Assembly (NCBI GenBank): GCA_947259735.1
Contig: CAMYNN010000006.1
Location: 4,998-68,997, forward strand
Source of the DNA: Thermodesulfovibrionia bacterium
Lineage (GTDB): Bacteria; Nitrospirota; Thermodesulfovibrionia; UBA6902
Length of the DNA: 64,000 nucleotides
Reading direction: 5' to 3'
In this document: one piece after another, positions 1-64,000 of the stretch
How the letters are laid out: the number at the start of each line of letters is the position of its first letter
Position numbering within the stretch: position 1 is the stretch's first letter
The notes under the pieces: model-generated
What the model was told of the DNA's origin: nothing
The model's input: the letters and a program-made list of their open reading frames with translations, nothing else
Database searches by the model: none
Translations under genes and position numbers: made by a program

Positions 1-534
1 AGCGATCTTATTTACTATGGGCATGAGGTCAGGATCTGCCGGCTGTCGTACATAGACCAGCCTTTCGTAATTTTTAAAAAACAATTTCTTCATTTCCTCA
101 TCGTATAGTTCAAGCGGCTTGACGCAGTACTCATCAAAATTAAGAATGAGGTCCTTTTCAAGAAAGTAGGTTTTAGCACTATCATCCATTATTTCCCGGA
201 AGTTGCCCCTTCCAAGAAAAATCTCATAGCAGTGATGACCCTCCATTTTAATAACTCCATACTGCTTGCATAGAATCTCAATGTCAGGAAAGCACTCTCC
301 ATAAAGACATATGATGCGCTCATTAATTTTTTGTGAAGCAATGATTTCCTTCAACAGATACTTCTTGAGTTCAAGGGGATTAATATGGAGGTTAGACGGA
401 AGATATGTTGCAGTTAGTCCCGGAAATTTCTCCTCCAACCTTAACTGCTCAAGTGCAAACTGAAATACTCCGCAGGAAATTATACGGATGGGCCGAATGG
501 GCTTGTCCTCTCTGTTATCCTCACGATATGTCAT
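1..534 (-). CDS. DUF1638-like protein, N-terminal 178 aa (3' end lies beyond the window start)
   Basis: Minus-strand frame is open from the ATG (complement of 532-534) to the window edge. Translation MTYREDNREDKPIRPIRIISCGVFQFALEQL...ICLYGECFPDIEILC resembles DUF1638 proteins found beside corrinoid methyltransferase genes. It is absent from the ORF track because no stop falls in the window. Confidence 0.6.
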   Translation of the reverse strand, partial: MTYREDNREDKPIRPIRIISCGVFQFALEQLRLEEKFPGLTATYLPSNLHINPLELKKYLLKEIIASQKINERIICLYGECFPDIEILCKQYGVIKMEGHHCYEIFLGRGNFREIMDDSAKTYFLEKDLILNFDEYCVKPLELYDEEMKKLFFKNYERLVYVRQPADPDLMPIVNKIA

Positions 535-556
535 AGCAGACTCTGTTAAGTAATAA

Positions 557-647
557 GGGGCAAAGGCACAGAGGCACAAAGGCACAGAGTATAGAAACTT
601 TTTGTCTTTGCCACTTTGTGCCTTTGTGCCTCTGCATCTTTGTGCCT
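557..647. repeat. Low-complexity imperfect inverted repeat (GGCACA(A/G)AG units versus CTTTGTGCC units), intercistronic hairpin element
   Basis: Left arm ggggcaaaggcacagaggcacaaaggcacagag (557-589) is roughly complementary to right arm ctttgccactttgtgcctttgtgcctctg...tgtgcc (about 604-647). It sits between the stop of the 652-2088 gene and the start of the DUF1638 gene. Confidence 0.7.
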
Positions 648-651
648 GTTT

Positions 652-2088
652 TTAAATTCCCACAATATCCGGAAAAGCCTTTTTAATGGCGGAAATAAGA
701 TTGATGTCCAGGAGTCCGTCTTTTTCCTCTTCCAGGATTTCCTTGACCATACTGTTTGCCCTGCTCATCATGCTGGGCCTTCCCTCTTTTTCCCAGACAT
801 CGAAGATGCTCCGCACCGACAGTTCAGGATAAAAGAACTCTTCCATCATGTGGTCAACGGTATGTTCTTCCATTATATAGTTGCCGCCGGGCCCGACTTT
901 TTCGATTACGTCAAGTCCTATGGTATCATCGTCTACCTTTATCCCCGCAAGCAGCCTTCGGATCATGCCAATGATCTCATTGTCAATGACATACTGCTCA
1001 TAGGATATTGAGTTCCCTGAATCAAGCATGCCTGCCGCAAGGTGAATTAAATCAGCACCGGCCATGGCCGTCATCAGGCTTGAAAAAGTTTTTTCAGTAC
1101 CTGCCTGGATATCAGGCCTCTTTGCCTCGGTGACACCCCCGGAACCGTAGATGGGTAATTTGTAGAGCTTTGCGAGCTGAACCGCGGCCGCATTCATCAG
1201 CGCCATCTCCACAGAACCTATGGTAAATTCAACTTTCCTTAAATCCATGACTGTCGGCACAGCCCCGTAGAGCACCTTTGCCCCCGGAGCAAACACCTGG
1301 GCTATAGCCACACCCGCAAGCGACTCGGCATGCATCTGAGTAAGAGTGCCTGCAAGGGTAGCAGGTGCTGTAGCACCGGCAATCGGCGCAGGAGCGCAGG
1401 TAACCGGTATTCCATTGGTACAGCAAAAATGAAGGATACTAAGTGTTTTATTCTCTATAGTCAACGGACTTATGGCGTTTGTAATAACCGACACAAATGG
1501 CTTTTCTCTAAGGTTGTCCTTACCACCCGCAATAATGCATGCGAGCTGCCACATCTGCTTTGCGCCGTCTATGTTTTCACACCCTCCCATAACGTGTTTA
1601 TAGGTATGATTGAGTGCATGGTAGAAATCATTCAGATGATAGTGCTCCGGCCCGACATCATGGGCCTGGCATGCGACGATATAGAATTGAATATATTTCA
1701 GTTTGTCCACCAGTTTAGCAGTGTGAACAATGTCCCTGAGCATAGTGGGCCTGTAGCCTCTAGTACCCATATCGAGTATCTGAAACACCCTGCCGCCGTT
1801 GGCAAAATTTACTTTTCCTTCTCCGAGGTGAATATCATTGTTCCCGTCCCTCGAGTAAAGGACAAATCCCGATGGTGCATGGCCGAGTTTTTCATCCAGC
1901 CACTCACCATCAAATCGGACTATCTCTTTTTCAGCATCCACATGGGCCCCGGCATCTTTAAGCATATCAAGCACATCAGCATCGTGGATCCTGATCCCGA
2001 TCTTATTTAATATGTGCCGTCCGGCCTGATCAATCTTTTTCAGGTCATCAGTACCAAGTGGTGCAAAAAACGGTAAACTAAATCCCAT
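652..2088 (-). CDS. MttB-superfamily methyltransferase, non-pyrrolysine type (quaternary amine:corrinoid methyltransferase, MtgB-like)
   Basis: 478-aa uninterrupted ORF whose overall sequence resembles the trimethylamine methyltransferase MttB family (e.g. ...GGNYIMEEHTVDHM...). No in-frame TAG. Clustered with a corrinoid protein and a pterin-binding methyltransferase. Confidence 0.85.
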   Translation of the reverse strand: MGFSLPFFAPLGTDDLKKIDQAGRHILNKIGIRIHDADVLDMLKDAGAHVDAEKEIVRFDGEWLDEKLGHAPSGFVLYSRDGNNDIHLGEGKVNFANGGRVFQILDMGTRGYRPTMLRDIVHTAKLVDKLKYIQFYIVACQAHDVGPEHYHLNDFYHALNHTYKHVMGGCENIDGAKQMWQLACIIAGGKDNLREKPFVSVITNAISPLTIENKTLSILHFCCTNGIPVTCAPAPIAGATAPATLAGTLTQMHAESLAGVAIAQVFAPGAKVLYGAVPTVMDLRKVEFTIGSVEMALMNAAAVQLAKLYKLPIYGSGGVTEAKRPDIQAGTEKTFSSLMTAMAGADLIHLAAGMLDSGNSISYEQYVIDNEIIGMIRRLLAGIKVDDDTIGLDVIEKVGPGGNYIMEEHTVDHMMEEFFYPELSVRSIFDVWEKEGRPSMMSRANSMVKEILEEEKDGLLDINLISAIKKAFPDIVGI

Positions 2089-2100
2089 AATATGCCTTTG

Positions 2101-2270
2101 AAATTACGAATTATTAATTACGAATTACGAGTGATTAATAATTTGCAATTATCTTTTCGCAATTCGTAATTAGTTGTTTGTCATTTGCCCCAGTCCCCGC
2201 GACTTAGATTCACGGCGTGAATCTGTGGGGATCTCAATTCGTAATTTGTCATTTGTAATTCGTAATTATC
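2101..2270. repeat. Composite inverted-repeat element built from AATTACGAATT / AATTCGTAATT units with a central GC hairpin
   Basis: aattacgaatta occurs at about 2102 and 2116. The complementary aattcgtaatt occurs at about 2161, 2236 and 2257. The central hairpin is agattcacg/cgtgaatct (2206-2224), flanked by cccc/gggg. The right end overlaps the last codons (..IITNYK) of the 2249-3700 gene. Confidence 0.75.
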
Positions 2271-3700
2271 TGTTCTATTTCTTTAAGTACCTCATCCGAT
2301 TTCACTTCAACCTCATGTTCTGCAAGAATCCTCTTTGCCTCAGCATTGCACCGTTTGTACATGTCCATGGAGCCTGCGCTTTCCCAGGCATCATAACGGG
2401 AACGGTCGATCAGGCTGGGCAGGAAATTTGCCGTCTCATAATTTTCAAATGTGTGGTCTTCTGTAAGAAAGATAGAGCCCGGTCCGCCGGTCCCCACCTT
2501 TTCTATTACCTTGAGCGCAAGGGTATTTTCATCTACAGGTATGCCGCCTGTAAAAAAGCGGCTCATGGCTATAAGTTCGTTGGCCATTGTCACCATTTCG
2601 AGCGAAGAGGTTGTACCGAACTCTATATAACCCACATCATGGATAAGGTTAGCGCGGGAGAGCATTGATGTTGTGATAGAGAACATGGACTCAGCGCCTG
2701 CCTGGGCATCCATGACCTTTGCATCCGATGCACCTGCATATGCCCATATAGGCAGCCCGTAAAGTTCATCTCTCATATCAGCAAGCGCAGCCTGGGTAAG
2801 GCTCCATTCAGGGCAGCCGTAAGAAACAACTGTGGACTTCATATCAAGGGCGCTTACGTTCGGGCCGAAGAGGAACGGTGATCCTTTTCCAGCAAGCTGA
2901 TGTACGACAAGACCGACAAGGTTTTCAGCAATCCCCATGGCCATGGCGCCTGCAAGTGTGACCGGGGCCCCGCCTCCGGCATTTGAGCCTGAAGGGAAAC
3001 ACATGGGTATCTTCTTTTGAGCGCAGAAGATGAGTCTGTCGAGAACGTTTTCCGGAAACCTGAGAGGGCTGATGGCTTCTGAATAATTTAAAAGGAATGG
3101 CTTTAACTGCAGCTGCTCTTCACCTCCTGCAATCGCACAGGCGATCTCATAAATCTTTGCTATGTCCTTACCGCTGTCTGCAATAAATACTAGTGGCTTA
3201 TTTGTATTTTTGATCATTTCGCCGAATGCATGAATATATACGGCCTCCACCGGGACATCATCGGGGTTGGACATTGACATTGCAAAAGAGATATTTTCCA
3301 GACCATCCACAAGTTTTGCAAAATTGGCCACATCCTTAAGGAGGGTCCTCCGGCGTTCGCCTGTTTCAATATCTATTGTATAGACTGTGTCCGAGCCCGT
3401 ACCGTAGAATGGATTATTATTGAAAAGCGGCATCGCCTTGTTCCCCTTCTGGTCGTAAAGGCTGATCTGACGCGGAGCTGTCTTAAGCGCTGCCTCGGCA
3501 AGATAGGCCGGCATCCTTACCCAGTCTCCGTTGAAAACCGTGCATCCCGCTGCTGCAAGCATATCACGGGCACCGGCATGTTCCATCTTGAACCCTGTTT
3601 TTTCGATTATCTCCAGAGCTGCATTATGTATGGCAAGGACCTGTTCGCGGTTTAGTACCTTAAGGCGGGGTTGAAATGTGGGGATATCAGGTAATCTCAT
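2249..3700 (-). CDS. Second MttB-superfamily methyltransferase paralog, non-pyrrolysine type
   Basis: 483-aa uninterrupted ORF that aligns by eye with the neighbouring MttB-like protein (..FLTEDHTFENY.., ..GGAPVTLAGA..). Confidence 0.85.
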   Translation of the reverse strand: MRLPDIPTFQPRLKVLNREQVLAIHNAALEIIEKTGFKMEHAGARDMLAAAGCTVFNGDWVRMPAYLAEAALKTAPRQISLYDQKGNKAMPLFNNNPFYGTGSDTVYTIDIETGERRRTLLKDVANFAKLVDGLENISFAMSMSNPDDVPVEAVYIHAFGEMIKNTNKPLVFIADSGKDIAKIYEIACAIAGGEEQLQLKPFLLNYSEAISPLRFPENVLDRLIFCAQKKIPMCFPSGSNAGGGAPVTLAGAMAMGIAENLVGLVVHQLAGKGSPFLFGPNVSALDMKSTVVSYGCPEWSLTQAALADMRDELYGLPIWAYAGASDAKVMDAQAGAESMFSITTSMLSRANLIHDVGYIEFGTTSSLEMVTMANELIAMSRFFTGGIPVDENTLALKVIEKVGTGGPGSIFLTEDHTFENYETANFLPSLIDRSRYDAWESAGSMDMYKRCNAEAKRILAEHEVEVKSDEVLKEIEQIITNYK

Positions 3701-3727
3701 GGCTGACTCCTTTATAAAAGTTATCTT

Positions 3728-4366
3728 TTAAGACAATCCCAGTATTTTCTTTGCTTCAATCACGGCCGAGCCCGCATCAGGGGCATAGGAGTCGGCCCCG
3801 ATCTGTTCGGCAAAACCGGCGCTAACAGGGGCACCACCTATCATTACCTTTACTTTATCTCGCAGGCCGGCATTCTGTAATGCATCAATGGTCTCTTTCA
3901 TACCGGGCATTGTTGTTGAAAGCAGCGCCGACAGTGCCAGTATCTCCGCACCGGTCTCTTTGACTTTTTCAACAAATGCATCAGCAGGAATATCCACCCC
4001 AAGGTCGATTATGGTAAATCCGGCCCCTTCCATCATCATGGACACAAGGTTCTTACCAATATCGTGAAGGTCGCCCTTCACCGTTCCGATAACAACCTTG
4101 CCCTTAAAATTGATATCCTGGTCCTGCAAATGCGGTTTCATAAGGACCATGCACTCCTGCATGGCCTTTGCAGAGCGCAGCATCTGCGGAACAAACATCT
4201 TGCCTGACGCAAACCTGGCGCCGACCTCGTCCATGGGTGCTATGAGGCCCTTGTCAAGAATATCCTGAACGTCAATTTCTGCATCCAGTGCCTTCCTTGT
4301 CTCCTCAACGGCCTTGCTAATGTCAGACTTGATTATGGCCTCATTCAATGCTTCGAAGTTACTCAT
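3728..4366 (-). CDS. Corrinoid (cobalamin-binding) methyl-carrier protein, MtgC/MttC-like
   Basis: 212 aa with a helical cap plus a Rossmann B12-binding domain. It has the DxHxxG motif (GDLHDIGKN), SALLSTT and a GGAP motif. Confidence 0.9.
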   Translation of the reverse strand: MSNFEALNEAIIKSDISKAVEETRKALDAEIDVQDILDKGLIAPMDEVGARFASGKMFVPQMLRSAKAMQECMVLMKPHLQDQDINFKGKVVIGTVKGDLHDIGKNLVSMMMEGAGFTIIDLGVDIPADAFVEKVKETGAEILALSALLSTTMPGMKETIDALQNAGLRDKVKVMIGGAPVSAGFAEQIGADSYAPDAGSAVIEAKKILGLS

Positions 4367-4417
4367 CTTTTACCCCCTTTGATTCAACGGGTTAATAATT
4401 AATAGTTCGTAAAATAG

Positions 4418-5218
4418 TTATTGGTCAGCGAATATCCCATTCTGATAAGCATCAATATACTTTTCGCAGTACTCATCCCGTCCCAGGAGCATCTCAACGG
4501 ATATGATCGTTGACATGAGTTTCCTGTCAGTCGGGTCTAATATCGCTGCAGACAGACCATTGGCCATTGCAAGAGCGAGAAAATTCCGGTTAATAAGGCT
4601 CCTGTGGGGAAGACCGAAAGATACATTCGATAGTCCGCAGATAGTATTGACTCCCGGGAACCCCTGCATAATTTTATTTATGGCTCCGAGGATTGCAGGC
4701 CCCATGCGGATATCGACAGACACCGGCTGCACCAGCGGATCTACATAAATCTTTTCAACGGGGACTCCTTTGTCGGTTAGTTTATTTATGAGTTCTGAAG
4801 CTGCTTCTACCCGGTCTTCCACACTGACCGGCATTGCTGTCTGTGTCATGCACAGGGCAACCACATGGCATGGATGAGATGTTATGACCGGAAGGAGTGC
4901 CTCATAGCGATCTCTTTCAAGTGAGATTGAATTTATCATCGGCTCACCTTTGTGGAGTTTGATTGCTTCGGACAGGGCTGCGGGGTCGGGGCTGTCCAGG
5001 CAGAGCGGCAGATCAATTTGGGACTGCACTGTTTCTACGAGCCAGCAAAGACATTCTGTTTCCTTTTCCACAAAGGTTCCTGCATTGACATCAATAAAGC
5101 TTGCTCCTGCGTCAGCCTGGTCCTTAGCTACATGAACAATAAAATCAACATCCCTGATTTCTACAGCTTCAGCTATCTTTTTGCGGCTTGTATTGATCTT
5201 TTCGCCAACGATGATCAT
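4418..5218 (-). CDS. Pterin-binding methyltransferase (methyl-corrinoid:tetrahydrofolate methyltransferase, MtgA/AcsE-like)
   Basis: 266 aa. MIIVGEKINTSRKKI..ASFIDVNAG..MINSIS..GLSNVSFGLP is typical of the dihydropteroate-synthase-like methyl-THF corrinoid methyltransferases. Confidence 0.8.
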   Translation of the reverse strand: MIIVGEKINTSRKKIAEAVEIRDVDFIVHVAKDQADAGASFIDVNAGTFVEKETECLCWLVETVQSQIDLPLCLDSPDPAALSEAIKLHKGEPMINSISLERDRYEALLPVITSHPCHVVALCMTQTAMPVSVEDRVEAASELINKLTDKGVPVEKIYVDPLVQPVSVDIRMGPAILGAINKIMQGFPGVNTICGLSNVSFGLPHRSLINRNFLALAMANGLSAAILDPTDRKLMSTIISVEMLLGRDEYCEKYIDAYQNGIFADQ

Positions 5219-5589
5219 GGTTGCTCCTTTCCTATATATATTTTCGACTTAAATCATTAATAACTAAAGTTTTTCAATTAAATTATTGTTCTTGATTTCA
5301 TGTTAACAGGTATATGTAATGTTGTCGAATCGAAGGAACTTATCCAATGAAAGAACCTCTTGAACAATTCAAACGGTTGGAACAGTTTGTATGCAAAAAC
5401 AATAAAGCGCTTATCCTGTTAAAGGTATATTTATTTTGTGTACTAACGTATTTTTTCAGATAGCTGGCAATGATAAAATTTATAAATATAAATAAATCTT
5501 ATCCCCCGGATGTGCCTGCAGTAAATGATTTGTCTTTGGACATACGCGGAGGGTCTCGATGCTTGCAGGAAGCTCCCGTAAGCTGTTAA

Positions 5590-5760
5590 CGTTTATTCCG
5601 CTTAAAAGTAGAGCCTGTTTATGCTGAGAGCTACAGGACTGTTGACGAGGCCAGTGCAAGCATTTTTGAATACATTGAGTTATTCTACAACCAGGTTCGC
5701 AGGCATTCAGCAATTGGTTATCTCAGCCCCAACGATTATGAACAACAATTTATACATTCA
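5590..5760 (+). pseudogene. IS3-family transposase remnant (C-terminal about 55 aa of the integrase core only)
   Basis: One frame reads RLFRLKVEPVYAESYRTVDEASASIFEYIELFYNQVRRHSAIGYLSPNDYEQQF, matching the conserved C-terminus of IS3 OrfB transposases. An in-frame stop lies immediately upstream (5587-5589). There is no N-terminal part and no inverted repeats were found. Confidence 0.6.
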
Positions 5761-5819
5761 CTGTGTCCACTTTTTGTGGGTAAGACCAGTTTTAGAGACA
5801 AAAGATCAATATTTATAGA

Positions 5820-6218
5820 ATGACTAGATATATTCATTTTTACAGTGAGCGCTTCAAACCAGACCCCGGCGAAGACGATGAAGTTAATCCCGGGATATAT
5901 GGAAAAAAGCTCGCTGCATGGTTAATAGACAACTTACCGAAGAATGGAATAAAAACAAATAGAATGTATCCTGAAGATTGGGGATGGGAGATTGATATTT
6001 CGAAGGAAAGCATTAAAGGATACGTTGGTGTGAGAAATATTGATGGAACAGAAAATGAGTGGGTAGTGTTCATTGATATAAGAAACAAGATTATAAAAAA
6101 ACTACTTGGAAAATCACAGAATGAAGGAAAAGAAATAGAGGCTGTATTGAAAGGATTAGAGAAAATCCTTAGAGGTGAGGCCAGCATAAGAAATATAAAT
6201 ATGGACTATAACCTATGA
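5820..6218 (+). CDS. Hypothetical protein (132 aa)
   Basis: ORF in an AT-rich islet. Its start overlaps the end of the transposase-remnant frame. No family recognised. Confidence 0.45.
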   Translation: MTRYIHFYSERFKPDPGEDDEVNPGIYGKKLAAWLIDNLPKNGIKTNRMYPEDWGWEIDISKESIKGYVGVRNIDGTENEWVVFIDIRNKIIKKLLGKSQNEGKEIEAVLKGLEKILRGEASIRNINMDYNL

Positions 6219-6457
6219 AAAAATAACAAGTTGTCGGAGATTGAACGAGTAGTTCAGAGAGCTTGTTTAGAATGTAGTGTTTTGAGATGAGCACATTAGT
6301 TTGAAGGCTTGATGACATGCTTCATGGTACGTATCCGTGACGTTGGAGTTCTATGCAAGAAAATTTTAAAAAAGGGCTTACAATTCTTATTTCTGGATAT
6401 TTTGAAGTGCGAATTTATTTGTAAAAGACGGAAAGGAATGCTTGAAAAAGAAATATC

Positions 6458-6466
6458 TGGTATAAT
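6458..6466 (+). promoter_or_regulatory. Extended -10 promoter candidate (TGGTATAAT)
   Basis: tggtataat lies about 120 nt upstream of the rho-like ATG. Confidence 0.4.
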
Positions 6467-6588
6467 CAGAGTGGTTAATTAAAGTCCCAGATATATCGGT
6501 ATTTAAAGATCCGGGAGTTTGAATAGAAATAATATTCTAAAATCTCCAGAGAAGACCTTCTATTAAAATCAAAAAATAAGGAGTATAT

Positions 6589-7551
6589 ATGAGTTCTTTT
6601 GGTCGGAATTCGCGGCGTGGGCATTCACGACCGCAGCAGCGTTCGCATGCGCCTGCGCGCAGAGTTGCTTCAGCGGATGAGAAAAAGTTTCTTGCCGGTA
6701 CGGCAATAAATCCACATCCGCGTATTATTCTTGAGAAGGGCAGTGATGATTTGTCTGTCCGTGCGCTTGATCTTATTTGTCCAATAGGGATGGGTCAGCG
6801 TGCTCTTGTAGTATCATCGCCTGGGTTGGGGAAAACAACTTTTTTAAAGAATATCTGTAATGCAGTTACAGACGGGTATCCTGACATGAAGGTATATTGC
6901 GTACTCGTTGATGAGCGACCTGAAGAGGTCACTGATTTTACGCGTAGTGTGCGTGCCAAAGTGCATTCTTCATCTATGGATCATAGTCATGAAAATCATA
7001 TAAAACTTGTCGATACGGTCATTGCAGAGGCTTTTAAGGAAGCTGCCGCAGGGCATAATGTGATGATACTGCTTGATTCACTTACGCGTCTGGCGCGGGT
7101 ACATAACGCACAGCACCGGGGTCGGGGGCGTACGATGTCTGGAGGAGTGGGTGCCGGTGCACTTGAAGTGCCTCGTCGCATTTTTGGTACAGCCCGCAAT
7201 GTAGAGGGGATGGGCTCTATAACTATCCTTGCGACTATCCTGGTCGATACGGGCAGTGCTATGGATGATGTTATATTTGAGGAGTTTAAAGGCACAGGGA
7301 ATATGGAACTGGTGCTCTCAAAAAAACTGGCGGAGACAAGGGTATTCCCGGCAATCGATGTGGAAAAAAGCGGTACCCGGCGTGCTGAGCTTTTGTTTGA
7401 GCCGGAAGAGTACAGACGTCTTCAATTATTGTACCGGGGCATGGCAACGATGAATAATGTGACTGCTATGGAAAAGCTGATAGACATGCTTCAGAAATAT
7501 CCGAGTAATAGCGATCTTTTAGAATCATTTAAAGGTTTTAAGGTTAGTTAG
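6589..7551 (+). CDS. Rho-family hexameric ATPase lacking the N-terminal RNA-binding domain
   Basis: 320 aa with SD AAGGAG 5 nt upstream and an in-frame stop 12 nt upstream. It aligns by eye to the C-terminal two thirds of E. coli Rho (PIGMGQRALVVSSPGLGKT, VLVDERPEEV, DSLTRLARVHN, MSGGV, FEEFKGTGNMELVLSKK, VFPAIDVEKSGTR). The first about 45 aa are Arg/Ser-rich and unrelated to the Rho N-terminal domain. Confidence 0.85.
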   Translation: MSSFGRNSRRGHSRPQQRSHAPARRVASADEKKFLAGTAINPHPRIILEKGSDDLSVRALDLICPIGMGQRALVVSSPGLGKTTFLKNICNAVTDGYPDMKVYCVLVDERPEEVTDFTRSVRAKVHSSSMDHSHENHIKLVDTVIAEAFKEAAAGHNVMILLDSLTRLARVHNAQHRGRGRTMSGGVGAGALEVPRRIFGTARNVEGMGSITILATILVDTGSAMDDVIFEEFKGTGNMELVLSKKLAETRVFPAIDVEKSGTRRAELLFEPEEYRRLQLLYRGMATMNNVTAMEKLIDMLQKYPSNSDLLESFKGFKVS

Positions 7552-8088
7552 GGTTAACTTGAATGAACAATAACTGTTCTGTGCACAGGGATGACGCCGG
7601 CGGTGACTGATATGCAATTGAATCACTTCCAGTCTAGAAATTATCTTTTAGCAGTTAAATATAATCCAGGCACTTGTCAGTGATACTTAGTCCGATATGG
7701 GCTTGGCCTTAGCAGGCGCTATTTTATCTATATTATTATTAAGCCGCTATCATGATGTTCAAATGAAACATGACCAGTCAATAAATTTCAATCAGCACTA
7801 ACGTTTGTACGAGAAAAGTATTGAATAGGGGAAAGATGAAGTAAAAAAGTATTGCTTTTTGCTCCAAAGGGATTTGAAGACTTAAAGCTTGCTAAATTCG
7901 CTGACTGGAAAAGACGATGATACTTTCCTCTCTTCAGAGAATTACCTCTATTCTTAATATGGAATCTATTGACGCAGGCCCGGTTGAAACCCTGTTGAAA
8001 CAATTACCGAACTTCAACCGGTGGATAATAAGGATGCAGGATCAGGTCAGGGAAGAGAAGTAGGGGGATGACCCAGCGGACTTCTTTG

Positions 8089-9705
8089 CTAAGCGCCCAC
8101 TATGTTTGCTTTCTTTTTCAGCAGTGCCGCCCGTTCACGGCGGAGTTGTTTTTTATTGACAGACTTAGTCCGGGACCTGGGTTTATTTACACGCGGCGTG
8201 TCGGACTCATTTTCACTTCTCCAGCCAACACGGTCGAGGAAGTCCTGATAGGTTCCTTCAAATAAAGTTACTTTTCCGTCATCAAAGACTATCAGACGCG
8301 TGGCCAGCGCGTGAAGCATCATTTCACTGTGAGTTACGATAATTACTGAGCCGTTGAAAGCATCTATGGCCTCAACCAGGGAATCATTGGATTCCATGTC
8401 AAGATGGTTTGTCGGCTCATCGAGCATGAGCATGTTGGAGGGGCTGACAAGCAGCTTGCCGAGCAGCACACGGCTCTTTTCCCCTCCGGAAAGCACACTG
8501 ATTTTTTTTAATGCATTATCCCCGGGAAACATCATAGTTCCGCATATTTTGCGGGTCTCACCGCGGCTGCCTTCAGGATGCACATCCATAATCTCTTCCT
8601 CAATGGTCTTGTGCAGGCTGAGGCGGTTTATGTTTGTCTGGCCAAAATAGGCCATCCGGAGCTGATTGTGATGATTGACGGTGCCGGTATTCTTTTTCAG
8701 TTCGTGTGCAAGCAGATTCAGCAGTGTCGTCTTTCCCTTGCCGTTTTTTCCGATAATGGCTATACGGTCCTTCTTTCCGACTGAAAAGGTCAATCCATCA
8801 ATCAAGGGAGGACTATCATTATCAAAAGAAAAAGACAGGTCATGAACTTCCATGAGCTGCTTCCCTGTAAAAGGCGCTGATTTGAACGCGAAATCAAGGT
8901 TCCTTATCTCTGTTAATTTTTCAAGGCGATCTTTTTTCTGCAAAGCCTTTACCCTCGACTGGACGGCTTTTGCCTTGGTTGCCTTTGCCCTGAACCTGTT
9001 TATAAATTCCTCTGTCTCTTTACGCTTTTTATCGTCGTTAACCCTGGTTTTTTCATGTATTTCTTCCTCCAGCAGCAATTGTTGATATACCTTCTCCGTC
9101 GGGCCGGCTTCTTTCCGCATATTACACCGGTGTATGGCCATAGTATGTGTTGTCACACTGTCCATAAAATCACGGTCGTGGGTGATAATGATGAGTTCTT
9201 TCTTCCAGCTGCATAAAAACTGAGTAAGCCAGCGGAGAGAGAGAATATCAAGATAGTTGGTGGGCTCATCAAGCAGGAGAAGATTAGGGTCGGAAACAAG
9301 CACCTTTGCAAGATTTAACCGGACCTGATATCCTCCTGATAAATCCAATGGATCGAGACTGAATTCTTCCATGGCAAACCCGAGCCCCATAAGGATAATT
9401 TCCGCTTTATATGTCTCATCAATGCCGTCCTCTGCGTCCTGTAGACTCAGGCATGCCTCCTTCAACACAGTGTTCCGGGAAAAGCTGATATGCTGTGACA
9501 AATGACCTATCTTATAGCCCTTTGGAATGCTGATGGCTCCTGAATCAGGGTGGTCCTGCCCCAGTATCATTTTAAAGAGAGTTGTTTTGCCGTGCCCGTT
9601 TCTGCCCACAAGGCCGACACGTTCCCCCGGATTAAGGATAAATCCTGCCTTCTCAAAAATGACCTGCCGGCCATAACATTTATCTAGGTTGTTTCCCTGA
9701 ATCAT
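8089..9705 (-). CDS. ABC-F family ATPase (two ABC domains, no transmembrane domain)
   Basis: 538 aa with two Walker A motifs (GRNGHGKTT, GKNGKGKTT), two LSGG signatures and a charged linker. Confidence 0.9.
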   Translation of the reverse strand: MIQGNNLDKCYGRQVIFEKAGFILNPGERVGLVGRNGHGKTTLFKMILGQDHPDSGAISIPKGYKIGHLSQHISFSRNTVLKEACLSLQDAEDGIDETYKAEIILMGLGFAMEEFSLDPLDLSGGYQVRLNLAKVLVSDPNLLLLDEPTNYLDILSLRWLTQFLCSWKKELIIITHDRDFMDSVTTHTMAIHRCNMRKEAGPTEKVYQQLLLEEEIHEKTRVNDDKKRKETEEFINRFRAKATKAKAVQSRVKALQKKDRLEKLTEIRNLDFAFKSAPFTGKQLMEVHDLSFSFDNDSPPLIDGLTFSVGKKDRIAIIGKNGKGKTTLLNLLAHELKKNTGTVNHHNQLRMAYFGQTNINRLSLHKTIEEEIMDVHPEGSRGETRKICGTMMFPGDNALKKISVLSGGEKSRVLLGKLLVSPSNMLMLDEPTNHLDMESNDSLVEAIDAFNGSVIIVTHSEMMLHALATRLIVFDDGKVTLFEGTYQDFLDRVGWRSENESDTPRVNKPRSRTKSVNKKQLRRERAALLKKKANIVGA

Positions 9706-9706
9706 A

Positions 9707-9922
9707 TTATGAACCGGAAGATTCCTTATCGGGCACGTCGATGTCCAGGTTTGGTTTGGAGGTGATTTTTTTCAATCTTCCTGCCTTTTTTGACGTACCC
9801 CTATTCCCACCTTTGTTTGACGCACTCTTATTCCTTGCATGGATATCTGTCAATAACTCTGTGGAGCTCTCAAAAAACTGCTCAATTTTTTTGTCCAGTA
9901 AATGCGATTTCTTCTCTGACAT
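9707..9922 (-). CDS. Small basic hypothetical protein (71 aa), abuts the ABC-F start
   Basis: The ORF ends 1 nt before the ABC-F ATG. No family recognised. Confidence 0.35.
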   Translation of the reverse strand: MSEKKSHLLDKKIEQFFESSTELLTDIHARNKSASNKGGNRGTSKKAGRLKKITSKPNLDIDVPDKESSGS

Positions 9923-10092
9923 TCTACTCCCTCACCTCTTTCTTTCAGAAAAACCCGTTATCATGTTGCGCTTTAGTAAATTAATAATCCGGACATCTGC
10001 GGTTTATTTCAAGCAGGTGAATATAATACACGGATTTGATAAAAAAAGAAAATGCAGGGCTGAAATTCAGGAAAGAATCTTTCTATCTATCG

Positions 10093-10602
10093 TCATATGA
10101 AGGTACTCACTTTTAGCGACTCCCGCCCCTCATCTTTTCTCAACGCAGCCCTTGAAGCCCTATCCACAAGCGTAAAAAGCCTGTCCATATCATCTTTCTG
10201 ATTCAATCCCTGATGTCCACGTACTTTGATGAATTTACAATTCAACTGATCGGTCACTCTGTAAAATTCCTGATACAGCTTATAATTATTAATGCGCCTG
10301 TTTTTCTTTGAGCGATAATTATTTTGCTCGAGCTGCACGCGTCTTCCCTGTAACCCCATGATATTTTGAGAATCCGTATACAAAATCACTCTCCTCCCTA
10401 TTGCCTGTATATCCTGGAACGCCCATAATAAAGTCTGTAATTCCAGTTTCGTTGAAGACGTATGCTCAAATCGCTTCACTTTCACGCGGGCCCTTAACGA
10501 ATCCAGTGAAAGTTTACCTTCAGTCACTGCGAGGTAAGCCCCGTATCCGATATTAGAATGAGCATTTACACTTCCATCTGTGAGCAGCACTATTTCATTC
10601 AT
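10093..10602 (-). CDS. RNase H type-1 family protein
   Basis: 169 aa with a DEDD(H)-like pattern: LLTDGS, TKLELQ, LYTDSQ, VRGHQG, LVDRAS. Confidence 0.75.
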   Translation of the reverse strand: MNEIVLLTDGSVNAHSNIGYGAYLAVTEGKLSLDSLRARVKVKRFEHTSSTKLELQTLLWAFQDIQAIGRRVILYTDSQNIMGLQGRRVQLEQNNYRSKKNRRINNYKLYQEFYRVTDQLNCKFIKVRGHQGLNQKDDMDRLFTLVDRASRAALRKDEGRESLKVSTFI

Positions 10603-10814
10603 AAATAGATGCCTTTCTTTCTATGTAACGTCAAACTTAAATTGTGCCGTTTTAACAATTATGAAACCCTCAAGACTTTCGCCGGTATGTCGTTATTTTT
10701 CCAAAGGTGTGAAAAATCGTTACTTCTCATAATGCTGCGGTATTAAATCTTTTATCCTGAAAGACGTGCATCTGCACGGCCTAATAATCTTTGGGCCGAG
10801 TAAAGCATAGTTTG

Positions 10815-11795
10815 TCAATTGCAAAGATTTGACCCTACGGATTTATTCCTCTTCTTCCTCCATGCTGGAGTTTTGCTGATTTCCTCCATGATTTTCCTGT
10901 AAGAAAGAAGTCTGGATTCAATGATATCAGCTGTTTGAGGGTCAGTACCCCCGCCATAAAAGGCGCACCCTTTACTTGATGATTCATGGCGGCAATTGCT
11001 GAACTGGCAGGTAAGAGATATTGGGAGAAGGTCTGGAAAGAAATGAATGAGCTCTTCCGGAAAAATATCATCCAGAGAAAATGACCGGATGCCTGGAGAA
11101 TCTATAATCCTGAATGTTCCACAATCAATCATATCTGCCCAGGTCGTGGAGTGGGTTCCTTTGCCGCTTTTTCCGATCTCGCTGCTTCTTAATATTACCT
11201 CCCTGTTGCTGAGGGAGGTGATCAACGTGCTCTTTCCTATACCCGATTGGCCAAGAATTATTGCCTGAGTGTTAACAAGTTTATTCTGGAGGTCCTTAAA
11301 AGACCCTCTTCCAAATCTGGATGGATTTTCCGGATGTATTGCAGAAACTTCGAAACATTCGATTCCGAGATTTTCAAATCTTCGCATCTCAAAATCAATA
11401 TCAAATTCATTTTGAAATTCATCCATCTTGTTAAAAACAACTATCGCGGGCACATCCCACTGAAAAGTTCTCGTGGTGAATCTGTCAATAACACCCTGCT
11501 TGTAAAGTGGTTTTGAAACACTCGTGGTAATAATTACGAGGTCACAATTTGCAGCTGTTATTCTCTTTTTCCTCTCACGAATAATCATTCGGAATATTTC
11601 ATTCCTTCGGTCAATGAGGTCTACAATTTGATATTCGTCGCCGCTTTTTTCTAAGAGAACTTTGTCGCCCGGCACGAGCTGATTGCTTTTTAAAACAGTC
11701 CTTTTCGCACAAGCTGAAACAGTTTTATTTTCGCTGTCAATTTTGCAAAGAAATTCTTTTTTATGCGCTTCGTAAATACAGGCCGGGATTTTCAC
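10815..11795 (-). CDS. rsgA: Ribosome small-subunit-dependent GTPase A
   Basis: Circularly permuted GTPase motifs in the order NKMD, GQSGIGKST, DSPG, followed by a C-terminal zinc motif CQFSNCRHESSSKGCA. Confidence 0.9.
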   Translation of the reverse strand: MKIPACIYEAHKKEFLCKIDSENKTVSACAKRTVLKSNQLVPGDKVLLEKSGDEYQIVDLIDRRNEIFRMIIRERKKRITAANCDLVIITTSVSKPLYKQGVIDRFTTRTFQWDVPAIVVFNKMDEFQNEFDIDFEMRRFENLGIECFEVSAIHPENPSRFGRGSFKDLQNKLVNTQAIILGQSGIGKSTLITSLSNREVILRSSEIGKSGKGTHSTTWADMIDCGTFRIIDSPGIRSFSLDDIFPEELIHFFPDLLPISLTCQFSNCRHESSSKGCAFYGGGTDPQTADIIESRLLSYRKIMEEISKTPAWRKKRNKSVGSNLCN

Positions 11796-11805
11796 TGATC
11801 GACAC

Positions 11806-12540
11806 TCACGTTTTCGTCTCTGAGGATTTCTGGACCCATTCGTAGAACTTTGTCTTCAGAAGCGGCTTGTCCATCCAGGACTGGTCAGGTTCCGGATCCT
11901 GGATGACTTCTTCGACGGATTTGAGTCGTGGCATAGGCTTTGAACTTATGTGTCCTTTGCCCGTCACCCATCGAACTTCCCGGGCCTCCTGTATGCCGCA
12001 GACGATGAGGTTGGTCATCTGACAATCACCGAGGCAGTAGTCCATTACCTCCTGATGATTTCCTGCATGCCATTGCTTTGGTGCATCGGCACCGTCCATG
12101 AGTTTCTCCTGCGGGATGCCCATTCCTTCTGCAACTTTTCCCAGACCGACGGGGAAACCGGCCTGGTTGAAGAACTGGAACATGGGGTCGTAGCTCTTCA
12201 GGGCGATACGTGCGGCGAGGGCCGCGTCGTCAGCTTGACGGCCGATCCATTTCAGGTCGAAGCCCAGGCCATTCCACGCGCACACCATGAATCCTTTTTG
12301 CTGCATATCATCAAGATACTCAAGTAATTCATGAGCACGTTCCTGCGTCAGATTCAACGCGGGACGACCCTCTTCATCGACGGAATACCACATCCGCTCC
12401 TCACCGTTATGTATTGCCGTCGCCCCCACCGAAATATGAAACGGCGCATACTTCTCTATGTCTTCGTGCTTCGCGAGCTCGAAGACATCCGAGATCTCTA
12501 TGTCAAAGCTCAGTAACCTCATGTCCTGTCCTGGTCTCAT
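11806..12540 (-). CDS. RNase H-fold 3'-5' exonuclease-like protein (DEDD type)
   Basis: 244 aa with FDIE, WNGLGFD and DYCLGDC motifs resembling Exo I-III of PolB-type exonuclease domains. Confidence 0.6.
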   Translation of the reverse strand: MRPGQDMRLLSFDIEISDVFELAKHEDIEKYAPFHISVGATAIHNGEERMWYSVDEEGRPALNLTQERAHELLEYLDDMQQKGFMVCAWNGLGFDLKWIGRQADDAALAARIALKSYDPMFQFFNQAGFPVGLGKVAEGMGIPQEKLMDGADAPKQWHAGNHQEVMDYCLGDCQMTNLIVCGIQEAREVRWVTGKGHISSKPMPRLKSVEEVIQDPEPDQSWMDKPLLKTKFYEWVQKSSETKT

Positions 12541-12625
12541 AACTTATAGCAAGTTAAACTATAGTGTCTCTCTCTATCTCACGAAATATACATTATATAT
12601 AAAATATTTTACAAGATGAGTGGTC

Positions 12626-12669
12626 TCAGGTCTACATTCTTCAGAAATTACTGTAAAATGTAGATCTGA
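12626..12669. promoter_or_regulatory. 13-bp inverted repeat TCAGGTCTACATT-N18-AATGTAGATCTGA (candidate operator or 5' hairpin)
   Basis: The arms are at 12626-12638 and 12657-12669 with one G:T position. The left arm overlaps a possible TTACAA-N18-TACATT promoter. The repeat ends 24 nt upstream of the ATG at 12693. Confidence 0.5.
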
Positions 12670-12692
12670 CGCTGCCGATAGGCCTGAAATAG

Positions 12693-13349
12693 ATGAAAAC
12701 CAAATGCGATGAGTCCCATTGTCCCTTGTGCGGGAGTGAAGATTCAGATTTGTTCTTCAAGGATAAAAAAAGAATCTACGTGCGCTGTTTTAAATGTAAA
12801 CTGGTCTTTGTCCCCAGGCGCTACTGGCTGAACGCCGAAGATGAAAGGGCAACCTATGATTTACATGAAAACGATGCACAGGATCAGGGCTATTGCCAAT
12901 TTCTGTCTCGATTAACTACGCCGTTATTGGAAAAAATGGATTCAAAACAAAAGGGATTGGATTTTGGCTGCGGCCCGGGGCCGGCCCTGTCGGTCCTCTT
13001 AGAAGAACGGTGTCATCAGGTTGATCTCTATGACCCATTCTATTACAATGATCCTTTGGTGTTTAATAAAAATTATGATTTCATATGTGCCACTGAAGTA
13101 GTGGAACATCTGCACAATCCAAACAAGGAATTTGCAGCATTGTTCAAGATGTTAAAACGAGGCGGTTGGCTGGGTATTATGACGAAGATGGTGATTGATA
13201 AGCCCGCTTTCAGCCGATGGCGCTATATTCGTGATATGACGCATATTTGTTTTTATAGCAGGAGTACCTTTGAGTACCTCGCACAGCGCTTCAATGCCGA
13301 ACTCGACTTCGTTGCAAATGATGTGATATTGCTGAATAAGAAATACTAA
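12693..13349 (+). CDS. Class I SAM-dependent methyltransferase with N-terminal zinc ribbon
   Basis: CPLCG..CFKC at the N-terminus and the SAM motif LDFGCGPGP. Confidence 0.8.
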
Positions 13350-13365
13350 GGACCAGGCAGAACTC

Positions 13366-13614
13366 ATGAGCGAACAACAACCCAATAACCCTCTGCACGG
13401 TGTGACCCTGGCGCAGATCATGAACAGCATGGTTGAGCACTATGGCTGGGACGAGTTGGGCAGGCGCATCAATATCCGGTGCTTCAACAGTGACCCCTCG
13501 GTGAAGTCCAGCCTCAAGTTCCTGCGAAAGACTCCCTGGGCAAGGAAGAAAGTCGAGGACTTGTACATCGCCACCCAAAGGGTCAGGCACCGACAAATGA
13601 CAAATGAAAAATAA
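13366..13614 (+). CDS. DUF2132 (VF530-like) small protein
   Basis: [53 protein letters not shown] resembles the DUF2132 family. Confidence 0.7.
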
Positions 13615-13633
13615 ACATAACAAATGGGCGGTA

Positions 13634-13646
13634 TCAGATCTACATT
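13634..13646 (+). repeat. Third copy of the TCAGATCTACATT motif
   Basis: It is an exact match to the reverse complement of 12657-12669. The extended match tcagRtctacattcttcWgaaa is shared with 12626-12648. Confidence 0.6.
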
Positions 13647-13826
13647 CTTCTGAAAGTATGTTCTGCGGGATTTCTGAGTAAAAAATGGACCGGGTTTTGG
13701 AGCAGGGCCCCATTTCCAATTCTATATCGTGTAAACATGTTACACTATTTGTCAATGCCCGTTCTTTTACACAGGACGGCTGAGAAGGAGACCGGCGAAG
13801 ACTGCCAGAAAAAAGGAGGACACACC

Positions 13827-14372
13827 ATAGCTAATAAAAGACGAGTATCACCCAGGAGGGTCATCGACAGGACCCGCATCAACAACGCAATCCGGCTGAT
13901 CAAAGCAAAAGAGATCCGCGTTGTTGACGAGGAAGGACAGATCGGCGTAATAGATATTGAATCGGCATTGAAGATCGCCAGAGAAAGGGAGCTGGATCTC
14001 GTGGAAATCAGCCCCCAGGCTGATCCGCCGGTATGTAAGATCATGGACTACCGGAAGTTCAAGTTCGAGCAGGCCAAGAAAGCGCGGAAGGCCAAGAAAC
14101 AACAGGCGACGGTCACACTAAAGGAAATCAGGATGCGACCTTCAATAGATACCCATGATTACGAGTTCAAGAAGCTTAATGCGAGGAAGTTCCTCGGTCA
14201 TGGCGATAAGGTGAAAGTGACCATGCGCTTTAGAGGTCGGGAATTCAGCCATAAGGAACTGGGGGCAGATGTTCTGAACAAGATGGCCTTAGAACTGGCA
14301 GATATCTCAAAAATAGAAACAAGGCCAAAAATGGACGGCCGGCAGATGATAATGATTCTCATCGCGTTATAA
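13827..14372 (+). CDS. infC: Translation initiation factor IF-3, probable ATA start
   Basis: RINNAIRLIKAKEIRVVDEEGQ..DLVEISPQADPPVCKIMDY..RFRGREFSH..GRQMIMIL matches IF-3. GGAGG lies 6 nt upstream of an in-frame ATA at 13827, giving a normal 181-aa length. The track ORF (13737) starts further upstream. Confidence 0.85.
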   Translation: MANKRRVSPRRVIDRTRINNAIRLIKAKEIRVVDEEGQIGVIDIESALKIARERELDLVEISPQADPPVCKIMDYRKFKFEQAKKARKAKKQQATVTLKEIRMRPSIDTHDYEFKKLNARKFLGHGDKVKVTMRFRGREFSHKELGADVLNKMALELADISKIETRPKMDGRQMIMILIAL

Positions 14373-14496
14373 CGTTCCGTCGCGGAATTCATATATAACT
14401 GCTGATTATGAATTACGAGAACGGATTGTTCTCTTTGAAGTCCCGGATCTCAAAAGCTGTTTTGACAATACAACACTCTTTTATCGTCCAAAGGGA

Positions 14497-14981
14497 TTGA
14501 TCTGTTGTAATGCCCCTCGAAGCAAGCGCAAAACTTCTCCCCTTCTCTCATTGTCTATTATTCGCGGAGTGCATACAATACTGGAGGGCGAGAATTTTAA
14601 ATTTGATGGTAAAACTGTTGAAGTCATAGAAGTTATGAGCTTCTACTGCCACACCTGCTACGACTTTGAGAAAGCCATTCCTGTAATTAAAGGGAATTTC
14701 CCCAAGAAGATCAAGTGGAAGACACTTCCTGTTTCTGGAGTGACCACGGCTCATCGAAACCCGGAGAAGAGTACTTTCCCGGGGAGGAAGGAGGAAAAGG
14801 CGAAGCAATGAAGAAGGGACTCTTCAGGGCACAAATGGTAGAGAAGAGAGACATTGGTGATGCAAATGTACTTGATGAGATAGCAGACAAGATAGGGCAT
14901 GGCGGTGATTTCAGTAAAAAACTCAGGGGGAGAGCGAAAGCTGAAGAGGCACAGATTATTCAACCGAAGGCGTATCAGTGA
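14497..14981 (+). pseudogene. DsbA-like thiol:disulfide oxidoreductase, frameshifted and truncated
   Basis: The first frame has VEVIEVMSFYCHTCYDFEKAIP (CxxC thioredoxin-fold motif). The sequence continues in another frame (FWSDHG..GKGEAMKKGLFRAQM..VLDEIADKIG..) after the T-run at about 14731-14734. There is no signal peptide and the C-terminal part is missing. Confidence 0.6.
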
Positions 14982-15006
14982 TGCTGAGATCGCCTTCGGT
15001 TTTTTT
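14964..15006 (+). terminator. Rho-independent terminator candidate
   Basis: ccgaaggcg (14964-14972) pairs with cgccttcgg (14991-14999) and is followed by a T7 run. Confidence 0.6.
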
Positions 15007-15069
15007 GTCAAACAATTAGATCAGAATCTTACATCATTTGACCGTTTCATAGAGTGGTATAATAGATAC

Positions 15070-15603
15070 ATGAAGAGAAATAAACTTTACATTCTATTCG
15101 TGTTTCTGATTATCAACGTGAGTGCCTGCTCCATGTTCAGTCCGAATCTGAAAAGAGAAGTTCTGAAAGATGACATGATACGTCCGGGCAACTACACGCT
15201 TATCCTCTACGGCGCCAGGTATGGTGAAGATCTGGAGACTATTGCCTTCCTTGATTATGAAGGGGATGATGTTGTGTTTGAGCCTTTTGCCCGTGCCGAT
15301 GATTACGAGATTAAATATCATGTAGGAGATGGGGAAGCATTAACGGAAGCCACGAAATTTATTAGCTGGTACCCCTCGTTTGTGAGTTCTCAGCTGAGCA
15401 GGATCACTGATCCTCAGGGCAGGGTGCTCGGTTATGAATTAAGGCCCCGTTATCTGCGCATTTTAACCTACGGGCATTCTGATGTGCTTCGTGTCCGCTA
15501 CTCATTGAAGGATAAAAAGGTGATCATTTATGTCAGCTTGAAGGAAGAAGTGGAAAGGGCGATCGATGGGAACGGGGCAGATGAGAGTGAATTCGAAAAA
15601 TAA
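15070..15603 (+). CDS. Putative lipoprotein, hypothetical
   Basis: Internal ATG gives MKRNKLYILFVFLIINVSAC, a signal peptide with a lipobox. The upstream part of the track ORF (14899) overlaps the terminator. Confidence 0.6.
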   Translation: MKRNKLYILFVFLIINVSACSMFSPNLKREVLKDDMIRPGNYTLILYGARYGEDLETIAFLDYEGDDVVFEPFARADDYEIKYHVGDGEALTEATKFISWYPSFVSSQLSRITDPQGRVLGYELRPRYLRILTYGHSDVLRVRYSLKDKKVIIYVSLKEEVERAIDGNGADESEFEK

Positions 15604-15675
15604 CCAATGATTGATTGGATATTTTCTGATTTATGAATGGGGCAGGTAAAAAAGAGATATATGCTGCTCGCAGAC

Positions 15676-17088
15676 TCAGGTTCTGGGAAGAGGTCCTGAG
15701 GGATGCTTTTGTTGTGAATCCTTCCTGCTTGAAAGGTCTGTGATATGTTCGTGGATAGACCGTGCAGCGCGCTTGCCGGCGCCCATTGCACTGATTACCG
15801 TTGCAGCCCCTGTTGATATGTCTCCCCCTGCAAATATCCCCGGTATGTTCGTCCGGCCGCAGTCATCTGTGACTATATATCCGGCGCCCCATAATTTCAG
15901 CCCTTTTACGGAATTTACGAGTATCGGGTTCGACGCCTGCCCGATTGCCATTATTACCTGATCTACATCAAGGATGAATTCTTCTCCTGTACATTCAGGC
16001 TTTCTTCTGCCCGATGTGTCCGGTGCGCACAGCACCATCCTGTCGCACTTCATCCCCCTGACATGCCCTTTCTCGTCGCCGATTATTTCTTTTGGGTTTG
16101 TCAGGAACTTAAACTTAATCCCCTCCTCCCGGGCATGTTCTATTTCTTCAAGTCGTGCGGGCATTTCCGCCTCAGTTCTTCTGTACACGATATATACTTT
16201 TTTTGCGCCAAGCCTCTGGGCTGTCCTTGCCGCATCCATAGCTACATTTCCGCCTCCGATAACAGCTACTTTTTTTGCTTTTTTGACAGGAGTATCATAT
16301 TTAGGGAACTGGTCCGCCTTCATGAGGTTTACCCTGGTGAGAAACTCGGATGCGAAATACACATTGTTAAGGTTTTCTCCCGGTATACTCATGAATTTAG
16401 GGGTGCCGGCCCCGACTCCGACGAACACAGCTCTGAATCCCTCATGAAAGAGTTCATCAACTGTCTGGGTTCTTCCAATTACCCAGTTGAGTCTTATCTC
16501 TACTCCAAGGCTTTTTACAAACTCTATCTCTCTCTGGATTATTTTCTTGGGAAGCCGGAATTCGGGGATGCCGTACACGAGGACCCCTCCCGGCTCGTGA
16601 AGGGCTTCGAATATGGTTGCGACATATCCGAGCCTCGCCAGGTCCGCTGCCGCGGTCAGTCCAGCAGGGCCTGAACCTATTACGGCCACTTTGTGGCCAT
16701 TGGATTTTTCTACTTCGGCCGTTTCGGCAGTGCCTGTTTTGATTTCATAATCTGCCGCGAATCGTTCAAGAGCGCCGATAGCAATCGGCGATCCCTTTCT
16801 GAGAAGAACACAGCTGCCCTGACACTGGTTCTCCTGCGGACACACCCTGCCGCAGATGGCGGGAAGCATGTTGTATTTCCTCAATACTTTCAGCGCTCCC
16901 GGAAAGTCGGAATCTCGCAGGTAGGAGATAAATGCGGGAATATCAATTTCTACGGGACAGCCATGAATACACTTTGGTTTCTTGCATTGCAGACACCGTG
17001 ACGCTTCCTTTAAAGCCTGTTTTTCAGTCAGCCCGAGGGCCACTTCCTTGAAGTCTGCACTTCTTTTTTTCGGATCTCGTGTTCGCAT
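15676..17088 (-). CDS. nfnB: NfnB/GltD-like NADPH-dependent flavin oxidoreductase subunit (2x[4Fe-4S], FAD, NADPH)
   Basis: 470 aa with CLQCKKPKCIHGCP at the N-terminus and two dinucleotide-binding motifs (VIGSGPAG, VIGGGNVAMD). Paired with an NfnA-like gene. Confidence 0.8.
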   Translation of the reverse strand: MRTRDPKKRSADFKEVALGLTEKQALKEASRCLQCKKPKCIHGCPVEIDIPAFISYLRDSDFPGALKVLRKYNMLPAICGRVCPQENQCQGSCVLLRKGSPIAIGALERFAADYEIKTGTAETAEVEKSNGHKVAVIGSGPAGLTAAADLARLGYVATIFEALHEPGGVLVYGIPEFRLPKKIIQREIEFVKSLGVEIRLNWVIGRTQTVDELFHEGFRAVFVGVGAGTPKFMSIPGENLNNVYFASEFLTRVNLMKADQFPKYDTPVKKAKKVAVIGGGNVAMDAARTAQRLGAKKVYIVYRRTEAEMPARLEEIEHAREEGIKFKFLTNPKEIIGDEKGHVRGMKCDRMVLCAPDTSGRRKPECTGEEFILDVDQVIMAIGQASNPILVNSVKGLKLWGAGYIVTDDCGRTNIPGIFAGGDISTGAATVISAMGAGKRAARSIHEHITDLSSRKDSQQKHPSGPLPRT

Positions 17089-17132
17089 TAATTTTATCTG
17101 TAAGGGCAGGCTTAAAGTCTTCCCTTATCGGG

Positions 17133-17996
17133 CTACTTCCTGCAATTTCCTTTACATTCTTTCTTTTTATATGCCTTCATTGCTGCTGCTTCTTCTTCCC
17201 TGTAAAATCCCTGCCTGTTGGCAAGCTCATGAAAGTCCACTTCGTGGCCGTCGAACTCCGGACCTTCTATGCAGGCGAACTTTGTCCTGCCTCCCACGTG
17301 TACCCTGCAGGCCCCGCACATACCCGTACCCTCGACCATTACAGGGTTCAGGCTGACAAGAGTCCTGACCCCGAAGGGTTTAGTAAGATCCGAGACGGCC
17401 TGCATCATTCTGACCGGACCAACGGCTATTACAATTTTAACTTTTGCTGTTTCGAGAACCTCTTTCAGAGGTATGGTTACGATGCCTTTTCTCCCGGAGC
17501 TTCCATCATCGGTGACAAGCAATAGATCATTCGCGTGTTCTCTGAAATTTTTTTCCCAGACGATAAGCTCTTTTGATCTTGCACCCAGGACAACTGTTAC
17601 CCTGTTCCTCTTTCGTTTTAATGCTTTCAGTATGGGGAAAAGCGTTGCTGAGCCTATGCCTCCCCCGACGAGCACGCAGTGCCCGTATCGCTTTATTGGA
17701 GTGGCATGTCCCAGCGGTCCTGCAATATCCCTTATTGCATCACCCTTTTTGAGGGTGCCCATCTGTTCTGTAGTTTTCCCGATCTTCTGGAAGAGGAGTG
17801 TGATCGTTCCCTTTTCACCGTCGGACTCTGCAATGGTCAGAGGTATTCTTTCCCCTCTTTCATTTAAACGGAGGACAACGAAATTTCCCGCTTCAGCATG
17901 CCGGGCGATATAAGGCGCATCAACTATAATTGAGTCTACCTGGGGTGTTACGGTTTCCTTTTGTAATACTTTAAACATAGCGTTATTGAACTGCAT
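17133..17996 (-). CDS. nfnA: NfnA-like ferredoxin-NADP reductase-fold subunit with C-terminal [2Fe-2S]
   Basis: 287 aa with an FNR-like fold (RIPLTIAE, GPLG, VGGGIG) and the cysteine motif GTGMCGACRV...C. Confidence 0.75.
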   Translation of the reverse strand: MQFNNAMFKVLQKETVTPQVDSIIVDAPYIARHAEAGNFVVLRLNERGERIPLTIAESDGEKGTITLLFQKIGKTTEQMGTLKKGDAIRDIAGPLGHATPIKRYGHCVLVGGGIGSATLFPILKALKRKRNRVTVVLGARSKELIVWEKNFREHANDLLLVTDDGSSGRKGIVTIPLKEVLETAKVKIVIAVGPVRMMQAVSDLTKPFGVRTLVSLNPVMVEGTGMCGACRVHVGGRTKFACIEGPEFDGHEVDFHELANRQGFYREEEAAAMKAYKKKECKGNCRK

Positions 17997-18356
17997 CGGG
18001 CAGGGACCTTATCGAAGAGAGGTGCCTGTCAGGAAAACTGGATGTCTGTCGAGGGCCCTCCGGGCTCAGCTTATTTAAATTCGAACAGTGTACACTTTTG
18101 ATTATCTTACTATAAAATACATTCGTAGTAAAATGGGGAAACTATAATTATAATTTTTTCTTGCTTTTTGATTGAATATGACGGAAAATAGTAGCACGTT
18201 AACGTAATTTTTTCTTGTAACCATTAAGCTGCAATCTGTGCTGAAGGCTTTAACATCATCATAGCTACGAGTTATGAACGAAAAAATATGTATATTCCTG
18301 CCTCGCACGATACCCCATCAATACAGTAACCTCAATGTATATTTATTCTATAGAAG

Positions 18357-18836
18357 GTGGATATAGGAATGGAGAAAAAATGCCGGAAAATTCTTGAGAA
18401 ATATTATAAAGAAGAAGGAAACGTCATCTCCATTCTGCAGGATATGCAGGAAGAATTTGGCTATATTCCTGATGATGCGGTGTACTGGTGTGCGAATGAA
18501 CTGAATATTCCTGCCAGTAATTTTTTTGGGGTTGCTACTTTTTATTCCCAGTTTCATCTGAAACCGAGAGGGAGGTATATCATAACGGCCTGTTGCGGGA
18601 CGGCATGCCACGTCAAGGGGGCTGATCCTATTATTCATCGCATGAGGGCCGATCTTGCCCTGGCAGAAGGTGAGACGACCACGTCGGATACCAATTTTAC
18701 ACTGGAAAGCGTAGCCTGTATCGGTGCATGCAGTATGGCCCCTGTTGTTAAAGTAAACAAGAGGATTTATGGAAATGTGACACCCGACAGAGCAACTGAA
18801 CTTATCGATGAATTCAACAACGAGAAGGGGAAGTAA
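18357..18836 (+). CDS. NuoE/HoxE-like [2Fe-2S] thioredoxin-fold subunit
   Basis: CCGTACHVKG...CIGACSMAP motif. The start may instead be the ATG at 18369. Confidence 0.85.
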   Translation: MDIGMEKKCRKILEKYYKEEGNVISILQDMQEEFGYIPDDAVYWCANELNIPASNFFGVATFYSQFHLKPRGRYIITACCGTACHVKGADPIIHRMRADLALAEGETTTSDTNFTLESVACIGACSMAPVVKVNKRIYGNVTPDRATELIDEFNNEKGK

Positions 18837-20634
18837 TGTGGCGGTAAAGAAGTCAGGGCAAAAATCTGCGCTAAAAAATCTGGAAATAAAAGTATGTGTC
18901 GGCACAGGCGGCCTCGCTGCCGGCAGCCAGGATGTTCTGGACAGGTTCGGGAAGCAGCTCAAGGCCCGGGGAATCAAAGCCGGCATCGCAAAGAAATGCA
19001 CTAAAAAAACGGGCTGCCGGGGGCTCTGTGCAAAGGACGTTCTGGTTGACGTTATCCGGAACGGCAAGAAATCAACCTATCAGTTTATCACAGTCGACAA
19101 GGTCAGCAGAATCATAAAAGAGCACGTTATGGAAGGCGTTCCTGTAAAAGACTGGCTTGTCGGTCCGGAATACGAGGCTTTTCACAGCAAGGGGACGAAG
19201 GTCCTTCTGAAGCAATGCGGAGAGATTGACCCTGAAGATATTGAGTCATATATAGAGTCAGGCGGGTACAGGGCAACGCTGAAGGCCCTGAAAATGAAGC
19301 CGGAGGCCGTTATAGATGTTATTAAAAAATCGGGTCTCCGCGGCAGGGGTGGAGCTGGATTTCCGACAGGCCAGAAGTGGGAGCTTTGCAGCAATGCTGA
19401 AGGGAGCCCCAAATACATTATATGTAATGCCGATGAAGGTGACCCCGGAGCATTTATGGACAGGTCCATTATTGAAGGGAACCCTCATTCTGTTTTGGAA
19501 GGATTGATCATCGGCGCCTATGCTTTCGGTGCATCCCGCGGTTATGTCTATATTCGCGCTGAATATCCTGTGGCCATTACCCGCCTGAAGCTTGCTATAA
19601 AAGAGGCAGAGAAAAAAGGCTTCCTGGGAAAAAACATATGCAAGCGAGGCTTTGACTTCGACATCCGGATCAAGGAGGGGGCCGGTGCATTTGTCTGCGG
19701 TGAAGAGACTGCTCTCATCGCCTCAATTGAAGGCGGACGCGGCATGCCACGTTCAAAGCCCCCTTTCCCGGTGTATCATGGACTGTGGGGGAAGCCAACG
19801 GTTGTCAATAATGTTGAAACGCTCTCAACGATTCCCCTGATCATCTTCAAGGGGGCCAAGTGGTTCTCTTCCATCGGCACGGAAACGAGCAAGGGAACCA
19901 AGGTCTTTGCCCTTACAGGAAAAATAAAAAACACAGGCCTGATCGAAGTGCCTATGGGAATTACTCTGAGAGAAATTATTTATGATATCGGCGGTGGATG
20001 CCCCGGGAACAGGGAATTTAAAGCTGTGCAGACAGGCGGTCCCTCAGGCGGCTGCATTCCTGCTTCCTATATTGATATGCCCGTAGATTACGAATCATTG
20101 CAGGAGATCGGATCCATGATGGGCTCTGGCGGAATGGTTGTCATGGACGATACGACCTGCATGGTCGACATGGCAAAGTTTTTCCTGGAATTTGCCCAGA
20201 ATGAGTCATGCGGCAAGTGCCTGCCCTGCCGGGTCGGCAATAAGCGACTCTTTGAGAGACTGAAGGATATTACGGAGGGAAAAGGCAGGGAAGGTGATAT
20301 CGAGTTCCTTCTGTCCCTTGGGGAAGACATAAAAATATCATCCCTCTGCGGACTTGGTCAAACATCCCCCAATCCTGTACTTTCTACTATTAAATACTTC
20401 AGAGATGAATACGAGGCGCATATACGGGAGCACCGGTGTCCGGCAGGAGTATGCCAGGCATTCAGGAAATATGTTGTCAATGCCGCTATTTGTAAAATGT
20501 GCGGAAAGTGCTTCAAAGAATGTCCGGCAGAGGCAATAACGTGGCAGAGAAAACAGCCGGCAATGATAAACAGAGACAAATGCATTCAATGCGGCACCTG
20601 TTATGATGTATGCCCGTTTCATGCAATACTATAA
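18808..20634 (+). CDS. NuoF/HydB-like NAD(H)-binding flavoprotein subunit with an extra N-terminal domain and a C-terminal 2x[4Fe-4S] ferredoxin domain
   Basis: GRGGAGFPTGQKW, ESCGKCLPCR, and C-terminal CKMCGKCFKECP and CIQCGTCYDVCP. The true start may be the GTG at 18838. Confidence 0.9.
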   Translation: MNSTTRRGSNVAVKKSGQKSALKNLEIKVCVGTGGLAAGSQDVLDRFGKQLKARGIKAGIAKKCTKKTGCRGLCAKDVLVDVIRNGKKSTYQFITVDKVSRIIKEHVMEGVPVKDWLVGPEYEAFHSKGTKVLLKQCGEIDPEDIESYIESGGYRATLKALKMKPEAVIDVIKKSGLRGRGGAGFPTGQKWELCSNAEGSPKYIICNADEGDPGAFMDRSIIEGNPHSVLEGLIIGAYAFGASRGYVYIRAEYPVAITRLKLAIKEAEKKGFLGKNICKRGFDFDIRIKEGAGAFVCGEETALIASIEGGRGMPRSKPPFPVYHGLWGKPTVVNNVETLSTIPLIIFKGAKWFSSIGTETSKGTKVFALTGKIKNTGLIEVPMGITLREIIYDIGGGCPGNREFKAVQTGGPSGGCIPASYIDMPVDYESLQEIGSMMGSGGMVVMDDTTCMVDMAKFFLEFAQNESCGKCLPCRVGNKRLFERLKDITEGKGREGDIEFLLSLGEDIKISSLCGLGQTSPNPVLSTIKYFRDEYEAHIREHRCPAGVCQAFRKYVVNAAICKMCGKCFKECPAEAITWQRKQPAMINRDKCIQCGTCYDVCPFHAIL

Positions 20635-20646
20635 ATAAAGGGTCCC

Positions 20647-20695
20647 GGGGTTCAAGGGGCCGAGGGTTCAAGGGACAATAACCGTTCCTGAACCC
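20647..20695. repeat. GGTTCAAGGG tandem pair with inverted partner (intercistronic hairpin element)
   Basis: The sequence ggggttcaagggg..gagggttcaaggga is followed by ttcctgaaccc. It lies between the nuoF-like stop and the fdhA start. Confidence 0.55.
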
Positions 20696-20739
20696 AGCGG
20701 CACCTGGATCCAGTGAATCCTGATTTTTAGGAGGTTGTC

Positions 20740-23436
20740 TTGTCAAAAGACAAAATAAAAATAAAGATAAACGGTAAAAAGATATCGTGCAGTCAGGGAG
20801 ACACGATCCTTGAGGCTGCAAATAAAGCGGGGATTAAAATCCCCACGCTTTGTCACGATTACAGGCTTGAACCATACGGCTCATGCAGGTTTTGCAGTGT
20901 TGAGATCAGGGGAATGCAAAGGCTGCTTCCCGCCTGTACGACACCCGCCGCAGATAATATGGATATTTCCTCAGAAAGCGACACAGTCCAGAGGATAAGG
21001 AAGAGACTGGTGTCTCTCATGCTTTCCAATCACCCCAATGACTGCATGCGATGTGAAGCTGACGGTGACTGTTCACTGCAGGACCTTGCTTATGAATATG
21101 GTGTGGACGGCAGTGAATATGGAGGTGAGAAATGGGATCTGCCGATTCGGCAGGCAAATCCTTTTATAACCTACGAACCGAACAAATGCATTGTCTGCGG
21201 GAGGTGCGTAAGAATATGCAACGAAGTTGTGATGGCAGGGACCATAGATTTTACAGGCAGGGGATTCAATACTGTCCCTGATACGGCCTTCAGGACAGCG
21301 CGTACATTGTCAAACTGTGAATTTTGCGGCCAGTGCGTGTCTACCTGTCCTACGGGGGCGCTGACCGACAAAAAGGGAAGAGGCAAGGGCCGCGTTAAAG
21401 ACTTCAAAAAGGTCCGGACTACCTGTGGCTACTGCGGTACAGGCTGCAACTTCTTTTTAAATGTAAAAGATAATAAGGTTGTGAAGGTTACGTCCGATTA
21501 TAGCGGTCCGGTGAACAGGGGGAACCTGTGCATAAAGGGACGGTATGGGTATGATTTCATACATAGTCCTGACAGAATTACGAAGCCTCTCATCCGCAAG
21601 GGCAAAAAGTTTGTAGAGGTCTCATGGGATGACGCTCTTGATCTGGTTGCGAAGAAGTTCGGTGAAATATTAAAGAAACACGGCCCTGACTCGTGCGGTG
21701 CTTTTTCATCATCACGATGTACCAATGAAGAGAATTTCCTGCTCGCCAAATTTGTCAGAACGGTTTTCAAGACGAATAATGTCGATAACTGCGCTCGAGT
21801 CTGACACGCTCCGACTGTGGCCGGTCTGGCCACCAGCCTGGGAGCAGGTGCTGCAACTAATTCACTGGCCCAGATGCCTGAAATAGATACTCTCTTCCTG
21901 TTTGGTTCTAATCCTACGGAAGCCCATCCTATTGTCGCCATTTATCTGAAGAAGGCCCTGCGGAATGGTGCAAGGCTTATTGTTGGCGATCCTCGGCAGA
22001 CATGGATGGCAAAACGCGCCGATGTATGGCTCAACCTCCGCCCGGGCTCAAACATAGCACTTATAAACGGTCTCGTTCATGTGATACTAAAAAACGGGTG
22101 GGAGAACAAAGCGTTTATCAAGAAAAGGACCGAGGATTTTCAGGAGCTTAAAAAGCATGTAAAGAAATATGACCCTAAAACAGTCGAAAAACTTACCGGG
22201 GTTTCAAAAGATAAACTGACTGAAGCAGCCAGGCTGTATTCTCATGCGGACAAGGCAATGATCGTATACGGCCTTGGTGTTACAGAGCACAGGACGGGGA
22301 CAGAGAACGCAATGGCCATTGCTAACCTTGCCCTTGCCTGCGGTCACATTGGCAGACCTTCAACGGGTATCATGGCTTTGAGAGGGCAGAACAATGTCCA
22401 GGGGGCTTCCGATCTCGGACCCGCCCCGAACATACTCCCCGGATACCAGCCTGTTGTGAACCCCGATGTGCGGGAGAAATTCGAAAAGGCATGGGGTGTT
22501 CCCATTTCACCGAAAGTTGGACTCAAGTCTGTTGAAATGCTTGATCAGGCATGCGGCAGGACATTCAAGGGTCTCTATATTCTTGGAGAAGACCCCGCCC
22601 AGACCGATCCGAATTCCCACGAAGTCCGTCGGGCCCTGCAATCTCTCGATTTTCTCGTTGTTCAGGATATCTTCCATACAGAAACCACAAAATATGCCCA
22701 CGTTATTCTACCGGGCTCAAGCTTTGCTGAAAAGGACGGCACGTTCACAAACGGTGAACGAAGGGTGCAGCGTGTCAGAAAGGCCATTCGACCGCTGGCA
22801 GGAAAGGCGGACTGGCAGGTGATCTGTGAACTTGCTACCCGTATGGGCTATCCCATGAGCTATGCTCATCCGTCTGAAGTAATGGATGAAATTGCGAGTC
22901 TTACCCCGCAATATGGAGGTATAAGTTATGAACGTCTCGAAAAAGTGAGCCTCCAGTGGCCCTGTCCGACCAAGGACCATCCCGGGACAAAGACTCTGTA
23001 TACTGACCTGTTCTCGCGGCCGGGAGGCCTGGCAAAATTTATGGTCCTTGATCATAAGGGCTCGGGCGAAGTTCCGGACAGGGAATATCCTTTCGCGCTC
23101 ATAACCGGCCGTATCCGTGAACACTACAATAACGGTTCCATGTCCAGGAGGGTGGCCGGTATTATGGAACTTGTACCTGAAGAGCATGTCGAGATGAACC
23201 CGGAAGACGCAATGAAGTTGAAAATCAAGGACAATGACTGGTTGAAAGTGGCTTCACGAAGAGGCGTTATTAAAGTCAAGGCGAGAATTACAAAACGATC
23301 CCAAAAGGGAAACCTGTTTCTCACGTTTCACTTCCCGGAAGCCCTCTCGAATTTTCTTACCTCGGAGCACAGGGACCCCATAGCCGGTACGCCGGAATAC
23401 AAGTCCTGTGCAGTGCGGATAGACAAAGTGCAATAA
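20740..23436 (+). CDS. fdhA: Formate dehydrogenase catalytic subunit, selenocysteine-containing (TGA at 21802-21804 read as Sec), with N-terminal NuoG-like Fe-S domains
   Basis: Two track ORFs (20740-21804 and 21817-23436) are in the same frame, separated only by a TGA. The junction reads NVDNCARV-U-HAPTVAGLATSLGAGAATNS, the conserved Sec/Cys active-site context of molybdopterin formate dehydrogenases. The TTG start has an AGGAGG SD. Confidence 0.9.
21808..21845 (+). promoter_or_regulatory. Bacterial SECIS-like stem-loop
   Basis: gtggcc-ggtct-ggccac (21817-21833) begins 13 nt after the TGA and is flanked by gctcc/ggagc. The apical GGUC-type loop resembles the E. coli fdhF SECIS. Confidence 0.6.
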
Positions 23437-23480
23437 TGCAAAAGTACAGAAGTGCCATAGCTCCCCGTTCGACAGGGGGC

Positions 23481-23972
23481 TTAATCGTCGAGGACCAAAT
23501 ATCGAATATACTCGTCAGTGGCATGTATTACTTTAATCTTGAAGTTCTTGAATTCAATTATGTCCGAATACCCCAGGTCATAGGTCAGTTCCCGGCTCAG
23601 TCTGGGGCTGTCAAATTTCCCCTCGTATTTTTTGTAGAAAATGTGAAGGGTGTTCTCTGTACGTCCATTATAAATCAGGACCTCTTTTGATTTGTCAGAT
23701 GTGGGGTAATCGGAGAACTGCCAGGAATCCAGTTCTGCCACCTGCCCCTCTCCGCTTTTGCTTCTCACATAGGTAATATATTCGGAAAGGACCATTGGAC
23801 GTCCTATACTTGCCTGCTCTTCAACGTTCAGCGTGTAGTTCTTTGAGTGGACCCTTTTCTTGGTTGTTAAATAGGAACAGTTCACAATGAGGAGCATGCA
23901 GAATGCTGAAATTAGAAATGCCTTTATTGCCATGAACCGGATTCCCCCATATTTCTCACTTCCCGTTGACAA
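23481..23972 (-). CDS. Hypothetical lipoprotein
   Basis: An internal Met gives MAIKAFLISAFCMLLIVNC, a signal peptide with a lipobox (probable start at 23933). No family recognised. Confidence 0.5.
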   Translation of the reverse strand: MSTGSEKYGGIRFMAIKAFLISAFCMLLIVNCSYLTTKKRVHSKNYTLNVEEQASIGRPMVLSEYITYVRSKSGEGQVAELDSWQFSDYPTSDKSKEVLIYNGRTENTLHIFYKKYEGKFDSPRLSRELTYDLGYSDIIEFKNFKIKVIHATDEYIRYLVLDD

Positions 23973-24333
23973 AACGAGAACTCAGTCTCTCATTTCTCAT
24001 TTCAAGTATATCAGAGTGCCGATCCATGTCAATCTTTCAAAGCGTGACTTCTCTGCTCAAATTGTTCATGAGTGTCAGCAGTAAAGCAGGTATGTCGAAA
24101 AAAAGAATTGTGAGCGGCTCCTGCAGAAGAGACTATAGAAACACTTTCTGTGGTGACCTGGAAGAAAGATGCCTTATTACACATGCCTCTCGCCGCATTC
24201 AATACTTTTTTGAGATATGCCTGCTTTGCTGCACCAATGCCGTGGGCCAGATAAAGTTTCAAGGGGCCCTTGTTCTTAACCAGCGTGCAGCTGCTCTTCA
24301 CATAACATGTAAAAAAAATGACGTACACAGATA

Positions 24334-25920
24334 TTACAGAACTTTTTCTTCTATCCCATATTTCTTTATTTTGTACCCTATCTGCCGTGGAGTGATGCCG
24401 AGAAGCCGGGCTGCCTTCGCCTGGACCCATCCTGTTTTTTCCAGTGCCTCTATGATATTTGATTTTTCGATTTCCCCCACACTGGCAGTCAATGAAGACG
24501 ACTGACTGCTGCTTTTGATGCGGCGGAGGCTGAGAGAAACAGGGAGGTCCGATGCAGTAAGGCGTTCTGCTCCGGACATAATTACCAGCCGTTCAATGGT
24601 GTTTTCAAGCTCCCTCACATTACCGGGCCAGTTGTAACTGAGGAAAACCTGAAGAGCGCTTTTATCAAGGTGAACGGACCGGTTATTCTCAGAGTTAAAT
24701 TTTTTCAGAAAATAATCGATAAGAACCAGGGTGTCTTCTCCTCTCTCACGGAGGGGGGGGAGGAACAGAGGTATTACATTCAGGCGGTAATAGAGGTCCT
24801 CCCTGAATTTCCCGTGCGAGACAAAACTTTCAAGGTTCCTGCTCGTTGCCGCAACGATTCTGACATCAACTTTCATGTTCTTTTCGCTGCCGACACGCTC
24901 GAATTCCCTTTCCTGAAGGACACGGAGTATTTTCGGCTGGAGGGTTATGGGGAGGTCCCCTACTTCATCAAGGAAAATGGTCCCCTTGTGTGCGAGTTCG
25001 AATTTGCCCTTCCGCGATGCAATCGCCCCTGTGAAAGCTCCTTTCTCATGCCCGAACAGCTCTGATTCAAGGAGCCCCTCAGGGATGGATGCACAATTGA
25101 ATTTAATGAAGGGCCCTTTGCTTCTCGGGCTCATATAGTGAATTGCCTTTGCGATCAGCTCCTTCCCGGTCCCGCTCTCACCTCGTAGAAGTACTGTTGC
25201 CTTCGTGGGGGCAACGCGGTGGACAGCCTCAAACACCTCCTGCATCCTTGACGAATCGCCGATCACGTTATCGATACTGTATTTGCCCTTCAGTTCCCGT
25301 TTTAAGATTTCTTTCTCTTTTTCGACTTCTTCATAACTTTCCCATAGCTTGACAAACTGGGCTATCAATGACGCGACAATTTTCAGGACCCTGAGGTCAT
25401 CATCAACGCTGCCCTGTTTTGTTGAATAGATCCTGTCAACGCTGAGCACTCCAAGCGCCTCATTTTTAAGCATAATCGGGATGCAAAGGAAAGATATCCC
25501 GTCTTTTTCCGGACGTGATCCTGTTCTATTCAGAAACAACGGTTCCTGTCCGATATTGGGAATAACCATGGGTATCCTCTTTTCCAGTACCCTGCCGACG
25601 ATGCCTTCTCCAATTCGATATTTTCCTTTTTCGATATTATGTTTTGTAAGACCGTGAGCGGCTACAATACGGAGTTCTCCGGAGTTCTGATCAAGAAGAA
25701 ACACGCATCCCCTCTGCATTTCGAGAAGACTCCCGAGGGTTGACATCACTGAAAGAAGGTTTTTTTCGAGGGCAAAGGAGGTAGTCAGTACTTTGCTCAC
25801 TTCAAGGATCGCAGTAAGCTCCCTGTTTTTCCTGATTGTCAGTTCTGCTTTCTTCCCGCTATCTTTCCCGCTTTTCATAGGGTCCACCTGTTTTGTTGAC
25901 CAGTTTATTTCATGGTACAT
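24334..25920 (-). CDS. Sigma-54-dependent transcriptional activator with N-terminal GAF domain (NifA/FhlA-like architecture)
   Basis: GAF-like N-terminus, AAA+ motifs GESGTGKE and GAFTGA (here EKGAFTGA), and a C-terminal Fis-type HTH ([21 protein letters not shown]). Confidence 0.9.
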
Positions 25921-26047
25921 GTAAGGTATGTCAATAGGAACGCAAAAGAATATGTAATAGTAACATCAGGTTAAGGCAGATATCAATACGACGGTATACC
26001 TGTACGTCATTGGTTCGCATATGAAATGAAAATGATTCCATATAGAG

Positions 26048-26063
26048 TGGCATTCCTTCCGCA
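26048..26063 (+). promoter_or_regulatory. Weak sigma-54 promoter candidate TGGCAT-N5-CCGCA
   Basis: The GG/GC spacing is correct but the -12 element is CCGC rather than TTGC. It lies 128 nt from the activator start and about 310 nt upstream of the ATG at 26374. Confidence 0.3.
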
Positions 26064-26219
26064 ATTGTTTATTTCGTCTGTGAAGGAGTATAATAAAAGC
26101 TGAAATGCAGTCATCTACGTTTGTAGTTTTTTCGACGAAGCATGCCAATGAATCGGTTGAGAAAGGTCAAATTATCAGGAAAAACAGCTAATGGCTTTTA
26201 TTGCCGGTTCATGATTCGC

Positions 26220-26248
26220 TTGACATAGCGCTGTATATTTCTTAAATT
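26220..26248 (+). promoter_or_regulatory. Sigma-70-like promoter candidate TTGACA-N17-TAAATT
   Basis: ttgaca is at 26220-26225 and taaatt at 26243-26248. Confidence 0.4.
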
Positions 26249-26373
26249 AATACTAGTATAAATAATGCGTATGTATGCACCCATATGTTCAGTATTCCCT
26301 GTCCCGATTCAGGTCCTGGATAAACTATATGGATTTTTTTCAATGTGTAAATATAATTAACGGAGTTTTTTAA

Positions 26374-28788
26374 ATGGCAAAAGGTTGTTGTGATACAGGA
26401 AGAGATGACAGAATTAAGAAGTACAATCTTGCAGACTGGCAGATACTCAATCCCGATATCAAGGCTTTCAGTCCCGACGATATTTTATTTGCTCCCCCGT
26501 ACATCAGGAAGCGTAAAAAAGGAATAAATCTGCTGATAGATCCCAAATCCCCTAACTGGATCAGCATAAATAATACGGGAGCTGAAATTATCAAACTGTG
26601 CGATGGCAGGCATACATTGTCGGAAATTCAGGATTCCATATGTAATAAATACGGTCTGACAAACAGGAAGAAAGTCAAAGAAGAGATTTCCCAGTTTATC
26701 AGTGCAGTGGGGTTACTTGAATTTGTATCCGATACGGAATATAACAGGCCGGAATATAAAGGAAGAAGCAGCGCGATTGCTCCCCGTAAACTGGATGAAC
26801 TCTGGCTTTATTATACGATGGCATGCAATCTGCGGTGCAAGCATTGTCTTGTAGATGCAGGAAAGGTCCTGAAAAAGGAATTAACGAACGACGAGTTCAA
26901 AAAGGTTGTGGACGAGGCAATAAAACTTGGCGTCAAGAGGTTCTATATTACCGGTGGGGAACCTTTTATCAGGGCAGGTATTTTTGACCTTATTCACTAC
27001 ATCACCAAAACGAAGAGGCGTGACCTTATTGTTCTTACAAATGCGACTCTTTTCGACGATGAAAAGATAGCTGCACTCAAAAAGGTCATGAGCCCGAAAC
27101 TTCTGGTGCAGGTGAGCCTGGAGGGACCGACTGCCGAAATCCATGATAAACTGCGTGGCAAAGGAAGCTTTGACAAGACGGTGGATGGCATTCAGAGGCT
27201 TATGGGCATAGGAATTACACCCATTGTTTCGACGGCCATAAGCAAACTGAATGAAAAAGATATTGCAAAGACCTCCCGGTTTCTTTCAAAGCTTGGTATT
27301 CAGGAACATAATGTGCTCTGGATGCATGCGAAGGGACGGGGTGCCGATAATTTAAATGAATTATATGTGCCTTCGGAAAATATAGCAAAGGCCATGAAAA
27401 AGGTGAAGAAGGAATACAAGGAGCAGGAAGTTATTTTTGATAATGTGGAGTCCTTGAAAGTCCGGGTGAGAACCAAGAGGGGAAGGAAAAATGACCTTTG
27501 CAATAATTGTTTTGAAAAGATCTGCGTTAATTCTGATGGACATATATACCCCTGTGCCTCACTGAATGGAGACAAAAATTTTGATGCAGGTTCGGTGCGC
27601 AAAAAGTCTTTAAAGGATATATGGTTGAATTCAAAGGTTATGGACAGGGGGAGGGAAAACAGTGTACAGGACAAAGCGGAGTGCCGGGAGTGTTATCTAG
27701 AATACTTTTGCGGCGGCGGATGCACTTCCCATAGCTATTATGCATCTGAAGTGGATAGGGGGAAAGGTTCCATAACTGCAGTCGATCCGTACTGTTCAAC
27801 GTACAAGTCAATGTTTGAGGACATCATCTGGGAACTTGCTTCCGAGGGGGTGGCCCCGCAGAACGGCAAAGGCTACATGGCTCCCCTTGTTTATAATGCA
27901 ATGGATTCGAAACTCCCCGGGCATCTTGGCGCCGGAATTGAATCTATTGATAAAAACTTTGAAGTGGGATGCTACCATTGTTCCTGCGTCCTTTCCGTTG
28001 ATGTTGAGGATGATGAGGAAGTGTGCAAGCCTGAAATCAAGGGGCATGTTACGAAGACAGTAAAGAAGAAATTCTCAAAAGCCGCGTATAATCCTGTTGC
28101 TGACTATTACTGTCCCACGGGATATAATCCGAAGGACCTTTCCCATATCCCGAATGAAGTGCTTGATGTATCCTATGGATGCGGAAATCCTGCTGCACTT
28201 GCAGATATCAAAAAGGGTGAGACGATTGTTGACCTCGGCGCAGGAGGCGGTATTGACTGTTTTATTGCTGCAAAAAAACTGGGCAGGAAAGGCAAAGTCA
28301 TAGGCATCGACATGACCGATGAAATGCTGGAGAAGGCCCGGGAGAGTGCGAAAATCGTTGCAAAAGCCCTGGGTTACGATGTAGTTGAATTCAGGACCGG
28401 TAACATCATGGAACTCCCCGTTGACAGCGATTCTGTTGACCTTGTCATATCAAACTGTGTTATCAACCTTACAGAAGACAAAGCTAAAGTACTGGATGAA
28501 ATATATCGAATATTAAAACCGGGTGGACGGTTTATCATTTCAGACATCGTTTCCGACAAACCTGTCCCGGGATATTTAAAAAGAGACAAGGAGTTATGGA
28601 ACGCGTGCCTTTCGGGAGCACTGACGGACAGGCAGTTTACAGAAGTTGCCCAAAACGCGGGATTCTCGGGTGTTGAATTGACAAATAACTATCTTTATAA
28701 AAAGGTGGAATTTATCGAGTTTTATTCAATTACCCTGAAGGGCAGCAAACCCCGGAAAGTCACTTGCGGGGCCTGTGCCTGTAGCTAG
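26374..28788 (+). CDS. Tripartite fusion: PqqD-like peptide-binding domain, radical SAM/SPASM domain and ArsM-type SAM methyltransferase
   Basis: 804 aa. Residues about 55-118 are PqqD-like (NWISINNTGAEIIKLCDGRHTLSEIQDSI). CNLRCKHC is at 151-158. A SPASM-like motif follows (CVNSDGHIYPC...CRECYLEYFCGGGC). From about residue 563 the ArsM-like motifs are YYCP, SYGCGNP, VDLGAGGGIDC, GIDMTDEML, ISNCVINL, LKPGGRFIISD and LWNACLSGAL. The C-terminus is TCGACACS. Confidence 0.85.
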   Translation: MAKGCCDTGRDDRIKKYNLADWQILNPDIKAFSPDDILFAPPYIRKRKKGINLLIDPKSPNWISINNTGAEIIKLCDGRHTLSEIQDSICNKYGLTNRKKVKEEISQFISAVGLLEFVSDTEYNRPEYKGRSSAIAPRKLDELWLYYTMACNLRCKHCLVDAGKVLKKELTNDEFKKVVDEAIKLGVKRFYITGGEPFIRAGIFDLIHYITKTKRRDLIVLTNATLFDDEKIAALKKVMSPKLLVQVSLEGPTAEIHDKLRGKGSFDKTVDGIQRLMGIGITPIVSTAISKLNEKDIAKTSRFLSKLGIQEHNVLWMHAKGRGADNLNELYVPSENIAKAMKKVKKEYKEQEVIFDNVESLKVRVRTKRGRKNDLCNNCFEKICVNSDGHIYPCASLNGDKNFDAGSVRKKSLKDIWLNSKVMDRGRENSVQDKAECRECYLEYFCGGGCTSHSYYASEVDRGKGSITAVDPYCSTYKSMFEDIIWELASEGVAPQNGKGYMAPLVYNAMDSKLPGHLGAGIESIDKNFEVGCYHCSCVLSVDVEDDEEVCKPEIKGHVTKTVKKKFSKAAYNPVADYYCPTGYNPKDLSHIPNEVLDVSYGCGNPAALADIKKGETIVDLGAGGGIDCFIAAKKLGRKGKVIGIDMTDEMLEKARESAKIVAKALGYDVVEFRTGNIMELPVDSDSVDLVISNCVINLTEDKAKVLDEIYRILKPGGRFIISDIVSDKPVPGYLKRDKELWNACLSGALTDRQFTEVAQNAGFSGVELTNNYLYKKVEFIEFYSITLKGSKPRKVTCGACACS

Positions 28789-28827
28789 GCGGTATTAAAA
28801 TATGAATAAGAAACGAGGTAGGAATTT

Positions 28828-30312
28828 ATGAGAGTCAGCTTAGTAAATGCTCAGGTTTTAGACGGCAATAATGTTGTACCCCCTCTGGGACTGATGTACA
28901 TTGCAGCAGTTTTGGAAAAGGCGGGCCACAAGGTCCAGATATTTGATTCCGACCCTGAATACCAGGACACCATGATGCAGGAAATCAAGGATTTCAACCC
29001 TGATCTGATCGGGTTGAGTTTTTTAACGGTGGCCTATCAAAGGGCATTCAATCTTGCGAAGGCCCTGAAGAAAGAACTTCCCGATGTGACCTATTGTGCC
29101 GGCGGAGTACATCCAACGGTAAAGCCGAAAGAAACATTGACGGAATTTGACGTTGACTTTGTCGTTGTGGGAGAAGGGGAAGCCACGATTGTTGAAGCCT
29201 GTGAAAAGCTGGAGAAAAAAGAAGGAGTTGACGGTGTGAACGGAGTTATGTTCCGTAAGGATGGAGAAATTGTAACTACGCCTCCTCGGGAAATGATTAA
29301 AGACCTGGACTCCATTCCTTTTCCTGCGCGGCACTTGATTGATATGGCGCCATACCTCATGCCACCTGGAATTATCAGGGGGTATGCAGAAAAGAACCAG
29401 ACGACTATTGTTACAAGCAGGGGCTGTCCCTTTAAATGTATTTACTGCGGCAGTCATAATATCTTCGGAAGAAGGACCAGAAGGCGTTCTGTAAAAAATG
29501 TTGTTGATGAAGTAGAACATCTGCATAAAAACTTCGATATAAAGGGAGTCTACTATTGTGATGATACATTTACCCTCAGCTCCAAGTGGGTAAAAGAATA
29601 CTGTCATGAATTAAAGAAGAGAAATCTGAATGTCAAGTGGGCATGCCAGTCAAGGGTCGACCAGACAGACCCTGAGCTCATGAAGCTGATGAAAGAATCA
29701 GGGCTTGTGCAGCTTGATTTTGGCGTTGAAAGCGGTTCTGAAAAAATACTGAAAGTGCTGGGCAAGGGCGGTGCAGGTGACAGGACTTCACAGATAAAGA
29801 AATCCTTTAAACTGTGCAAGGAGCTTGATATCAGGACCCTTGCAACATTTATTATCGGCAATCCCGAAGAGACAAAAGATGACATAGACCAGAGTTTCCA
29901 GGTGGCAAAGGAAATCAATGCTGACTACACGGCATTCTATTTTCTCACCCCTTACCCGGGAACTGACATATATGACATGGCTATAGAAAACGGATGGCTT
30001 GACCCGAACCTGCCTTTCTCCGAGATCTGGGCACACAGGCAGCCGGAGCTCCCTTTAATGGCTATTACCTTTGGAAAGGAAGAGCTCAGAGATATCCGCA
30101 GACATCTGCAGAACCAGTTTTTTACAAGGAATTATCTCAGGAGTTCGGGGAATATCAGTTTCTACTCAATACTGATCAGCATAATCTTCAAGCATCCCGG
30201 GGTAATCCTGGACTGTCTGGGTAAATTTATCAGGACCCGCAGGATAGACTATATTGTAGAGACCCTCAACGCGGAGTACTGGCGGATGAAAAAGTACGAA
30301 GGCGCCGGATAA
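28828..30312 (+). CDS. B12-binding-domain radical SAM enzyme (class B-like)
   Basis: The N-terminus is B12-binding-like (PPLGLMYIAAVLEKAGHKVQIFD) and the cluster motif is TSRGCPFKCIYC. Confidence 0.9.
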   Translation: MRVSLVNAQVLDGNNVVPPLGLMYIAAVLEKAGHKVQIFDSDPEYQDTMMQEIKDFNPDLIGLSFLTVAYQRAFNLAKALKKELPDVTYCAGGVHPTVKPKETLTEFDVDFVVVGEGEATIVEACEKLEKKEGVDGVNGVMFRKDGEIVTTPPREMIKDLDSIPFPARHLIDMAPYLMPPGIIRGYAEKNQTTIVTSRGCPFKCIYCGSHNIFGRRTRRRSVKNVVDEVEHLHKNFDIKGVYYCDDTFTLSSKWVKEYCHELKKRNLNVKWACQSRVDQTDPELMKLMKESGLVQLDFGVESGSEKILKVLGKGGAGDRTSQIKKSFKLCKELDIRTLATFIIGNPEETKDDIDQSFQVAKEINADYTAFYFLTPYPGTDIYDMAIENGWLDPNLPFSEIWAHRQPELPLMAITFGKEELRDIRRHLQNQFFTRNYLRSSGNISFYSILISIIFKHPGVILDCLGKFIRTRRIDYIVETLNAEYWRMKKYEGAG

Positions 30313-30328
30313 GGAACAATTCAAGAAA

Positions 30329-30368
30329 CAAAAAAAAGGAGCGTTGCCAGGCAACGCTCCTTTTTTTT
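30329..30368. terminator. Strong bidirectional Rho-independent terminator
   Basis: An A9 run, then ggagcgttg-ccagg-caacgctcc, then a T8 run. Confidence 0.8.
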
Positions 30369-30424
30369 GTTTCTCCATACTTACTTTATTAAGCACGTCA
30401 ACGGGTTATAATAAAATATTAAAA

Positions 30425-30440
30425 TGGTTACCCACTTGCT
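30425..30440 (+). promoter_or_regulatory. Weak sigma-54 promoter candidate TGGTTAC-N4-TTGCT
   Basis: The GG/GC spacing is correct, the -12 TTGCT is good and the -24 is degenerate. It lies about 140 nt upstream of the ATG at 30578. Confidence 0.3.
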
Positions 30441-30577
30441 GATTTTGACTCCATGTTCAGGGTTTCAAGAAACTTCACTTCTCCCTATCTTCTTGGCCTC
30501 TCTTCCCCGCACTGACGGCTACTGTTAGGGGATCATGCAAATCATACTGTGCAGCATATGAAAAGATCTGAGACTCT

Positions 30578-32995
30578 ATGAGAAAAAATACACTATTCTC
30601 TATTACACTCATTATCGCTATAATGACTGGTCCGACGAAATTCTCTTTTGCGGTTCCTGCAGCCCCGGGTCTATTCGACTTGAGGCAGCCCGACAGCACT
30701 GTTTTCAGAGCACAGCAGCAGGGTGATGAGTGGAACAACAGGGTTGAGACCGCACATGGCTATACTGTGAAAAAACACATTGATGGATACTGGAAATATA
30801 TCTCCCGTTTTGAAAGAGACATCCCCCGTTTCAGCAACGTTCATGCTGACAATAACCCTCCTGCAGGAATTGCCAGGCATCTTCGTCCGGGCATTTTAAC
30901 GAATCCCCGTGAAGGGAGGGATTTGCACCCTGACGGCGCTCCATCCTCTTCTTCATCAGGATTAAAGAGCACCTCTTCTGTTTCAGGAGCGGCTGCTCCG
31001 ACAGGAACATTTAACGGGGCGGTTCTGTTTATTCTGGCAGAGTTCAATGACAGGTCCGGTGTATATACGGAAACGGATTTCGGAATACTTATTTCGAACA
31101 ATATCAATGATTATTTTGACAAGGCATCCTACGGCAGTGTTAATCTGTTTTCGGCCAGTGAAACTTCTGGAACAGCTGATAATGGTGTTGTTGGATGGGT
31201 AAATGTGGGAGGTGATCACCCCGATACGGGAAGTGCCACGGGGACGAAGAACAGGCGCTTGGCCAGGGATGCCATTATTGCCGCTGACCCCTTTATTAAT
31301 TATGCCTCCTATGATTCCGACAGTGACGGGTACGTTGATGCCGATGAACTGGCCGTTGTTGTAATTGTTGCCGGATTTGAGAGGGCATACAGCGCTTCCT
31401 ATACGCCAAGTGTCTGGGGTCATAAGTGGTCTCTTGGCTGGGGCGGAGTGAATGCACCTCGCGTTGACGGGGTGCGTGTCGGCCATGACCACGGCGGTAC
31501 GGGTGGCTATGCTCAGTTTGGAGAAATACACCGGAGCAATGCTTTGAACCAGCATCAGGCAACCATGGGGATTATGGTGCATGAACTGGGGCATCTCATT
31601 TTCGGACTTCCTGACTTGTACGATACCGACGGGTCCTCAGAAGGTATTGGTGTTTTTGGAATCATGGGCTCAGGCAGCTGGGGGAGGGCGTTATCGGATC
31701 CCTATTCCGGAGAGACGCCGGTATTGCCTTCAGCCTGGACTCGATACGATCGTGGCTGGTCAAGCGCATCTGTTTTTTCGGGCTATGCGGCGGTCACAGC
31801 CGCCGGAGCATTATCAGCGACGGGATCAAACTCAGCGTACAAACTTCTTACGTCACTTTCAAATGAATATTTTATTGTAGAAAACAGACAGCCTGTGGGA
31901 TATGACCGGGGTCTGGAAGTTCAGTTGGGAGCCGGATTTGGCGGCCTGGCTATCTGGCATATAGATGAAGACACAATTTCAAGCAAAATAAGCACAAACT
32001 CAGTTAACACAAGTGAATGTTACCCCGGCGGCCCGTCCTGTGATCCCAATCATTACGGCGTAGCCATTGTCCAGGCAGACAATCAATGGCACCTTGAGAA
32101 AGACTCAAACAGGGGCCAGGCCGTGGATTTGTGGAATTCGGGCAATAAAACGAGCTTCGATTCAGTTTCTGCTCCGAATAGTGATCTGTACAGTGGTGCT
32201 CAGAGCTATGTAAGCGTAACGAATATAAGTGCGGCAGGAACGACAATGACTGCTGCATTCAATGCCTATTTACTGGAAATCAACAGGACGGGATCAGGCA
32301 GCGGTACGGTGACGTCCAGTCCTGCCGGGCTCGACTGTGGAAGTAACTGTTTAGAGTATTACGAAAGCGGGACCGTTGTCGTACTGACGGCAACAGCCGG
32401 CGCGGAGTCAGTTTTTGCAGGGTGGAGTGGAGATCCTGACTGCTCTGATGGCTCCGTTGAAATGAGTGACGACAGGACGTGCACAGCAACCTTTGATGTA
32501 CTGCAATATCAGTTAAATACCGATGTAAGTCCTGCCGGCAGTGGGACCATAAGTCCTGACTGTTCATCTGGTTGCCTGTATGACAGCGGCACAATAGTCA
32601 CGTTAACTGCGACAGAGAGCGGCGGCTATTTTTTTGATGCCTGGTCAAACTGTGATTCTCCGTCAGGTAATGTCTGCACAGAGACAATGGATGAAAGCAT
32701 TACCATTACGTCCGGGTTTCTGGGATGCTTTGAGCCTGTCCGGATTGATTACACGACACCAGTGTATTTCAAGACTCTCCAGGCTGCCTATATTGCAGCT
32801 GTTGACGGGGACGTTATCCAGACCCGGGGCGTATCTTTTGTTGGAGACCTGAATGTAAACCGTCAAATATCGGTTACTCTTAATGGTGGATATAATTGCG
32901 ATTATTCAGCTGTTACGGGAACATCCGGCTTTAATGCCACGATGACCGTTGGTGAGGGAACAATTACGATCGGAGAATACATTTTCGGGAACTAG
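30578..32995 (+). CDS. Secreted M6-like (immune inhibitor A-type) metalloprotease with C-terminal Cys-containing repeat domains
   Basis: Signal peptide, HExxH motif (VHELGHLIFGLPDLYD), and two about 75-aa repeats (GSGTVTSSPAGLDCGSNC.. and GSGTISPDCSSGC..) resembling InlB B-repeat-like domains. Confidence 0.75.
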   Translation: MRKNTLFSITLIIAIMTGPTKFSFAVPAAPGLFDLRQPDSTVFRAQQQGDEWNNRVETAHGYTVKKHIDGYWKYISRFERDIPRFSNVHADNNPPAGIARHLRPGILTNPREGRDLHPDGAPSSSSSGLKSTSSVSGAAAPTGTFNGAVLFILAEFNDRSGVYTETDFGILISNNINDYFDKASYGSVNLFSASETSGTADNGVVGWVNVGGDHPDTGSATGTKNRRLARDAIIAADPFINYASYDSDSDGYVDADELAVVVIVAGFERAYSASYTPSVWGHKWSLGWGGVNAPRVDGVRVGHDHGGTGGYAQFGEIHRSNALNQHQATMGIMVHELGHLIFGLPDLYDTDGSSEGIGVFGIMGSGSWGRALSDPYSGETPVLPSAWTRYDRGWSSASVFSGYAAVTAAGALSATGSNSAYKLLTSLSNEYFIVENRQPVGYDRGLEVQLGAGFGGLAIWHIDEDTISSKISTNSVNTSECYPGGPSCDPNHYGVAIVQADNQWHLEKDSNRGQAVDLWNSGNKTSFDSVSAPNSDLYSGAQSYVSVTNISAAGTTMTAAFNAYLLEINRTGSGSGTVTSSPAGLDCGSNCLEYYESGTVVVLTATAGAESVFAGWSGDPDCSDGSVEMSDDRTCTATFDVLQYQLNTDVSPAGSGTISPDCSSGCLYDSGTIVTLTATESGGYFFDAWSNCDSPSGNVCTETMDESITITSGFLGCFEPVRIDYTTPVYFKTLQAAYIAAVDGDVIQTRGVSFVGDLNVNRQISVTLNGGYNCDYSAVTGTSGFNATMTVGEGTITIGEYIFGN

Positions 32996-33037
32996 GAGTA
33001 TGGTTCTCCCCGCCGTCTGACCTTCCCTGCGTCCGGT

Positions 33038-33874
33038 CTAAAACCCCTGCACAGGAGTCGGAGTAAAGGTCAAAATGAAAATTACGAGTGACACCCAGCC
33101 CATAAACTTTCTTTTTCTGTCAAGCTGAATGTGGGGAAAGACAACTGGTGGATGTCTGTACCCGAGAATGATCATCAATATGGCCCATATTAACCAGCCC
33201 GGCCAGAAAATAATGCCAAGAACTACTAAAACAGGTAGAGTTCCTTTCGAAATCCACGCATGCTTTTCACCGAAGAGTGCGTAAATAATATGCCCGCCGT
33301 CAAGTTGACCGATGGGAAGTAGATTCAATGATGTGACTAAAAGCCCGATCCATCCGGCGAAAGCAACGGGATGGAGTATTACGTCATATGATTCAGGATC
33401 AACATTCAATACAATTGTAGAGAGAAAGTTGAACAATAGTGAACTCCCGAAGGCAAGACCTTCCTGCAGTTCGCCTGCAGGCCTTACCTCTGACATGTGC
33501 AGGCCTGCAACACAGGCAATGACGGCAATTATGAATCCGCCAATCGGTCCTGACGCGCCGATGTCGATAAGAGATCTCCTGTCCGGTATTGGCGGCTTCA
33601 TTTTTATAACTGCTCCGAAGGTCCCGATTATTGAAGGGGCGGGAATGAAGTATGGAAGTGTTGCGGATACATGATGTTTTCGTGATGCCAGATAATGAGA
33701 CATTTCATGGGTGAGAAGAATAAAAAGCAGGGTTAATGAGAAAGGCAGTCCGAGATAAATTTTTTCAGGTTCTTCCCATGGGATAATTCCGTTAAGCAGT
33801 GCACCGGCACTCATTGTGGTCAAAAAAGTCAGAACAAAAAGCAGAATGTGTATGCGGGTCAGTTTATGAGGCAT
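33038..33874 (-). CDS. Site-2 protease family (M50) membrane metalloprotease
   Basis: Polytopic protein with an HEMSHY (HExxH) motif. Confidence 0.85.
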   Translation of the reverse strand: MPHKLTRIHILLFVLTFLTTMSAGALLNGIIPWEEPEKIYLGLPFSLTLLFILLTHEMSHYLASRKHHVSATLPYFIPAPSIIGTFGAVIKMKPPIPDRRSLIDIGASGPIGGFIIAVIACVAGLHMSEVRPAGELQEGLAFGSSLLFNFLSTIVLNVDPESYDVILHPVAFAGWIGLLVTSLNLLPIGQLDGGHIIYALFGEKHAWISKGTLPVLVVLGIIFWPGWLIWAILMIILGYRHPPVVFPHIQLDRKRKFMGWVSLVIFILTFTPTPVQGF

Positions 33875-34349
33875 CGTATTTTTTCTGGTATTTCGTTGCC
33901 AGGGGTTGAATTATAAAATAGCTTATCACTGCGGATATGGTACCTATGAGAAATGAGCCCACAAAAAAGGACTTTATAAGAGGCATCAATTCCTTGACAA
34001 GAAGAATGAAATTGTCCAGGTCTGTCAGCTTAGTCATGACACCAGTAAGGCTTACACTTCCCCAGTCCACTTCAGGCAAAACCTGTTTTATCCCCATCAG
34101 TTTTGCGCCGGTCCAGACACAGAAAGAGGAGATGGGGACAATTGTCCACGGGTTATTAACGCTGACCCCTACGACTGCAACCAGCTTGTTTAAGCGAAGA
34201 ATCCAGGCCAGAAACAGGGCGAGAATATAATGAAGGCCCAGCAAAGGAGAGATCCCCATGAAAACTCCCATGGCAAATGCAAGGGCGATGCGCTGGGGCG
34301 TGTCTTTTACATTGAAGATGCTTCTGAATGTATCTTTAAAGTAAGCCAT
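33864..34349 (-). CDS. DUF2062-like membrane protein
   Basis: 161 aa. PQRIALAFAMGVFMGISP.. is typical of DUF2062. Confidence 0.6.
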   Translation of the reverse strand: MAYFKDTFRSIFNVKDTPQRIALAFAMGVFMGISPLLGLHYILALFLAWILRLNKLVAVVGVSVNNPWTIVPISSFCVWTGAKLMGIKQVLPEVDWGSVSLTGVMTKLTDLDNFILLVKELMPLIKSFFVGSFLIGTISAVISYFIIQPLATKYQKKYDAS

Positions 34350-34422
34350 TATTTTAAAAAGAGTCCCAATGGTCGAGGGTTCCAGGGGGCAAGGAAAAAC
34401 ATAATATAAACATCGCTCGAGT

Positions 34423-34451
34423 CCCTGAATCTCGAAGCGAGTCTACGCGAA
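34423..34451 (+). repeat. Repeat copy 1: CCCTGAATCTCGAAGCGAGTCTACGCGAA (part of a structured element at about 34417-34500)
   Basis: 27 of 29 positions are identical to 35593-35621. The downstream tail tcgctccgaccctgactccc also resembles tcgcttcgacctgtccc of copy 2. Confidence 0.8.
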
Positions 34452-34504
34452 GTCGGTACGACTCGATTCCGAGAGTCGCTCCGACCCTGACTCCCTGGAG
34501 CCTG

Positions 34505-35461
34505 TTACTTAAAGTGTTCATAGCCTTCTGCCTGAAAGGGCGTTTTCTTTCCGTCGGCATCGATTATGTATCGGCCTTTTTTTATTATTTCTCCAATTCT
34601 GTGTGCAGCGGTTCTGTAACCGGGCGGTGCTGTGAAAAGAAGGACATAATCTTCACCGCCTTCTAGAGCAGATTTAAAGGGATCTTGCCCAAGCTTTTTT
34701 GCCATAGTAAGAAGTTCTCTTGACAGGGGGATTCTCTCCTTGTATATCATGGCCCCAACTCTACTCTTCTCACATAGATGGCTCAAGTCAATGAGAAGCC
34801 CGTCGCTGACATCTATCATAGATGTTGCATTTTTTGTACTTTTTAGCGGTGCTGGAAGAGGCATTAAATGTTTCCTGATGAGCTTCAGGCGGTCAGTGGC
34901 CGGTGAAAACCTGTGTACTTTTCTCCGTGATCTTTTTAAAAGGGCCAGTCCCATTGCTGAATCGCCCGTTGTGTCAGCTAAATAGATTCCATCACCTGCT
35001 TTTGCCCCCGAGCGCATCACCGCTTTTTTTGTATGCCCGATCACTGTTCCACTGAGAATGAGTCCTGTTACGGAAGTGCAGGTGTCTCCGCCAATAACTG
35101 TTACATTAAACTTTGCAGCGAGTTTGTTTATTCCAGAGTACATTTCATCAATCTGTCCGGAATCGATGCCCTTTGGAATACCGAGGCTTATGAGAAAATA
35201 TTTTGGGCCTCCCCCCATTGCGAGTATATCACTGATGTTTACAGCGAGGAACTTATACCCGAGTTGAAAGAATGTTGTAAATGAAAGATCAAAGTGCACT
35301 CCTTCAAGCATCATGTCGGAAGTTATCAGTGCATTCTCACCCGGAATATGAACGACGGCGGCGTCATCACCGATGCCGGCAAGAACTCCCGGAGAAAGGC
35401 GGGGACATCGTTTCTGCAGTTTTTTTATTAAGCCGAATTCACCTAATTCTGAAAGTTTCAT
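34505..35461 (-). CDS. thiL: Thiamine-monophosphate kinase
   Basis: 318-aa AIR-synthase-like fold with GDDAAV, DMMLEGVHF and GGD motifs. Confidence 0.9.
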   Translation of the reverse strand: MKLSELGEFGLIKKLQKRCPRLSPGVLAGIGDDAAVVHIPGENALITSDMMLEGVHFDLSFTTFFQLGYKFLAVNISDILAMGGGPKYFLISLGIPKGIDSGQIDEMYSGINKLAAKFNVTVIGGDTCTSVTGLILSGTVIGHTKKAVMRSGAKAGDGIYLADTTGDSAMGLALLKRSRRKVHRFSPATDRLKLIRKHLMPLPAPLKSTKNATSMIDVSDGLLIDLSHLCEKSRVGAMIYKERIPLSRELLTMAKKLGQDPFKSALEGGEDYVLLFTAPPGYRTAAHRIGEIIKKGRYIIDADGKKTPFQAEGYEHFK

Positions 35462-35591
35462 ATAGCTGTTAATATTGAAAATCGAGGGGCTGAGGAGAAA
35501 ATAACCTGTAAAATTAAATTTATGAAAAGACGTTATTGAATAATCTTTATGCTGATAGTGCTATGCCGGTTATTTTGCGATCTTTCCAGAC

Positions 35592-35621
35592 CCCTCGAAT
35601 CTCGAAACAAGTCTACGCGAA
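35592..35621 (+). repeat. Repeat copy 2: CCCTCGAATCTCGAAACAAGTCTACGCGAA (shorter version of the element, about 35588-35645)
   Basis: See copy 1. It lies between the lon stop and the thiL start. Confidence 0.8.
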
Positions 35622-35709
35622 AATTCGCTTCGACCTGTCCCGATTTTGAGCAGGATTTGACCGGCGATTTTATATCTCATTGCCCCGCACTGGCGCTCTG
35701 TAACACAAA

Positions 35710-38289
35710 CTACTTCCTTCTTTTGCTCTTCCCGGCGGTCTTTTTAAGGCTCTTTTTTACTGTCTTTGAGCCAGTCTTCGCGACTTTTCTTTTGACCTTT
35801 TTTGTGACAGTCTTTTTCGCTGCCTTCCCGGCAGGCTTCTTCACACTCTTTTTTACAGTTTTCGAACCGGTTTTCGCGACTTTCCTCCCGGCTTTCTTTG
35901 TGACGGTCTTTTTTGCTGCCTTCCCCGGGGTCTTCCTGCCGGCTATCTTCAGGGCGTTCTTCAATACTTCGTCCATTGTCTCCACCGGGATGAACGTCAT
36001 ATCTTTCTTGATATATTTGGGAATATCCTCAAGGTCTTTTTCATTCCTCTTGGGGATAATGACCTTGTTTATACCCATCCTCCTTGCAGCGAGGGTCTTT
36101 TCTTTTAACCCGCCGATTGGCAGTACGCTTCCCCGGAGAGTAACTTCGCCTGTCATCGCAATGCTTTTATAAACAGCCTTGCCTGTAAACACAGAGGCAA
36201 TCGCTGTAGCCATGGTGATACCTGCCGAGGGGCCGTCTTTCGGGATGGCACCGGCCGGGACATGTATGTGAATGTCATTATCGGAAAACATGGTATTGTT
36301 AATGCCGAGGGTTTTTGCCCTTGATCGAATGTAACTCAACGCAGCATGGGCTGACTCTTTCATGACGTCTCCGAGCTGCCCCGTGAGAGTCAGGCTGCCT
36401 TTCCCTTTCATGATCGTTGCTTCGATGTATATAATGTCCCCGCCTGTTTCTGTCCAGGCGAGTCCCGTTGAAAGACCGACCTCATCTTTCTTGATTTCTT
36501 CTTCGGGAAGGTACTTTGGCACGCCAAGATATTTTGAAAGGTTTGCCGAGGAAATGACGTATTTTTTGACTTTCCCTTCTGCAATTTTTCTCGCGACCTT
36601 CCGGCAGAGGTTGGCGATTTCCCGTTCAAGGTTTCTTACTCCTGCCTCACCTGTGTAATGAGTGATTACCTGCAGAAGTGCGCTCTCATTGATCTTTATG
36701 TTTGCGTCTGTAATGCCATGTTCCTCTAACTGTTTCGGGATTAAATAGTTTCTCGCTATCCCCACTTTTTCTTCCGCCGTATACCCGGAGAGGTAGAGCA
36801 CTTCCATCCTGTCTCTTAAGGGACCCGGAATGGGGTCCATCAGGTTTGCTGTCGTTATAAACATTACGTTGCTTAAATCATAGGGGACTCCGAGATAGTG
36901 GTCTGCAAAGGAGAAATTCTGCTCGGGATCCAGCACCTCAAGTAATGCAGATGCAGGATCACCTCTGAAATCCATGCCAATTTTGTCAACTTCATCGAGC
37001 ATGAAAACAGGGTTGTTTTTCCCCGCTGTCTTTATGCCCTGAATAACGCGGCCGGGCATAGCGCCCACATAGGTTCTCCTGTGACCCCTTATCTCGGCTT
37101 CATCTCTCATTCCTCCGAGGGACATCCTGTAAAATTCCCGTCCGAGTGCTCTTGCGATGGACTTCCCCAAAGATGTTTTACCCACTCCGGGCGGCCCCAC
37201 AAAGCAGAGGATGGGCCCTTTCATTTTGTCCTTCAGTTTTCTTACTCCAAGGTATTCAAGTATTCTTTCCTTGATTTTTTCGAGGTCGTAGTGGTCTTCA
37301 TCGAGAATCTTTTTGGCTCTCTTTATATCCAGGTTGTCCTTTGTGCTCTTTGCCCAGGGGATTTCAACAAGCCAGTCTATGTATGTACGTATTGTCCCCG
37401 CCTCGGCGCTGTCCTGATGCATTTTCTCGAGGCGGTTGATCTGTTTAAAGGCTTCTTTTTCTACCTTCTCCGGCATTTTCGCTTCTTCTATTTTCTTCCG
37501 CAGATCCAGTATTTCCTCGGTCTTCTCATCTATTTCACCGAGCTCTTTCTGTATGGCCTTTAACTGCTCACGCAGAAAGTATTCCCGCTGTGTCTTGTCT
37601 ATTTCGCCTTTGACATCGGACTGTATTTTTTGCTGGACCAGCAGCAGGTCGACTTCCCTGTTGAGAATTTCACTGATCTTTTTAAGCCTGATAATGGGGT
37701 CTGTTTCTTCAAGCAGTTCCTGGGCCTGCTCAGCCTTTAATCCGAGGTTTGATGCCACCAGGTCAGCAAGCCTTCCCGGTTCCTCTATATTTTCAATCAA
37801 AACTATAATATCGGGAAGGAATGATTTGCCCAGAGCAAGGGATTTGTCAACCAGTTCTTTTACATTGCGCATAAGCGCTTCTATTTCGAGAGACATCTCG
37901 GTCTGTTCCTGGTCAAGTACCTTTTCGATTTCTCCAATATAGTAAGGGTCTTCCTGATTGTATTTGAGAATCCTGGCTTTCGAAAGTCCCTGTACAAGAA
38001 TTTTCAAACGGCCATCGGGCAGTTTCAGCATTCTAAGAATTGTCCCTACGGTCCCTACGGTGTAAAGGTCATCTTTGGCAGGCGATTCAACATTCACATC
38101 CTTTTGAGAGACGAGCAGTATCAGTTTATTACTGTCCACTGCATTTTCAATTGCCTTAATTGATACATCTCTTCCCACAAATAGAGGGAGTATCATATAT
38201 GGGAAAATGACAACATCTCTTACAGGAAGAATTGGCAGGGCCGACGGGATTTCTATTTCTCGCTCTTCCTTTATGTCAAATTCTGTCAT
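35710..38289 (-). CDS. lon: Lon protease (endopeptidase La) with a lysine-rich C-terminal extension
   Basis: 859 aa with a Lon N-domain, AAA+ domain (GPPGVGKTS) and protease domain (PKDGPSAG), plus an extra basic tail of about 75 aa. Confidence 0.97.
35734..35925 (-). repeat. Two tandem 96-nt (32-aa) coding repeats in the Lon tail
   Basis: [32 protein letters not shown] and [32 protein letters not shown]. Confidence 0.9.
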
Positions 38290-38572
38290 TCTATCTCCTT
38301 TTCAGAATTAATTTCTTCTTCAGTAATGTTGAGAATCCTCAATAAATTAAAAACATAGACTGAAAATCAATCATATTGTACCATGGAATCTGAGTTATTG
38401 AAAGAGGACAAGAAAAAAAGGAAAAAACTTTGATGCAACTCTATTAAGAGCCGTTTATTTGGAACGCAGGATCAAATGAAACTGCTATAAATACTGAAAA
38501 AAAGTCCCGATTATTGAATGCAGGGATAGAAGGCAATTCCTGAAAGAGAGGACGATTCACATCCCCTGTACA

Positions 38573-39436
38573 TTACAGAATTGAACTTTTGATAAATTCT
38601 TTTAAATCCCCGCCGATATCTTCTCTATCCAGCGCATATTTTAGAATTGCCTTGAGATAATTAAACGGATCTCCTGTTGTGAGCCATTCTCCATCTTCAA
38701 CTTCTCTGGCCAGAAACGTTCCTCCCCCCCTGACATAGGTACGAATAGCATCAACAATCCACAGTTCATCTCCTTTTCCGAGAGGAGTGCTCTTTAGAAT
38801 ATCAACAATGTCCTGATTTAAAATCATGCGGCCAAAATCAGCCAACTGCGACGGAGCATCTTCTACTGCAGGTTTCTCTATTATATCCTCTATCTCCATG
38901 GTGCCTTCCCGTAATTTGACAATTCCGTAACGGTCTACTTCCTCTTTCGGCACTTTCTGCACACCGATCATCAGGTTTCCGTCACGATCATAATCATCAA
39001 CCATCTGTTTTGCAAAGGGGACACGGGATTTTACAAGGTCATCGCCCCATATATAAACAAATGTTTCTCCTTCTACAAGACTTGCCGCTGATAATACGGG
39101 AGTTCCGTTTCCGTAGGGGCCTTTTTGCCGTATGTAAATGAAATTGGCCATATCAGCCACTTTTTTTACCTCTTTCAGCTTTTCCGTTTTCCCCGCTTTT
39201 TCCAGTTCATTGGCCAGAGCCCAGTTATGATCAAAGTGGTCTTCCAGTGGTTTTTTATCCCACTTCGTTACCAGGATCACATCTTCTATACCGGCTTCCA
39301 CCAGTTCTTCCACAACCAGTTGAATTATCGGTTTGTCCACAATCGGGAGCATTTCCTTCGGCATCGTCTTCGTGGCTGGTAAAAATCTTGTGCCCGACCC
39401 GGCTACTGCAATAACTGCTTTCTTTATTTTAGACAT
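38573..39436 (-). CDS. galU: UTP--glucose-1-phosphate uridylyltransferase
   Basis: KAVIAVAGSGTRFLPATKTMPKEMLPIVDKP is the hallmark N-terminus. Confidence 0.9.
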   Translation of the reverse strand: MSKIKKAVIAVAGSGTRFLPATKTMPKEMLPIVDKPIIQLVVEELVEAGIEDVILVTKWDKKPLEDHFDHNWALANELEKAGKTEKLKEVKKVADMANFIYIRQKGPYGNGTPVLSAASLVEGETFVYIWGDDLVKSRVPFAKQMVDDYDRDGNLMIGVQKVPKEEVDRYGIVKLREGTMEIEDIIEKPAVEDAPSQLADFGRMILNQDIVDILKSTPLGKGDELWIVDAIRTYVRGGGTFLAREVEDGEWLTTGDPFNYLKAILKYALDREDIGGDLKEFIKSSIL

Positions 39437-39684
39437 ACGGCGTGGACCCCCTTTAATCTATGTGTTCGAATTTCATGTTTATGACAGAAATTTCCCCCGG
39501 CTGATCACGTACAACAGAAAAGGGATGTTCATACTACAGACACTGTAGTTCTTTTATTTTAAAAGAGAACTGCAGATTATGCAATATTTCCGTGCAGATT
39601 TGACAAGAATCCTGAATAGACCGGCGTCACTCCGTCTGTCACTCAAAAGGGAGGTCCCGGAAACATATTACTGGCATGAGTTAA

Positions 39685-39713
39685 TTGACAAAAAGAGTAC
39701 AATCCCTTACATT
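39685..39713 (+). promoter_or_regulatory. Sigma-70-like promoter candidate TTGACA-N17-TACATT
   Basis: It lies about 40 nt upstream of the osmC-like start. Confidence 0.4.
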
Positions 39714-39751
39714 GTAATAGTTTTAGTATACTTTTGAGGAGGCTTATAATA

Positions 39752-40171
39752 ATGAAAAGCAGGGTGAAACTGGTTGAGGGTATGCAGTTTGTCGCGAGCG
39801 CAGAGTCAGGACACGCCGTTGTCATGGATGGGCCGGCTTCGGTCGGGGGGAATAATACGGGGTCAAAGCCTTCGGAACTGCTGCTTATGGCATTTGGCGG
39901 GTGCTCGGGAATGGATGTTATTTCAATACTGAGAAAGAAGAAACAGGATATTGTGAATTTTGAAATGAATGTAACCGGTGAGACAGCAGAAAAACATCCC
40001 CGTTTTTTTACGGACATTCATATTGAATATGTCCTTACGGGAAGAAACATTTCTGAAGAAGCGGTAAAAAGGGCAATTGAGCTGTCAATTGACAGATATT
40101 GTATGGTTGGGACAACCATCGGCAAAGGTGCAAACATAACCCACTCATACCGGATAATCCAGAGCGATTAA
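39752..40171 (+). CDS. OsmC/Ohr family peroxiredoxin-like protein
   Basis: ATG at 39752 follows a GAGGAGG SD. The two conserved Cys are present (FGGCSGMD, DRYCMV). Confidence 0.85.
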   Translation: MKSRVKLVEGMQFVASAESGHAVVMDGPASVGGNNTGSKPSELLLMAFGGCSGMDVISILRKKKQDIVNFEMNVTGETAEKHPRFFTDIHIEYVLTGRNISEEAVKRAIELSIDRYCMVGTTIGKGANITHSYRIIQSD

Positions 40172-40224
40172 GTGATTGGGTCCTCGCGGGCTTCGATTTT
40201 CCTCTGTGGTGTGTTAATTAGTGA

Positions 40225-40701
40225 ATGATGCCTACTCCAATTAATTCATTGCTGAAAAAAATACAACATGCAATAGCAACGCTCGGATTTGTCGGATACC
40301 TGCCCCATGCACCCGGGACGTTCGGTTCAGCCGCAGGTTTTCTTTTCGTACTGATCATAAAACCCGAAGATTTCACTCTCCTGATAATAATCGCTTTTTT
40401 ATTTATTCTGGGAACGGCTGCTTCACAGAGTACGGAAAAACTTCTCGGAAAAGACAGCGGACATATTGTGATTGATGAGTTGTGCGGATATTTGATTTCA
40501 GTTCTGTTTGTACCGAAATCCTTCGGCTTTCTCCTTGCAGCCTTCTTATTGTTCAGGGTATTTGACATTTTCAAGCCTCCACCGATACGGTCAATTGAAA
40601 GGGGCCTGCCAGGAGGTGCGGGGATTATGCTGGATGATGTCCTTGCAGGAATGTACGCAAATGTGTCCCTGCAATTATTGAAATTCCTGTTTGTTCATTA
40701 A
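40225..40701 (+). CDS. pgpA: Phosphatidylglycerophosphatase A
   Basis: GYLPHAPGTFGS, DELCGY and FRVFDIFKPPP motifs. Confidence 0.85.
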   Translation: MMPTPINSLLKKIQHAIATLGFVGYLPHAPGTFGSAAGFLFVLIIKPEDFTLLIIIAFLFILGTAASQSTEKLLGKDSGHIVIDELCGYLISVLFVPKSFGFLLAAFLLFRVFDIFKPPPIRSIERGLPGGAGIMLDDVLAGMYANVSLQLLKFLFVH

Positions 40702-40841
40702 TGAGAAAAATTCAGCCCTTTGCGTTTTGGTCAGAGACATTCGGGATTGCTGCCGGGAATCCGGGATTTTTGATTTAAGGCTATGGTATCCTAGTCTGAC
40801 TATCACGGGCAGGGTGATTTTTCTTAAGAATACACTGGACC

Positions 40842-41408
40842 TTGAGAAGTTTTATTGCCATAAAATTGCCTGAAACTGTTCAATCTTCCCTTGCTGAACT
40901 TCAGCTGGAACTGAAAAGTACGGGTGCACATATCAGGTGGGTAAAGCCTGAGAATATTCATCTTACATTGAAATTTCTCGGTGATACTGAAGAGAAAGCG
41001 GTCGATAGAATTATATCAGCATTACAGGGGACATGTAATACATTTGAGCCTTTTCGTCTTGAACTGAGAGGCGTTGGCCTTTTTCCGGGTGTTCGGTCAC
41101 CGAGAATAATCTGGGCGGGTGTGAGCTGCGGACCGGCTCTCACAAGCATCCAGAGTGATGTTGAAAAGGAGCTTTCTTTATTGGGATTTGAGAAAGAGAA
41201 CCGGAAGTTTATACCCCATCTGACCCTTGGCAGGTTTAAGTCTTCCCGGGGCCAAAAAACGATACAGAAAAAAGTAGATCACCTCAGAGACAGCTCCTGT
41301 GGGTTCGTGGATGTCACGTCTGTTTCCCTGATAAAAAGTGAACTCAGTCCAGCAGGCTCCAGGTACACGAGAATTGCAGAAATCCCATTGAATGGACCAG
41401 GCGTATAA
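40842..41408 (+). CDS. thpR: RNA 2',3'-cyclic phosphodiesterase (2H phosphoesterase, LigT/ThpR)
   Basis: Two HxT/S motifs (HLTLKFLG, HLTLGRF). Confidence 0.85.
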   Translation: MRSFIAIKLPETVQSSLAELQLELKSTGAHIRWVKPENIHLTLKFLGDTEEKAVDRIISALQGTCNTFEPFRLELRGVGLFPGVRSPRIIWAGVSCGPALTSIQSDVEKELSLLGFEKENRKFIPHLTLGRFKSSRGQKTIQKKVDHLRDSSCGFVDVTSVSLIKSELSPAGSRYTRIAEIPLNGPGV

Positions 41409-41465
41409 ACTAATAAGAAGTGAAAGCGTATTTTTTATATATTTGACAACGAATTATGGATTTTC

Positions 41466-41480
41466 ATGAGTAGTACTCAT
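41466..41480. promoter_or_regulatory. Perfect 15-bp palindrome ATGAGTAGTACTCAT upstream of recA (candidate SOS/LexA-type operator)
   Basis: 7-bp arms around a central G, about 58 nt upstream of the recA ATG. Confidence 0.35.
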
Positions 41481-41537
41481 TGTAATCAGCCTTACAGAAT
41501 TTAAAACGGGGATCATATAAATTTAGGAGGAAACATT

Positions 41538-42533
41538 ATGTCAGACAAAGATCGTACGAAAGCACTGGAGGTCGCAATAACGCAGATAGAGAAGCAGTTC
41601 GGCAAGGGGGCCATCATGAGGCTTGGCTCTGAAGGTGTTGTCGAGGTGCCTGCCATTTCGACTGGCTCTATCGGCCTGGATGCGGCACTGGGTATCGGTG
41701 GTTTCCCGCGAGGCAGGGTTGTTGAGATCTATGGTCCTGAATCTTCGGGAAAAACGACTCTTGCCCTCAGTGCTATTGCCCAGGCGCAGAAAGCAGGCGG
41801 GACAGCGGCCTTTATCGATGCGGAGCATGCCCTTGATGTATCCTATGCCGAGAAACTTGGAGTGAACGTCAGCGACCTCCTTATCAGCCAGCCTGACACC
41901 GGCGAACAGGGACTGGAAGTCACCGAAACGCTTGTTCGGAGCGGAGCCCTTGACATTATTGTAATTGACTCAGTTGCAGCCCTTGTTCCCCGGGCTGAGA
42001 TTGAGGGTGACATGGGCGACAGTCTGCCCGGCCTTCAGGCACGGCTCATGAGCCAGGCACTGAGAAAGCTCACTTCGGCGATTGCAAAGGGGCAGGCAAC
42101 GGTGATGTTTATTAACCAGATAAGGATGAAGATAGGAGTCATGTTCGGGAACCCTGAAACAACCACGGGAGGAAATGCACTGAAGTTCTATTCGTCGGTA
42201 CGGCTTGATATCAGGAGAATTGAACAGCTGAAAACTTCCCAGGAAGCGGTCGGGAACAGAGTAAGGGTCAAGGTAGTCAAAAATAAGGTCGCGCCTCCCT
42301 TTAAGCAGGCCGAGTTTGACATATACTTTAATGAAGGAATATCGCGGGCCGGTGAGCTTATCGATATCGGAATAGAGAAAAAAATAGTGGAACGGGCAGG
42401 CGCGTGGTATTCATACAACGGGAACAAAATTGGCCAGGGGAGAGAAAATACAAGGCAATACCTAAAGTCGAACCCTGAAATGGCCGATGAAATTGAAGCA
42501 AGGGTACTTGAGGAATATAATTTCAAAAGGTGA
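41538..42533 (+). CDS. recA: Recombinase A
   Basis: [15 protein letters not shown] and [16 protein letters not shown]; full-length canonical RecA. Confidence 0.98.
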
Positions 42534-42536
42534 GAA

Positions 42537-43700
42537 ATGTTAGTAGAGATCGACGGGATACTGAAAAAAGCCGTTCAAAAAGGCGCATCTGATATTCATA
42601 TTAAAGCAGGCAGTTATCCGATTATCAGGATAAACGGAGAGCTGTCTGAAATGCGAAATGAAATAAAGGTTACCCCGGAAGATACATCCAATATTGCCAT
42701 GAGCGTTCTCATGGAGTCGCAATGGGAAGAGTTCAGCAAAAGCAACGACATTGATATTGCATACGGTGTTGCCGGGCTCGGACGGTTCAGGTGCAACTGT
42801 TACATGCAGAGAGGGACTGTCGGTTTAGTGTTCAGGTTTATTCCCACTGTTATTCCTGACATCGAAGAGTTGAGCCTGCCTGTGGTCCTGAAGAAGGTGG
42901 CCATGGAGCCAAGAGGGCTTGTTCTAGTAACAGGGACAACGGGGAGCGGTAAATCGACCACCCTTGCATCGATGATTGATTATATTAACTTAAACAAGTC
43001 TGTAAATATTATCACTATCGAAGACCCTGTTGAATTTCTGCACAAGGACAAAAAAAGCATAGTCAGCCAGAGAGAAGTAGGCACTGATACAGAAACATTT
43101 TCCAAGGCGCTGCGGGCAGCACTGAGACAGGACCCCGACGTAATTCTCGTCGGTGAAATGCGTGATTTTGAAACTATCAAGACAGCCCTTGACGCTGCGG
43201 AGACAGGGCATCTTGTGGTAAGTACATTGCACACTATCGATGCTGTTGAAACGATTAACAGGATTGTGTCAGTATTCCCTCCCTACCAGCACCACCAGGT
43301 GAGGGCGCAGCTTGCGTCTGTCCTGAGAGCAACCATATCGATGAGGCTCGTTCCGCAGGCGGAGAATAAAGGAATGGTACCTGCGGTGGAAGTACTTATA
43401 GCGACCGCTACAATAAGGGCCTGCATTGAAGACCCTGACAAGACGAAACTTATTCGTGATTACATAGCGGAAGGAACCAGTCAATACGGAATGCAGACAT
43501 TCGACCAGTCTCTCTTCGGTCTTTTCCAGAAAGACCTTATCACGTACGAGGAGGCGGTGAGCAGGGCGACGAACCCTGATGATTTTGCCCTCAGAGTAAA
43601 AGGGATAACGTCAACGAGAGATGTCTGGGGGGCAGGCGGTGATATTTCAAAAGACTCTGAAGACGAAAAGGGCCCGGAGATTGAAAGGTTCTCGGAGTGA
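42537..43700 (+). CDS. pilT: Type IV pilus retraction ATPase PilT family
   Basis: ASDIHI, GTTGSGKSTT, ILVGEMRD and HLVVSTLHT motifs. Confidence 0.9.
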   Translation: MLVEIDGILKKAVQKGASDIHIKAGSYPIIRINGELSEMRNEIKVTPEDTSNIAMSVLMESQWEEFSKSNDIDIAYGVAGLGRFRCNCYMQRGTVGLVFRFIPTVIPDIEELSLPVVLKKVAMEPRGLVLVTGTTGSGKSTTLASMIDYINLNKSVNIITIEDPVEFLHKDKKSIVSQREVGTDTETFSKALRAALRQDPDVILVGEMRDFETIKTALDAAETGHLVVSTLHTIDAVETINRIVSVFPPYQHHQVRAQLASVLRATISMRLVPQAENKGMVPAVEVLIATATIRACIEDPDKTKLIRDYIAEGTSQYGMQTFDQSLFGLFQKDLITYEEAVSRATNPDDFALRVKGITSTRDVWGAGGDISKDSEDEKGPEIERFSE

Positions 43701-44139
43701 CGCAAAAACCTATGCACTGAGGCTTCTCGGCTACCGCGCAAGAAGCAGAAAAGAGATGCTCGAACGGCTCAGGGGAAAAGGCTTTGAGAGCGATCAGATC
43801 AATACAGTAATCACATCCCTTGAAGATACCGGGCTCTTAAACGATAAAGTACTTTCCTCAGATCTCTTCCGATACGCCATAGAACGAAAATCCCTCGGCC
43901 GGCAGGGCATCAGAATGTTCCTTGCCAAACGGGGCATCGAAAAGGACCTCATTGAAAGCACTCTGTCAACCCATACGGATGAAGGGGATGAAAAGGCCGC
44001 TCTCGAATTTGCGGAAAGAAAACTGAAGACCCTGAAAAAACACCCTGACGATGTAGTGAAAAGAAGGCTCTGGGGGATGCTCCAGCGCAGGGGTTTTTCA
44101 GTGGGAGTGATCAGAAAGGTTATTGGGTTAGTAATATAG
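43621..44139 (+). CDS. recX: RecA regulator RecX (true start possibly TTG at 43681)
   Basis: AKTYALRLLGYRARSRKEMLERL.. and the three-helical-repeat pattern. The track start overlaps the pilT 3' end. Confidence 0.8.
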   Translation: MSGGQAVIFQKTLKTKRARRLKGSRSDAKTYALRLLGYRARSRKEMLERLRGKGFESDQINTVITSLEDTGLLNDKVLSSDLFRYAIERKSLGRQGIRMFLAKRGIEKDLIESTLSTHTDEGDEKAALEFAERKLKTLKKHPDDVVKRRLWGMLQRRGFSVGVIRKVIGLVI

Positions 44140-44161
44140 GATATTCTGCTCTATCTGCATT

Positions 44162-44767
44162 TTAAACTGACTGGTCTGATGCGGGTGCTGTCTCTGCGTA
44201 TTTCTCAAGAAAGGATACTATGGATTCAACATTCTCCAGGTTCTTGCCGTAATCTACAATTGTTGTCCACGAGCTTGGCCAGCTGGATACTTTTATTTCA
44301 GTACTCTCATCGCTGACCCTGTCTATGGCGTAAGAGATTGTGTCTCCCCAGGTCTTCCAGTTAACCGACGATTTTGCGATAATTATTCCCCGGGGAAGAT
44401 CTTTTTCCTGCGCAGTGCATCCCTTGACTGCACTCAGCGATTTCATGCACATATCGAATGTGCTGTCATAGGAGAGGGGCAGTCTGAGTTGACGCTCATG
44501 GCATGTCTCCAGTGTCTCTTTCGTGGCTTTTCCTGCAACTGCCGTTACGGCACGGCTGTGGAGAAAGCCTAATATGAAATACATGAGAAATCCGAAGAGC
44601 ATTCCGGCTGCCAGACCGCTTTTCAGTCCTACGGAAAAACCATAGAGGATTGAATAGAGTATTCCCGTGAATATGGCGAAGGGAATTCCATTTACGAGAA
44701 AGATCTTTACATTTCTGTTCATATCCTTATTCTTCGGCTTAATAGTCTTTATGCTGAAAAGGGGCAT
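44162..44767 (-). CDS. Hypothetical membrane protein
   Basis: Two predicted TM helices then a soluble domain. No family recognised. Confidence 0.55.
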   Translation of the reverse strand: MPLFSIKTIKPKNKDMNRNVKIFLVNGIPFAIFTGILYSILYGFSVGLKSGLAAGMLFGFLMYFILGFLHSRAVTAVAGKATKETLETCHERQLRLPLSYDSTFDMCMKSLSAVKGCTAQEKDLPRGIIIAKSSVNWKTWGDTISYAIDRVSDESTEIKVSSWPSSWTTIVDYGKNLENVESIVSFLEKYAETAPASDQSV

Positions 44768-44812
44768 CGGAACCAGCGTGAAGTTATCCTGAATCCCATT
44801 CGTGATGCAATC

Positions 44813-45298
44813 TCAGATAGTTGTGCAGGCGTCATTTGAATAATCACTTTCACTTCCGGACAAGTCATATGCGGTAACAGCAAAACACCATGAGCCGGGC
44901 GACAGTTTACCAATTGATGCAGTTGTTGCGGAGCCTACATTTATAGAGTAGTTGTAACGGACGTCATCGCTTTTACCGTAGTATACGATAAATCCCCCGA
45001 GGTCAGTTAATGAGGACCCATCGGCATTGGTTGCCGGTGGATACCATGATATGCTTACAGATCCGCTGTAGACCGGAGTCGAATCTTCTTTACGCAATTG
45101 TTTTTTTTGGATGGTATTACTTTTTTTTACGCGCGCTTTGCCTGTACTGTGCCCACTTCCTCCACCTCCGCAACCAATAGCTGTCATGGCAAGTAAAAGA
45201 ACAGCACCAATCGTGAGAATTCCTTTTGCCCTCGGCTTTGTATTCGACGTCTTAATGAGCCAGTCTCCTGAATCCCCATATAAATTTTCGCAAGCCAA
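44813..45298 (-). CDS. Putative lipoprotein with fibronectin type III-like domain
   Basis: LLLAMTAIGC lipobox. The C-terminal SISWYPPATNADGSSLTDLGGFIVYYG..FAVTAYD pattern is FN3-like. Confidence 0.55.
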   Translation of the reverse strand: MACENLYGDSGDWLIKTSNTKPRAKGILTIGAVLLLAMTAIGCGGGGSGHSTGKARVKKSNTIQKKQLRKEDSTPVYSGSVSISWYPPATNADGSSLTDLGGFIVYYGKSDDVRYNYSINVGSATTASIGKLSPGSWCFAVTAYDLSGSESDYSNDACTTI

Positions 45299-45457
45299 CG
45301 CACGTAATGTACCACAAAGGTTATTCTCTATTCAACTACTTCAATTGAATTGCAGGTTATCACAAGAGACTGCGGGTATTTTCTATGTGCATCCAATGGG
45401 TTGTATGGTAAAGACCCCCTGAGCCATCATGGTGAGTGTCCTGCATAGGGAGGAAGA

Positions 45458-46987
45458 TTACCCATCGTTCATCGCAAAGAAAGGAGCGTGGTTGGACGTA
45501 AATATGGGAGGGTTTCTCCTGAGTATTTCCGAGACAGCACTCTGCTTCCTGAATTCATCCTGGAGAAACTTCCGTACCTCGCCTCTGTGCCATCCTCCGG
45601 GATGTGTGAACCCCGAATAGAGAGACAGGTCTCCCTCATAGAAACTGATCGTCTCATAGTCATTTATTCCCGGTCCTGAAAGGGGCATGTTAAATAGTGC
45701 AAGATTCAGAAACCCGATTTCATTTTGATGTCTCACCACGAACTCAAGGGTGTTCCGTGCATTCTGCAACGTCTCCGGCGGTGTTCCGAACAGCAGATAA
45801 ATGTACGTGGCAATGCCTGCCCTTTTGAGTGTTTTTAAAACGAGAGATGCCCTTTCGAGGCTGATCCCTTTTTCCATACTGTCAAGAACTCCCTGGTCCC
45901 CTGATTCAAGGCCGAGCTTCAGCATCACACATCCTGATTCCTTAAGGGCCATGCAAAAATCGATATCGGTCAGAAGGCTGTTTATCCTCGCAAAGCCATA
46001 CCATGGAACTCCGGGAGGGCTGTCAGCCAGACGCTTGAGAAGCGCGGTGCTGACGGCGTTGTCCAGAAGGTGAAGAAGTTCCGGCCTTGTTGTACTTATG
46101 AGCGAGCCAAGGTCATCTATTACTTTGTCAACAGGCTTTGGAGCATAGGGGTTATCTTCGGCCCGCTCCGGGCAGAAAGAACATCTGTTCCAGTAGCATC
46201 CGCTTGAAGCACTGTAGGGAAGAATAAATCCGGGAGAAATATAATCATTGAGGGGCAATGAGTCGTAAGCGGGCATGAATATTTTTTTTTCAGGCATGTT
46301 AATCCCCATCACAGAAAGAAGCGGTTCTTCCCCCGGTCCGGACACAAGCAGATCAATAAGTCCTGTAAAGGGATTCCCCCATGTCGGTCTTTTCGTCCAG
46401 GACGTAACAAGCCCTCCGCCGAGGATAATTTTTATCTCCGGAAAGTTTTGACGCACGAAACCGATCATTGCAAAGGTGCAGAGCGCCTGGCTCAGGTAAT
46501 TCATTGAGAAGCCGATGTGCGAGAGGCTCCTTTCCTGTATCAATGAAAGCAGGCGCTCCGAAAAAAAGGAATAAAAAGGATTCATTTCCGGTTTTTCAGA
46601 GGCCCTGATAAGATCGGCACTTCTTAAGGGGGAAAGCTCGTGGTGCCTGTAATTGGCGAGCCCTGGTGTTGTGCCGCGGGTGGCGGACTTTTCAAGTGCC
46701 CGGTTCAGGTCAATGACGGCCCGTTTGTAGCGGTCGATATTCTGATAGGTGCTCCAGCCTTTCAGTGAGCGGTAATTCTTGGACGCGTTGCGAAAAGCAC
46801 GGTCAGTCCACCTGTCGGAGGGAGAGGAAGTCAGCCGCTGGGCATTCCCTGTCATGTAGAGAAGGGACTCTATGTTTGCATCCAGAATAGTGCAGTCTAT
46901 TCCGTGACCTTTCAGTGCACCTGCAAGTTGTGCAATACCGGCCGGGGGCTCAGAGGGCTTTGCAACGGGGGGGTAAACTAGTATCAT
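45458..46987 (-). CDS. B12-binding-domain-like radical SAM protein with CX4CX2C motif
   Basis: The N-terminus PPAGIAQLAGALKGHGIDCTILD is B12-domain-like and the cluster motif reads GCYWNRCSFC. Confidence 0.75.
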   Translation of the reverse strand: MILVYPPVAKPSEPPAGIAQLAGALKGHGIDCTILDANIESLLYMTGNAQRLTSSPSDRWTDRAFRNASKNYRSLKGWSTYQNIDRYKRAVIDLNRALEKSATRGTTPGLANYRHHELSPLRSADLIRASEKPEMNPFYSFFSERLLSLIQERSLSHIGFSMNYLSQALCTFAMIGFVRQNFPEIKIILGGGLVTSWTKRPTWGNPFTGLIDLLVSGPGEEPLLSVMGINMPEKKIFMPAYDSLPLNDYISPGFILPYSASSGCYWNRCSFCPERAEDNPYAPKPVDKVIDDLGSLISTTRPELLHLLDNAVSTALLKRLADSPPGVPWYGFARINSLLTDIDFCMALKESGCVMLKLGLESGDQGVLDSMEKGISLERASLVLKTLKRAGIATYIYLLFGTPPETLQNARNTLEFVVRHQNEIGFLNLALFNMPLSGPGINDYETISFYEGDLSLYSGFTHPGGWHRGEVRKFLQDEFRKQSAVSEILRRNPPIFTSNHAPFFAMNDG

Positions 46988-47412
46988 ACATTATCAGGCA
47001 TGTTTAAATGATCTATCCAGACGCAGGGAGTAATATGTGTCTCCTGCCATACTTTATCCTCTCTGCGCTTAACCGAAGTTTTTCTTTCTCTTCCTGTTTC
47101 TTATCAAAAACTGTCTTCCCTTATTTTCTCAACAGGCTTTTATTATATGTTATATATGTATGACTATCAAAGTCGCAACATAGGGAATAACTTTATACTC
47201 TGTTGGATAAAGGGGGCATACATTTGAAGCTTATTGTAAAAAGAATTTATCTATTTGTAAATTTGCTTGTCGTGACAGTACACAGAATTGTCAATTGATA
47301 CATGTGCAAAGTCACACCATTATCATGCCTCATCAGAAATCACTTTCAATGAGTCTCGTGTAACACCTTGTAATAAAAACCTAAAAGATCTCATCCCCTC
47401 TCTTCCCTTTCT

Positions 47413-47428
47413 TGGCATGTGTATTGCG
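47413..47428 (+). promoter_or_regulatory. Sigma-54 promoter TGGCATG-N4-TTGCG
   Basis: Near-consensus -24/-12 elements with exact spacing, 83 nt upstream of the ATG at 47511. Confidence 0.6.
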
Positions 47429-47430
47429 TA

Positions 47431-47460
47431 TGCATATTGTAACGCAAAGTACAATATGCA
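47431..47460. promoter_or_regulatory. Perfect 11-bp inverted repeat TGCATATTGTA-N8-TACAATATGCA
   Basis: It lies immediately downstream of the sigma-54 -12 element, at or near the predicted transcription start. Confidence 0.5.
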
Positions 47461-47510
47461 CTCGCTTTACCGGTTTTTTTATGAATATGCATTTAAGGAG
47501 GGGGGAGAAT

Positions 47511-48113
47511 ATGAAGAATAATTTTTTCTTGTTTTCATGCATAATTGTAATCCTTGTGGGCCTTGCATCTTTTGGTCATGCCACGGTGACGATTGCGGAG
47601 TTTTTCGATCCAGCAACGCAGGAAGGTTTCTATGATGTGAGTGTTGACAACGACTTTGTTGTTGCATTTGCCGTGGGAAACGATACAGCCACCGACAGCG
47701 ATACAGAAAGGTCCGGTTGGGATTCGAGCGAGGTTGAAAAGGATGAGTGGAATAGCACAATTGCTCTAATCGGTTTGCCATCGGCTGCATCGTTTGAGAA
47801 TATCTTCGGGGCAGGAGTCGAACAGGCAGTTGCTTATTGGGACAATGGGCTGGCGAACTTTTTTAGTCCAAAGGCCAGCAATCCTATAGGACCGACGGAG
47901 TCAGACAACCGTTTCGCATGGTTGGGATCAGTGCCGGCATCCAATTTTGTAGTGTTCACGAGTGACGAGAACGGTAACGTTGATCCGGATCCTGAAAATG
48001 TTATTCTTGGCACCACTACTGTTGTCCCTGAGCCAGTCAGTACAACCCTGTTTATTGTAGGAGGAGCAACGCTGGGATTCAGACGCTTCTGGAGGAAGAA
48101 AAGAAATAGTTAA
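47511..48113 (+). CDS. PEP-CTERM sorting-domain secreted protein
   Basis: ATG after an AAGGAGGGGGG SD, signal peptide MKNNFFLFSCIIVILVGLASFGHA, and C-terminal VPEP-TM-RRFWRKKR. Confidence 0.85.
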   Translation: MKNNFFLFSCIIVILVGLASFGHATVTIAEFFDPATQEGFYDVSVDNDFVVAFAVGNDTATDSDTERSGWDSSEVEKDEWNSTIALIGLPSAASFENIFGAGVEQAVAYWDNGLANFFSPKASNPIGPTESDNRFAWLGSVPASNFVVFTSDENGNVDPDPENVILGTTTVVPEPVSTTLFIVGGATLGFRRFWRKKRNS

Positions 48114-48140
48114 TCGACATAAGAGAGCATTTTTTTAAAA

Positions 48141-48171
48141 GAGACCTGGAATTTTCAGGTCTCTTTTTTTT
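48141..48171 (+). terminator. Rho-independent terminator
   Basis: gagacctg-gaatttt-caggtctc followed by a T8 run. Confidence 0.8.
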
Positions 48172-48377
48172 GTGTACTTTCCATCTTCTGAATTATATCG
48201 GTCTCAATATGAATCAATATATCTAAGATGCCGCGTTCATTGCTTTTTATGAGTTTGATAAGCGCGTTCCTCATTTCTCAAGTTTGATGTCTTAAACACC
48301 GAATAAGTATATAAAATGTATTCTTCCATTATTTGCGGGATTTGGAGGAATGATTTCTGTAAAAGAAAGGCGCAGAC

Positions 48378-48782
48378 ATGGAACGAAGGTCTTTTCACCG
48401 GTATCCGATTCAGCTCGATGTTAAGCTGAAGAAACCTGACGGGACAACTTCCGTAATAGACGGGAAAGTCGTTGATGTTTCATCCAGTGGTCTCGGGATT
48501 ATCGTGAGTGAAAAACTGCAACCGGGCGCGGAAATTACCATTGAGTGGCAGAATCCTCCATTTTATTGTGATGGAGAGGCTCTTGCAATAGGTGCGATAG
48601 TAAATATTGTGAAACCGGAAGAAGGAAGTGATCAGTTTAAGCTGGGCATTGAGTTCTCAGCCTCAGATTCAGAATTGACCCAGAGTCTGCTGAATTGGAT
48701 TCAGATGCAGGCAAGTATGAAGAAGAGGGCGGAATCTGTTCGCAAGCAGTTTACAAGTCAGAAAAGGCGCATTAAGTTTTAG
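48378..48782 (+). CDS. PilZ domain protein
   Basis: RRSFHR and DVSSSG (RxxxR...DxSxxG) c-di-GMP binding motifs. Confidence 0.8.
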   Translation: MERRSFHRYPIQLDVKLKKPDGTTSVIDGKVVDVSSSGLGIIVSEKLQPGAEITIEWQNPPFYCDGEALAIGAIVNIVKPEEGSDQFKLGIEFSASDSELTQSLLNWIQMQASMKKRAESVRKQFTSQKRRIKF

Positions 48783-48825
48783 TGCTTCAGCTGCTCAGCC
48801 CGTGGCAGTGGGCGAAATAGTGTGA

Positions 48826-49017
48826 CTATTCATCAGTTTCTTGAGTCGTGCCGTCAGAGGGTTCCAGTTCAGAATTCGTTGACTCAACTTCATCGGAATC
48901 CTGTGAAGGATTCTTTATGCCCTTTAGGCGTTTTAATCTTTTCTCTTCCTGTTTTTTCTGTCGCTGCAGTTCTTTTTTTCGCTTATTGCTGCTGTACATA
49001 CCGGAACGCTTTGCCAT
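48826..49017 (-). CDS. Small charged hypothetical protein (63 aa)
   Basis: ORF only: a basic N-terminal half and an acidic C-terminal half. Confidence 0.3.
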   Translation of the reverse strand: MAKRSGMYSSNKRKKELQRQKKQEEKRLKRLKGIKNPSQDSDEVESTNSELEPSDGTTQETDE

Positions 49018-49061
49018 AATTTCCTTTCCTGATTAAATTTTTCCAATAAACCTGCTGTAAT

Positions 49062-49421
49062 TCATGAAAATTTTATCTGAATGTCGTATTCAATGTCTGA
49101 GTGGTCATTGGGAGGCTGGTCACTTTCACACGTAAGCTCCCCTGTTGCAGTTTCTTTGTGGTTTCTGATCATCCCGTTTATAACATGAGATAAGTCGAAC
49201 CCGCCATCATCACAGTCCCTGCTCAAGCAGTCAATCTTGAAAAAAGCGTAGCTGCCGGGAGAGAAGTTAATAATCCGGTGTATAGGTTTTGCTATTCCCC
49301 TCTGGTTATACATCATGTCGATAACGATACTTTCAACTTCCGGGTAATGCTTGGACATAAAGCCTGCGTCAAGCTTTTCCTGGATTTTTTCCATTCTTGC
49401 ATGGTTGCTTCTGTTATACAT
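49062..49421 (-). CDS. Hypothetical protein (119 aa)
   Basis: ORF with plausible composition. No family recognised. Confidence 0.5.
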   Translation of the reverse strand: MYNRSNHARMEKIQEKLDAGFMSKHYPEVESIVIDMMYNQRGIAKPIHRIINFSPGSYAFFKIDCLSRDCDDGGFDLSHVINGMIRNHKETATGELTCESDQPPNDHSDIEYDIQIKFS

Positions 49422-49436
49422 CTTTCTCCTTAATGA

Positions 49437-49466
49437 AAAGACCCCCTCCTTCAGAGGGGACCTTTT
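49437..49466 (-). terminator. Terminator candidate downstream of csp
   Basis: The minus strand reads cccctc-tgaag-gagggg followed by gtcttttc. Confidence 0.5.
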
Positions 49467-49473
49467 ACGCTAA

Positions 49474-49674
49474 TTACAGTTTAGAAACATTGATAGCCTT
49501 AAGGCCTTTCATGCCATCTTCCGTATCATAGCTGACTGCATCACCTTCGGCAAGAGATTTGTACCCGTCGCCCATAATGGATGTGTGATGTACAAATGCT
49601 TCACTTCCGTCTTCATTCGTAATAAAGCCAAAGCCTTTGCTGTCATTAAACCATTTCACAGTTCCCTGATTCAT
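49474..49674 (-). CDS. Cold-shock protein (CspA family)
   Basis: [15 protein letters not shown] and FVHHTSI RNP motifs. Confidence 0.95.
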
Positions 49675-50003
49675 GTCTTGTACCTCCTTCTCTGATAATT
49701 TAAATCCCAGAAGGTTTCAACAATTAAAAAAAGCCACAAAGATCAAGAATCTTCGCGGCCTCATCAACTACAAAAACTTCTAAAACTCTGACTAAGAATA
49801 GCATTTCCCTACACAATGCGTCAAGGAGAAAGTGGAAATTATTCAGTGTATTGAACACTTGCGTGCGGTCCTTCGCATTCCCATATTATTTTCTATCTGA
49901 TCCTAAAGTTCTCATGAATTAATGTCGAATATATTGAACAGGAAATAAAGAGCACCATTAATAAAGATGGAGAGAGTTATTCACATCTCTTTAAAGGGAA
50001 AAG

Positions 50004-50666
50004 ATGATTGTACTGTCTGATGTAACAAAAAATTTCGATAAAAAGAGAGTCTTTCATGATGTTTGCCTGATAATAAAAAAAGGTGAACTGGTGTTCCTGA
50101 CGGGGCCAAGCGGTGCGGGGAAGACCACTATGCTGAAACTTGTTTACTGCTTTGAACGACCTGATAGCGGGAAGGTATTTGTTGATGATGTGGAAGTCAG
50201 CACACTAAAACAGAAGAACATTCCTCAATTAAGACGGGACATCGGCATCGTATTTCAGGATTTCAGGCTGTTCTCCGATAAAACTGTTTATGATAATGTG
50301 GCTGTGGCACTGCAATTTAATGGCATGCACCCCCAGAAAACCAGAGGATATGTAAATGAAATACTGGAAAAAGTAGGATTGCTCAAGACGGCAAAGTACT
50401 TCCCCCAGTATCTGTCAGGTGGCGAACAGCAGAGAATAGTTATTGCGAGAGCAATGGTAACGAAACCAAAAGTAATTCTTGCTGATGAACCAACAGGCAA
50501 CCTTGATGAAGCCAATGCTGAATCAATAATGTATCTCCTGAATGAGATAAGCGAGAAAGGGACTACCGTACTTATCGCAACCCATAATAAAGATATCTAT
50601 CAGGGATCCGGGCACAGAGTGCTGCACCTGGAAAATTCTATTATTGAAAGGGACTATATAGGGTGA
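50004..50666 (+). CDS. ftsE: Cell division ATP-binding protein FtsE
   Basis: ABC ATPase motifs, followed by an ftsX-like permease. Confidence 0.9.
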   Translation: MIVLSDVTKNFDKKRVFHDVCLIIKKGELVFLTGPSGAGKTTMLKLVYCFERPDSGKVFVDDVEVSTLKQKNIPQLRRDIGIVFQDFRLFSDKTVYDNVAVALQFNGMHPQKTRGYVNEILEKVGLLKTAKYFPQYLSGGEQQRIVIARAMVTKPKVILADEPTGNLDEANAESIMYLLNEISEKGTTVLIATHNKDIYQGSGHRVLHLENSIIERDYIG

Positions 50667-51547
50667 AAATTCTCAGATATTCAATAAAGACTGCGCTTAA
50701 AAGTATCTGGGTTGAAAAATGGTTTAATCTTCTTGCCATTTTCGCCATCAGTATAGGGTTGTTTATTCTCTGCGCATTTGGCATGTTCACATATAATATG
50801 GATTTTGCCATTCAACGGTGGTCGAAAAGCTTCGGAGTAATTGTGTATCTGAGTGACGGTATAAGCGCCGAGGAAGAAAGCATATTAGGGAAAATGTTTC
50901 AGCACGACCCCGATGTTGTAAAGGTGAAACATATATCAAAGGAGCAGGCCCTTGAGGATGTACGGGAGGCATTAGGCTCAAATTCCGTGATTCTTGATTT
51001 CCTGAAGCTTAATCCACTTCCTTCTTCCTTTGAGCTTAAGCTGAAAAGTGACCGGTTACAATCCTCCTATGTCAAAAGTAAAGCTGCACAAATAGAAAAG
51101 ATGAATGGAGTTCAGGAAGTGCAATATGGAGAGAAATGGCTGTCATCTCTGAATACTGCTACAAAAATAATGAAAGTTGTGGCCATCTTTTTCGGGGCTG
51201 TTATATTGATTGCAGTGACATTTATAACGTACAGCATAATTAAGATCTTCTTTCACAGAAGGAAAGATGATATTGAAACACTTAAATTGCTTGGTGCTCC
51301 AAGAAGATTTATCAGACTCCCTTTATTATTTGAAGGTATGTTTATGGGATCTGTCGGCGGGGCTATCAGTTCACTTGCCTTATTTATAATTTATTCAATT
51401 GTATATTCAAAAGTTGCCGAATATATTCCTTCTATCAGGCTGGTAATAACTTCATTGCCGCTCGCTCTCTATGCCGCCATTCCACTGGGTGGGATGTTAA
51501 TGAGCCTCATGGGGAGTTTTATTGCTGTCGGCAGAATCAGGTATTAA
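50663..51547 (+). CDS. ftsX: Cell division permease-like protein FtsX
   Basis: Four-TM FtsX topology with a large periplasmic loop. Overlaps the ftsE stop. Confidence 0.85.
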   Translation: MKILRYSIKTALKSIWVEKWFNLLAIFAISIGLFILCAFGMFTYNMDFAIQRWSKSFGVIVYLSDGISAEEESILGKMFQHDPDVVKVKHISKEQALEDVREALGSNSVILDFLKLNPLPSSFELKLKSDRLQSSYVKSKAAQIEKMNGVQEVQYGEKWLSSLNTATKIMKVVAIFFGAVILIAVTFITYSIIKIFFHRRKDDIETLKLLGAPRRFIRLPLLFEGMFMGSVGGAISSLALFIIYSIVYSKVAEYIPSIRLVITSLPLALYAAIPLGGMLMSLMGSFIAVGRIRY

Positions 51548-52766
51548 ATTGTTTGTAATCAGGCAAAGCACAAAAAAAAAACGTTTCAATATAATTAAAT
51601 ATATTTCGCTATTTAATATTGTTTTCCTGCTGGCCTTCGGCCTTATTTTTTTCCTAAGCAAATCTGACTGTTCCGCTTCTAATTCAGAAAAAAAACTCCA
51701 GGAAATCCAGGACAAACTTAAATCAAAGCTGGACGCATTAAAGGAAACGAGCTATAAAGAAAAATCCGTAACGAAAAAGCTGGATGAAATTAATAAGAAT
51801 ATCGGAAAAAAAGAGAGAGAACTCGATCAGTACAGCACGAAGATAGAACAAACACAGTCGGAGATTCAATCCCTTACTGACCAGGTCGATGTGATCTCCG
51901 GCAAGTTAAAGGGGAACATTGAATACTTAGAGGAAATCGTCGTAGCTTTTTATAAAAAACAATATGACAGCAACGCTCTTGTCCTTTTGTCGGCGAGTGA
52001 TTATCAGGACCTCATACAGAAATTGAAATATACAAGCCTGATTGCACATTATGACGGGAATGTAATAAATCAATATGGTGATGAAATAAAACGGATGAAT
52101 GAGAAAAAGCAGAGACTGGAGGCATTGCAGAAAGAGCGCAGCTCTTCAATAAATAATGCAAAGAAACGGAAAATAGTATTGCAGAAAGAAAGTCAGAAAA
52201 AAGACAAGCTCCTTGCCAGTTTAAAGGCAAAACGGAATGAGCATGAGAAGAATATTAAAGAGCTTGAGAATTCATCACAAAAAGTCCTGGCCATGCTAAA
52301 GAATATTAAATCGCAAAGCCTTCCACAATCAATTGTTGGTAAAGGGTTTAAGACATTAAAAGGGCTCCTTCCCTGGCCCGTTGACGGGAAAATCCTGATC
52401 CCCTATGGAGAAAACAAGAAAGTTGAGTCCGGGACATCAGTGTTTAAGAGTGGCATTGAAATCAAGGCACAACCGGAAGACATAGTAGAAGCGGTAGCAG
52501 GAGGGCGGGTGGTATATGCCGATGAATTTAAGGGATACGGTAAATTAGTAATAATTGACCATGGCAATGGGTATCATAGTCTTTACGGGAACCTTTCAGG
52601 GATTTCTCTTGAAAAAGGCAATATTGTCCTTAAAGGCTTTGAAGTAGGCAATGTACTCACATCAAAAATTCTTAATATTCCAACTTTGTATTTTGAGATT
52701 AGACACAGAGGCAAACCAGTTAATCCTATGGACTGGCTAAGCAGACAAATCAAGAATAAAGCATAA
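51522..52766 (+). CDS. Murein hydrolase activator EnvC-like (coiled coil plus M23/LytM domain); start uncertain
   Basis: Long coiled-coil region then an M23-like C-terminus (VIIDHGNGYHSLYGNL). Sits in ftsEX context. Confidence 0.8.
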   Translation: MLSAESGIKLFVIRQSTKKKRFNIIKYISLFNIVFLLAFGLIFFLSKSDCSASNSEKKLQEIQDKLKSKLDALKETSYKEKSVTKKLDEINKNIGKKERELDQYSTKIEQTQSEIQSLTDQVDVISGKLKGNIEYLEEIVVAFYKKQYDSNALVLLSASDYQDLIQKLKYTSLIAHYDGNVINQYGDEIKRMNEKKQRLEALQKERSSSINNAKKRKIVLQKESQKKDKLLASLKAKRNEHEKNIKELENSSQKVLAMLKNIKSQSLPQSIVGKGFKTLKGLLPWPVDGKILIPYGENKKVESGTSVFKSGIEIKAQPEDIVEAVAGGRVVYADEFKGYGKLVIIDHGNGYHSLYGNLSGISLEKGNIVLKGFEVGNVLTSKILNIPTLYFEIRHRGKPVNPMDWLSRQIKNKA

Positions 52767-53007
52767 CCCAACCCAGAGTACGTCCCAATTTCGACATGCT
52801 TCCCCCTTTCCTTTTGAGAAGAGAGCTCTGATTATTACAGGTCGAATATGAAAACGGGGACATGAGAGCCACTGCTCAAGGCAGATGAACAGGCCATGCA
52901 GTCCGAAATCGGGAAATGGATACCCAAAATTATCTACATAAAACTGATATAATACGGTATATTATTTACCTGAATCATATCACTTTACGAGACACATTCA
53001 CGACGCA

Positions 53008-55638
53008 ATGGAAAGTAAAAAGATACGACAGTTATTCCTCGATTTCTTTAAGGAGAAGGGGCACGAGATCCTCCCAAGCTCAAACCTTTTACCCAAAGAT
53101 GATCCGACACTTCTGTTTACCAATGCAGGCATGGTTCAGTTTAAATCCATTTTCCTCGGTGAGGAGGACAGTCCGCAGAAGAGGGCTGTCACTGTCCAGA
53201 AATGTCTCAGGGCAGGCGGGAAACACAATGATCTTGAAAATGTGGGCAGGACTGCACGGCACCACACTTTTTTTGAGATGCTCGGAAACTTTTCCTTCGG
53301 AGATTATTTCAAAAAAGAAGCAACCGAGTGGGCCTGGGAATTTCTTACCGAACGGGTAAAGCTTCCTGCTGATAAACTTTTAATTACAGTCTATGAAAAA
53401 GATGATGAGGCAGCTGAAATATGGGAAAAACATGTCGGTATTTCTCCGGAAAAGATATTCAGACTCGGTGAGAAAGACAATTTCTGGCAGATGGGTGATA
53501 CCGGGCCATGCGGGCCATGCTCGGAGATACATATAGATCAGGGACCTGAGGCGGGCTGCGGGAAGCCGGACTGTCAGGTAGGATGTGACTGCGACCGGTA
53601 CCTTGAGATATGGAATCTTGTGTTCATGCAGTACAACAGGGATTCAGCGGGTGAGCTGACTCCGCTGCCGAAGCCGAGCATTGACACCGGAATGGGGCTT
53701 GAAAGGCTCTCTGCTGTGCTCCAGGGCAAAATGAATAATTTTGATACCGATCTGTTTACGCCGATATTTAAATATGTAGAAGACATTTCGGGAAAGAAAT
53801 ACGGATCCAATCCAGAGGTAGATATCTCCATGCGCGTTATCGCTGACCATATCAGGACAGCAGCATTTGTTTTGTCCGAAGGCCTGACTCCATCCAATGA
53901 GGGCAGGGGATATGTCTTGAGGAGGATCATCAGGAGGGCTGCCCGGCACGGCTTCATGCTTGGCATAAAGAAACCATTTCTTTACGAAGTGCTTGATCCT
54001 GTGTATGACATGATGTCAGGCCCCTATCCTGAACTGATCGAAGATACAGAAAACAGCCGGAAAATACTTCGGTTAGAAGAAGAAAGGTTTGCCCACACCC
54101 TTACATCGGGTATGGCTATACTGGATGAGCTTGTGGATAAAATAAAATCTTTGGGGAAAGATACTATCCCCGGTTCTGAACTCTTTAAATTATATGATAC
54201 CTATGGCTTTCCCCTGGACCTTGCCCAGGATATTGCGGAAGACAGCAGCCTGAAAGTGGACCATAGGGGATTCAATGAGGAGATGGAACTTCAGAAGTCA
54301 CGGGCGAGGGCTTCCTGGGTGGGGGCAGAGGCAGAAATTCCTGAAGTATACAGGAAGGTGAAAGAGATGTTCCCCCCAACAGAATTTCTCGGGTATGAAA
54401 CGATGCAGGCAGACTGTATGGTGAACGGGTTGATAAAAGATGGTTCACTTGTTGAAGAAGTGACTGAGGGAGAAGAAGTGGAAATTGTTCTCGACCGGAG
54501 CCCTTTCTATGGTGAGTCGGGCGGGCAGGTCGGCGATGCGGGAGTTATGAAATCGGGCGGCCTTCGGGTTGAAGTACAGAATTCAAAAAAAATGAATGAC
54601 ATACTGATCCACGCCGGTATTGTTAAAAAAGGTGTTCTCAGAAGAGGTATTGCTGTTCATGTCTCTGTAGAAGAGGAAAGACGGCAGTCCATTATGCGGA
54701 ACCACACGGCGACACACCTTCTTCACGCAGCATTAAAAGCAGTTCTCGGAGATCATATTAAGCAGGCCGGCTCACTCGTTGCTGAAGACAGGCTCAGGTT
54801 TGACTTCACTCATTTCTTTGCGATGGATGAGCGGGAGATAAAGGAAGTCGAAGATATTGTGAACAGGAACATAATCGATAATGTGCCGGTTCAGGTGTCG
54901 GAAACGTCTCTTGACGAGGCAATTAACAGTGGAGTGACAGCGCTTTTTGGGGAGAAATATGGCCACGAAGTAAGAGTTGTACGGGCCGGTGAATTCTCTG
55001 CAGAACTCTGCGGCGGTACTCACTGTCATGCGACAGGAGATATCGGACCCTTCCGGATAATATCGGAAAGCAGTGCGGCGTCGGGTATCAGGCGCATCGA
55101 GGCACTTACCGGTTTTGCTTCTCTTGATTTTAACAGGAAGAGGGAGTCGGAACTGAAGAAAACGGCCGGGCTTCTCAAGGTGGCTGAATTAAAGGTTCTG
55201 GATAAAGTGTCAAAAATTATTGGTGACGTGAAAGAGCAGGAAAAGGAACTGAACAAGTTTAAGCAGAAGAGGGTCGCCGGAAACATTGATGATATCCTGA
55301 AGAGTACTGTGGAAATAGATACAGTAAATGTGCTTGCCCATAAAATTGACGGCCTGGACATGAAATCATTAAGGGACCTTGTTGACAAACTGAAGGACAG
55401 GATCGGTTCCGGTGTTATAGTCCTCGGTTCTGTACTCGACGGGCAGGCCTACTATGTCTCTTCAGTAACAAAGGACAATATTCCCCGCTTTCATGCAGGA
55501 GACCTGTTGAAGAAGGTTACCGGCGGAAAAGGAGGAGGCAGGCCGGACATGGCCCAGGGCGGAACGAAGGACATTGCGGGAATGGAGGAGGCACTGTCTT
55601 CATTGTCTGATATAATTAAAAATATAGATGAGAGTTAA
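53008..55638 (+). CDS. alaS: Alanine--tRNA ligase
   Basis: 876 aa with FTNAGM, the editing-domain HTATHLLH motif and a C-terminal DHHA1 domain. Confidence 0.98.
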   Translation: MESKKIRQLFLDFFKEKGHEILPSSNLLPKDDPTLLFTNAGMVQFKSIFLGEEDSPQKRAVTVQKCLRAGGKHNDLENVGRTARHHTFFEMLGNFSFGDYFKKEATEWAWEFLTERVKLPADKLLITVYEKDDEAAEIWEKHVGISPEKIFRLGEKDNFWQMGDTGPCGPCSEIHIDQGPEAGCGKPDCQVGCDCDRYLEIWNLVFMQYNRDSAGELTPLPKPSIDTGMGLERLSAVLQGKMNNFDTDLFTPIFKYVEDISGKKYGSNPEVDISMRVIADHIRTAAFVLSEGLTPSNEGRGYVLRRIIRRAARHGFMLGIKKPFLYEVLDPVYDMMSGPYPELIEDTENSRKILRLEEERFAHTLTSGMAILDELVDKIKSLGKDTIPGSELFKLYDTYGFPLDLAQDIAEDSSLKVDHRGFNEEMELQKSRARASWVGAEAEIPEVYRKVKEMFPPTEFLGYETMQADCMVNGLIKDGSLVEEVTEGEEVEIVLDRSPFYGESGGQVGDAGVMKSGGLRVEVQNSKKMNDILIHAGIVKKGVLRRGIAVHVSVEEERRQSIMRNHTATHLLHAALKAVLGDHIKQAGSLVAEDRLRFDFTHFFAMDEREIKEVEDIVNRNIIDNVPVQVSETSLDEAINSGVTALFGEKYGHEVRVVRAGEFSAELCGGTHCHATGDIGPFRIISESSAASGIRRIEALTGFASLDFNRKRESELKKTAGLLKVAELKVLDKVSKIIGDVKEQEKELNKFKQKRVAGNIDDILKSTVEIDTVNVLAHKIDGLDMKSLRDLVDKLKDRIGSGVIVLGSVLDGQAYYVSSVTKDNIPRFHAGDLLKKVTGGKGGGRPDMAQGGTKDIAGMEEALSSLSDIIKNIDES

Positions 55639-55716
55639 AAGTTAAGAGTGAAAAGTTGAAAGTGATAGTTTTGATTTCTTTTTCCCTTTAACTCTTAACT
55701 CTTAATTTTTAACTCC
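55639..55716. repeat. Low-complexity inverted repeat (GTTAAGAGT/GAAAGT units versus ACTCTTAAC units)
   Basis: aaaagttaagagtgaaaagttgaaagtg is roughly complementary to ctttaactcttaactcttaattttt. It starts directly after the alaS stop. Confidence 0.65.
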
Positions 55717-55728
55717 AAAGGGGGTATT

Positions 55729-56052
55729 ATGACAATAAATGAATTAGTCCACAGGGCATTAATGGCAGGAATTGGCATCCCTGAGAAGCTGAATGAACTT
55801 GTCGATGATCTCGTTCAAAAGGGAGAGTTGAGTGAAAGTCAGGGGGCCAAACTCGTAAAAGAGTGCTCGGACAAGGTAAGTAAATCAGGAGAGGACATTA
55901 CAAAGGGTATCACAGAGACCGTAAACAAAGCCCTCGAGAAAATGAACATCCCCACGGCGGATGAGATTGAAAAGCTGAATAAAAAAGTGACCAGTCTTGC
56001 CGCGCGAGTGAAAAAACTTGAAGAGGCTTCCTCGTCCGGGAAGAATGATTGA
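55729..56052 (+). CDS. Phasin-like / PHA granule-associated-like small coiled-coil protein
   Basis: 107 aa with the pattern ..LVQKGELSESQGAKLV..PTADEIEKLNKKVTSLAARVKKLE, as often found upstream of UbiB-like kinases. Confidence 0.55.
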   Translation: MTINELVHRALMAGIGIPEKLNELVDDLVQKGELSESQGAKLVKECSDKVSKSGEDITKGITETVNKALEKMNIPTADEIEKLNKKVTSLAARVKKLEEASSSGKND

Positions 56053-56114
56053 TGGCCGTGCAGTTCCGCTGCATGCAATGACAGATTGAGAAGAGCACTG
56101 TTTTATAATTAAGA

Positions 56115-57821
56115 ATGCCCATTTCAAGCCTTTTACGATACTGGTATACGTACAAGAACATTAACCGGGTAAGACAGATTGTCAATGTCTTCTTAAAACA
56201 CGGTTTCGGCCAGTTCATCCAGCAGGTAAATCTGACCCGCTTCATCCCCCTCAGGAAACGGCTCAAAATATTCAGCCGGTGGCATGAGTATGAGCGGTAT
56301 ACAATTGCCGAAAGGCTCAGGATGGCATTCAGTGAGCTTGGCCCCTCTTTCATAAAGCTTGCACAGATACTTTCTTCACGACCTGACCTTATAACCCCGG
56401 CATACGCAGAGGAGTTCAAAAAGCTCCAGGACAAGGTCCCTCCTTTCCCCCCGGCTCAGGCACGTCAGATTGTTGAGGCCGAATTTAACATATCCATAGA
56501 GGACACATTTAAAGAATTTGAAAATTTACCTTTAGCTGCAGCGTCAATTGCACAGGTCCATAGCGCACTTCTCAAAACGGGGGAAAAGGTAATTGTAAAA
56601 GTACAGCGGCCTGATATAGGCGACATTATAGAAACAGATATTGCTATCCTGGGTGCCATATCCCGGCTGATGCTGAAATATCTTCCGGAAAGCCGGCTCT
56701 TTGATCCGGAGGGGATTGTGGATGAATTTGCACGGTCTGTAAAAAAAGAACTGGATTTTATTGCAGAGGCAAAGCATGCCCAGCGGTTCAAAAGGAACTT
56801 TGCCGGCAATGAAAATATCTGTATCCCCGATATCTATTCTGAACTACTGTCAGGAAAGGTCATTGTCATGGAGCGCCTTGAGGGAGTGAGGATAGATGAT
56901 ATCAAAGGGATAGACGCTCTCGGATTTGATAAAGCTCAAATTGCCAGGACAGGAGTGGATGCCTATTTCAAGATGATCTTTGAAGACGGATTTTTTCATG
57001 CAGACCCTCACCCCGGGAATCTGTTTGTTTTGTCTGACGGCAGGATAGGGCTTATGGATTTCGGGATCGTGGGTCTTCTTACGCCCGATATGAAGGAGAG
57101 CATTGCCAGTGCCTTTCTCGCTGTTCTCCATAAAGACTTTGACCGGCTTGTCGATCAGTACATAGAACTGGGACTCGTTTCAGATGGTATTGATCTCGAT
57201 GTATTCAAGAGGGAATTCAGGACCGATCTCATGTACCTGCTGGAGCCGCTCTATGACATGACCATCGCTGAACTGAATTTCCCTGAATATCTTGAGGCAC
57301 TCACCCAGCTGGTACTCAAGCACGGACTGAAAGTGCCTTCAGAGCTCATCCTGATGAATAAGACAATTATGATCCTGGACAATATCGGCAGACAGCTCGA
57401 TCCCCGGTTTAACGCTGCAACAGCGGCAGAGCCCTATGCAGCTGATCTGGTTAAAAACAGGTACAGTCCCCAGAGGGTCCTGGACAAGGCGAGAAATAAT
57501 GTCTCCGAAATCAGCGATGCCCTGCTTGATACGCCGAAGCAGATGAACCGGCTTTTAAGAAAAACACTTCGGAATGAAGTGAGTTTCAGAATCGACCCTG
57601 TGGGCATGGAGAAGCTTATTGTGGATATTGACCGCTCAAGCAACCGCATTGCCTTCAGCCTTATTGTGGCGTCCATTATTGTGGGGTCATCGCTCCTGAT
57701 ACAATCTGATATCGGCGGCAGGATCTTCGGTCTTCCTACAATTGGAGCTATCGGATTTCTGGTTGCCATAGTGCTTGGAATAAGACTTCTTTTATCTATT
57801 TTAAAATCTGGTAAATTATAA
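56115..57821 (+). CDS. ABC1/UbiB-family atypical kinase with C-terminal TM helices
   Basis: AAASIAQVH, VKVQRP, FHADPHPGN and DFG motifs. Confidence 0.9.
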   Translation: MPISSLLRYWYTYKNINRVRQIVNVFLKHGFGQFIQQVNLTRFIPLRKRLKIFSRWHEYERYTIAERLRMAFSELGPSFIKLAQILSSRPDLITPAYAEEFKKLQDKVPPFPPAQARQIVEAEFNISIEDTFKEFENLPLAAASIAQVHSALLKTGEKVIVKVQRPDIGDIIETDIAILGAISRLMLKYLPESRLFDPEGIVDEFARSVKKELDFIAEAKHAQRFKRNFAGNENICIPDIYSELLSGKVIVMERLEGVRIDDIKGIDALGFDKAQIARTGVDAYFKMIFEDGFFHADPHPGNLFVLSDGRIGLMDFGIVGLLTPDMKESIASAFLAVLHKDFDRLVDQYIELGLVSDGIDLDVFKREFRTDLMYLLEPLYDMTIAELNFPEYLEALTQLVLKHGLKVPSELILMNKTIMILDNIGRQLDPRFNAATAAEPYAADLVKNRYSPQRVLDKARNNVSEISDALLDTPKQMNRLLRKTLRNEVSFRIDPVGMEKLIVDIDRSSNRIAFSLIVASIIVGSSLLIQSDIGGRIFGLPTIGAIGFLVAIVLGIRLLLSILKSGKL

Positions 57822-57871
57822 AATGTTCTGCATCATGCAGAGACAAAGAACATTGGCCGGGAGGGAAGGAA

Positions 57872-58309
57872 ATGACACTGGATGAACTGAAGCAATACTG
57901 TGACGGAGAATTTCAAAACATCGACAAAGTAGTGAATGAACTGAATGTGCTTTATAGTAAGGAAAAACAGGTATATACCATAGCCGAACAGGCTTCTTTA
58001 GCTACCTTTATGATGAACGCATACAGCGGAATGGAAAACGTCCTGAAACAAATGCTCCTCTATGACAAGCTGGATATTGAAGATTCTCCGGGATGGCATG
58101 AAAAGGTGCTGAAAAAATCGGGAGAGATTGGAATTCTTCCGCCGGAACTGTTTCACCTCTTGTCCAAGTACCTGTCATTCAGAAACTACTTTATTTATTC
58201 ATACGTCTTTACCATTCAGTGGGATGATATGAAGCCCCTGGTAGAGGGGATGAAAGATGTTGTTGCACAGGTCAAGACTGAAGTTAATGAGTATTTTCAG
58301 ACAATTTGA
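57872..58309 (+). CDS. Hypothetical four-helix protein, possibly a degenerate HepT-like (DUF86-related) protein
   Basis: ..YSGMENVLKQML.. and ..YLSFRNYFIYSY.. resemble the HepT-like RxxxxHxY region, but with Tyr in place of His. Confidence 0.4.
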   Translation: MTLDELKQYCDGEFQNIDKVVNELNVLYSKEKQVYTIAEQASLATFMMNAYSGMENVLKQMLLYDKLDIEDSPGWHEKVLKKSGEIGILPPELFHLLSKYLSFRNYFIYSYVFTIQWDDMKPLVEGMKDVVAQVKTEVNEYFQTI

Positions 58310-58899
58310 AGAAAACTATGCCTGGAACTGACACTGAAAACATAATTATTATTGATGATATTGAGGTGGACATAGCATCTCTGTATTCGATCAAACACCG
58401 GTGCGTTCCCGGTAAATGCAGTAAGAATAAGTGCTGCTGTTCAAAATATGATATCTGCATTGATGAGGTGGAGATGAAGCGGATAGTCGGTTATCTGCCG
58501 GAAGCCGTGAAGTTTGTACCTCATCTTGATGACGGGTCGGGATTTGAGAACATCTTCGAAGAAGAGGAGCCGGGTTTATTCATCATAGATGCAGAGGAAG
58601 ATGGCCTGTGCCTCTTCGCTTACCCAGATGAGGAGGAAAAAATATTCTGTTCCCTCCACTCAACGGCACTGGAACTGCAGCTTCATCCGCACAAAGTAAA
58701 GCCCCGTTCATGCATTACCTGGCCCTTAGCTGTCACAGACGATGCGCCTATGCAGCTTTCTATAGCTGAGGATGCTTTCAGCTTTCCCTGTAATATCCGC
58801 AGGGAAAAGAGTTTATCACTGGATCCGGATATTGCACAGATTGTTAAAGATGTATTTGGTGAGCAGTTTTTGATGAAGCTTGAAAAATCCGACCGGTAA
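58306..58899 (+). CDS. Cys-rich DUF3109-like protein
   Basis: CVPGKCSKNKCCCS..., GLCLF, FCSLH and KPRSCITWPL are consistent with my recollection of DUF3109. 4-nt overlap with the upstream gene. Confidence 0.5.
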   Translation: MKKTMPGTDTENIIIIDDIEVDIASLYSIKHRCVPGKCSKNKCCCSKYDICIDEVEMKRIVGYLPEAVKFVPHLDDGSGFENIFEEEEPGLFIIDAEEDGLCLFAYPDEEEKIFCSLHSTALELQLHPHKVKPRSCITWPLAVTDDAPMQLSIAEDAFSFPCNIRREKSLSLDPDIAQIVKDVFGEQFLMKLEKSDR

Positions 58900-58931
58900 G
58901 ATATTCCAGCTATTCCAGGAAGTGCAATGAG

Positions 58932-59099
58932 AAAAAAGCAGGTATTGCTCAATCAGATAATTAACTCGATAAATTACAGAAATATTATTTGTATGGCTTT
59001 GAATAATAATGTGCGCGCTCAGATTGGTTCATACTGCGTCTAAGGTACCTGCCGGCAGGCAGGTCGAAAATTATCTACTTTCACAATACCTGCTTTTTT
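58932..59099. repeat. 168-bp element bounded by a perfect 16-bp inverted repeat (AAAAAAGCAGGTATTG ... CAATACCTGCTTTTTT)
   Basis: The arms are at 58932-58947 and 59084-59099. A second paired segment gataatt/aattatc lies 8 nt further in on each side. The internal hairpin is acctgcc-ggca-ggcaggt. Confidence 0.6.
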
Positions 59100-59130
59100 C
59101 GGGTTGTTGAAAGAGATCTTCTTCGGAAAC

Positions 59131-60360
59131 TTAAAGCCTGAATATTTCCGGCTTGATCCATAAAATCAGTATTGTTCCAATGAGACAGAAACTCGAGCTT
59201 GTCAGAAGAGCATTCTGAGTTCCAATATAGTGTGCCAGCGTCCCGACAGTGAAATTCCCGAGTGGCGCCATGCCGAGAAACATTGTGGTGAAAAACCCCA
59301 TGACTCTTCCCCTCAGTTCATCAGGGACGGAAAGTTGAATTAAATTATTTGCAGTGACAATCTGATTTAACGCCCCCACTCCTGCGAGAAAGAGCATCCC
59401 GTAGGAGAGCCATACGATTTTTGAAATTGAAAACGCCAGGAGGGCCGTTGAAAATACCAGTCCTCCCCATGCCATTACAATCCCCTTTCTCGATACATTG
59501 CCTTTGAGCGCAAGCCCTACAGCTCCTGTAAATGCACCGGCCCCCGCGCACCCCATTAATATGCCGAGGCCAGTGGCCCCTGTTTTCAGAATATCACGGG
59601 CATAGACGGGAAGAAATGATATATAGGGAAAGCCAAAAAAACTCATGATGCCGACCAGTATGAGGAGGGTAGAGACGGTAGGGTCTGCCCTGACATAGCG
59701 GATACCCTCTCTGAATGATTTCCTGATTCCTGATTTTGGCGATGAATCTTCAATGTTCTTTATGCGCATTCTGAGAAGTGCCGCAATTATGGCGACAAAG
59801 CTCAAAGTGTTTAAGAAGAAGCAGGTCGCCAGCCCGACGGAGCCCATGAGAAATCCTGCAATTGCCGGCCCGAGCATCCGTGCGCTATGAAATACGATAG
59901 AATTGAGAGCAATGCCGTTGAGCAGGTCTTCTTTTCCGACCAGTTCAATGATAAAAGACTGCCGGGTCGGTATTTCTATGGCATGCACCGTTCCGATACA
60001 GAATGCGAGAATAAGCACATGCCAGACAGTGACGACTCCTGTTGCCACCAAAAGGGCGAGTATCAGGGCGAGAAACATTAAGATAATATGGGCATTCAGA
60101 ATAATTTTTCTTTTGGGAAACCTGTCAGCCATAACTCCACCGGCCATGGTGAACATGAGAATGGGCGCTGATGCTGCCGTGCCGGCAAGGCCAAGGAAAA
60201 AGGGCGATCCCGTCAGTTCGTACACGAGCCAGCCCTGGGCGGCCTGATGCATCCAGGTCCCGGTCAGTGATATGAGCTGGCCGAACCAGAATAACCTGAA
60301 ATTCCTGTGCCTGAGAGCTGTAAAGGGCTTATATAAATTCATAGATAGTAATGATACCAT
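59131..60360 (-). CDS. MFS transporter
   Basis: 409 aa with about 12 predicted TM helices and an MFS N-terminus (FRLFWFGQLISLTGTWM). Confidence 0.85.
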   Translation of the reverse strand: MVSLLSMNLYKPFTALRHRNFRLFWFGQLISLTGTWMHQAAQGWLVYELTGSPFFLGLAGTAASAPILMFTMAGGVMADRFPKRKIILNAHIILMFLALILALLVATGVVTVWHVLILAFCIGTVHAIEIPTRQSFIIELVGKEDLLNGIALNSIVFHSARMLGPAIAGFLMGSVGLATCFFLNTLSFVAIIAALLRMRIKNIEDSSPKSGIRKSFREGIRYVRADPTVSTLLILVGIMSFFGFPYISFLPVYARDILKTGATGLGILMGCAGAGAFTGAVGLALKGNVSRKGIVMAWGGLVFSTALLAFSISKIVWLSYGMLFLAGVGALNQIVTANNLIQLSVPDELRGRVMGFFTTMFLGMAPLGNFTVGTLAHYIGTQNALLTSSSFCLIGTILILWIKPEIFRL

Positions 60361-60433
60361 ACTCCCGGAGGGTTCAATGATTCGAAGATTCTCAGGGAAC
60401 GAGCGTGAACAACAAGTCTTTTATTCATACTAA

Positions 60434-61405
60434 ATGAGTCCCGGGGGACGTGGTCCTTTGAATCCTTTGTGTTTTTATTGTGGTATAATTCTATCCGTGA
60501 CAGCGATCAGGAATGTAATCATTGCAGCAGTCATCTGCCTGGGAATGGGTCTTCAGGCCTGCCAGAATCCTGCCCCGCGCACTGATAAGAAACTCAGAGT
60601 CCTTACCACCATTGCTCCTCTGTACAGCTTTACGAAGAATGTAGCGGGAGACACGGCGCATGTTGAAAACCTTCTCCCATCCGGTGCCGGGCCCCATGAG
60701 TATTCATTCAGTCCCGCCGATGTCAGAAAAGCAGCGAAAGCCGATCTTCTCGTTAAGAATGGAGTAAACCTTGAGTCATGGATGCAGAAACTGACAACCG
60801 CTGCTGAAGAGGTGAGAGCATCTTCAGGTTTGGAAAAGGGAGATCTCTATATTGTTGATACCAGTGAAGGAGTGGAGATTCTTGGCATGGATCCCCATAT
60901 ATGGCTGTCCCCAAAGAATGCAGTTCTGCAGGTAAACAATATTAAAGATGCCCTCATAATGGTTGATCCTGATAACAGTGAACTCTATAGACGGAATGCC
61001 GAAGGATACATTCAGCGGCTCAATAAGCTTGATAGAGAAATAAGAGATGAAATCAGCAGCTGGAAAATGAGGCAGTTTATCTCATTTCATTCTGCATTTC
61101 AATATTTTGCCGGAGACTACGGACTTGAGCAGGTTGCGGTCATTCAGCAGACTCCCGAAACAGAGCCATCTCCCCGTCACATTGCCCATGTAATAGAAAC
61201 AGTCAGGTCAAAGGGGATACCTTCAATATTTACTGAGCCGGGCACTTCTCATAAGATCGTGACCTCACTTGCGGAGGACTTGAAATTAAAGGTGTACAGC
61301 CTTGATACCCTGGAGACGGGCCTGCTTTCCGGTGAGTGGTATGAAGAGAAGATGAGAGAAAACATGGCAGTCTTGAAAAGGGCATTAAACCGAGGTGCTG
61401 AATGA
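60434..61405 (+). CDS. Metal (Zn/Mn) ABC transporter substrate-binding lipoprotein, ZnuA/TroA family; start uncertain
   Basis: GLQAC lipobox and motifs LRVLTTIAPLY, GPHEY and DPHIWLSP. An alternative GTG start is at 60497. Confidence 0.85.
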   Translation: MSPGGRGPLNPLCFYCGIILSVTAIRNVIIAAVICLGMGLQACQNPAPRTDKKLRVLTTIAPLYSFTKNVAGDTAHVENLLPSGAGPHEYSFSPADVRKAAKADLLVKNGVNLESWMQKLTTAAEEVRASSGLEKGDLYIVDTSEGVEILGMDPHIWLSPKNAVLQVNNIKDALIMVDPDNSELYRRNAEGYIQRLNKLDREIRDEISSWKMRQFISFHSAFQYFAGDYGLEQVAVIQQTPETEPSPRHIAHVIETVRSKGIPSIFTEPGTSHKIVTSLAEDLKLKVYSLDTLETGLLSGEWYEEKMRENMAVLKRALNRGAE

Positions 61406-62154
61406 TTGCGCTGAGTGTTGAGAATCTTTGTGTAACCGCTGATAATCGCCATCTTTTGGAAAACATTACATTTACCATAGAAGAGGGCAGGATCGTAGCG
61501 ATTATCGGGCCTAACGGTGCAGGGAAAACTACGTTAATAAAGGCCATCCTCGGACTTGTCCCATATGAAACAGGGGCAGTCTCAATGTTCGGGCAGCCAT
61601 TCAAACATTCCAATTCTCATGTGAAAGTCGGGTACGTACCTCAGAGGCTTGAGTTTGACAGGACATTCCCGCTTACGGTGTCGGAGCTGCTGCGATTTAC
61701 CGTACCGCCTGTATATTCATTTCCCTTCTATAAAGGAAAAGAAGAAGTGAAACATATTGACAGGCTGCTCAAGACTGTGGGAGCGCTGGATTTAAAGGAC
61801 AGGACCGTTGGCAGCCTGTCCGGCGGGGAGCTCCAGAGAATTATGATTGCCAAGGCAATTGTGAATGAACCGAAGATCCTCTTTCTTGACGAGCCGGCCT
61901 CGGGCGTGGACATTGAGGGACAGGAACGGTTTCATGATCTGGTCAGACGCCTGAACAGGGAAAAGGGCCTGACAGTGCTGCTCATCTCCCATGATCTGAA
62001 TGTGGTGTACCGGTTTGCTGATGATGTCCTCTGCCTGAACCGGAGACTGGTGTGCAGCGGGAGGCCCGAGGAGGCACTGACCGATGATGTCATAAAGAGT
62101 GTGTACGGGGAGATGATGGGGGCATATATCCATAGTTGTCATGACCATGATTAG
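61402..62154 (+). CDS. Metal ABC transporter ATP-binding protein (ZnuC-like)
   Basis: GPNGAGKTT, LSGGELQR and LFLDEPASGVD. Confidence 0.85.
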   Translation: MIALSVENLCVTADNRHLLENITFTIEEGRIVAIIGPNGAGKTTLIKAILGLVPYETGAVSMFGQPFKHSNSHVKVGYVPQRLEFDRTFPLTVSELLRFTVPPVYSFPFYKGKEEVKHIDRLLKTVGALDLKDRTVGSLSGGELQRIMIAKAIVNEPKILFLDEPASGVDIEGQERFHDLVRRLNREKGLTVLLISHDLNVVYRFADDVLCLNRRLVCSGRPEEALTDDVIKSVYGEMMGAYIHSCHDHD

Positions 62155-62953
62155 CGAATTTTTATCCTATCCCTTTATGCAGAGAGCATTGCTGGCTTCA
62201 GTGATGGTGGGCGTTTTATGTCCTTTTGTCGGTAATTTTGTGGTACTGCGAAGGATGTCCTTTTTTTCTGATGCCATATCCCATTCAGCCTTTGCAGGTA
62301 TTGCTGTCGGTGCGCTGCTCGGAGTCGATCTTTCAATTTCATCTTTAGCGGTAGCCCTTATCATCGCACTGGTGATTGCATTTCTCTCTGAGAAGACAAC
62401 ATTGTCGCATGACACAGTCATTGGTGTCGCTTTTTCCGGTGCTATTGCGGTGGGGATGCTTATTATGGGCATGCTGAAAGGATACAGGGCAGATCTGTTT
62501 ACTTTTCTCTTTGGCGACATCCTTGCAATAACCAACAGTGACCTTTTGATGATTCTTTCTGTTTCCATTCTGACCATTGTGACATTCCTGGCATTATTGA
62601 AACCCTTTCTCCAGATAACCTTCAACAGGGACCTTGCGCAGGTAGAGGGGATTCATGTCCGTTTCTTTGAATACCTGCTTTTTATAATGATTGCAATTGT
62701 AATCACTGTGAGCCTGAAAATTATCGGCATTATTCTCGTTACATCCCTCATGATAGTCCCTGCTGCATCTGCCAAGAACCTTGCGTCCAGCATGCTGCGG
62801 CTGTTTGTTTTATCAAGCCTTTTTGGTGTAGTGTCGGGGATCGCCGGCCTTTTCGTCTCCATTTATCTTGATACATCATCAGGCCCTACCATTGTTCTTG
62901 TGAGTGTAGGGATATTTTTTCTGACTATGCTGAAGCGGACAGGAACGAAATGA
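62141..62953 (+). CDS. Metal ABC transporter permease (ZnuB-like)
   Basis: 270 aa, polytopic, with the typical FMQRALLA N-terminus. Confidence 0.85.
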   Translation: MTMISEFLSYPFMQRALLASVMVGVLCPFVGNFVVLRRMSFFSDAISHSAFAGIAVGALLGVDLSISSLAVALIIALVIAFLSEKTTLSHDTVIGVAFSGAIAVGMLIMGMLKGYRADLFTFLFGDILAITNSDLLMILSVSILTIVTFLALLKPFLQITFNRDLAQVEGIHVRFFEYLLFIMIAIVITVSLKIIGIILVTSLMIVPAASAKNLASSMLRLFVLSSLFGVVSGIAGLFVSIYLDTSSGPTIVLVSVGIFFLTMLKRTGTK

Positions 62954-62980
62954 AAATATCGTTGAAGGAGGAGAAATTCT

Positions 62981-64000
62981 GTGAAATATATGATTATTGG
63001 CAGCGGTGTTGCCGGGACAACAGCAGCAGTGAATATCAGGAAGCTTGACGACAGCGGTGAAATAACTGTTCTCTCAGATGAAAAGATCCCTTTTTACAGC
63101 CGTATCCGGTTAATTGAATATCTTGCGAAAGAGGCGGACAGGGAAGACATCATTATACACAGGAATGACTGGTATGAAAAAAACAATATACAGCTCCTGC
63201 TGGATACCAGCGTTGCCGGGATAGAATCTGATAGGCGTCAGATTATTACGTCCTCTGGTGCCAGACTTGAGTATGACAGACTTCTTGTTGCATCAGGCGG
63301 CGTTTCTTTTGTCCCGCCTATTCCGGGGAGTGAAAAAGAGGGAGTATTTACGTTACGGACAGTCCTGGATGCTGATGAAATAATCTCATATGCTGAAGGA
63401 AAGAAGAAGGTGATCCTTATTGGCGGCGGTGTGCTCGGCCTCGAGGCAGGCAACAGCCTGAGGAAAACCGGTCATGAAGTGACAGTTGTTGAATTCTTCC
63501 CCCGTCTCCTCCCGAGACAGATGGACCCCGCAGGTGCGGAAATATTAAAGACTCAGATGGAGAGCATGGGATTTGCTTTTTACCTTGGGGCCGCAACAAA
63601 GGAAATCCCTGGAGATGACAGGGCATCGGGAATAGTGCTCGAAGACGGAACGAACATTGAAGGTGATGTCATCATTATTTCAGCCGGGGTAAGGCCTCGG
63701 GCAGGGCTGGCCAAAAATGTCGGACTTACCATAAATAAAGGTGTTGCTGTGAACGACAGGATGGAGTCGGAAATAAAAGACATTTATGCTGCAGGTGATT
63801 TAATAGAGCACCGGGACCGGTTTTACGGTATATGGCCTGCCGCGGCGGAGCAGGGCAGGGTGGCCGGGATCAACATGGCGGGCGGTGATGCCCTGTACGA
63901 AGGGACCACAATGTCGAATGTTCTCAAAGTTGTCGGCATTGACCTTGCTGCTGCGGGGGACATAGATGCTGACGGGAAGTGCGATACTATTGTGTATAAA
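62981..64000 (+). CDS. FAD/NAD(P)-dependent pyridine nucleotide-disulfide oxidoreductase family protein (partial, continues past the window end)
   Basis: GTG start 8 nt after GAAGGAGGAG. IIGSGVAGTTAA and LIGGGVLGLEAG dinucleotide motifs and AAGD. Open to the window edge, so absent from the ORF track. Confidence 0.8.
   Translation, partial: MKYMIIGSGVAGTTAAVNIRKLDDSGEITVLSDEKIPFYSRIRLIEYLAKEADREDIIIHRNDWYEKNNIQLLLDTSVAGIESDRRQIITSSGARLEYDRLLVASGGVSFVPPIPGSEKEGVFTLRTVLDADEIISYAEGKKKVILIGGGVLGLEAGNSLRKTGHEVTVVEFFPRLLPRQMDPAGAEILKTQMESMGFAFYLGAATKEIPGDDRASGIVLEDGTNIEGDVIIISAGVRPRAGLAKNVGLTINKGVAVNDRMESEIKDIYAAGDLIEHRDRFYGIWPAAAEQGRVAGINMAGGDALYEGTTMSNVLKVVGIDLAAAGDIDADGKCDTIVYK

Follow-up and report, generated by a model that had tools for sequence, protein, structure and literature searches.

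Self-complementary heptamer repeats that grow from gene ends in intergenic spacers of a Thermodesulfovibrionia bacterium

Within a stretch of 64,000 nucleotides from a Thermodesulfovibrionia bacterium, which was analysed as a whole and is here called the window, four spacers between neighbouring genes of the same strand are occupied by self-complementary simple-sequence repeats of the heptamer type. Their growth has been local, starting from a word at the end of a gene, their words turn over rapidly and the arrays encroach on dispensable C-terminal codons of the gene upstream. As to the role of these locally grown repeats, we lean towards viewing them as mainly tolerated, self-perpetuating DNA, for which the hairpin would be a harmless form. 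Such repeats, although little studied, have been described in cyanobacteria and Geobacter, so that the finding is real but does not concern a new kind of element; rather, it extends the hairpin form of heptamer repeats to Nitrospirota and Acidobacteriota. The elements, a further array and the surrounding genes are as follows:

<1..533, minus strand: DUF1638 gene (ORF list and domain annotation)
556..647, minus strand: octamer hairpin of AGGCACAA/TTGTGCCT units, between the MttB gene 652..2088(-) and the DUF1638 gene
652..2088, minus strand: MttB-family methyltransferase gene (ORF list and domain annotation)
2101..2270, minus strand: composite heptamer hairpin, between the MttB genes 652..2088 and 2249..3700
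2249..3700, minus strand: MttB-family methyltransferase gene, translation ending QIITNYK*
3728..4366, minus strand: corrinoid protein gene
4418..5218, minus strand: pterin-binding methyltransferase gene
13366..13614, plus strand: ORF of 82 aa, VF530 family by its Pfam label
13592..13614, plus strand: direct heptamer array, GACAAAT x3 (TRF), without inverted partner
18808..20634, plus strand: NuoF-like gene
20638..20699, plus strand: octamer array, GGGTTCAA x3.4, with partial complement, in the NuoF-like/FdhA-like spacer
20740..21804, plus strand: FdhA-like gene
53008..55638, plus strand: alaS, stop codon at 55636-55638
55626..55715, plus strand: heptamer hairpin of GAGTTAA/TTAACTC units, in the alaS-phasin spacer
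55729..56052, plus strand: phasin gene

The minus strand carries all genes at 1-5218. The AlaRS encoded at 53008..55638 has its best matches in Thermodesulfovibrionia / Nitrospirota MAGs (77% identity), and an exact look-up of the 483-aa MttB protein returned no record.

Using TRF, three pairs of arrays with reverse-complementary units were delimited, namely 564-589 (AGGCACAG) with 614-647 (CTTTGTGC) at period 8, 2102-2130 (AATTACG) with 2236-2267 at period 7, and 55633-55663 (AGTTAAA) with 55688-55715 (TTAACTC), again at period 7, together with a lone 8-nt array of 3.4 copies at 20648-20674. The periods at the four elements, in window order, are 8, 7, 8 and 7 nt, and the words of 9-11 nt quoted in a previous, sequence-only reading of this DNA correspond each to 1.1-1.6 of these units. 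In keeping with the heptamer class, which in its wider sense takes units of 5-11 nt, the 7-nt units (8 nt at 564-647 and 20648-20674) are arranged in tandem, head to tail, in copy numbers above chance, and are mainly intergenic. The same reading had described the four spacers as inverted repeats of tandem words. All four are real elements, but not all are equally inverted: the inverted-repeat finder reports arms of 29-37 nt with 73-86% complementarity at 556-647, 2101-2270 and 55626-55715, and no inverted pair at 20638-20699, which is the weakest of the four and whose RNA is all the same predicted to form a bulged stem (fold z -2.7 to -3.8).

The spacers were folded in mRNA sense and their energies compared with those of 200 dinucleotide shuffles; the spacers fold better than their shuffles, with z scores from -2.7 to -6.8. 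The values are -51 kcal/mol (z -6.8) for spacer 534-651, -47 kcal/mol (z -5.9) for 2089-2275, -27.9 kcal/mol (z -3.1) for 55630-55728 and -42.2 kcal/mol (z -2.7) for 20635-20739; sliding-window fold energies tracked GC content and were useful only for flagging 531-650. The array at 55626-55715 overlaps the end of alaS, stop codon included, and leaves 13 nt up to the phasin ATG. A fifth array, absent from the earlier reading, is found at 13592-13614, where it supplies the final seven codons (RQMTNEK) of the VF530-family ORF together with its stop.

Long stems directly after stop codons are what one would see at intrinsic terminators, and low-complexity sequence might also have been misassembled, but it is extremely improbable that the elements are either of these. 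No U-tract or T-run directly follows the stem at any of the four elements when the tails are read, in agreement with the sequence-only reading, terminator scans of the window gave no site coinciding with any of them, and the genes on either side of the elements belong to functionally linked sets. Elsewhere in the window, at 30324-30374, there is a canonical terminator flanked by A8/T8. As regards assembly, the window is 98.2-99.85% identical to three other assemblies and the arrays have the same sequences in all three, from which it follows that they are not artefacts; this possibility was ruled out by their recurrence in independently assembled close strains. Indeed, the 2101-2270 spacer is identical over 216 nt in close strains, the 556-647 spacer shows one SNP relative to a close strain, and the 55626-55715 element is identical in another one (L094). 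Array copy number did not vary across strains of 98-99.85% identity, and in this the arrays are unlike phase-variable or freely slipping repeats. Against Rfam 15 at the gathering score the hairpins gave no match, the only hit being PYLIS_3, inside mttB, and at E <= 1 they matched only sub-threshold microRNA-precursor look-alikes.

The previous reading had suggested that the elements may be REP/BIME-like. An assignment to that family (REPIN included) was ruled out, since the four window elements have no word or palindromic unit in common, each site having its own word, and the GTAG and CGTC tetranucleotides are absent from both strands of all four; there is likewise no conserved palindromic unit of 20-40 nt. 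By definition, a REP carries a GTAG or CGTC tag at one end of its palindrome (PMC3733652); a cognate RAYT transposase gene in the genome is a further mark of the class. The present elements do resemble REP/BIME in being extragenic imperfect palindromes between co-oriented genes, presumably transcribed and without a U-tract, and differ from them in the internal periodicity of the arms.

Among known systems, the cyanobacterial STRR consist of tandem 7-bp units, which in several genera fold into hairpins in the hupS-hupL spacer and for which roles in transcript stability and translational coupling have been proposed (PMC2670836). Our elements share with STRR the tandem units in spacers, the frequent hairpin between co-transcribed genes and the occupation of the same gene pair across species, but the host belongs to Nitrospirota (class Thermodesulfovibrionia) and not to the heterocystous cyanobacteria, the units are of 8 nt at two of the four window sites, and the window words are AT-rich and different from those of STRR1-3. 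In Geobacter metallireducens, inverted pairs of four octanucleotide or five heptanucleotide repeats, with consensus words GTTGCTYN and MTYCTGA, are distributed across 16-48 loci and annotated as putative global regulator sites (PMC2700814). These arrays are likewise intergenic, with four to five tandem 7-8-nt units whose inverted pairs are drawn as strand-switching loops; however, they follow a common consensus, whereas the four window sites have no word in common, and none of the window words fits GTTGCTYN or MTYCTGA. ATTCTGA arrays found in one of the compared loci (L060) fit MTYCTGA.

According to Mrazek 2007, as relayed in PMC4679880 and PMC4692102, heptanucleotides are the most abundant class of long simple-sequence repeats in most genomes, and polymerase slippage has been proposed as the reason. 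In Xanthomonas, heptamers lie between the same genes in related strains while varying in length and sequence, some of them as inverted pairs, and typical words are GGGAATC in Xanthomonas, GGGGAYT in Nostoc and TAACTGA in Beggiatoaceae (PMC4692102, PMC4679880). A dominant period of 7, intergenic enrichment, a position between the same genes in relatives with varying length and sequence, and occasional inverted pairs are common to these and to the present arrays. In contrast, those repeats are mostly direct arrays, with a single word per genome and anchored at start codons, whereas the hairpin form, the many different words and the anchoring at stop codons are typical of the arrays under study. 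The architecture that had been considered unusual is therefore an already described one, inverted heptamer pairs being known from Xanthomonas, cyanobacteria and Geobacter. A full-text literature search returned no paper linking such repeats to Nitrospira.

A census of inverted repeats, suggested by the earlier reading, was carried out on 1.09 Mb of non-redundant sequence comprising the window and loci from 80 species, counting inverted repeats in which both arms have the same internal period. It yielded 30 periodic hairpins, against 0-2 in each of five dinucleotide shuffles, which is more than chance would give. Period 7 accounts for 25 of the 30, period 9 for four and period 8 for one. All belong to Nitrospirota or Acidobacteriota, with densities per 100 kb of 4.3 in this species, 2.7 in close Thermodesulfovibrionia, 3.2 in other Nitrospirota, 2.6 in Acidobacteriota and 0 in nine loci of other phyla (117 kb). 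All but one of the hairpins are intergenic (29/30), 19 of the 30 lie between co-oriented genes, with convergent and divergent spacers also being occupied, and most begin no further than about 25 nt from the stop of the upstream gene. Among tandem arrays of at least 2.8 copies (1.16 Mb), period 7 is the mode with 74 arrays, 45 of which are in non-coding sequence, to be compared with a non-coding share of about 10%. The words AACTCAG, AATTATG, AATTACG and GGGTTCAA recur within and between genomes: AATTACG is found in L003 and L097 and flanks a second copy of the core described below, GGGTTCAA in L098, and AACTCAG at several loci of L055. The earlier statement that words differ between loci thus holds inside the window, but not beyond it, as AATTACG and GGGTTCAA reappear at other loci in relatives.

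Several components make up the element at 2101-2270. From 5' to 3' on the mRNA, about five AATTACG-type heptamers, starting within the coding end of MttB, are followed by a core some 46 nt long, about seven further, degenerate heptamers and finally four inverted heptamers (TCGTAAT), which end 13 nt before the next ATG. Its parts are:

2236..2270, minus strand: distal 5' arm on the mRNA, AATTACG x about 4.6 (TRF and ORF translation)
2187..2235, minus strand: small dispersed-repeat core nested in the array, with a second copy in a close strain
2131..2186, minus strand: degenerate AATTACG continuation, in which 2157-2186 is the proximal 5' arm of the inner hairpin
2101..2130, minus strand: 3' arm on the mRNA, inverted heptamers, TCGTAAT x4 in sense

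The array takes in the end of the MttB gene 2249..3700(-), with its six final codons (2252-2269, IITNYK), which had been correctly noted from the translation, and its stop (2249-2251). The 3' arm is able to pair with either block of direct heptamers: complementarity is 86% for the pair 2102-2130/2239-2267 and 80% for the pair 2101-2130/2157-2186, the latter being paired in the minimum-free-energy fold. On its antisense strand this arm carries the 14-mer TTATTAATTACGAA. The core includes the exact palindrome AGATTCACG-G-CGTGAATCT (2206-2224, 9+9 nt), which had been taken for a central GC hairpin; the palindrome itself stands, but it is not particularly GC-rich and forms part of a separate repeated unit.

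A second copy of the core is located some 4.4 kb away, at about 16471-16517 of L001, a closely related strain with 98.2-99.5% identity to the window. There it lies in a convergent spacer, in the opposite chromosomal orientation, with TTCGTAATT words on both sides as at the first copy. When aligned together with their flanks the copies are 78% identical overall, the core itself being more so, and the direct TTCGTAATT words around these two known copies could represent either a target or a duplication. The core is absent from the corresponding spacers of the relatives examined, and a search of 185,579 species genomes (one per GTDB species) for its pattern AGATTCACGNNGTGAATCTGTGG gave no match. 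A looser pattern gave four matches in JGI metagenomes, which were counted as chance because the sequence is not AT-rich and the flanks are unlike those of the core. Small dispersed repeats (SDR) of 21-27 nt were reportedly found inside heptamer arrays of Nostoc by Elhai and co-workers in 2008; the present core is similarly tiny, repeated and nested in a heptamer array and hairpin, and differs from the Nostoc SDR in its length of about 46 nt, with two copies known.

The two oppositely oriented copies of the core with the same flanking words raise the question of whether the elements are non-autonomous mobile elements, MITE- or REPIN-like, in which the tandem words would be terminal repeats. Arrays of AATTACG, GGGTTCAA and AACTCAG at non-orthologous loci and in different genomes would agree with such dispersal, as would the different inserts that the mttB-mttB spacer has gained in different lineages. 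Even so, we regard mobility of the elements as decidedly unlikely, given that the four in the window have no common sequence, that the core pattern gave no match in the species genomes and only the chance matches just mentioned in JGI metagenomes, and that no transposase could be linked to them. Furthermore, as detailed below, the words pre-exist at the site in relatives, the 3' arm is inverted local sequence, and the related alaS words (AGTTA) of the window, L014 and L015 fit descent in place.

Local origin is seen in the mttB-mttB spacer. It has 160 nt in the window, but only 43 nt in a relative with MttB of 93% identity, 36 nt in one of 88% and 24 nt in one of 84%. In the 93% relative (L003) the upstream MttB already ends ...ATAATTGCGAATTACTAA, that is, with IIANY* on AATTGCGAATTAC, and TTATTAATTACGAA stands 14 nt before the ATG, so that the word is found at both ends of a short spacer. 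Hence, the coding overlap in the window, described in the earlier reading as a repeat spilling into a coding end, is probably the seed of the array rather than its spill-over. The 14-mer TTATTAATTACGAA occupies the same place in both sequences, on the sense strand in L003 and on the opposite strand in the window, and this comparison demonstrates that the 3' arm at 2101-2130 originated locally, through an inversion or an inverted duplication. In L093, a relative of 94% identity, the spacer has 272 nt and holds a different, GC-rich insert. Both L003 and L093 have the AATTACG word at two places, the final codons and the stretch ahead of the ribosome-binding site. More distant relatives end their MttB with IVKSG* and IVNEG*. 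In the mttB-DUF1638 spacer, L003 carries AATTAAG x4 and L006 octamers of the GGGCACGG type, in both cases as a direct array only.

At the other two spacers the arrays persist over larger distances. Downstream of alaS, tandem-word hairpins made of other words occur in L013, L014, L015, L016, L027, L038 and L047; the words of the window, L014 and L015 have an AGTTA core in common, and the first copy of the word is often the gene's own last codons plus stop (GAGAGTTAA, CAGTAGTAA, CAAAGTGCATAG). In the nuoF-fdhA spacer, all three relatives examined have 7-8-nt arrays that start at the stop codon: a hairpin of -47 kcal/mol in L095, a partial hairpin in L098, and in L097 GAATTAC, the word of window 2101-2270, arranged as a direct array. 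Arrays at the same spacers span a deep divergence (AlaRS 55-77% identity), while the orthologous hairpins are not alignable by sequence. In the comparison with relatives put forward in the sequence-only reading, the alaS and nuoF spacers keep arrays, and the mttB-mttB spacer is only 24-43 nt long in three relatives. The spacer fold comparison leaves out L016, L027, L025 and the spacers mttB2 of L001, mttB2 of L007 and mttB1 of L093, for which the automatic choice of start codon was wrong.

This diversity of words also bears on whether the arrays are bound by a protein that recognises DNA or RNA, for instance a nucleoid protein, a global regulator or a factor resembling S1, Csp or CsrA. The annotation of the paired arrays of G. 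metallireducens (PMC2700814) and the recurrence of some words across genomes would be compatible with this. Nevertheless, the words at the window and orthologous sites are too different for one protein, the neighbouring genes are functionally unrelated (methyltransferases, formate dehydrogenase, alaS) and no candidate binding protein was identified, which makes the proposal very unlikely.

From these observations, the tolerated, locally grown arrays that we favour can be given a plausible history. Replication slippage would amplify a word of 7 or 8 nt that lies at a stop codon or adjoins it, after which a local inversion or a template-switch duplication, as evidenced at 2101-2130, would create the complementary arm. 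The array would then grow until constrained upstream by the last dispensable codons and downstream by the Shine-Dalgarno sequence; at 2187-2235, a small dispersed repeat of about 46 nt would have landed inside it. The arrays are expected to be transcribed within operon mRNAs, forming stems of 20-35 bp that would not terminate transcription. By folding away the extra 60-150 nt and holding the ribosome-binding site of the following gene near the stop codon, the hairpin form may be what allows these 60-150 additional bases to be tolerated inside operons. A likely side effect is that the stem would block 3' exonucleases, favouring the upstream cistron.

Some observations do not sit easily with this account. 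Arrays persist at the same spacers even though a deletion bias should remove useless DNA, and their copy number is constant in close strains; in addition, some words occur at non-orthologous loci, hinting at a limited vocabulary or at dispersal. Of 25 oriented hairpins, 22 have the purine-rich arm as the one that is transcribed first (p = 1.6e-4). Stop triplets number 58 in the first arm as compared with 27 in its partner; composition alone predicts 39 +/- 4. Spacer persistence, arm orientation and stop-triplet enrichment are not explained by a purely neutral account.

These same features could be understood if the hairpins were selected as RNA punctuation, REP-like in function, with words drifting freely as long as the arms stay complementary; the stem might then act on the stability of the upstream cistron, on termination efficiency at the overlapped stop or on coupling to the next gene. 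Across many lineages, hairpins occupy the same spacers with words that are unrelated or related only in part, and close strains have stable sequences. The hairpin begins no further than about 25 nt from the stop and reaches to just short of the Shine-Dalgarno sequence of the next gene, which is always outside the 3' arm, 5-45 nt beyond it. A precedent near stop codons would be the E. coli REPs, which, when within about 15 nt of the stop, reportedly lower expression via ribosome stalling (Liang, Rudd and Deutscher, 2015). REP/BIME of Enterobacteria and Pseudomonas can also stabilise the upstream mRNA, and an equal role has been proposed for STRR hairpins (PMC2670836). A REP-like role, as suggested in the earlier reading, is thus a fair analogy, since in both cases hairpin-forming extragenic repeats lie between co-oriented genes without U-tracts. 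However, there is no sign of selection on the RNA stem: stems selected as RNA should favour G:U mismatches on the sense strand, whereas 17 G:U and 25 A:C mismatches were counted there (p = 0.28). Moreover, the mttB-mttB hairpin is missing in relatives of 84-93% identity, some orthologous spacers hold a direct array with no stem (L097, L003, L006), and periodic hairpins are also found in convergent and divergent spacers. Altogether, selected RNA punctuation appears possible but rather doubtful.

Taken across Nitrospirota and Acidobacteriota, it also seems to us unlikely that the stop-anchored 7-/8-nt hairpins are a selected device and not junk. If they were, the stem would appose the stop codon and the next ribosome-binding site, and could in this way adjust termination and re-initiation, or else shield the pyrimidine-rich arm from Rho. 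Since the period is not divisible by three, the purine-rich first arm of such a device would present stop triplets in all three frames. Its arms would co-evolve by template switching, with position and shape being kept while the sequence turns over completely.

Heptamers are the commonest long simple-sequence repeats of bacteria, and both the predominance of period 7 and the role of the arrays still call for an explanation. The mttB-mttB locus provides a worked example of the origin of an arm, in that a 14-mer has the same position as in a relative of 93% identity but the reverse orientation. The set as a whole offers three testable regularities, namely that arrays start at the stop codon, that the purine- and stop-rich arm comes first, and that spacers keep their arrays while the words change. 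The arrays also rewrite the ends of genes, as seen in the series from IVKSG to IIANY to IITNYK, and low-complexity sequence lying over gene ends is expected to complicate gene calling and assembly.

Among the 25 hairpins of the window and the related loci to which a direction of transcription could be assigned, the first-transcribed arm of the tandem-word inverted repeat is purine-rich in 22, and its stop triplets outnumber those of the second arm by about two to one. Either seeding from the stop codon or avoidance of exposed pyrimidine-rich RNA might account for this bias. Such periodic hairpins are far denser in Nitrospira sp. RSF3 (L055) than in the window, with seven being found there (738-4086 and 10241-13303; 14.6 kb), several of which have the word AGTTCTG/AACTCAG in common. 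Further elements were located in the window, unless another locus is named, as follows:

1035-1134, minus strand: match to Rfam PYLIS_3, the pyrrolysine insertion element of mttB, 39.3 bits
13592-13614: direct heptamer array, GACAAAT x3, in a VF530-family ORF (13366..13614, 82 aa)
24078-24232 and 58931-59100: two inverted-repeat-bounded elements of 155-170 bp
30324-30374, between two plus-strand genes: perfect 25-nt palindrome with A8 and T8 at its flanks
35728-35925, within an 859-aa minus-strand ORF (35710..38289): 96-nt tandem repeat, 2.1 copies, 79% matching
59044-59063, also L013 8701-8720 and L018 10651-10670: small GC-rich palindrome CCTGCCTGCCGGCAGGCAGG
L093 3263-3534, and downstream of alaS in L019 and L024: further small GC-rich repeats, e.g. 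GTCATTCCCGC...GCGGGAATC

The palindrome CCTGCCTGCCGGCAGGCAGG is dispersed in the AT-rich intergenic DNA of related genomes, and in one of their loci, L013, it lies in the middle of the alaS tandem-word hairpin, a second instance of such a hairpin enclosing a GC-rich core. Spacers of like kind in the relatives L093, L019 and L024 hold different small GC-rich repeats; in L093, a 94% relative, the mttB-mttB spacer measures 272 nt and contains an element of this type in place of the heptamer hairpin. The two elements bounded by inverted repeats have common termini, AAAGCAGGTAT...ATACCTGCTTT, and different interiors, and they may constitute a MITE-like family.

Within coding regions, the GACAAAT array has no inverted partner. 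Both the stop codon of the VF530-family ORF and the seven codons before it (RQMTNEK) come from this array, which makes it the second case of a coding 3' end made by an array. The PYLIS_3 match falls within a 478-aa MttB-family ORF in which no in-frame TAG is present, and its score barely exceeds the gathering score of 38; the match probably results from the coding-sequence homology of a non-pyrrolysine MttB.

None of the assemblies compared is identical to the window, the three nearest having identities of 99.85%, 99.83% and 98.2-99.5% in the comparison with L001, L002 and L094, and therefore public data hold several close strains of this species. Finally, the 25-nt palindrome at 30324-30374 resembles a canonical bidirectional intrinsic terminator, which thus indicates that U-tract terminators are in use in this organism.

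Follow-up and report, generated by a model that had tools for sequence, protein, structure and literature searches.

Rho is the textbook ring helicase, and the loading of RNA onto it is credited to an OB-fold primary binding site. In the E. coli protein, occupancy of this primary site favours closure of the ring. Deletion of N-terminal residues of Rho abolishes RNA binding, according to a survey of Rho proteins (PMC11347177). By itself, a motor that lacks the N-terminal domain may for these reasons have little activity. The Rho of M. tuberculosis carries an Arg/Gly-rich disordered insertion that binds RNA and governs the use of Rut sites (PMC13650167). Here we analyse a gene, located in a 64-kb stretch of DNA (called the window in what follows), whose product consists of a Rho-type motor and its connector preceded by nothing more than a short basic tail. 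A family of such tail-only motors is a natural experiment on the need for the N-terminal domain of Rho, and it bears on the disordered cationic tail as a possible loading device.

The gene and the domain content of its product

The coding sequence of this tail-only Rho-like ATPase spans 6589..7551 on the + strand. According to the ORF list it encodes 320 amino acids plus a stop, and direct reading of the sequence places the ATG at 6589 and the stop codon at 7549-7551. It is preceded by a Shine-Dalgarno element, AAGGAG (6578..6583, + strand), with a spacer of 5 nt to the ATG, and by an in-frame TAA at 6577-6579, 12 nt 5′ of the start, so that the ORF cannot be extended upstream. On all these points (strong Shine-Dalgarno, spacer, upstream TAA and length) rereading of the sequence agreed with the original prediction. 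The TAAGGAGTAT at the ribosome-binding site is kept in three relatives (L001, L002 and L003), and a protein identical to the Rho-like ATPase of the window exists in public data (P0001). Further upstream, reading of the sequence suggests a tentative extended -10 box, TGGTATAAT (6458..6466, + strand), which is partially conserved in L002 and L001 (alignment A2) and is not among the promoters called by the consensus scan; if this candidate box is used, the leader might be about 115 nt long. A conserved structured leader or riboswitch was considered and rejected: the leader has no Rfam match, it folds as shuffled sequence does or worse, i.e. with no excess stability (z = +0.6), and it is kept only among close relatives. 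On the other side of the gene, about 150 nt 3′ of the stop, the consensus scan points to a possible terminator-like hairpin with a T-run (7701..7727, + strand).

At E≤1 the only Pfam match in the 320-aa protein is PF00006, over residues 57-261. Neither the Rho_N helix bundle (PF07498) nor the Rho_RNA_bind OB fold (PF07497) gives a match at this threshold, and the domain scan thus bears out the suspected absence of both. Homology to Rho begins at the connector and covers E. coli residues ~127-417. With the NCBIfam Rho profile PRK09376, residues 29-313 match positions 128-412 out of 413, at 360 bits; the score is above the cutoff for NF006886 (360 versus 315 bits) and below it for TIGR00767 (342.6 versus 509.45 bits). 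The Rho chains of the PDB match from residue ~34-38 of the query (E = 9e-82). When E. coli Rho was used in tblastn, the only match in the window was 6700-7533, which corresponds to E. coli 137-417, and the N-terminal domain of this query gave nothing better than E~1 in the six frames of the 64 kb. It had been proposed that the match to Rho starts at about E. coli residue 140 and that the first ~45 residues are unrelated to Rho. The proposal was right in that only the C-terminal part of Rho is matched, but the homology starts earlier, at ~127, and the unrelated segment comprises ~28 residues instead of ~45, because the alignments pair residues 29-45 (ADEKKFLAGTAINPHPR) with the connector of Rho and the first helix of the AF2 model starts at residue 29.

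What replaces the Rho_N and OB domains is a basic tail of just 28 residues, predicted to be disordered, MSSFGRNSRRGHSRPQQRSHAPARRVAS (residues 1-28; 6589..6672, + strand). It is followed by the connector, ADEKKFLAGTAINPHPRIILEKGSDD (6673..6750, + strand), which the alignments show to be homologous to E. coli Rho ~127-152; its first part, residues 29-36, is the first helix of the AF2 model, and its residues F34, T38 and E49 are invariant (alignment A1). Across the family described below, the tail has a median length of 27 aa, a net charge of +7 and 22% Arg, with the consensus MsSf..nsRRg.SRpqqrS..pARRvv, and its dN/dS is 0.16-0.45. The tail is conserved in its sequence pattern and charge, and for this reason the early suggestion that the basic tail recruits the motor is still the leading idea. 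Similar Arg-rich tails, joined straight to a Rho ATPase domain, are found in divergent Omnitrophota, Hydrogenedentes, Sericytochromatia and other groups, i.e. the tail-only architecture recurs in several uncultivated phyla.

Motor residues and predicted fold

The residues expected of a Rho motor are largely present. In the Walker A motif or P-loop, SSPGLGKT (residues 76-83; 6814..6837, + strand), G79, K82 and T83 are invariant in the 111 members of the family that were compared. Equally invariant in the family are D108-E109-R110 (6910..6918, + strand), which contain the catalytic Glu and the Arg valve (E. coli D210-E211-R212), the D and S of the Walker B motif VMILLDS (residues 158-164; 7060..7080, + strand), where D163 corresponds to E. 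coli D265 and S164 to S266, and the Arg finger R264 (E. coli R366; 7378..7380, + strand). Expressed in E. coli numbering, the residues invariant in the 111 members are K184, T185, E211, R212, D265, S266, R269, G337 and R366.

The clade has its own substitutions: Gly for K181 in the P-loop, mostly Ala for K326 in the R-loop, and a Q-loop enriched in Arg and His. G79 stands at the position of E. coli K181, where 144 of 145 other Rho representatives have K or R. The R-loop equivalent, DTGSA (residues 220-224; 7246..7260, + strand), keeps invariant T, G and S, and has A224 at the position of E. coli K326; this position is occupied by A in 71 of the 111 members (64%), by R in 18, by N in 16 and by C in 3, and by K or R in 142 of the 145 other representatives. 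In the Q-loop equivalent, the Arg/His-enriched HRGRGRTMSGGVG (residues 176-188; 7114..7152, + strand), the median content is 3 R/K plus 2 His in the family, versus 2 R/K in the other Rho representatives; the family also keeps K283→R and T286→S, both of them common conservative variants. Lys326 of the R-loop is an RNA contact in the closed-ring structures of E. coli Rho. With this residue mostly Ala and K181 replaced by Gly, the RNA-coupled ATPase could be altered or weak. The motifs had first been described as all intact; this holds for the Lys and Thr of Walker A, the catalytic Glu, the Arg valve, Walker B and the Arg finger, but not for the positions of K181 and K326.

The AF2 monomer model of the 320-aa protein has a pLDDT of 88.5, with values below 50 over residues 1-22. 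All the top Foldseek matches are Rho (TMq 0.85, rmsd of 1.5 Å, 285 columns) and, as modelled, the motor fold is complete and matches the C-terminal domain of Rho with a TM of 0.85. At the Q-loop equivalent the pLDDT is 67-69, which fits a flexible loop.

The family and its genomic setting

About 126 protein clusters share the ~320-aa form, at 68-100% identity. All of them come from MAGs and metagenomes of the Nitrospirota/Thermodesulfovibrionia type, including contigs of 3.17 and 4.29 Mb, and no isolate genome is among the family matches listed; a search started from a distant family member gave the same set. The Rho-like protein is under purifying selection: the dN/dS of its core is 0.09-0.12, and it is 87-88% identical among relatives, versus 55-79% for the syntenic neighbours. 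This is a real gene family of uncultured Nitrospirota and a common lineage-specific form, which is one of the two halves of a condition named at the outset as speaking against a specialised paralog (the other half being that the short form is the only rho). Since the ~126 clusters have the same length and architecture, with purifying selection and a complete motor fold, the description of the protein as a specialised member of the Rho family is upheld. In a NJ tree, the family shares a separate stem with L006, P0121 and P0122, in an 11-leaf clade that takes in relatives from Omnitrophota and Sericytochromatia; the deep branches of this tree are very short, and it is informative only within the 11-leaf clade. 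Identity to canonical Rho is ~48% (range 46-48%), with 48% for the canonical Rho of Nitrospirota and 47% for that of E. coli, the identity between the latter two being 65%. The phylogeny of the ATPase domain thus sets the family apart, at ~48% identity to every canonical Rho.

The DNA flanking the gene is AT-rich, with a GC content of 0.32-0.39 versus 0.456 for the whole window, and the gene itself has a GC content of 0.47-0.51, matching the genome. The upstream flank carries a remnant of an IS3 transposase (rve_2 match, E = 9e-11). The original prediction was correct about the AT-richness and the IS3 remnant, but the flanks, described there as largely non-coding, contain on the upstream side an uncharacterised ORF of 132 aa (5820-6218) and the promoter region of the Rho-like gene. 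Homologs were surveyed in 28 short-form loci: any given family of neighbouring genes is seen in 3 of them at most, and none of them has an operon partner. The idea of a motor recruited by a partner encoded next door finds no echo in this survey. Remnants of chromosomal synteny with relatives are still visible, and the neighbours are metabolic or housekeeping genes. An RNase H gene lies near the Rho-like gene in the window and in L001 only, at 69% identity and in a region of residual synteny; a conserved RNase H linkage, which would have been an R-loop theme, is not supported, as RNase H is not near the gene in the other loci examined.

Possible roles and comparison with known systems

The IS3 remnant and the AT-rich DNA upstream could suggest that the 5′ part of a normal rho has been disrupted, and that truncation, a frameshift or faulty assembly has left a pseudogene or an artefact. 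The family survey refutes this, and we leave practically no room for it: proteins of this ~320-aa form, sharing their start and tail, make up ~126 clusters and come from many assemblies and at least 28 independent loci, the dN/dS is ~0.1 and the ribosome-binding site is conserved. Nor is there any trace of an N-terminal domain in the window, in whichever frame; in particular, the frameshifted one that might have been expected upstream was not found by tblastn. The AT-rich flanks and the IS3 remnant may also be taken, together with the uncharacterised 132-aa ORF upstream, as signs that the motor ATPase was acquired horizontally on an AT-rich islet, as part of a mobile element or of an anti-phage defence module. 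PADLOC gives a single match in this sense, to mad8, which is marginal (E = 2e-4, 19 bits, confined to the P-loop region). Against such an origin, which the original prediction had entertained, phages, plasmids and viral contigs (including IMG/VR) contain no close relatives, all the matches there being below 60% identity and corresponding to canonical rho or host DNA. The lack of a recurrent neighbour in the 28 loci, the residual synteny among metabolic and housekeeping genes and the GC content of the gene, equal to that of the genome, point the same way, and we consider a mobile or defensive module very improbable.

More weight has to be given to the possibility that the protein is the sole Rho of its lineage, a housekeeping terminator without a primary RNA-binding domain that would be targeted via contact with RNA polymerase/NusG, via its basic tail, or both. 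It is a single form lineage-wide, found on the two Mb-scale contigs; it is conserved above the neighbouring genes, with a dN/dS of ~0.1; like rho, its gene stands alone and has a ribosome-binding site and a promoter region to itself; and the NCBI annotation is ‘transcription termination factor Rho’. The matches listed include no canonical Rho of a genome that carries the short form, and among them no contig with canonical Rho agrees in length with a short-form contig, but this miss is uninformative, since the seed of the search, the Nitrospirota Rho L079, is from another, heavily sampled lineage (56% GC) and all of its best 120 matches have an identity of 96% or more. Nitrospirota have canonical Rho, which there carries Rho_N, and so do Omnitrophota; canonical Rho is therefore present in phyla with relatives of the short form. 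In the survey mentioned above (PMC11347177), the Rho-type ATPase domain is present in 2446 of 2730 complete genomes, and functional Rho in the same number (all but 284 of the 2730); it follows that no species surveyed there has an ATPase-only form as its sole Rho, and Nitrospirota is not among the phyla reported there to be without functional Rho. In the literature searched, nothing was found on Thermodesulfovibrio and Rho. Moreover, the identities of 48% and 47% to two canonical proteins that share 65% identity agree better with an ancient lineage of its own than with a shortening in place of the resident rho. All in all, a sole Rho is possible but doubtful. That it would be the sole Rho of the whole Nitrospirota branch, and perhaps of some Omnitrophota/Sericytochromatia, with loading by the 28-residue Arg-rich tail, by polymerase/NusG contacts, or by both, seems to us rather unlikely. 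The protein could also be a regulatory subunit, forming mixed hexamers with canonical Rho or capping its ring, which would lower the number of primary sites per ring and tune or dampen Rho-dependent termination. Such a role is in line with the retention of the motor and connector, superposing on Rho at 1.5 Å, with the changed R-loop and P-loop residues, which would suit a modulatory, partly crippled subunit, and with the presence of canonical Rho in the phylum. However, an identity of ~48% to canonical Rho leaves ample room for divergence of the ring interfaces, a subunit that is only inhibitory could do without invariant catalytic residues and without a basic tail kept by purifying selection, and there is no linkage to canonical rho in the 28 loci; we judge a regulatory subunit decidedly unlikely.

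The best explanation, to which we give somewhat better than an even chance, is that of a functional, vertically inherited, tail-only motor of the Rho family, which would capture RNA by its tails and be accessory to canonical Rho; the coexistence of canonical rho with the tail-only form in the same genome we regard as probable. The canonical Rho of Nitrospirota and Omnitrophota and the genome counts given above lend the accessory role some indirect support. We infer that the Rho-like protein would assemble as a Rho-like hexameric ring, with six basic tails extending from the face usually occupied by the N-terminal domains. The tails may bind single-stranded RNA electrostatically, with little sequence preference, in place of the pyrimidine-specific primary binding site, and the RNA would then be passed to the central channel and gripped by the Arg/His-enriched Q-loop, ATP hydrolysis powering translocation in the 5′→3′ direction. 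The RNA-binding disordered insertion of M. tuberculosis Rho is a precedent for such tails. The role could be that of an accessory RNA or R-loop remodelling factor, or termination factor, working beside canonical Rho on a different range of substrates. If active alone, the protein would be a minimal Rho-type RNA translocase; if active beside canonical Rho, it would provide a second, differently targeted RNA/R-loop remodelling activity, or a regulator of Rho; and if it were the sole Rho, it would be a natural ‘minimal Rho’ in which the primary binding site is dispensable. Its current label of transcription termination factor can falsely imply that canonical Rho-dependent termination operates in a genome.

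Canonical Rho (E. coli type, NF006886/TIGR00767, ‘Type 1’ of Moreira et al. 2024) and the window protein have the connector and RecA-type motor in common (46-48% identity), with Walker A/B, the catalytic Glu, the Arg valve, the Arg finger and the bicyclomycin-pocket residues S266 and G337 all kept. They differ in that canonical Rho has a helix bundle and an OB-fold primary RNA-binding site where the window protein has its 28-aa basic disordered tail, in the replacements of K181 (Gly) and K326 (mostly Ala), and in belonging to separate clades. The FliI/T3SS ATPases and the F1 ATPase beta subunit have the same RecA-type PF00006 fold and likewise assemble into hexameric rings in the case of Rho, but here the scores of the window protein are at most 99 bits for cutoffs of 380-750 (98.6 versus 604 for the best one) and, unlike these ATPases, it has the Rho-specific Q-loop/R-loop framework and C-terminal helices. 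The short Rho proteins known as ‘Group B’ or ‘Type 4’ (D'Heygère 2013; Moreira 2024), with the profile NF041509 (paralog_Rho2), are likewise short and devoid of the helix bundle, have kept the catalytic residues, and are often second copies. In contrast to the window protein, they retain the OB fold: two OB-containing short forms (P0155 and P0197) have PF07497 and match the Rho2 profile from position 1 or 22, whereas the window protein matches NF041509 at positions 76-358 of 360 only, with 296.9 bits versus a cutoff of 628. Assignment to NCBIfam ‘Rho, short form (paralog_Rho2)’ was rejected on account of this score, far under the cutoff, and of the OB fold included in the model. The ‘Type 2’ Rho of M. 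tuberculosis/Bacteroides also has a positively charged disordered segment N-terminal of the motor; there, it is about 160 aa long and adds to an intact OB-fold site, whereas the ~28-aa tail of the window protein is the sole element N-terminal to the connector. Finally, with its ATPase domain only, the window protein fits the definition of ‘Rho-like’ proteins (one of the three Rho domains) as given by Moreira et al. 2024 (PMC11347177). There, ‘Rho-like’ is a catch-all category, whereas here we are in the presence of a coherent family, with a conserved basic tail and clade-specific substitutions in the motor.

The short rho gene and its product

The short rho ORF (6589-7551, + strand) runs over 320 codons from the ATG at 6589 to the stop codon at 7549-7551 and is preceded by the Shine-Dalgarno sequence AAGGAG (6578-6583, +) with a 5-nt spacer and, as read from the sequence, by an in-frame TAA (6577-6579, +), all as first described. 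The claim of the original prediction that its product is a Rho ATPase devoid of the N-terminal domains was confirmed by a Pfam scan, which found neither Rho_N nor Rho_RNA_bind even at E≤1; the sole Pfam domain is the generic ATP-synt_ab nucleotide-binding one (residues 57-261). The NCBIfam Rho profile PRK09376 aligns residues 29-313 with its positions 128-412 of 413 and gives 360 bits (cutoff 315); with TIGR00767 the score is 343 bits, under the cutoff of 509. The top matches of a PDB sequence search were all Rho, with query residues ~34-38 onward corresponding to E. coli residues ~137-140 onward, in line with the likeness initially seen from about residue 140. The unrelated N-terminus, first put at ~45 residues, is actually of ~28, since residues 29-45 align with the Rho connector and the modelled helix begins at residue 29. 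In a six-frame tblastn search of the window with E. coli Rho (an approximate sequence), the one match was the short rho ORF, with the expected 47% over residues 137-417; no second rho gene was found in the 64 kb, and the N-terminal 135 residues gave E~1 at best. Thus, the window holds no frameshifted or separate N-terminal domain.

An AlphaFold2 model built from an alignment of 49 sequences has a pLDDT of 88.5 and a pTM of 0.85, with values below 50 for residues 1-22 and of 67-69 for the Q-loop region; its top Foldseek matches in the PDB are only Rho chains (query-normalised TM 0.85, rmsd 1.5 Å, 285 columns). The Walker A Lys and Thr, D210/E211/R212, the Walker B D265, S266, R269, G337 and the Arg finger R366 (E. 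coli numbering) are invariant in 111 family members. No catalytic residue is missing, and the Rho motor is complete. The view that all motor motifs are intact holds for these catalytic residues but not for three other features: the P-loop K181 is Gly in every one of the 111 members, the R-loop K326 is mostly Ala (Ala 71, Arg 18, Asn 16, Cys 3), and the Q-loop, HRGRGRTMSGG, has more Arg and His than that of other Rho proteins, 145 representatives of which carry K/R at K181 in 144 cases and at K326 in 142. The family tail (median 27 residues, net charge +7, 22% Arg, about 48% Ser/Gly/Gln/Asn/Pro/Thr; consensus MsSf..nsRRg.SRpqqrS..pARRvv) is conserved and cationic, and this predicted disordered segment sits where the N-terminal domain normally attaches. 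With a tail conserved across the family and an invariant catalytic set, the proposal of a specialised Rho-family motor bearing a basic tail has stood.

Family extent and chromosomal setting

Among 5.8 billion protein clusters searched with the window protein, the best 120 matches share 73-100% identity with it and measure 284-375 aa, in most cases exactly 320; those that bear a name are entered as ‘MAG: transcription termination factor Rho’, from bins of Nitrospirae, Nitrospirota, Thermodesulfovibrionia or ‘Nitrospiraceae’. Use of the most divergent in-family branch (P0112) as a second query returned essentially the same set and six new clusters only, so that about 126 clusters, all sharing 68% identity or more, make up nearly the whole family; no cultured isolate is among those listed. 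Members lie on a closed 3.17-Mb MAG chromosome (CP070632.1), a 4.29-Mb contig and several contigs of 0.1-0.5 Mb, and residues 1-80 alone, used as a metagenome query, added about 23 loci that share this tail and connector. Compared pairwise with four orthologs, the window gene has a dN/dS of 0.09-0.12 in the core and of 0.16-0.45 in the tail: selection acts on both motor and tail. Short rho is a conserved family and not a broken gene; a truncated copy is ruled out by the existence of this same-form family, by the purifying dN/dS and by the lack of an N-terminal domain in the window. One member (locus L005, JAAEQR010000195.1, GCA_024231215.1) was called as a 300-aa rho with its start too far in; the ORF reaches 330 aa, and correction of the start regains the family tail (MRSFGSNSRRG…). 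Its MAG is labelled ‘PVC group bacterium’, but its short rho is 87% identical to that of the window and three syntenic genes are shared, VF530 (79%) and a DHODB-FeS/Pyr_redox_2 pair (~55%); the label is probably wrong and the source a close relative of the Nitrospirota-type organism of the window.

Short rho forms a monocistronic unit preceded by 200-430 bp of intergenic DNA, and its close relatives have in common a ribosome-binding site and a TGnTATAAT-like box. The ~115-nt leaders of the window (6458-6588, +) and of two relatives (L001 and L002) share this box and a block AGATCYGGGRGTTT…ATCTCCAGA. Rfam gave no match in the short rho region, and the leader shows no excess folding, its predicted structure being no more stable than that of shuffled sequence.

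As originally described, the flanks are AT-rich (GC 0.32-0.39 versus 0.456), and the upstream one contains the 3′-terminal remnant of an IS3-family transposase (~5617-5754, +; …VYAESYRTVDEASASIFEYIELFYNQVRRHSAIGYLSPNDYEQQFI; Pfam rve_2, E = 9e-11), a dead fragment given the in-frame stop codons upstream of it. Nothing beyond these two features supports a genomic island, and the rho gene itself has the genomic GC level. A putative 132-aa gene between the remnant and rho (5820-6218, +), without significant Pfam, NCBIfam or PADLOC match, also lies ahead of an identical rho in L003 (CALZGI010000331.1) and was not found upstream of rho in L001, L002, L004 or L005. The next neighbours are ordinary: a corrinoid (B12-binding) protein and a pterin-binding methyltransferase upstream (3728-5218, -) and, downstream and convergent with rho, an ABC-F type ATPase (8089-9705, -). 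The short rho of an Omnitrophota MAG (L006) is also near an ABC-type ATPase (30-39% identity), which is likely a coincidence. An RNase H gene (10093-10602, -) lies ~2.5 kb from short rho, as does its ortholog in L001 (11320-11808, 69% identity); a functional link along an R-loop theme found no support, because 26 of the 28 loci have no RNase H, which points to residual synteny. The neighbours in five long loci are metabolic and regulatory genes, different each time, and no neighbour family recurs in more than three of the 28. PADLOC returned a single marginal P-loop match for the region, and phage, plasmid and IMG/VR matches, all below 60% identity, are canonical rho or host DNA. The best plasmid match (H11) is an annotated rho on a 102-kb plasmid of Spartinivicinus ruber (NZ_CP048880.1), 56% identical over window residues 31-311, when ~47-50% is typical of canonical Rho. 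The suggestion of a mobile- or defence-associated module thus found no support in PADLOC, GC content or gene neighbourhood, nor did that of a motor recruited by a partner encoded nearby, none being encoded in the 28 loci surveyed. Residual synteny, genomic GC, the lack of phage or plasmid kin and the ordinary, varied neighbours indicate, on sequence grounds, vertical inheritance on the chromosome.

Place among Rho proteins

Outside the family, identity to the window protein falls steeply, as shown by exhaustive phmmer comparison with 1.84 billion representatives: only three short representatives (P0121, P0122, P0124) reach 57-62%, and below them extends a flat plateau of 45-52% made of Rho of every architecture, 314 to 1075 aa long. 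The Omnitrophota relative (L006; 334 aa, 58-60% identity) carries a basic tail too, one about 45 residues long. In a neighbour-joining tree of the motor domain, whose deeper branches are too short for interpretation, the family, P0121, P0122 and L006 form an 11-leaf clade with a distinct stem; K181→Gly is common to the family, L006 and P0121. The closest non-Nitrospirota relative, P0121 (MEZ0371657.1, 301 aa, 61% identity), is from a ‘Candidatus Sericytochromatia’ MAG. Sericytochromatia are the non-photosynthetic sister group of Cyanobacteria, a phylum that is reported to be without any Rho. Arg-rich low-complexity tails of 25-100 aa are fused directly onto a Rho ATPase without OB fold (primary RNA-binding domain, PF07497) in P0122, P0133, P0141, P0146, P0189 and P0211, several of these groups sharing less than 50% identity among themselves. 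Hydrogenedentes are the source of the P0211 type, and the gene of the P0141 type stands alone on contigs of 4.4-4.9 Mb. Loci L087-L089 were included with these groups. The architecture is recurrent and may have had one ancient origin or several.

The interest of the short form would be substantially higher if it were the only Rho of its genomes, but this we consider unlikely. Nitrospirota have a canonical Rho, which is extremely conserved there, and Omnitrophota have one as well. A survey of 2730 complete genomes (PMC11347177) does not list Nitrospirota among the phyla lacking functional Rho, and as many genomes are given there with a Rho-type ATPase domain as with a functional Rho. Furthermore, the short clade is equally distant from all canonical Rho proteins. 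A canonical Nitrospirota Rho (L079, 415 aa) is 48% identical to the window protein but 65% to E. coli Rho, so that the short form did not arise recently from the resident canonical gene. Among the matches listed in the searches made for one, no canonical Rho came from a genome that carries the short form. On the indirect evidence of canonical Rho in both phyla, the survey counts and this equidistance, coexistence of the two forms in the same genomes seems quite probable.

Possible mode of action and known short Rho forms

The tail-only Rho would assemble as a Rho-like hexamer, in which six tails, with a summed charge of about +42, could trap RNA electrostatically at the entrance of the ring channel, a capture that would take the place of the pyrimidine-specific primary site; the Arg/His-rich Q-loops would then grip the RNA and ATP-driven translocation would follow. 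The loss of K181 and of the R-loop Lys suggests an altered coupling of RNA binding to ATP hydrolysis, and activity and specificity are therefore probably unlike those of canonical Rho.

Among known short forms, the ‘Group B’ or ‘Type 4’ Rho, as presented in PMC11347177, has lost the N-terminal helix bundle and kept the RNA-binding domain; sequences with a single Rho domain are set apart there as ‘Rho-like’, outside the main-text analysis. The NCBI ‘Rho, short form (paralog_Rho2)’ is an OB-containing type, since P0155 and P0197, whose alignments begin at position 1 or 22 of that profile, carry PF07497. In contrast, the alignment of the window protein begins at position 76 and scores 297 bits (cutoff 628); with no OB fold, its assignment to that type was rejected. 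Judged from its sequence, no functional Rho type so far described is as reduced. Literature searches found no OB-less Rho characterised in print. The family is already in databases as generic Rho, and implicitly inside the ‘Rho-like’ bin of one survey, but had not previously been described or assayed as a family. The nearest experimental precedent comes from M. tuberculosis Rho, where an Arg/Gly-rich disordered insertion binds RNA and decides which Rut sites are used (PMC13650167).

Follow-up and report, generated by a model that had tools for sequence, protein, structure and literature searches.

A single 804-residue protein of a sulfate-reducer-type bacterium of the Nitrospirota joins a peptide-maturase-like radical SAM enzyme to a genuine arsenite-methyltransferase domain. 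It belongs to a widespread family for which we could find no description, and the gene context of its relatives suggests that it most likely builds an organic arsenic compound by an undescribed route, although this reading comes without any arsenic chemistry and we give it a probability of only about 50%. The gene lies within a 64,000-nucleotide stretch of Thermodesulfovibrionia DNA (the window), and was singled out in a preliminary description based on the sequence alone, which proposed a fusion of PqqD-like, radical SAM/SPASM and ArsM-type domains in an operon with a B12-radical SAM enzyme. Our analysis confirms this architecture.

Domain architecture of the fusion protein and its operon

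The fusion gene occupies positions 26374..28788 of the forward strand (ATG start, TAG stop), and all motifs listed in the preliminary description are present at or very near the positions given there. Pfam searches, with all scores above gathering thresholds, identify PqqD at residues 54-110 (35.7 bits), Radical_SAM at 147-304 (91.7 bits), SPASM at 376-441 (36.0 bits) and Methyltransf_31 at 612-763 (124.9 bits). An AF2 model of the protein has a pLDDT of 86 and a pTM of 0.82. The N-terminal extension (residues 1-20; 26374..26433, forward strand) contains GCC at residues 4-6 with an invariant Cys-Cys pair (C5, C6). This MAxxCC segment is present in essentially all sequences of the Thermodesulfovibrionia clade but absent from the other groups of the family, and the pLDDT is below 50 for residues 1-10, consistent with predicted disorder. 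It is followed by the PqqD/RRE-like domain (26533..26703, forward strand; PF05402, cut-off 23.4 bits), in which D56, P60, W62 and G69 are invariant in groups A and B (see below). Alignment to CteB (5wgg) starts in the RRE of that protein, and a Foldseek comparison with CteB gives a TMt of 0.72. The radical SAM core (26812..27285, forward strand; PF04055) carries CNLRCKHC at residues 151-158, with the CX3CX2C cysteines C151, C155 and C158. The full SPASM domain (residues 376-474; 27499..27795, forward strand; PF13186) has C376, C379, C384, C394, C437, C440, C446, C450 and C474, enough for two auxiliary [4Fe-4S] clusters, and includes CRECYLEYFCGGGC at residues 437-450 (FCGGGC at 445-450). The radical SAM module ends with a C-Y-H-C-S-C motif (residues 533-538; 27970..27987, forward strand) within the linker to the methyltransferase.

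The C-terminal part (residues about 556-796; 28039..28761, forward strand) is a true ArsM-type SAM methyltransferase domain, with SYGCGNP at 600-606, VDLGAGGGIDC at 619-629, GIDMTDEML at 644-652, ISNCVINL at 692-699, LKPGGRFIISD at 714-724 and LWNACLSGAL at 741-750. Against solved structures it matches ArsM at 115-129 bits, versus 49 bits or less for any other methyltransferase, and Foldseek gives an rmsd of 2.4-2.9 A at 33-39% identity to CrArsM (5EVJ), CmArsM (4FS8) and human AS3MT (8XT7). The NCBIfam arsenite methyltransferase model NF008823 scores 251 bits over residues 574-776, missing its 263-bit cut-off by 12 bits. C603, C695 and C745 align with the As(III)-binding C72, C174 and C224 of CmArsM. 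The preliminary description placed cysteines at all four As-binding positions of ArsM; the fourth, the C44-like C580 (YYCPTGY), lies outside that pairwise alignment. Unlike CmArsM, the protein lacks a long C-terminal domain. As in many ArsMs the termini are Cys-rich, but the tail TCGACACS (residues 797-804; 28762..28785, forward strand), predicted to be disordered with a pLDDT below 50, varies in sequence within the clade and is sometimes absent; in one locus a TAA stop precedes CECC.

A second gene (28828..30312, forward strand; 494 aa) starts 39 nt after the fusion stop codon and encodes a protein with an N-terminal B12-binding domain (92.7 bits) and a Radical_SAM domain (87.2 bits) carrying CPFKCIYC. 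The unit is closed by a bidirectional intrinsic terminator at 30324..30374 (A-run, GGAGCGTTGCC/GGCAACGCTCC stem, T-run), with a dG of -36 kcal/mol and a z-score of -10.5, none of 200 shuffles being as stable. Upstream, an alignment of 12 intergenic regions gives the consensus ATTGTGAATTTT..TGTATAATAA, corresponding to a sigma-70-type promoter-like element at 26065..26094 (forward strand; TTGTTT, 18 nt spacer, TATAAT). Apart from a block next to the regulator gene, this is the only strongly conserved block of the region. That regulator gene (24334..25920, reverse strand) is divergently transcribed and encodes a NifA-family sigma-54 activator (GAF, AAA+, HTH; TIGR01817, 584 bits against a cut-off of 529). 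It is present upstream in 13 loci, about half of those of the clade, but a regulatory link is not shown and no conserved sigma-54 -24/-12 element lies in front of the fusion.

Distribution and conservation of the family

The architecture is not rare. At least 568 loci in species-representative genomes encode relatives, spread across many anaerobe-rich phyla, and these fall into three architecture groups (A, which includes the window's Thermodesulfovibrionia clade, B and C), plus split genes and reverse-order fusions. More than 120 clusters at 90% identity have the same full-length architecture, in assemblies from NCBI, JGI, ENA and Logan that include contigs of 2-5 Mb, and 80 genome loci carry one continuous ORF. 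Together with conservation of the linker (residues 475-560), with invariant C538, V539 and L540, this breadth rules out an assembly chimera or annotation artefact joining two genes near 28.0 kb, for which we found no evidence, and shows that the fusion is under selection. In 59 diverse family members spanning 29-99% identity, C151, C155, C158, C538, C603, C629, C695 and C745 are invariant, whereas C580 is invariant in groups A and B but present in only 25 of 59 sequences family-wide. The SPASM cysteines, on the other hand, are only partly kept in group B and mostly lost in group C, so that the radical chemistry may differ between groups. Group B keeps the CmArsM-like C-terminal domain that the window's clade lacks, as well as CC..CC tails.

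Interestingly, the two modules also occur as separate genes and fused in the opposite order, so they work together. Split radical SAM proteins end just after the Cys motif of the linker (proteins P0249, ...YHCACVLSMDAK, and P0255, ...YHCSCVLTV), and so do reverse-order ArsM-to-rSAM fusions (P0252, ...FHCNCALLT; other such fusions are P0257 and P0261). The separate radical SAM module can be found next to glycosyltransferase genes without an ArsM. This, and the invariance of CX3CX2C and the SAM-binding core, argues for real radical SAM catalysis and makes it unlikely that the protein serves plain arsenic detoxification, with the ArsM domain volatilising arsenic and the radical SAM/SPASM module merely supplying electrons, re-reducing catalytic disulfides or being a regulatory or vestigial appendage. 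In favour of this alternative, ArsM needs reduction of its Cys disulfides in each cycle (disulfide-cascade model, cited in PMC8552651) and a MerA-like disulfide reductase is a recurrent neighbour in groups B and C; against it, no efflux, reductase or ArsR genes were seen near the window's cassette, at least among the larger ORFs scanned, which excludes small ORFs of ArsR/ArsC size.

Within the window's clade, the B12-radical SAM gene lies directly downstream of the fusion in all 21 loci with readable downstream DNA, while the flanks vary. The orthologue group of this partner is confined to Nitrospirota and always follows the fusion; its nearest paralogues (65-67% identity) sit in unrelated, possibly lipid-type contexts. 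Among cobalamin-dependent radical SAM enzymes, its best NCBIfam hits are BchE (224 bits), HpnJ (213 bits), the Sden_1168 P-methyltransferase (165 bits) and PhpK (127 bits), all far below cut-off.

Gene context and comparison with known systems

The preliminary description left open a peptide-directed or small-molecule organo-metalloid (As/Se/Te) or thiol-methylation pathway. Of these options, the evidence favours a small-molecule or lipid organo-arsenical pathway. Distant relatives, split forms and reverse-order fusions sit next to the two NCBIfam "arsenosugar biosynthesis glycosyltransferase" families: TIGR04282 (189-206 bits, cut-off 134) and TIGR04283 (222-253 bits, cut-off 182) are adjacent in loci L086, L089, L037 and L045, TIGR04282-like genes are also present in L025, L063, L083/84, L088 and L092, and TIGR04283-like genes in L063 and L093. 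A PiT/PHO4 phosphate/arsenate-type transporter is adjacent in Scalindua, in Zixibacteria (with a PNP_UDP_1 nucleosidase-family gene) and in three Thermodesulfovibrionia loci, and DedA, a LPG_synthase_TM/flippase-like protein, patatin, GDPD and the MerA-like reductase recur. No separate ArsS-like radical SAM gene appears in those neighbourhoods. It should be noted that the "arsenosugar" names of TIGR04282 and TIGR04283 rest on genomic association with ArsS and not on biochemistry of those transferases. Moreover, the window's own clade lacks these transferases and, in most loci, PiT, and its flanks are housekeeping genes with no ars resistance gene seen among the larger ORFs scanned, so that transfer of the functional inference from groups B and C (29-43% identity) to this clade is indirect.

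The arrangement is reminiscent of the arsenosugar pathway, in which the radical SAM enzyme ArsS (TIGR04167) adenosylates DMAs(III) made by ArsM, and of the arsinothricin pathway, in which ArsL forms a C-As bond before ArsM methylation (PMC13598754, PMC12159101, PMC8552651). However, the radical SAM module is not an ArsS or ArsL family member. It is not an ArsS homologue beyond the superfamily core, ArsS not being among the 25 best NCBIfam models (all scoring at least 87 bits), and it has an RRE and a SPASM domain instead of the Cys/Sec-rich C-terminal domain of ArsS. The downstream B12-radical SAM enzyme shows weak similarity to the ArsL model, but at 67 bits this is far below the 450-bit cut-off; it has the canonical CX3CX2C rather than the RCCLKC motif, and no arsQ permease or ars operon context was seen among the ORFs scanned. 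Compared with characterised ArsM proteins, the methyltransferase domain differs in being covalently fused behind a 550-residue RRE/radical SAM/SPASM module. No NCBIfam model reaches its cut-off on the fusion protein, and literature searches found nothing on the family.

The best structural and sequence relatives of the N-terminal half are instead sactipeptide/RiPP maturases (CteB, SkfB, SuiB, and StsB at 161 bits). Residues about 45-475 share the three-domain layout and fold of CteB, SkfB and AlbA-type sactipeptide/ranthipeptide maturases (E = 2e-15 for CteB in the PDB sequence search), and small-molecule radical SAM/SPASM enzymes normally lack an RRE-like domain. This raises the question as to whether the protein might be a peptide or protein maturase, with the RRE-like domain recruiting a substrate encoded elsewhere, the radical SAM/SPASM module cross-linking or oxidising it (sactionine, ranthionine or formylglycine type chemistry), the ArsM-like domain S-methylating a Cys thiol or another nucleophile, and the B12-radical SAM enzyme C-methylating the same substrate. 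The PqqD domain with its invariant DP..PNW motif is consistent with this, as is the common occurrence of B12-radical SAM C-methyltransferases as RiPP tailoring enzymes (ApyD 184 bits and rSAM_ocin_1 102 bits for the downstream protein, both below cut-off). Nevertheless, we consider this reading doubtful. No conserved small ORF lies in or next to the cassette in the 12 aligned upstream regions, the terminator follows the B12-radical SAM gene directly, and neighbourhoods in other groups contain transferases, transporters and lipid genes but no precursor-like, protease or exporter genes. The sactipeptide/ranthipeptide family models score 110-162 bits against cut-offs of 625-850, no RiPP family model comes near its cut-off, and the invariant As(III)-binding Cys triad is unexplained by simple thiol methylation.

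It is also conceivable, but in our view unlikely, that the same type of enzyme acts on a different soft substrate, with the Cys triad binding Sb(III), Se, Te or a persulfide/sulfide species and the two modules performing methyl(thio/seleno)-type chemistry, for example methylation of a chalcogen followed by radical insertion. The host decodes Sec (FdhA TGA at 21802), several ArsM-like selenoprotein fusion families in NCBIfam score 160-170 bits on the methyltransferase domain, no ars genes were seen among the larger ORFs scanned in the window, and ArsM-type enzymes and their relatives can probably accept other metalloids. On the other hand, the domain is closest to characterised As(III) methyltransferases, the context in relatives points to the ArsS-type system, and the AIRS-family neighbour in the window is ThiL, not SelD.

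Inferred route to an organoarsenical

Taken together, our best explanation is that the two-gene cassette encodes an organo-arsenical (more cautiously, organo-metalloid) biosynthetic machine, with the fusion as a non-homologous functional counterpart of ArsS plus ArsM. In the mechanism we infer, As(III) captured by the flexible Cys-rich tails binds the Cys triad of the ArsM domain, where it is methylated with SAM to a methylated trivalent arsenical such as DMAs(III). The radical SAM module then reductively cleaves a second SAM and forms a further C-As bond, which could occur by adenosylation as in ArsS or by attack of a substrate radical on As, with the SPASM clusters handling the electron bookkeeping. 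The RRE-like domain probably docks a peptide segment, which could be a carrier, a partner protein or the enzyme's own Cys-bearing segment, rather than a classical RiPP leader. In the window's Thermodesulfovibrionia clade, the glycosyltransferase partners are replaced by a dedicated cobalamin-dependent radical SAM enzyme, which we infer adds a methyl or alkyl modification to the arsenical or to its carbon or lipid scaffold, giving a clade-specific product.

Domain composition of the fusion protein and identity of its two halves

The ORF at 26374..28788 (+) is real, with an ATG start and a TAG stop, and encodes a protein of 804 aa. Pfam places four domains on it, each above its gathering score: PqqD at residues 54-110 (PF05402, 35.7 bits against a cut-off of 23.4), Radical_SAM at 147-304, SPASM at 376-441 (PF13186, 36 bits) and Methyltransf_31 at 612-763 (124.9 bits). 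The radical SAM cluster motif CX3CX2C is formed by C151, C155 and C158. The SPASM region carries C376/C379/C384/C394, the CX2CX5CX3C block at 437-450, and C474, which is a full set for two auxiliary clusters. A gene encoding a B12-binding domain (PF02310, 92.7 bits) and a radical SAM core (PF04055, 87.2 bits; motif CPFKCIYC) follows at 28828..30312 after a gap of 39 nt, and has its own Shine-Dalgarno-like GAGGTAGG. At 30324-30374, an 11-bp G+C stem flanked by an A-run and a T-run folds at -36 kcal/mol, with a z-score of -10.5 and none of 200 shuffles as stable. The preliminary description of a single polypeptide joining PqqD-like, radical SAM/SPASM and ArsM-type parts, followed by a B12-radical SAM gene and a strong terminator, is therefore confirmed, and its sequence motifs are present at or very near the residues it reported.

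The C-terminal part is an ArsM-type domain and not a generic methyltransferase. Against all PDB sequences it matches arsenite methyltransferases at 107-129 bits (CrArsM 5EVJ, the CmArsM 4FS8 series and human AS3MT 8XT7), whereas the next methyltransferases score 49 bits or less. In those alignments SYGCGNP, ISNCVINL and NACLSGAL superpose on the CmArsM segments holding the As(III)-binding cysteines C72, C174 and C224, which align with C603, C695 and C745 of the fusion. However, the NCBIfam model for arsenite methyltransferase, NF008823, scores 251 bits, 12 bits under its cut-off of 263, and the other ArsM models (NF040538, NF038099 and others) are far below theirs. Several ArsM-fusion selenoprotein families score 160-170 bits. 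By contrast, the N-terminal 475 residues resemble the sactipeptide maturase CteB, including its RRE (PDB sequence E = 2e-15), although no NCBIfam maturase model comes near its cut-off, the best being StsB at 162 bits against 625. ArsS (TIGR04167) is not among the 25 best NCBIfam families for residues 1-560, the lowest of which scores 86.9 bits. An AlphaFold2 model built on 62 sequences is confident (pLDDT 86, pTM 0.82), with only residues 1-10, 544-546 and 797-804 falling below 50. Foldseek returns CteB (TMt 0.72) for the N-terminal half of the model and the ArsM structures 5evj, 4fs8 and 8xt7 for the C-terminal half, at an rmsd of 2.4-2.9 A and 33-39% identity. The product of the downstream gene likewise does not reach the cut-off of any of the characterised equivalogs that it resembles, scoring 224 against 481 for BchE, 213 against 578 for HpnJ, 127 against 600 for PhpK and 67 against 450 for ArsL.

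A family with three architectures

A word-indexed protein search found more than 120 clusters (90% identity) of 792-822 aa at 65-99% identity, nearly all of which come from Nitrospirae/Thermodesulfovibrionia MAGs in four independent data sources. A scan of one genome per species found at least 568 loci, and an exhaustive HMMER search found 1752 representatives at E <= 1e-30; this last count includes single-domain relatives, but a large share of the top 150 are full-length fusions. The fusion is not a chimera, and we put the likelihood of an artefact at about zero. A conserved neighbour cluster of about 85 aa turned out to be shadow ORFs inside the fusion gene.

Three groups emerge. Group A, the window's clade (Thermodesulfovibrionia, about 800 aa), has an invariant N-terminal MAxxCC, a full SPASM, an ArsM core without the long C-terminal domain, and a variable Cys-rich tail that is sometimes missing. 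In one locus, L018 (4330-4390), a TAA stop lies immediately before a still-readable CECC tail (KPGKA*CECC); since the stop codon is TAA this is a recent truncation and not selenocysteine, showing that the tail is dispensable or decaying in some lineages. Group B (about 820-880 aa, 35-43% identity) is found in Scalindua and other anammox bacteria, Acidobacteriota, Gemmatimonadota, Planctomycetia, Zixibacteria, Dadabacteria, Latescibacteria, Nitrospinota and some Thermodesulfobacteriota, and keeps a CmArsM-like C-terminal domain ending in CC...CC. Group C (about 1050-1120 aa, 29-35% identity) is found in Desulfobulbaceae, Desulfocapsa and Desulfurivibrio, including the cultured Desulfurivibrio dismutans AMeS2 and Hydrosulfovibrio ferrireducens CB1MN. 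Its members (for example loci L051:7968-11321 and L053:7947-11225) carry an extra C-terminal DUF5714 domain (190-210 bits) rich in CxxC motifs, and have lost most SPASM cysteines. The SPASM cysteine set is not conserved in groups B and C.

Across 59 sequences from all groups the invariant cysteines are C151/C155/C158, C538, C603, C695 and C745, and C629 is conserved in 58 of 59. C580, a C44-like position outside the pairwise alignment with CmArsM, is invariant in groups A+B (consensus LCCPTGY) but is present in only 25 of the 59 sequences family-wide. The two modules also occur in other arrangements, either as separate genes (the proteins P0249 and P0255 are RRE-rSAM-SPASM only, 45-46% identical to residues 36-544) or fused in the reverse order (P0252, P0257 and P0261 run ArsM then rSAM). 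This is classical Rosetta-stone evidence that the modules act in one process. The split and reversed forms end right after an H-C-x-C motif, and the invariant C538 therefore belongs to the radical SAM module.

Gene context in the Thermodesulfovibrionia clade and in more distant relatives

In the window's clade the fusion is followed by the B12-rSAM orthologue (78-88% identity) in 21 of 21 loci with readable downstream DNA; the apparent exception, locus L019, is a 100-N assembly gap. The top 120 homologues of the B12-rSAM are all Nitrospirota at 65-100% identity. Those at 65-67% are the nearest paralogues and lie in a different context, so they do not provide an independent tie to arsenic. In the Nitrospirota loci L090:5254-9952 and L091:929-9954 they form clusters of two to four B12-radical SAM genes with a class III aminotransferase, near LytB-UbiA, ketoacyl synthase or Fe-S assembly genes. 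A second, divergent B12-binding/radical SAM-like gene with weak Pfam hits lies in the window itself at 45458-46987 (-), about 15 kb from the cassette.

Everything else around the cassette varies. A GAF/AAA+/HTH activator of the NifA family, at 24334-25920 (-) in the window (TIGR01817, 584 bits against a 529 cut-off), lies divergently upstream in 13 loci. No nif genes are in the window, where the activator sits between a formate dehydrogenase operon and the fusion cassette. Although the window has TGGCAT-N5-CCGCA at 26048-26063, no related locus conserves a -24/-12 element, which does not support sigma-54/NifA control of the operon; instead, a sigma-70-like TTGTGA-N18-TATAAT block is conserved (window 26065-26094). 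A further strongly conserved block at about 25945-25985 (consensus AATAATACTAACATCAGGTCAAG.CTTATATCAAC) lies just upstream of the start of the NifA-like gene in 11 of 12 aligned loci, and may be an operator or promoter of the regulator. Elsewhere the flanks are pentose-phosphate genes, GAPDH/PGK, SmpB, pyruvate kinase, HemD-CobA, or a DUF47-PiT transporter pair. Directly after the terminator, at 30578-32995 (+), lies a gene for an 805-aa protein with a signal-peptide-like N-terminus, an HELGH zinc-protease-like motif and InlB B-repeat (Flg_new_2) domains, but it is conserved next to the cassette in only 2 loci.

The rest of the 64-kb window, among the larger ORFs scanned, is housekeeping (Lon, ThiL, RecA, AlaRS, RsgA, a formate dehydrogenase and others). 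The formate dehydrogenase alpha subunit at 20740-23436 (+), which follows NuoF-like (18808-20634) and probably NuoE-like genes, is split into two ORFs by an in-frame TGA at 21802-21804 in the motif CARV-TGA-HAPTVAG. This is the classical selenocysteine site, so the host decodes Sec. However, the AIRS-family gene at 34505-35461, which could have provided a selenium link, is ThiL (280 bits against a cut-off of 184) and not SelD. Another soft substrate for the enzyme (Sb, Se, Te or S) remains possible, but we consider it unlikely. Two tandem MttB-family methyltransferase paralogues at 652-2088 (-) and 2249-3700 (-) have uninterrupted ORFs; an Rfam PYLIS_3 match at 1035-1134 (-) (39.3 bits against a gathering score of 38) lies inside one of them without an in-frame TAG, and probably reflects coding-sequence homology in a non-pyrrolysine MttB relative rather than a pyrrolysine insertion element.

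The N-terminal half has the layout of a RiPP maturase, which raises the question of a peptide substrate. No precursor peptide gene was found: small ORFs in 25921-26373 and 30300-30600 are not conserved, the gap between the two cassette genes is only 39 nt, a terminator follows the B12-rSAM, and no precursor is evident in the neighbourhoods of relatives. Nevertheless, the conserved RRE-like domain, with D56, P60, W62 and G69 invariant in groups A+B, is the least explained feature of the protein, and keeps a peptide- or protein-directed function alive as the main rival, albeit a doubtful one.

The functional lead comes from more distant relatives. Directly beside group B and C fusions, split rSAM genes and a reverse-order fusion lie members of TIGR04282 and TIGR04283, both named 'arsenosugar biosynthesis glycosyltransferase' by NCBIfam. 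In locus L086 the order is TIGR04283 (238 bits, cut-off 182), DedA, a MerA-like reductase, the fusion and TIGR04282 (206 bits, cut-off 134). In L089 a flippase-like gene and a split rSAM gene are followed by TIGR04283 and TIGR04282 (253 and 200 bits), in L037 the order is TIGR04282, fusion, patatin-like lipase and TIGR04283 (189 and 235 bits for the two transferases in that order), and in L045 the fusion is followed by a fused TIGR04283+TIGR04282 gene (222 and 192 bits). Further adjacent TIGR04282-like genes occur in loci L025, L063, L083/84, L088 and L092, and TIGR04283-like genes in L063 and L093. The 159-aa ORFs next to the transferases in L045 and L093 are not homologous. Other recurrent neighbours are PiT/PHO4 transporters, in eight anammox (mostly Scalindua) loci, in Zixibacteria (there with a PNP_UDP_1 nucleosidase-family gene) and in three clade-A loci; DedA and LPG_synthase_TM/flippase-like proteins; patatin and GDPD; thioredoxin-like plus DsbD; and a MerA-like FAD disulfide reductase directly upstream in L036, L073, L075 and L086. 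In Scalindua (locus L027:3953-7845, and also L028, L030 and L033) the fusion ends an apparent operon in the order AhpD-like, PiT, a 505-aa membrane GT2 (cellulose synthase-like), DUF3179, a 475-498-aa protein with no Pfam family, and then the fusion. No ArsS-like radical SAM gene is seen in these neighbourhoods. TIGR04282 and TIGR04283 appear to have been defined originally by association with the radical SAM family now called ArsS, which adenosylates DMAs(III) made by ArsM to give 5'-deoxy-5'-dimethylarsinoyl-adenosine (PMC13598754; Cheng et al. 2021 and Xue et al. 2019 as cited in PMC12159101 and PMC8552651). The window has no homologue of these partner genes, and the association with the transferases is not seen in its clade.

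A possible route to organoarsenicals

The most economical reading of these data, to which we assign a probability of about 0.5, is that the family is a fused, non-homologous counterpart of ArsS+ArsM active in organo-arsenical biosynthesis. In this reading the ArsM domain binds and methylates As(III) on its Cys triad and the radical SAM module forms a further C-As bond, while in groups B and C transferases and lipid-handling proteins elaborate the product in the style of arsenosugars or arsenolipids. In the window's clade the partners are different, namely a private B12-radical SAM enzyme and no transferases, and the end product is therefore probably different; the functional transfer also rests on relatives that are only 29-43% identical. 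The disordered CC-bearing termini fit metalloid capture or relay, but this is an inference. Detoxification with the radical SAM part as an accessory module seems improbable. A more speculative and, in our view, unlikely possibility is that the RRE / radical SAM / SPASM / ArsM family is a new class of C-As bond-forming enzyme, unrelated to ArsS and ArsL, which through its RRE-like domain would perform metalloid chemistry on a docked peptide, carrier segment or lipid-linked substrate. In Thermodesulfovibrionia, together with its private B12-radical SAM partner, it would then make a so far unknown arsenic-containing metabolite in strictly anaerobic bacteria, one possibility being an arsenolipid of the arsenic-containing fatty acid or hydrocarbon type.

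No NCBIfam (release 20.0) model reaches its cut-off on the fusion protein, and sources name it only 'methyltransferase domain-containing protein', 'radical SAM protein with SPASM domain' or 'PqqD family peptide modification chaperone'. Full-text searches found no paper on an rSAM-ArsM fusion or on DUF5714, and a phylogenomic ArsM study mentions only an ArsM-SelD fusion. Pathways that combine a radical SAM enzyme with ArsM are already known, but the radical SAM subfamily, the covalent fusion, the RRE and the B12-rSAM partner are, as far as our searches show, undescribed. Only two radical SAM routes to carbon-arsenic bonds are known, ArsS for arsenosugars and ArsL for arsinothricin, and both work with a separate ArsM. 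The fusion would be a third, non-homologous solution, in which the radical SAM and ArsM catalysts share one polypeptide. It is common in anoxic-environment lineages such as Thermodesulfovibrionia, anammox Scalindua, Desulfobulbaceae and Desulfocapsa, Acidobacteriota, Zixibacteria and Dadabacteria, and metagenomic surveys that score arsM by HMM would presumably count these genes as plain arsenic methylation. It would also be an unusual use of an RRE-like domain and a SPASM module outside peptide maturation.

Follow-up and report, generated by a model that had tools for sequence, protein, structure and literature searches.

The intergenic region at 58900-59130 of the window (the whole 64-kb stretch of DNA analysed here) harbours one copy of a long-hairpin intergenic repeat family, which is previously undescribed and belongs to a family-level clade of the Nitrospirota. 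Copies were 150-185 bp long across loci, and their variation is best explained by selection that keeps an extended, imperfect hairpin of ~35 bp and not the sequence of its arms. With a probability of roughly 55%, we read the window copy as a hairpin repeat of the MITE, ERIC or YPAL kind that has been co-opted as a bidirectional terminator of the two genes facing each other at this site. The window copy (W) was compared with copies at loci L040 and L061, with which it constitutes type A, and with those at loci L026 and L027, which constitute type B.

W sits in the middle of its 231-nt intergenic region, which is convergent because the DUF3109 gene lies on the plus strand and the MFS_3 transporter gene on the minus strand; from the element it is 31 nt to the stop codon of DUF3109 and 30 nt to that of the MFS gene. 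A first-pass annotation of this DNA had described an element of 168 bp with perfect 16-bp terminal inverted repeats, and AAAAAAGCAGGTATTG (58932-58947) and CAATACCTGCTTTTTT (59084-59099) were indeed perfect complements. The closing stem (stem 1) is 17 bp long, not 16, because G58931 and C59100 also pair. Its left arm GAAAAAAGCAGGTATTG (58931-58947) includes a run of six A and its right arm CAATACCTGCTTTTTTC (59084-59100) a run of six T, with 136 nt in between. Next comes an 8x8 internal loop, composed of CTCAATCA (58948-58955) on the left side and TACTTTCA (59076-59083, unpaired in the fold) on the right side; L040 is partly paired here (CCGGATAATT/AATTATCCGG). Past these 8-nt unpaired stretches, the pairing of GATAATT (58956-58962) with AATTATC (59069-59075), likewise recorded in the annotation, was recovered as stem 2, in which L040 and L061 displayed compensatory A-U to G-C and U-A changes. 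Stem 3 consists of TCGA at 58966-58969, inside the conserved block TTAACTCGATAAATT (58961-58975), and TCGA at 59064-59067; both halves were invariant in the five copies.

The interior of W comprises an AT-rich core (58970-59047), of which the blocks GCTTTGAATAA (58996-59006) and TGCGTCTAAGGTA (59035-59047) were conserved in the three type-A copies, followed by a 16-nt insertion, CCTGCCGGCAGGCAGG (59048-59063), found in W and absent from L040, L061, L026 and L027. This insertion gives rise to the inner hairpin ACCTGCC-GGCA-GGCAGGT (59047-59064), which the annotation had pointed out and which is therefore a private acquisition of W, not a family feature. An inverted-repeat search on W delimited arms of 32 nt, 84% complementary and separated by 106 nt; those of the other copies were 31-36 nt long and 84-89% complementary. 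The element is probably longer than the 168 bp first described and extends ~8 nt past each arm (~58923-59106).

The feature in W is real and non-random. The long-range stem, whose folding the annotation had proposed to check, was favoured in both the MFE and the centroid structures of both strands, with folding energies of -55.4 and -55.8 kcal/mol and z values of -4.9 (plus strand) and -7.3 (minus strand). Of 200 block shuffles of the window, only one produced, within 300 nt, a perfect inverted repeat of 17 bp or longer.

The upstream convergent gene (58318-58899, plus strand) belongs to the DUF3109/Rv0495c family; its product is 100% identical to protein P0001, which carries a precomputed Pfam assignment to PF11307. 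The convergent MFS_3 transporter gene occupies 59131-60360 on the minus strand. The assignment to PF11307 (Rv0495c/DUF3109) is the precomputed entry for the 193-aa protein with an ATG start, and when the ORF was taken from a TTG start (197 aa, 58306-58899), a Pfam scan returned no family at E values up to 0.001. In this longer version, the DUF3109 gene (58306-58899) runs over the stop codon of the preceding HepT-like_2 gene (57872-58309), for which no MNT-type partner was visible. Relatives displayed an SH3-like gene of 343-345 aa between DUF3109 and the element (L027:4456-5487, L026:4495-5532). The genome of W lacks it, 31 nt being left at that place (58900-58930), which points to a possible deletion or rearrangement directly beside W.

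A second assembly of the window species, GCA_945786855.1 (L025), carried an identical element; the two assemblies were 99.9% identical over 8.6 kb and none of their seven SNPs fell within the element. The copy at L040 (389-541) was 77% identical to W and located between two genes that are likewise convergent, tag and one for a small membrane protein. The one at L061 (10156-10306) was met in the set of tag loci, in reverse orientation and between RND-adaptor and ABC ATPase genes of one operon. A link between the element and tag was considered and dropped, five other tag loci (among L061-L065, L071 and L072) having no element beside tag. The two type-B loci, a JGI metagenome contig (L027) and a Nitrospiraceae MAG (L026), are syntenic with the window over AlaS-phasin-UbiB-HepT-like-DUF3109, with DUF3109 proteins 67-69% identical, and there the SH3-like gene is followed by the inverted repeat. 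The L026 copy (5605-5778) lies downstream of the syntenic gene block and the L027 copy (5569-5743) 8 nt from the stop of a convergent MFS gene. A perfect 19-bp palindrome (AGGTAAAACTCGCCGTGGC / GCCACGGCGAGTTTTACCT) was also noted downstream of the former (L026:6040-6079), in a stretch of ~980 nt without called gene.

Type-A copies had a mean column identity of 78% and common core blocks TTAACTCGATRRATT, GCTTTGAATAA and TGCGTYTAAGGWATCGAAAA. Type-B copies displayed the same arm layout and the TCGA/TCGA stem, with little of the type-A core, and were only 56% identical to each other in spite of their synteny. The non-orthologous type-A copies shared pairwise identities of 64-77%, against 40-44% between W and the syntenic copies of L026 and L027. 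Copies from non-orthologous loci are therefore closer to W than syntenic ones, so that the history of the element is not simply that of the locus. Short ORFs differed in frame and length among W, L040 and L061, and the idea of a conserved small ORF was discarded.

Within the 64-kb window, W had no further copy according to blastn-short, a mismatch-tolerant pattern search, an inverted-repeat scan, nhmmer and a covariance model (CM). The only other hit, a 14-nt match at 62670-62683, fell in the coding region of a zinc-transporter permease gene and was taken as chance. The annotation had named a single copy with neither expression nor conservation as grounds against its proposal; W is single in the window, but homologues were found in relatives. 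Whole-element matches by nhmmer and CM were L040:383-548 (E 1e-40), L061:10148-10314 (E 2e-30), and L026:5599-5784 and L027:5563-5749 (E 1e-24), the nhmmer profile that scores the copies between E 1e-40 and 1e-24 having been built from the five copies themselves. Over ~640 kb of DNA this five-copy profile disclosed no sixth copy, nor did 265 kb contain another one according to a covariance model built from the three closest copies. Exact scans, for which the query was one arm plus the second stem, gave 30 matches in JGI metagenomes, of which one (L040) was a true homologue. The 24 single-arm matches in a one-genome-per-species collection (the window's genome not included) came from unrelated taxa, had no partner arm in the locus and were attributed to chance; viral contigs, plasmids and phages scanned with the arm pattern yielded nothing. 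Since the profile and CM searches gave nothing more, the family is real but sparse in the DNA sampled, and copy number per genome may be low. A full-text literature search on MITEs in Nitrospirae returned nothing.

The hairpin was maintained by compensatory change. The five copies were aligned as arms-only constructs, with a GCAA loop in place of the core and without the private insertion. Among the 35 pairs of this alignment, 19 had changed on both sides, and 94.3% of the cells were paired; pairwise, copies differed by 8-14 fully compensated pairs. None of 500 shuffles reached any of these measures and sliding the partners left 40-50% of the cells paired, controls which are indicative rather than strict because the constructs are artificial and the structure was derived from them. 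RNAalifold, applied to the type-A copies on the window-minus strand, likewise gave 35 pairs, with ten double compensatory changes and two broken cells (-42.9 kcal/mol). It predicted no conserved structure inside the core.

The two strands did not behave alike. The plus strand of the type-A alignment reached -27.7 kcal/mol, and is weaker because its A.C mismatches correspond to G.U pairs on the minus strand; the opposite strand of the five-copy alignment had 86.9% of its cells paired. G.U wobbles occupied 15 cells on the window-minus strand and two on the other, representing ~10-11 versus two independent events, and a binomial estimate based on these ~12 events gave p ~0.02-0.04. Four of the five copies agreed in this respect, the bias being reversed in L027. 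Such a bias suggests that selection acts on a single-stranded form (RNA or ssDNA), and a functional RNA would fit it equally well. It could also come from a mutational bias or from selection against termination in L061, where the hairpin is weaker on the sense strand of the operon (-33 versus -42 kcal/mol) and where strong termination on that strand would be harmful.

The arms of type-A copies were bordered by short asymmetric motifs: TGCAWTKAG flanked one arm, YRGGTTR the opposite one. In W these were TGCAATGAG (58923-58931), with TGCAATTAG in L040 and TGCATTGAG in L061, where they stand on the other side with respect to the interior, and CGGGTTG (59100-59106), with CGGGTTA in L040 and TAGGTTA in L061. 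In the latter two copies, YRGGTTR read as its reverse complement supplied or overlapped the TAA stop of the neighbouring gene. With respect to its flanks, the interior of W was inverted in comparison with L040 and L061. The left flank of W matched those of L040 and L061 at eight of nine positions when flipped, versus one to three of nine in the arrangement consistent with the interior; on the right, only L040 was better on flipping (6/9 versus 4/9). The internal-loop portions of the arms are inverted too. The breakpoints are therefore located within the two perfect arms of 17 bp, where recombination between inverted repeats, or template switching between them, would be expected to place them. 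The flanks could instead represent a preferred target, in which the element was inserted in either orientation. No target-site duplication or TA termini were seen at the boundaries of W, L040 and L061, whose exact positions are not certain, as the element may include the conserved flank motifs.

Presence of the element varied between relatives, as L061 has orthologues without it. With spacers measured from the adaptor stop to the ABC start, the adaptor-ABC locus of L061 (reference for adaptor identity) displayed a spacer of 199 nt containing the element; that of L073 (adaptor 85% identical) was reduced to 6 nt and those of L074-L083 (adaptor 81% identical) were 84 nt long and identical in the ten contigs, in both cases without element. 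Gain or loss of copies at different gene ends in different lineages is the best explanation. In the spacer of L074 (6471-6554, the same in L075-L083), a stretch of ~30 nt (AACTTACAATAAT...CATTGAG) resembled the flank and arm start of the L061 copy, and a small GC hairpin (GGCAGGCGTGCTTGCC) was present as well. This spacer may be the remnant of an old copy, a reading that is not relied on here because its parts are inconsistent in orientation.

The first-pass suggestion of a MITE-like element is partly supported by copies at non-orthologous loci and by a locus that is filled or empty depending on the lineage; as in members of that class, the element is non-coding, below ~200-300 bp and bounded by inverted repeats. 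Other observations speak against a typical MITE: target-site duplications were not found, the 64-kb window contained one copy only, and outer arm sequence was less conserved than arm pairing. Outer arms more variable than their pairing are the reverse of what is usual for TIRs recognised by a transposase. Occupation of three distinct loci was apparent only when different organisms were compared. No transposase gene adjoined any copy in the called-gene tables of the neighbourhoods, and no partner insertion sequence was identified. Mobility by transposition is, like terminator activity, our inference.

As for transcript ends, the annotation had likened the outer stem to a bidirectional terminator, and the closing stem with its A6/T6 runs was in fact the sole terminator-like signal between the two genes: a pattern scan of 58500-59500 for conventional terminators (loops of 3-8 nt) returned no site. 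Terminator predictors with short loop limits thus miss the only candidate between these genes. W offers a stem and a U-tract on both strands at convergent 3' ends, although the 136 nt between its perfect arms are atypical for a terminator, in which the loop is compact. On the plus strand, GCAGG...CCTGC is directly followed by T6, and the minus strand is the mirror image. Because the interior is a rod (stems 2 and 3), the 3' half would be able to zip progressively. On either transcript the rod would close from the inside out, stem 3 being succeeded by stem 2 and then by the 17-bp closing stem, which would join just as the U-tract emerges. A GC-containing base (GCAGG/CCUGC) with U6 behind it would then act as an intrinsic terminator and a hairpin protecting the 3' end, for the MFS gene as well as for the DUF3109 operon. 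The context of the other copies is consistent with such a terminator: those in convergent settings kept U-runs of four to six, and the one inside the operon (L061) displayed interrupted U-runs and mismatches on the sense strand. Elsewhere in the window, compact palindromic terminators made of A-run, stem and T-run were observed between co-directional genes at 30324-30374 and 48137-48167, one being a perfect 25-bp palindrome with A8/T8 and the other a 14-15-bp stem; the closing stem of W is built on the same plan.

Several aspects of these data could be accommodated by a novel structured ncRNA of ~170 nt, either from a gene of its own or derived from a 3'-UTR, transcribed from the window-minus strand (the MFS direction), with a helix kept by covariation and a functional core such as a protein-binding or base-pairing site. 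The better consensus energy, denser pairing and excess of G.U cells on that strand agree with it, as do the single-sequence MFE of L040, L061 and L026, which also favoured the window-minus strand, the U-run after the helix on this strand in W, L040, L026 and L027, and the core blocks common to W, L040 and L061. These core blocks lose weight in that the core was conserved neither between types A and B nor between L026 and L027 and contained no conserved structure according to RNAalifold; the strand bias rests on few events, is reversed in L027 and has other possible causes. The strand equivalent to window-minus is antisense to the operon in L061, a transcription unit that is fixed would hardly be expected to have an inverted interior such as that of W, upstream sequences displayed no conserved promoter, and no copy had an Rfam match in support at E values up to 10. 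We regard such an RNA, the main rival of the repeat reading, as possible though unlikely. Distinctly unlikely, in our view, is its mobile version, a new ssNA structure of the Nitrospirota of ~170 nt with the ~35-bp covarying helix selected on one strand and a core flipping between the repeats. If it were true, a flip of the core would change which neighbour's transcript receives the stable hairpin or terminator. A related proposal takes the repeats for recombination sites of an inverton-like switch, in which the ~136-bp interior would flip and thereby change the strand with the better hairpin or with an internal promoter-like site. It would account for the inverted interior of W with its breakpoints inside the 17-bp arms, and a weak sigma-70-like match exists on the plus strand (TTAACT-16-TATTAT, 58961-58988), but the two orientations were observed only between different loci and organisms and not within one population. 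W and L025 have the same orientation without a SNP in the element, and four samples of the L027 organism likewise agree; no recombinase gene was found among the neighbours, and a single ancient recombination or template switch between the repeats suffices. Promoter-like matches were at chance level (three found versus 1.5 expected) and not conserved between copies, so an internal promoter was rejected, and we hold a switch of this kind to be extremely improbable.

A locus-specific, vertically inherited bidirectional terminator that acquired a long insert, neither mobile nor part of a family beyond this locus, would explain why W is centred between the convergent stops with A6 and T6 flanking its 17-bp stem. 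Such descent would also fit the equivalent repeat found in L027 next to the MFS gene and in L026 behind the shared upstream gene, as well as the flank motif on the MFS side, which is orthologous (AAAGAGATCT in W, AAAGATCT in L027). It is hard to reconcile with full-length homologues at the unrelated loci L040 and L061, nearer to W than L026 and L027, with a copy inside the L061 operon and close orthologous loci devoid of it, or with outer flank motifs that travel with the element. Strict vertical descent is already contradicted by the non-orthologous copies, and we consider it very unlikely and largely refuted.

Known structured RNAs were not recognised in the element. Rfam 15 gave no match at gathering threshold at the site of W, and the best E values (0.5-5, in W, L040, L026 and L061) belonged to unrelated eukaryotic snoRNA and miRNA models. 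No credible tRNA or tmRNA match was obtained. A 6S-like RNA was rejected, as it had no Rfam hit and the core was not a paired rod with a central bubble. Elsewhere in the window, the Rfam model PYLIS_3 (pyrrolysine insertion element of mttB) matched 1035-1134 on the minus strand with 39.3 bits, the gathering threshold being 38. This match lies inside an uninterrupted MttB-like ORF of 478 aa (652-2088, minus strand) without in-frame stop, which has a 483-aa paralogue at 2249-3700, and it is probably coding similarity in non-Pyl genes of the MttB family, not a working PYLIS. The window also contains intergenic arrays of tandem units at 556-647, 2101-2268 and 55626-55715 (for example GGCACAAAG/GGCACAGAG, AATTACGA and GTTAAAAGTTAAGAG), whose halves are mutual inverted repeats with arms of 29-37 nt, 73-86% complementary, and whose sequence is unrelated to that of the hairpin element.

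In well-studied bacteria, small hairpin repeats of the Correia, ERIC and REP kinds influence where transcripts end and how stable mRNAs are. Nitrospirota are known almost only from metagenome-assembled genomes, and to our knowledge nothing comparable has been catalogued for this phylum. The copies of the present family can be aligned and document compensatory evolution with unusual clarity, both sides having changed in 19 of 35 pairs. Because it combines a filled and empty locus, a strand bias in wobbles, an inversion of the core and compensation, it offers a usable test case for RNA-level function versus selfish DNA. The kind of element is familiar, the family itself undescribed.

Small bacterial repeats of 100-200 bp form long stem-loops by pairing of their 5' and 3' ends and affect the fate of mRNA (PMC2229807), and MITE-like repeats are typically AT-rich, non-coding and located at gene ends (PMC2229807, PMC3184786, PMC10969869). 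Correia elements (CREE, NEMIS) of Neisseria, in which an inverted repeat surrounds a conserved core (PMC2649163), resemble the present family in their size of 100-155 bp, terminal repeats, core, intergenic location, hairpin transcripts influencing neighbours, and filled and empty sites (PMC2649163, PMC2229807). CREE are marked by TA target duplications and termini, hundreds of copies per genome and promoter-forming ends; no duplication was found here, and copy number appears to be low. CREE have an IHF site, whereas only a relaxed IHF-like match was found here, in W alone, and was dismissed; their arms are fixed, whereas those of the present family co-vary.

Parallels are also found in ERIC/IRU of enterobacteria (127 bp) and in YPAL/RU-2 of Yersinia (168 bp), which are likewise imperfect palindromes of transcribed intergenic regions, occur across species at non-orthologous loci, acquire size variants by internal insertions and exert orientation-dependent effects on mRNA. 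YPAL moreover has repeats internal to its termini, no TA ends and insertions beside dyad symmetry (PMC2229807), in agreement with the asymmetric flanks and terminator-like sites observed here. Sequence similarity to ERIC or YPAL is absent, the present family belongs to another phylum (Nitrospirota), and the 3-26-bp duplications of YPAL have no counterpart at our copies. We know of neither ERIC nor YPAL elements with a core inverted relative to the ends.

Integron attC sites are imperfect inverted repeats of 57-141 bp downstream of ORFs, more conserved in structure than in sequence, of which one strand is active in folded form. The conserved bases of the present family are internal, not terminal; the R''/R' consensus (RYYYAAC ... 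GTTRRRY) was absent at the ends of W, L040 and L061, neither integrase nor cassette array was nearby, and attC sites were accordingly set aside. With bidirectional intrinsic terminators, finally, the element shares a stem that has a GC-containing base, is framed by an A-run and a T-run and lies between convergent genes; it differs from them in that its loop is a structured rod of 136 nt and in that it is also found at other loci, including the inside of an operon.
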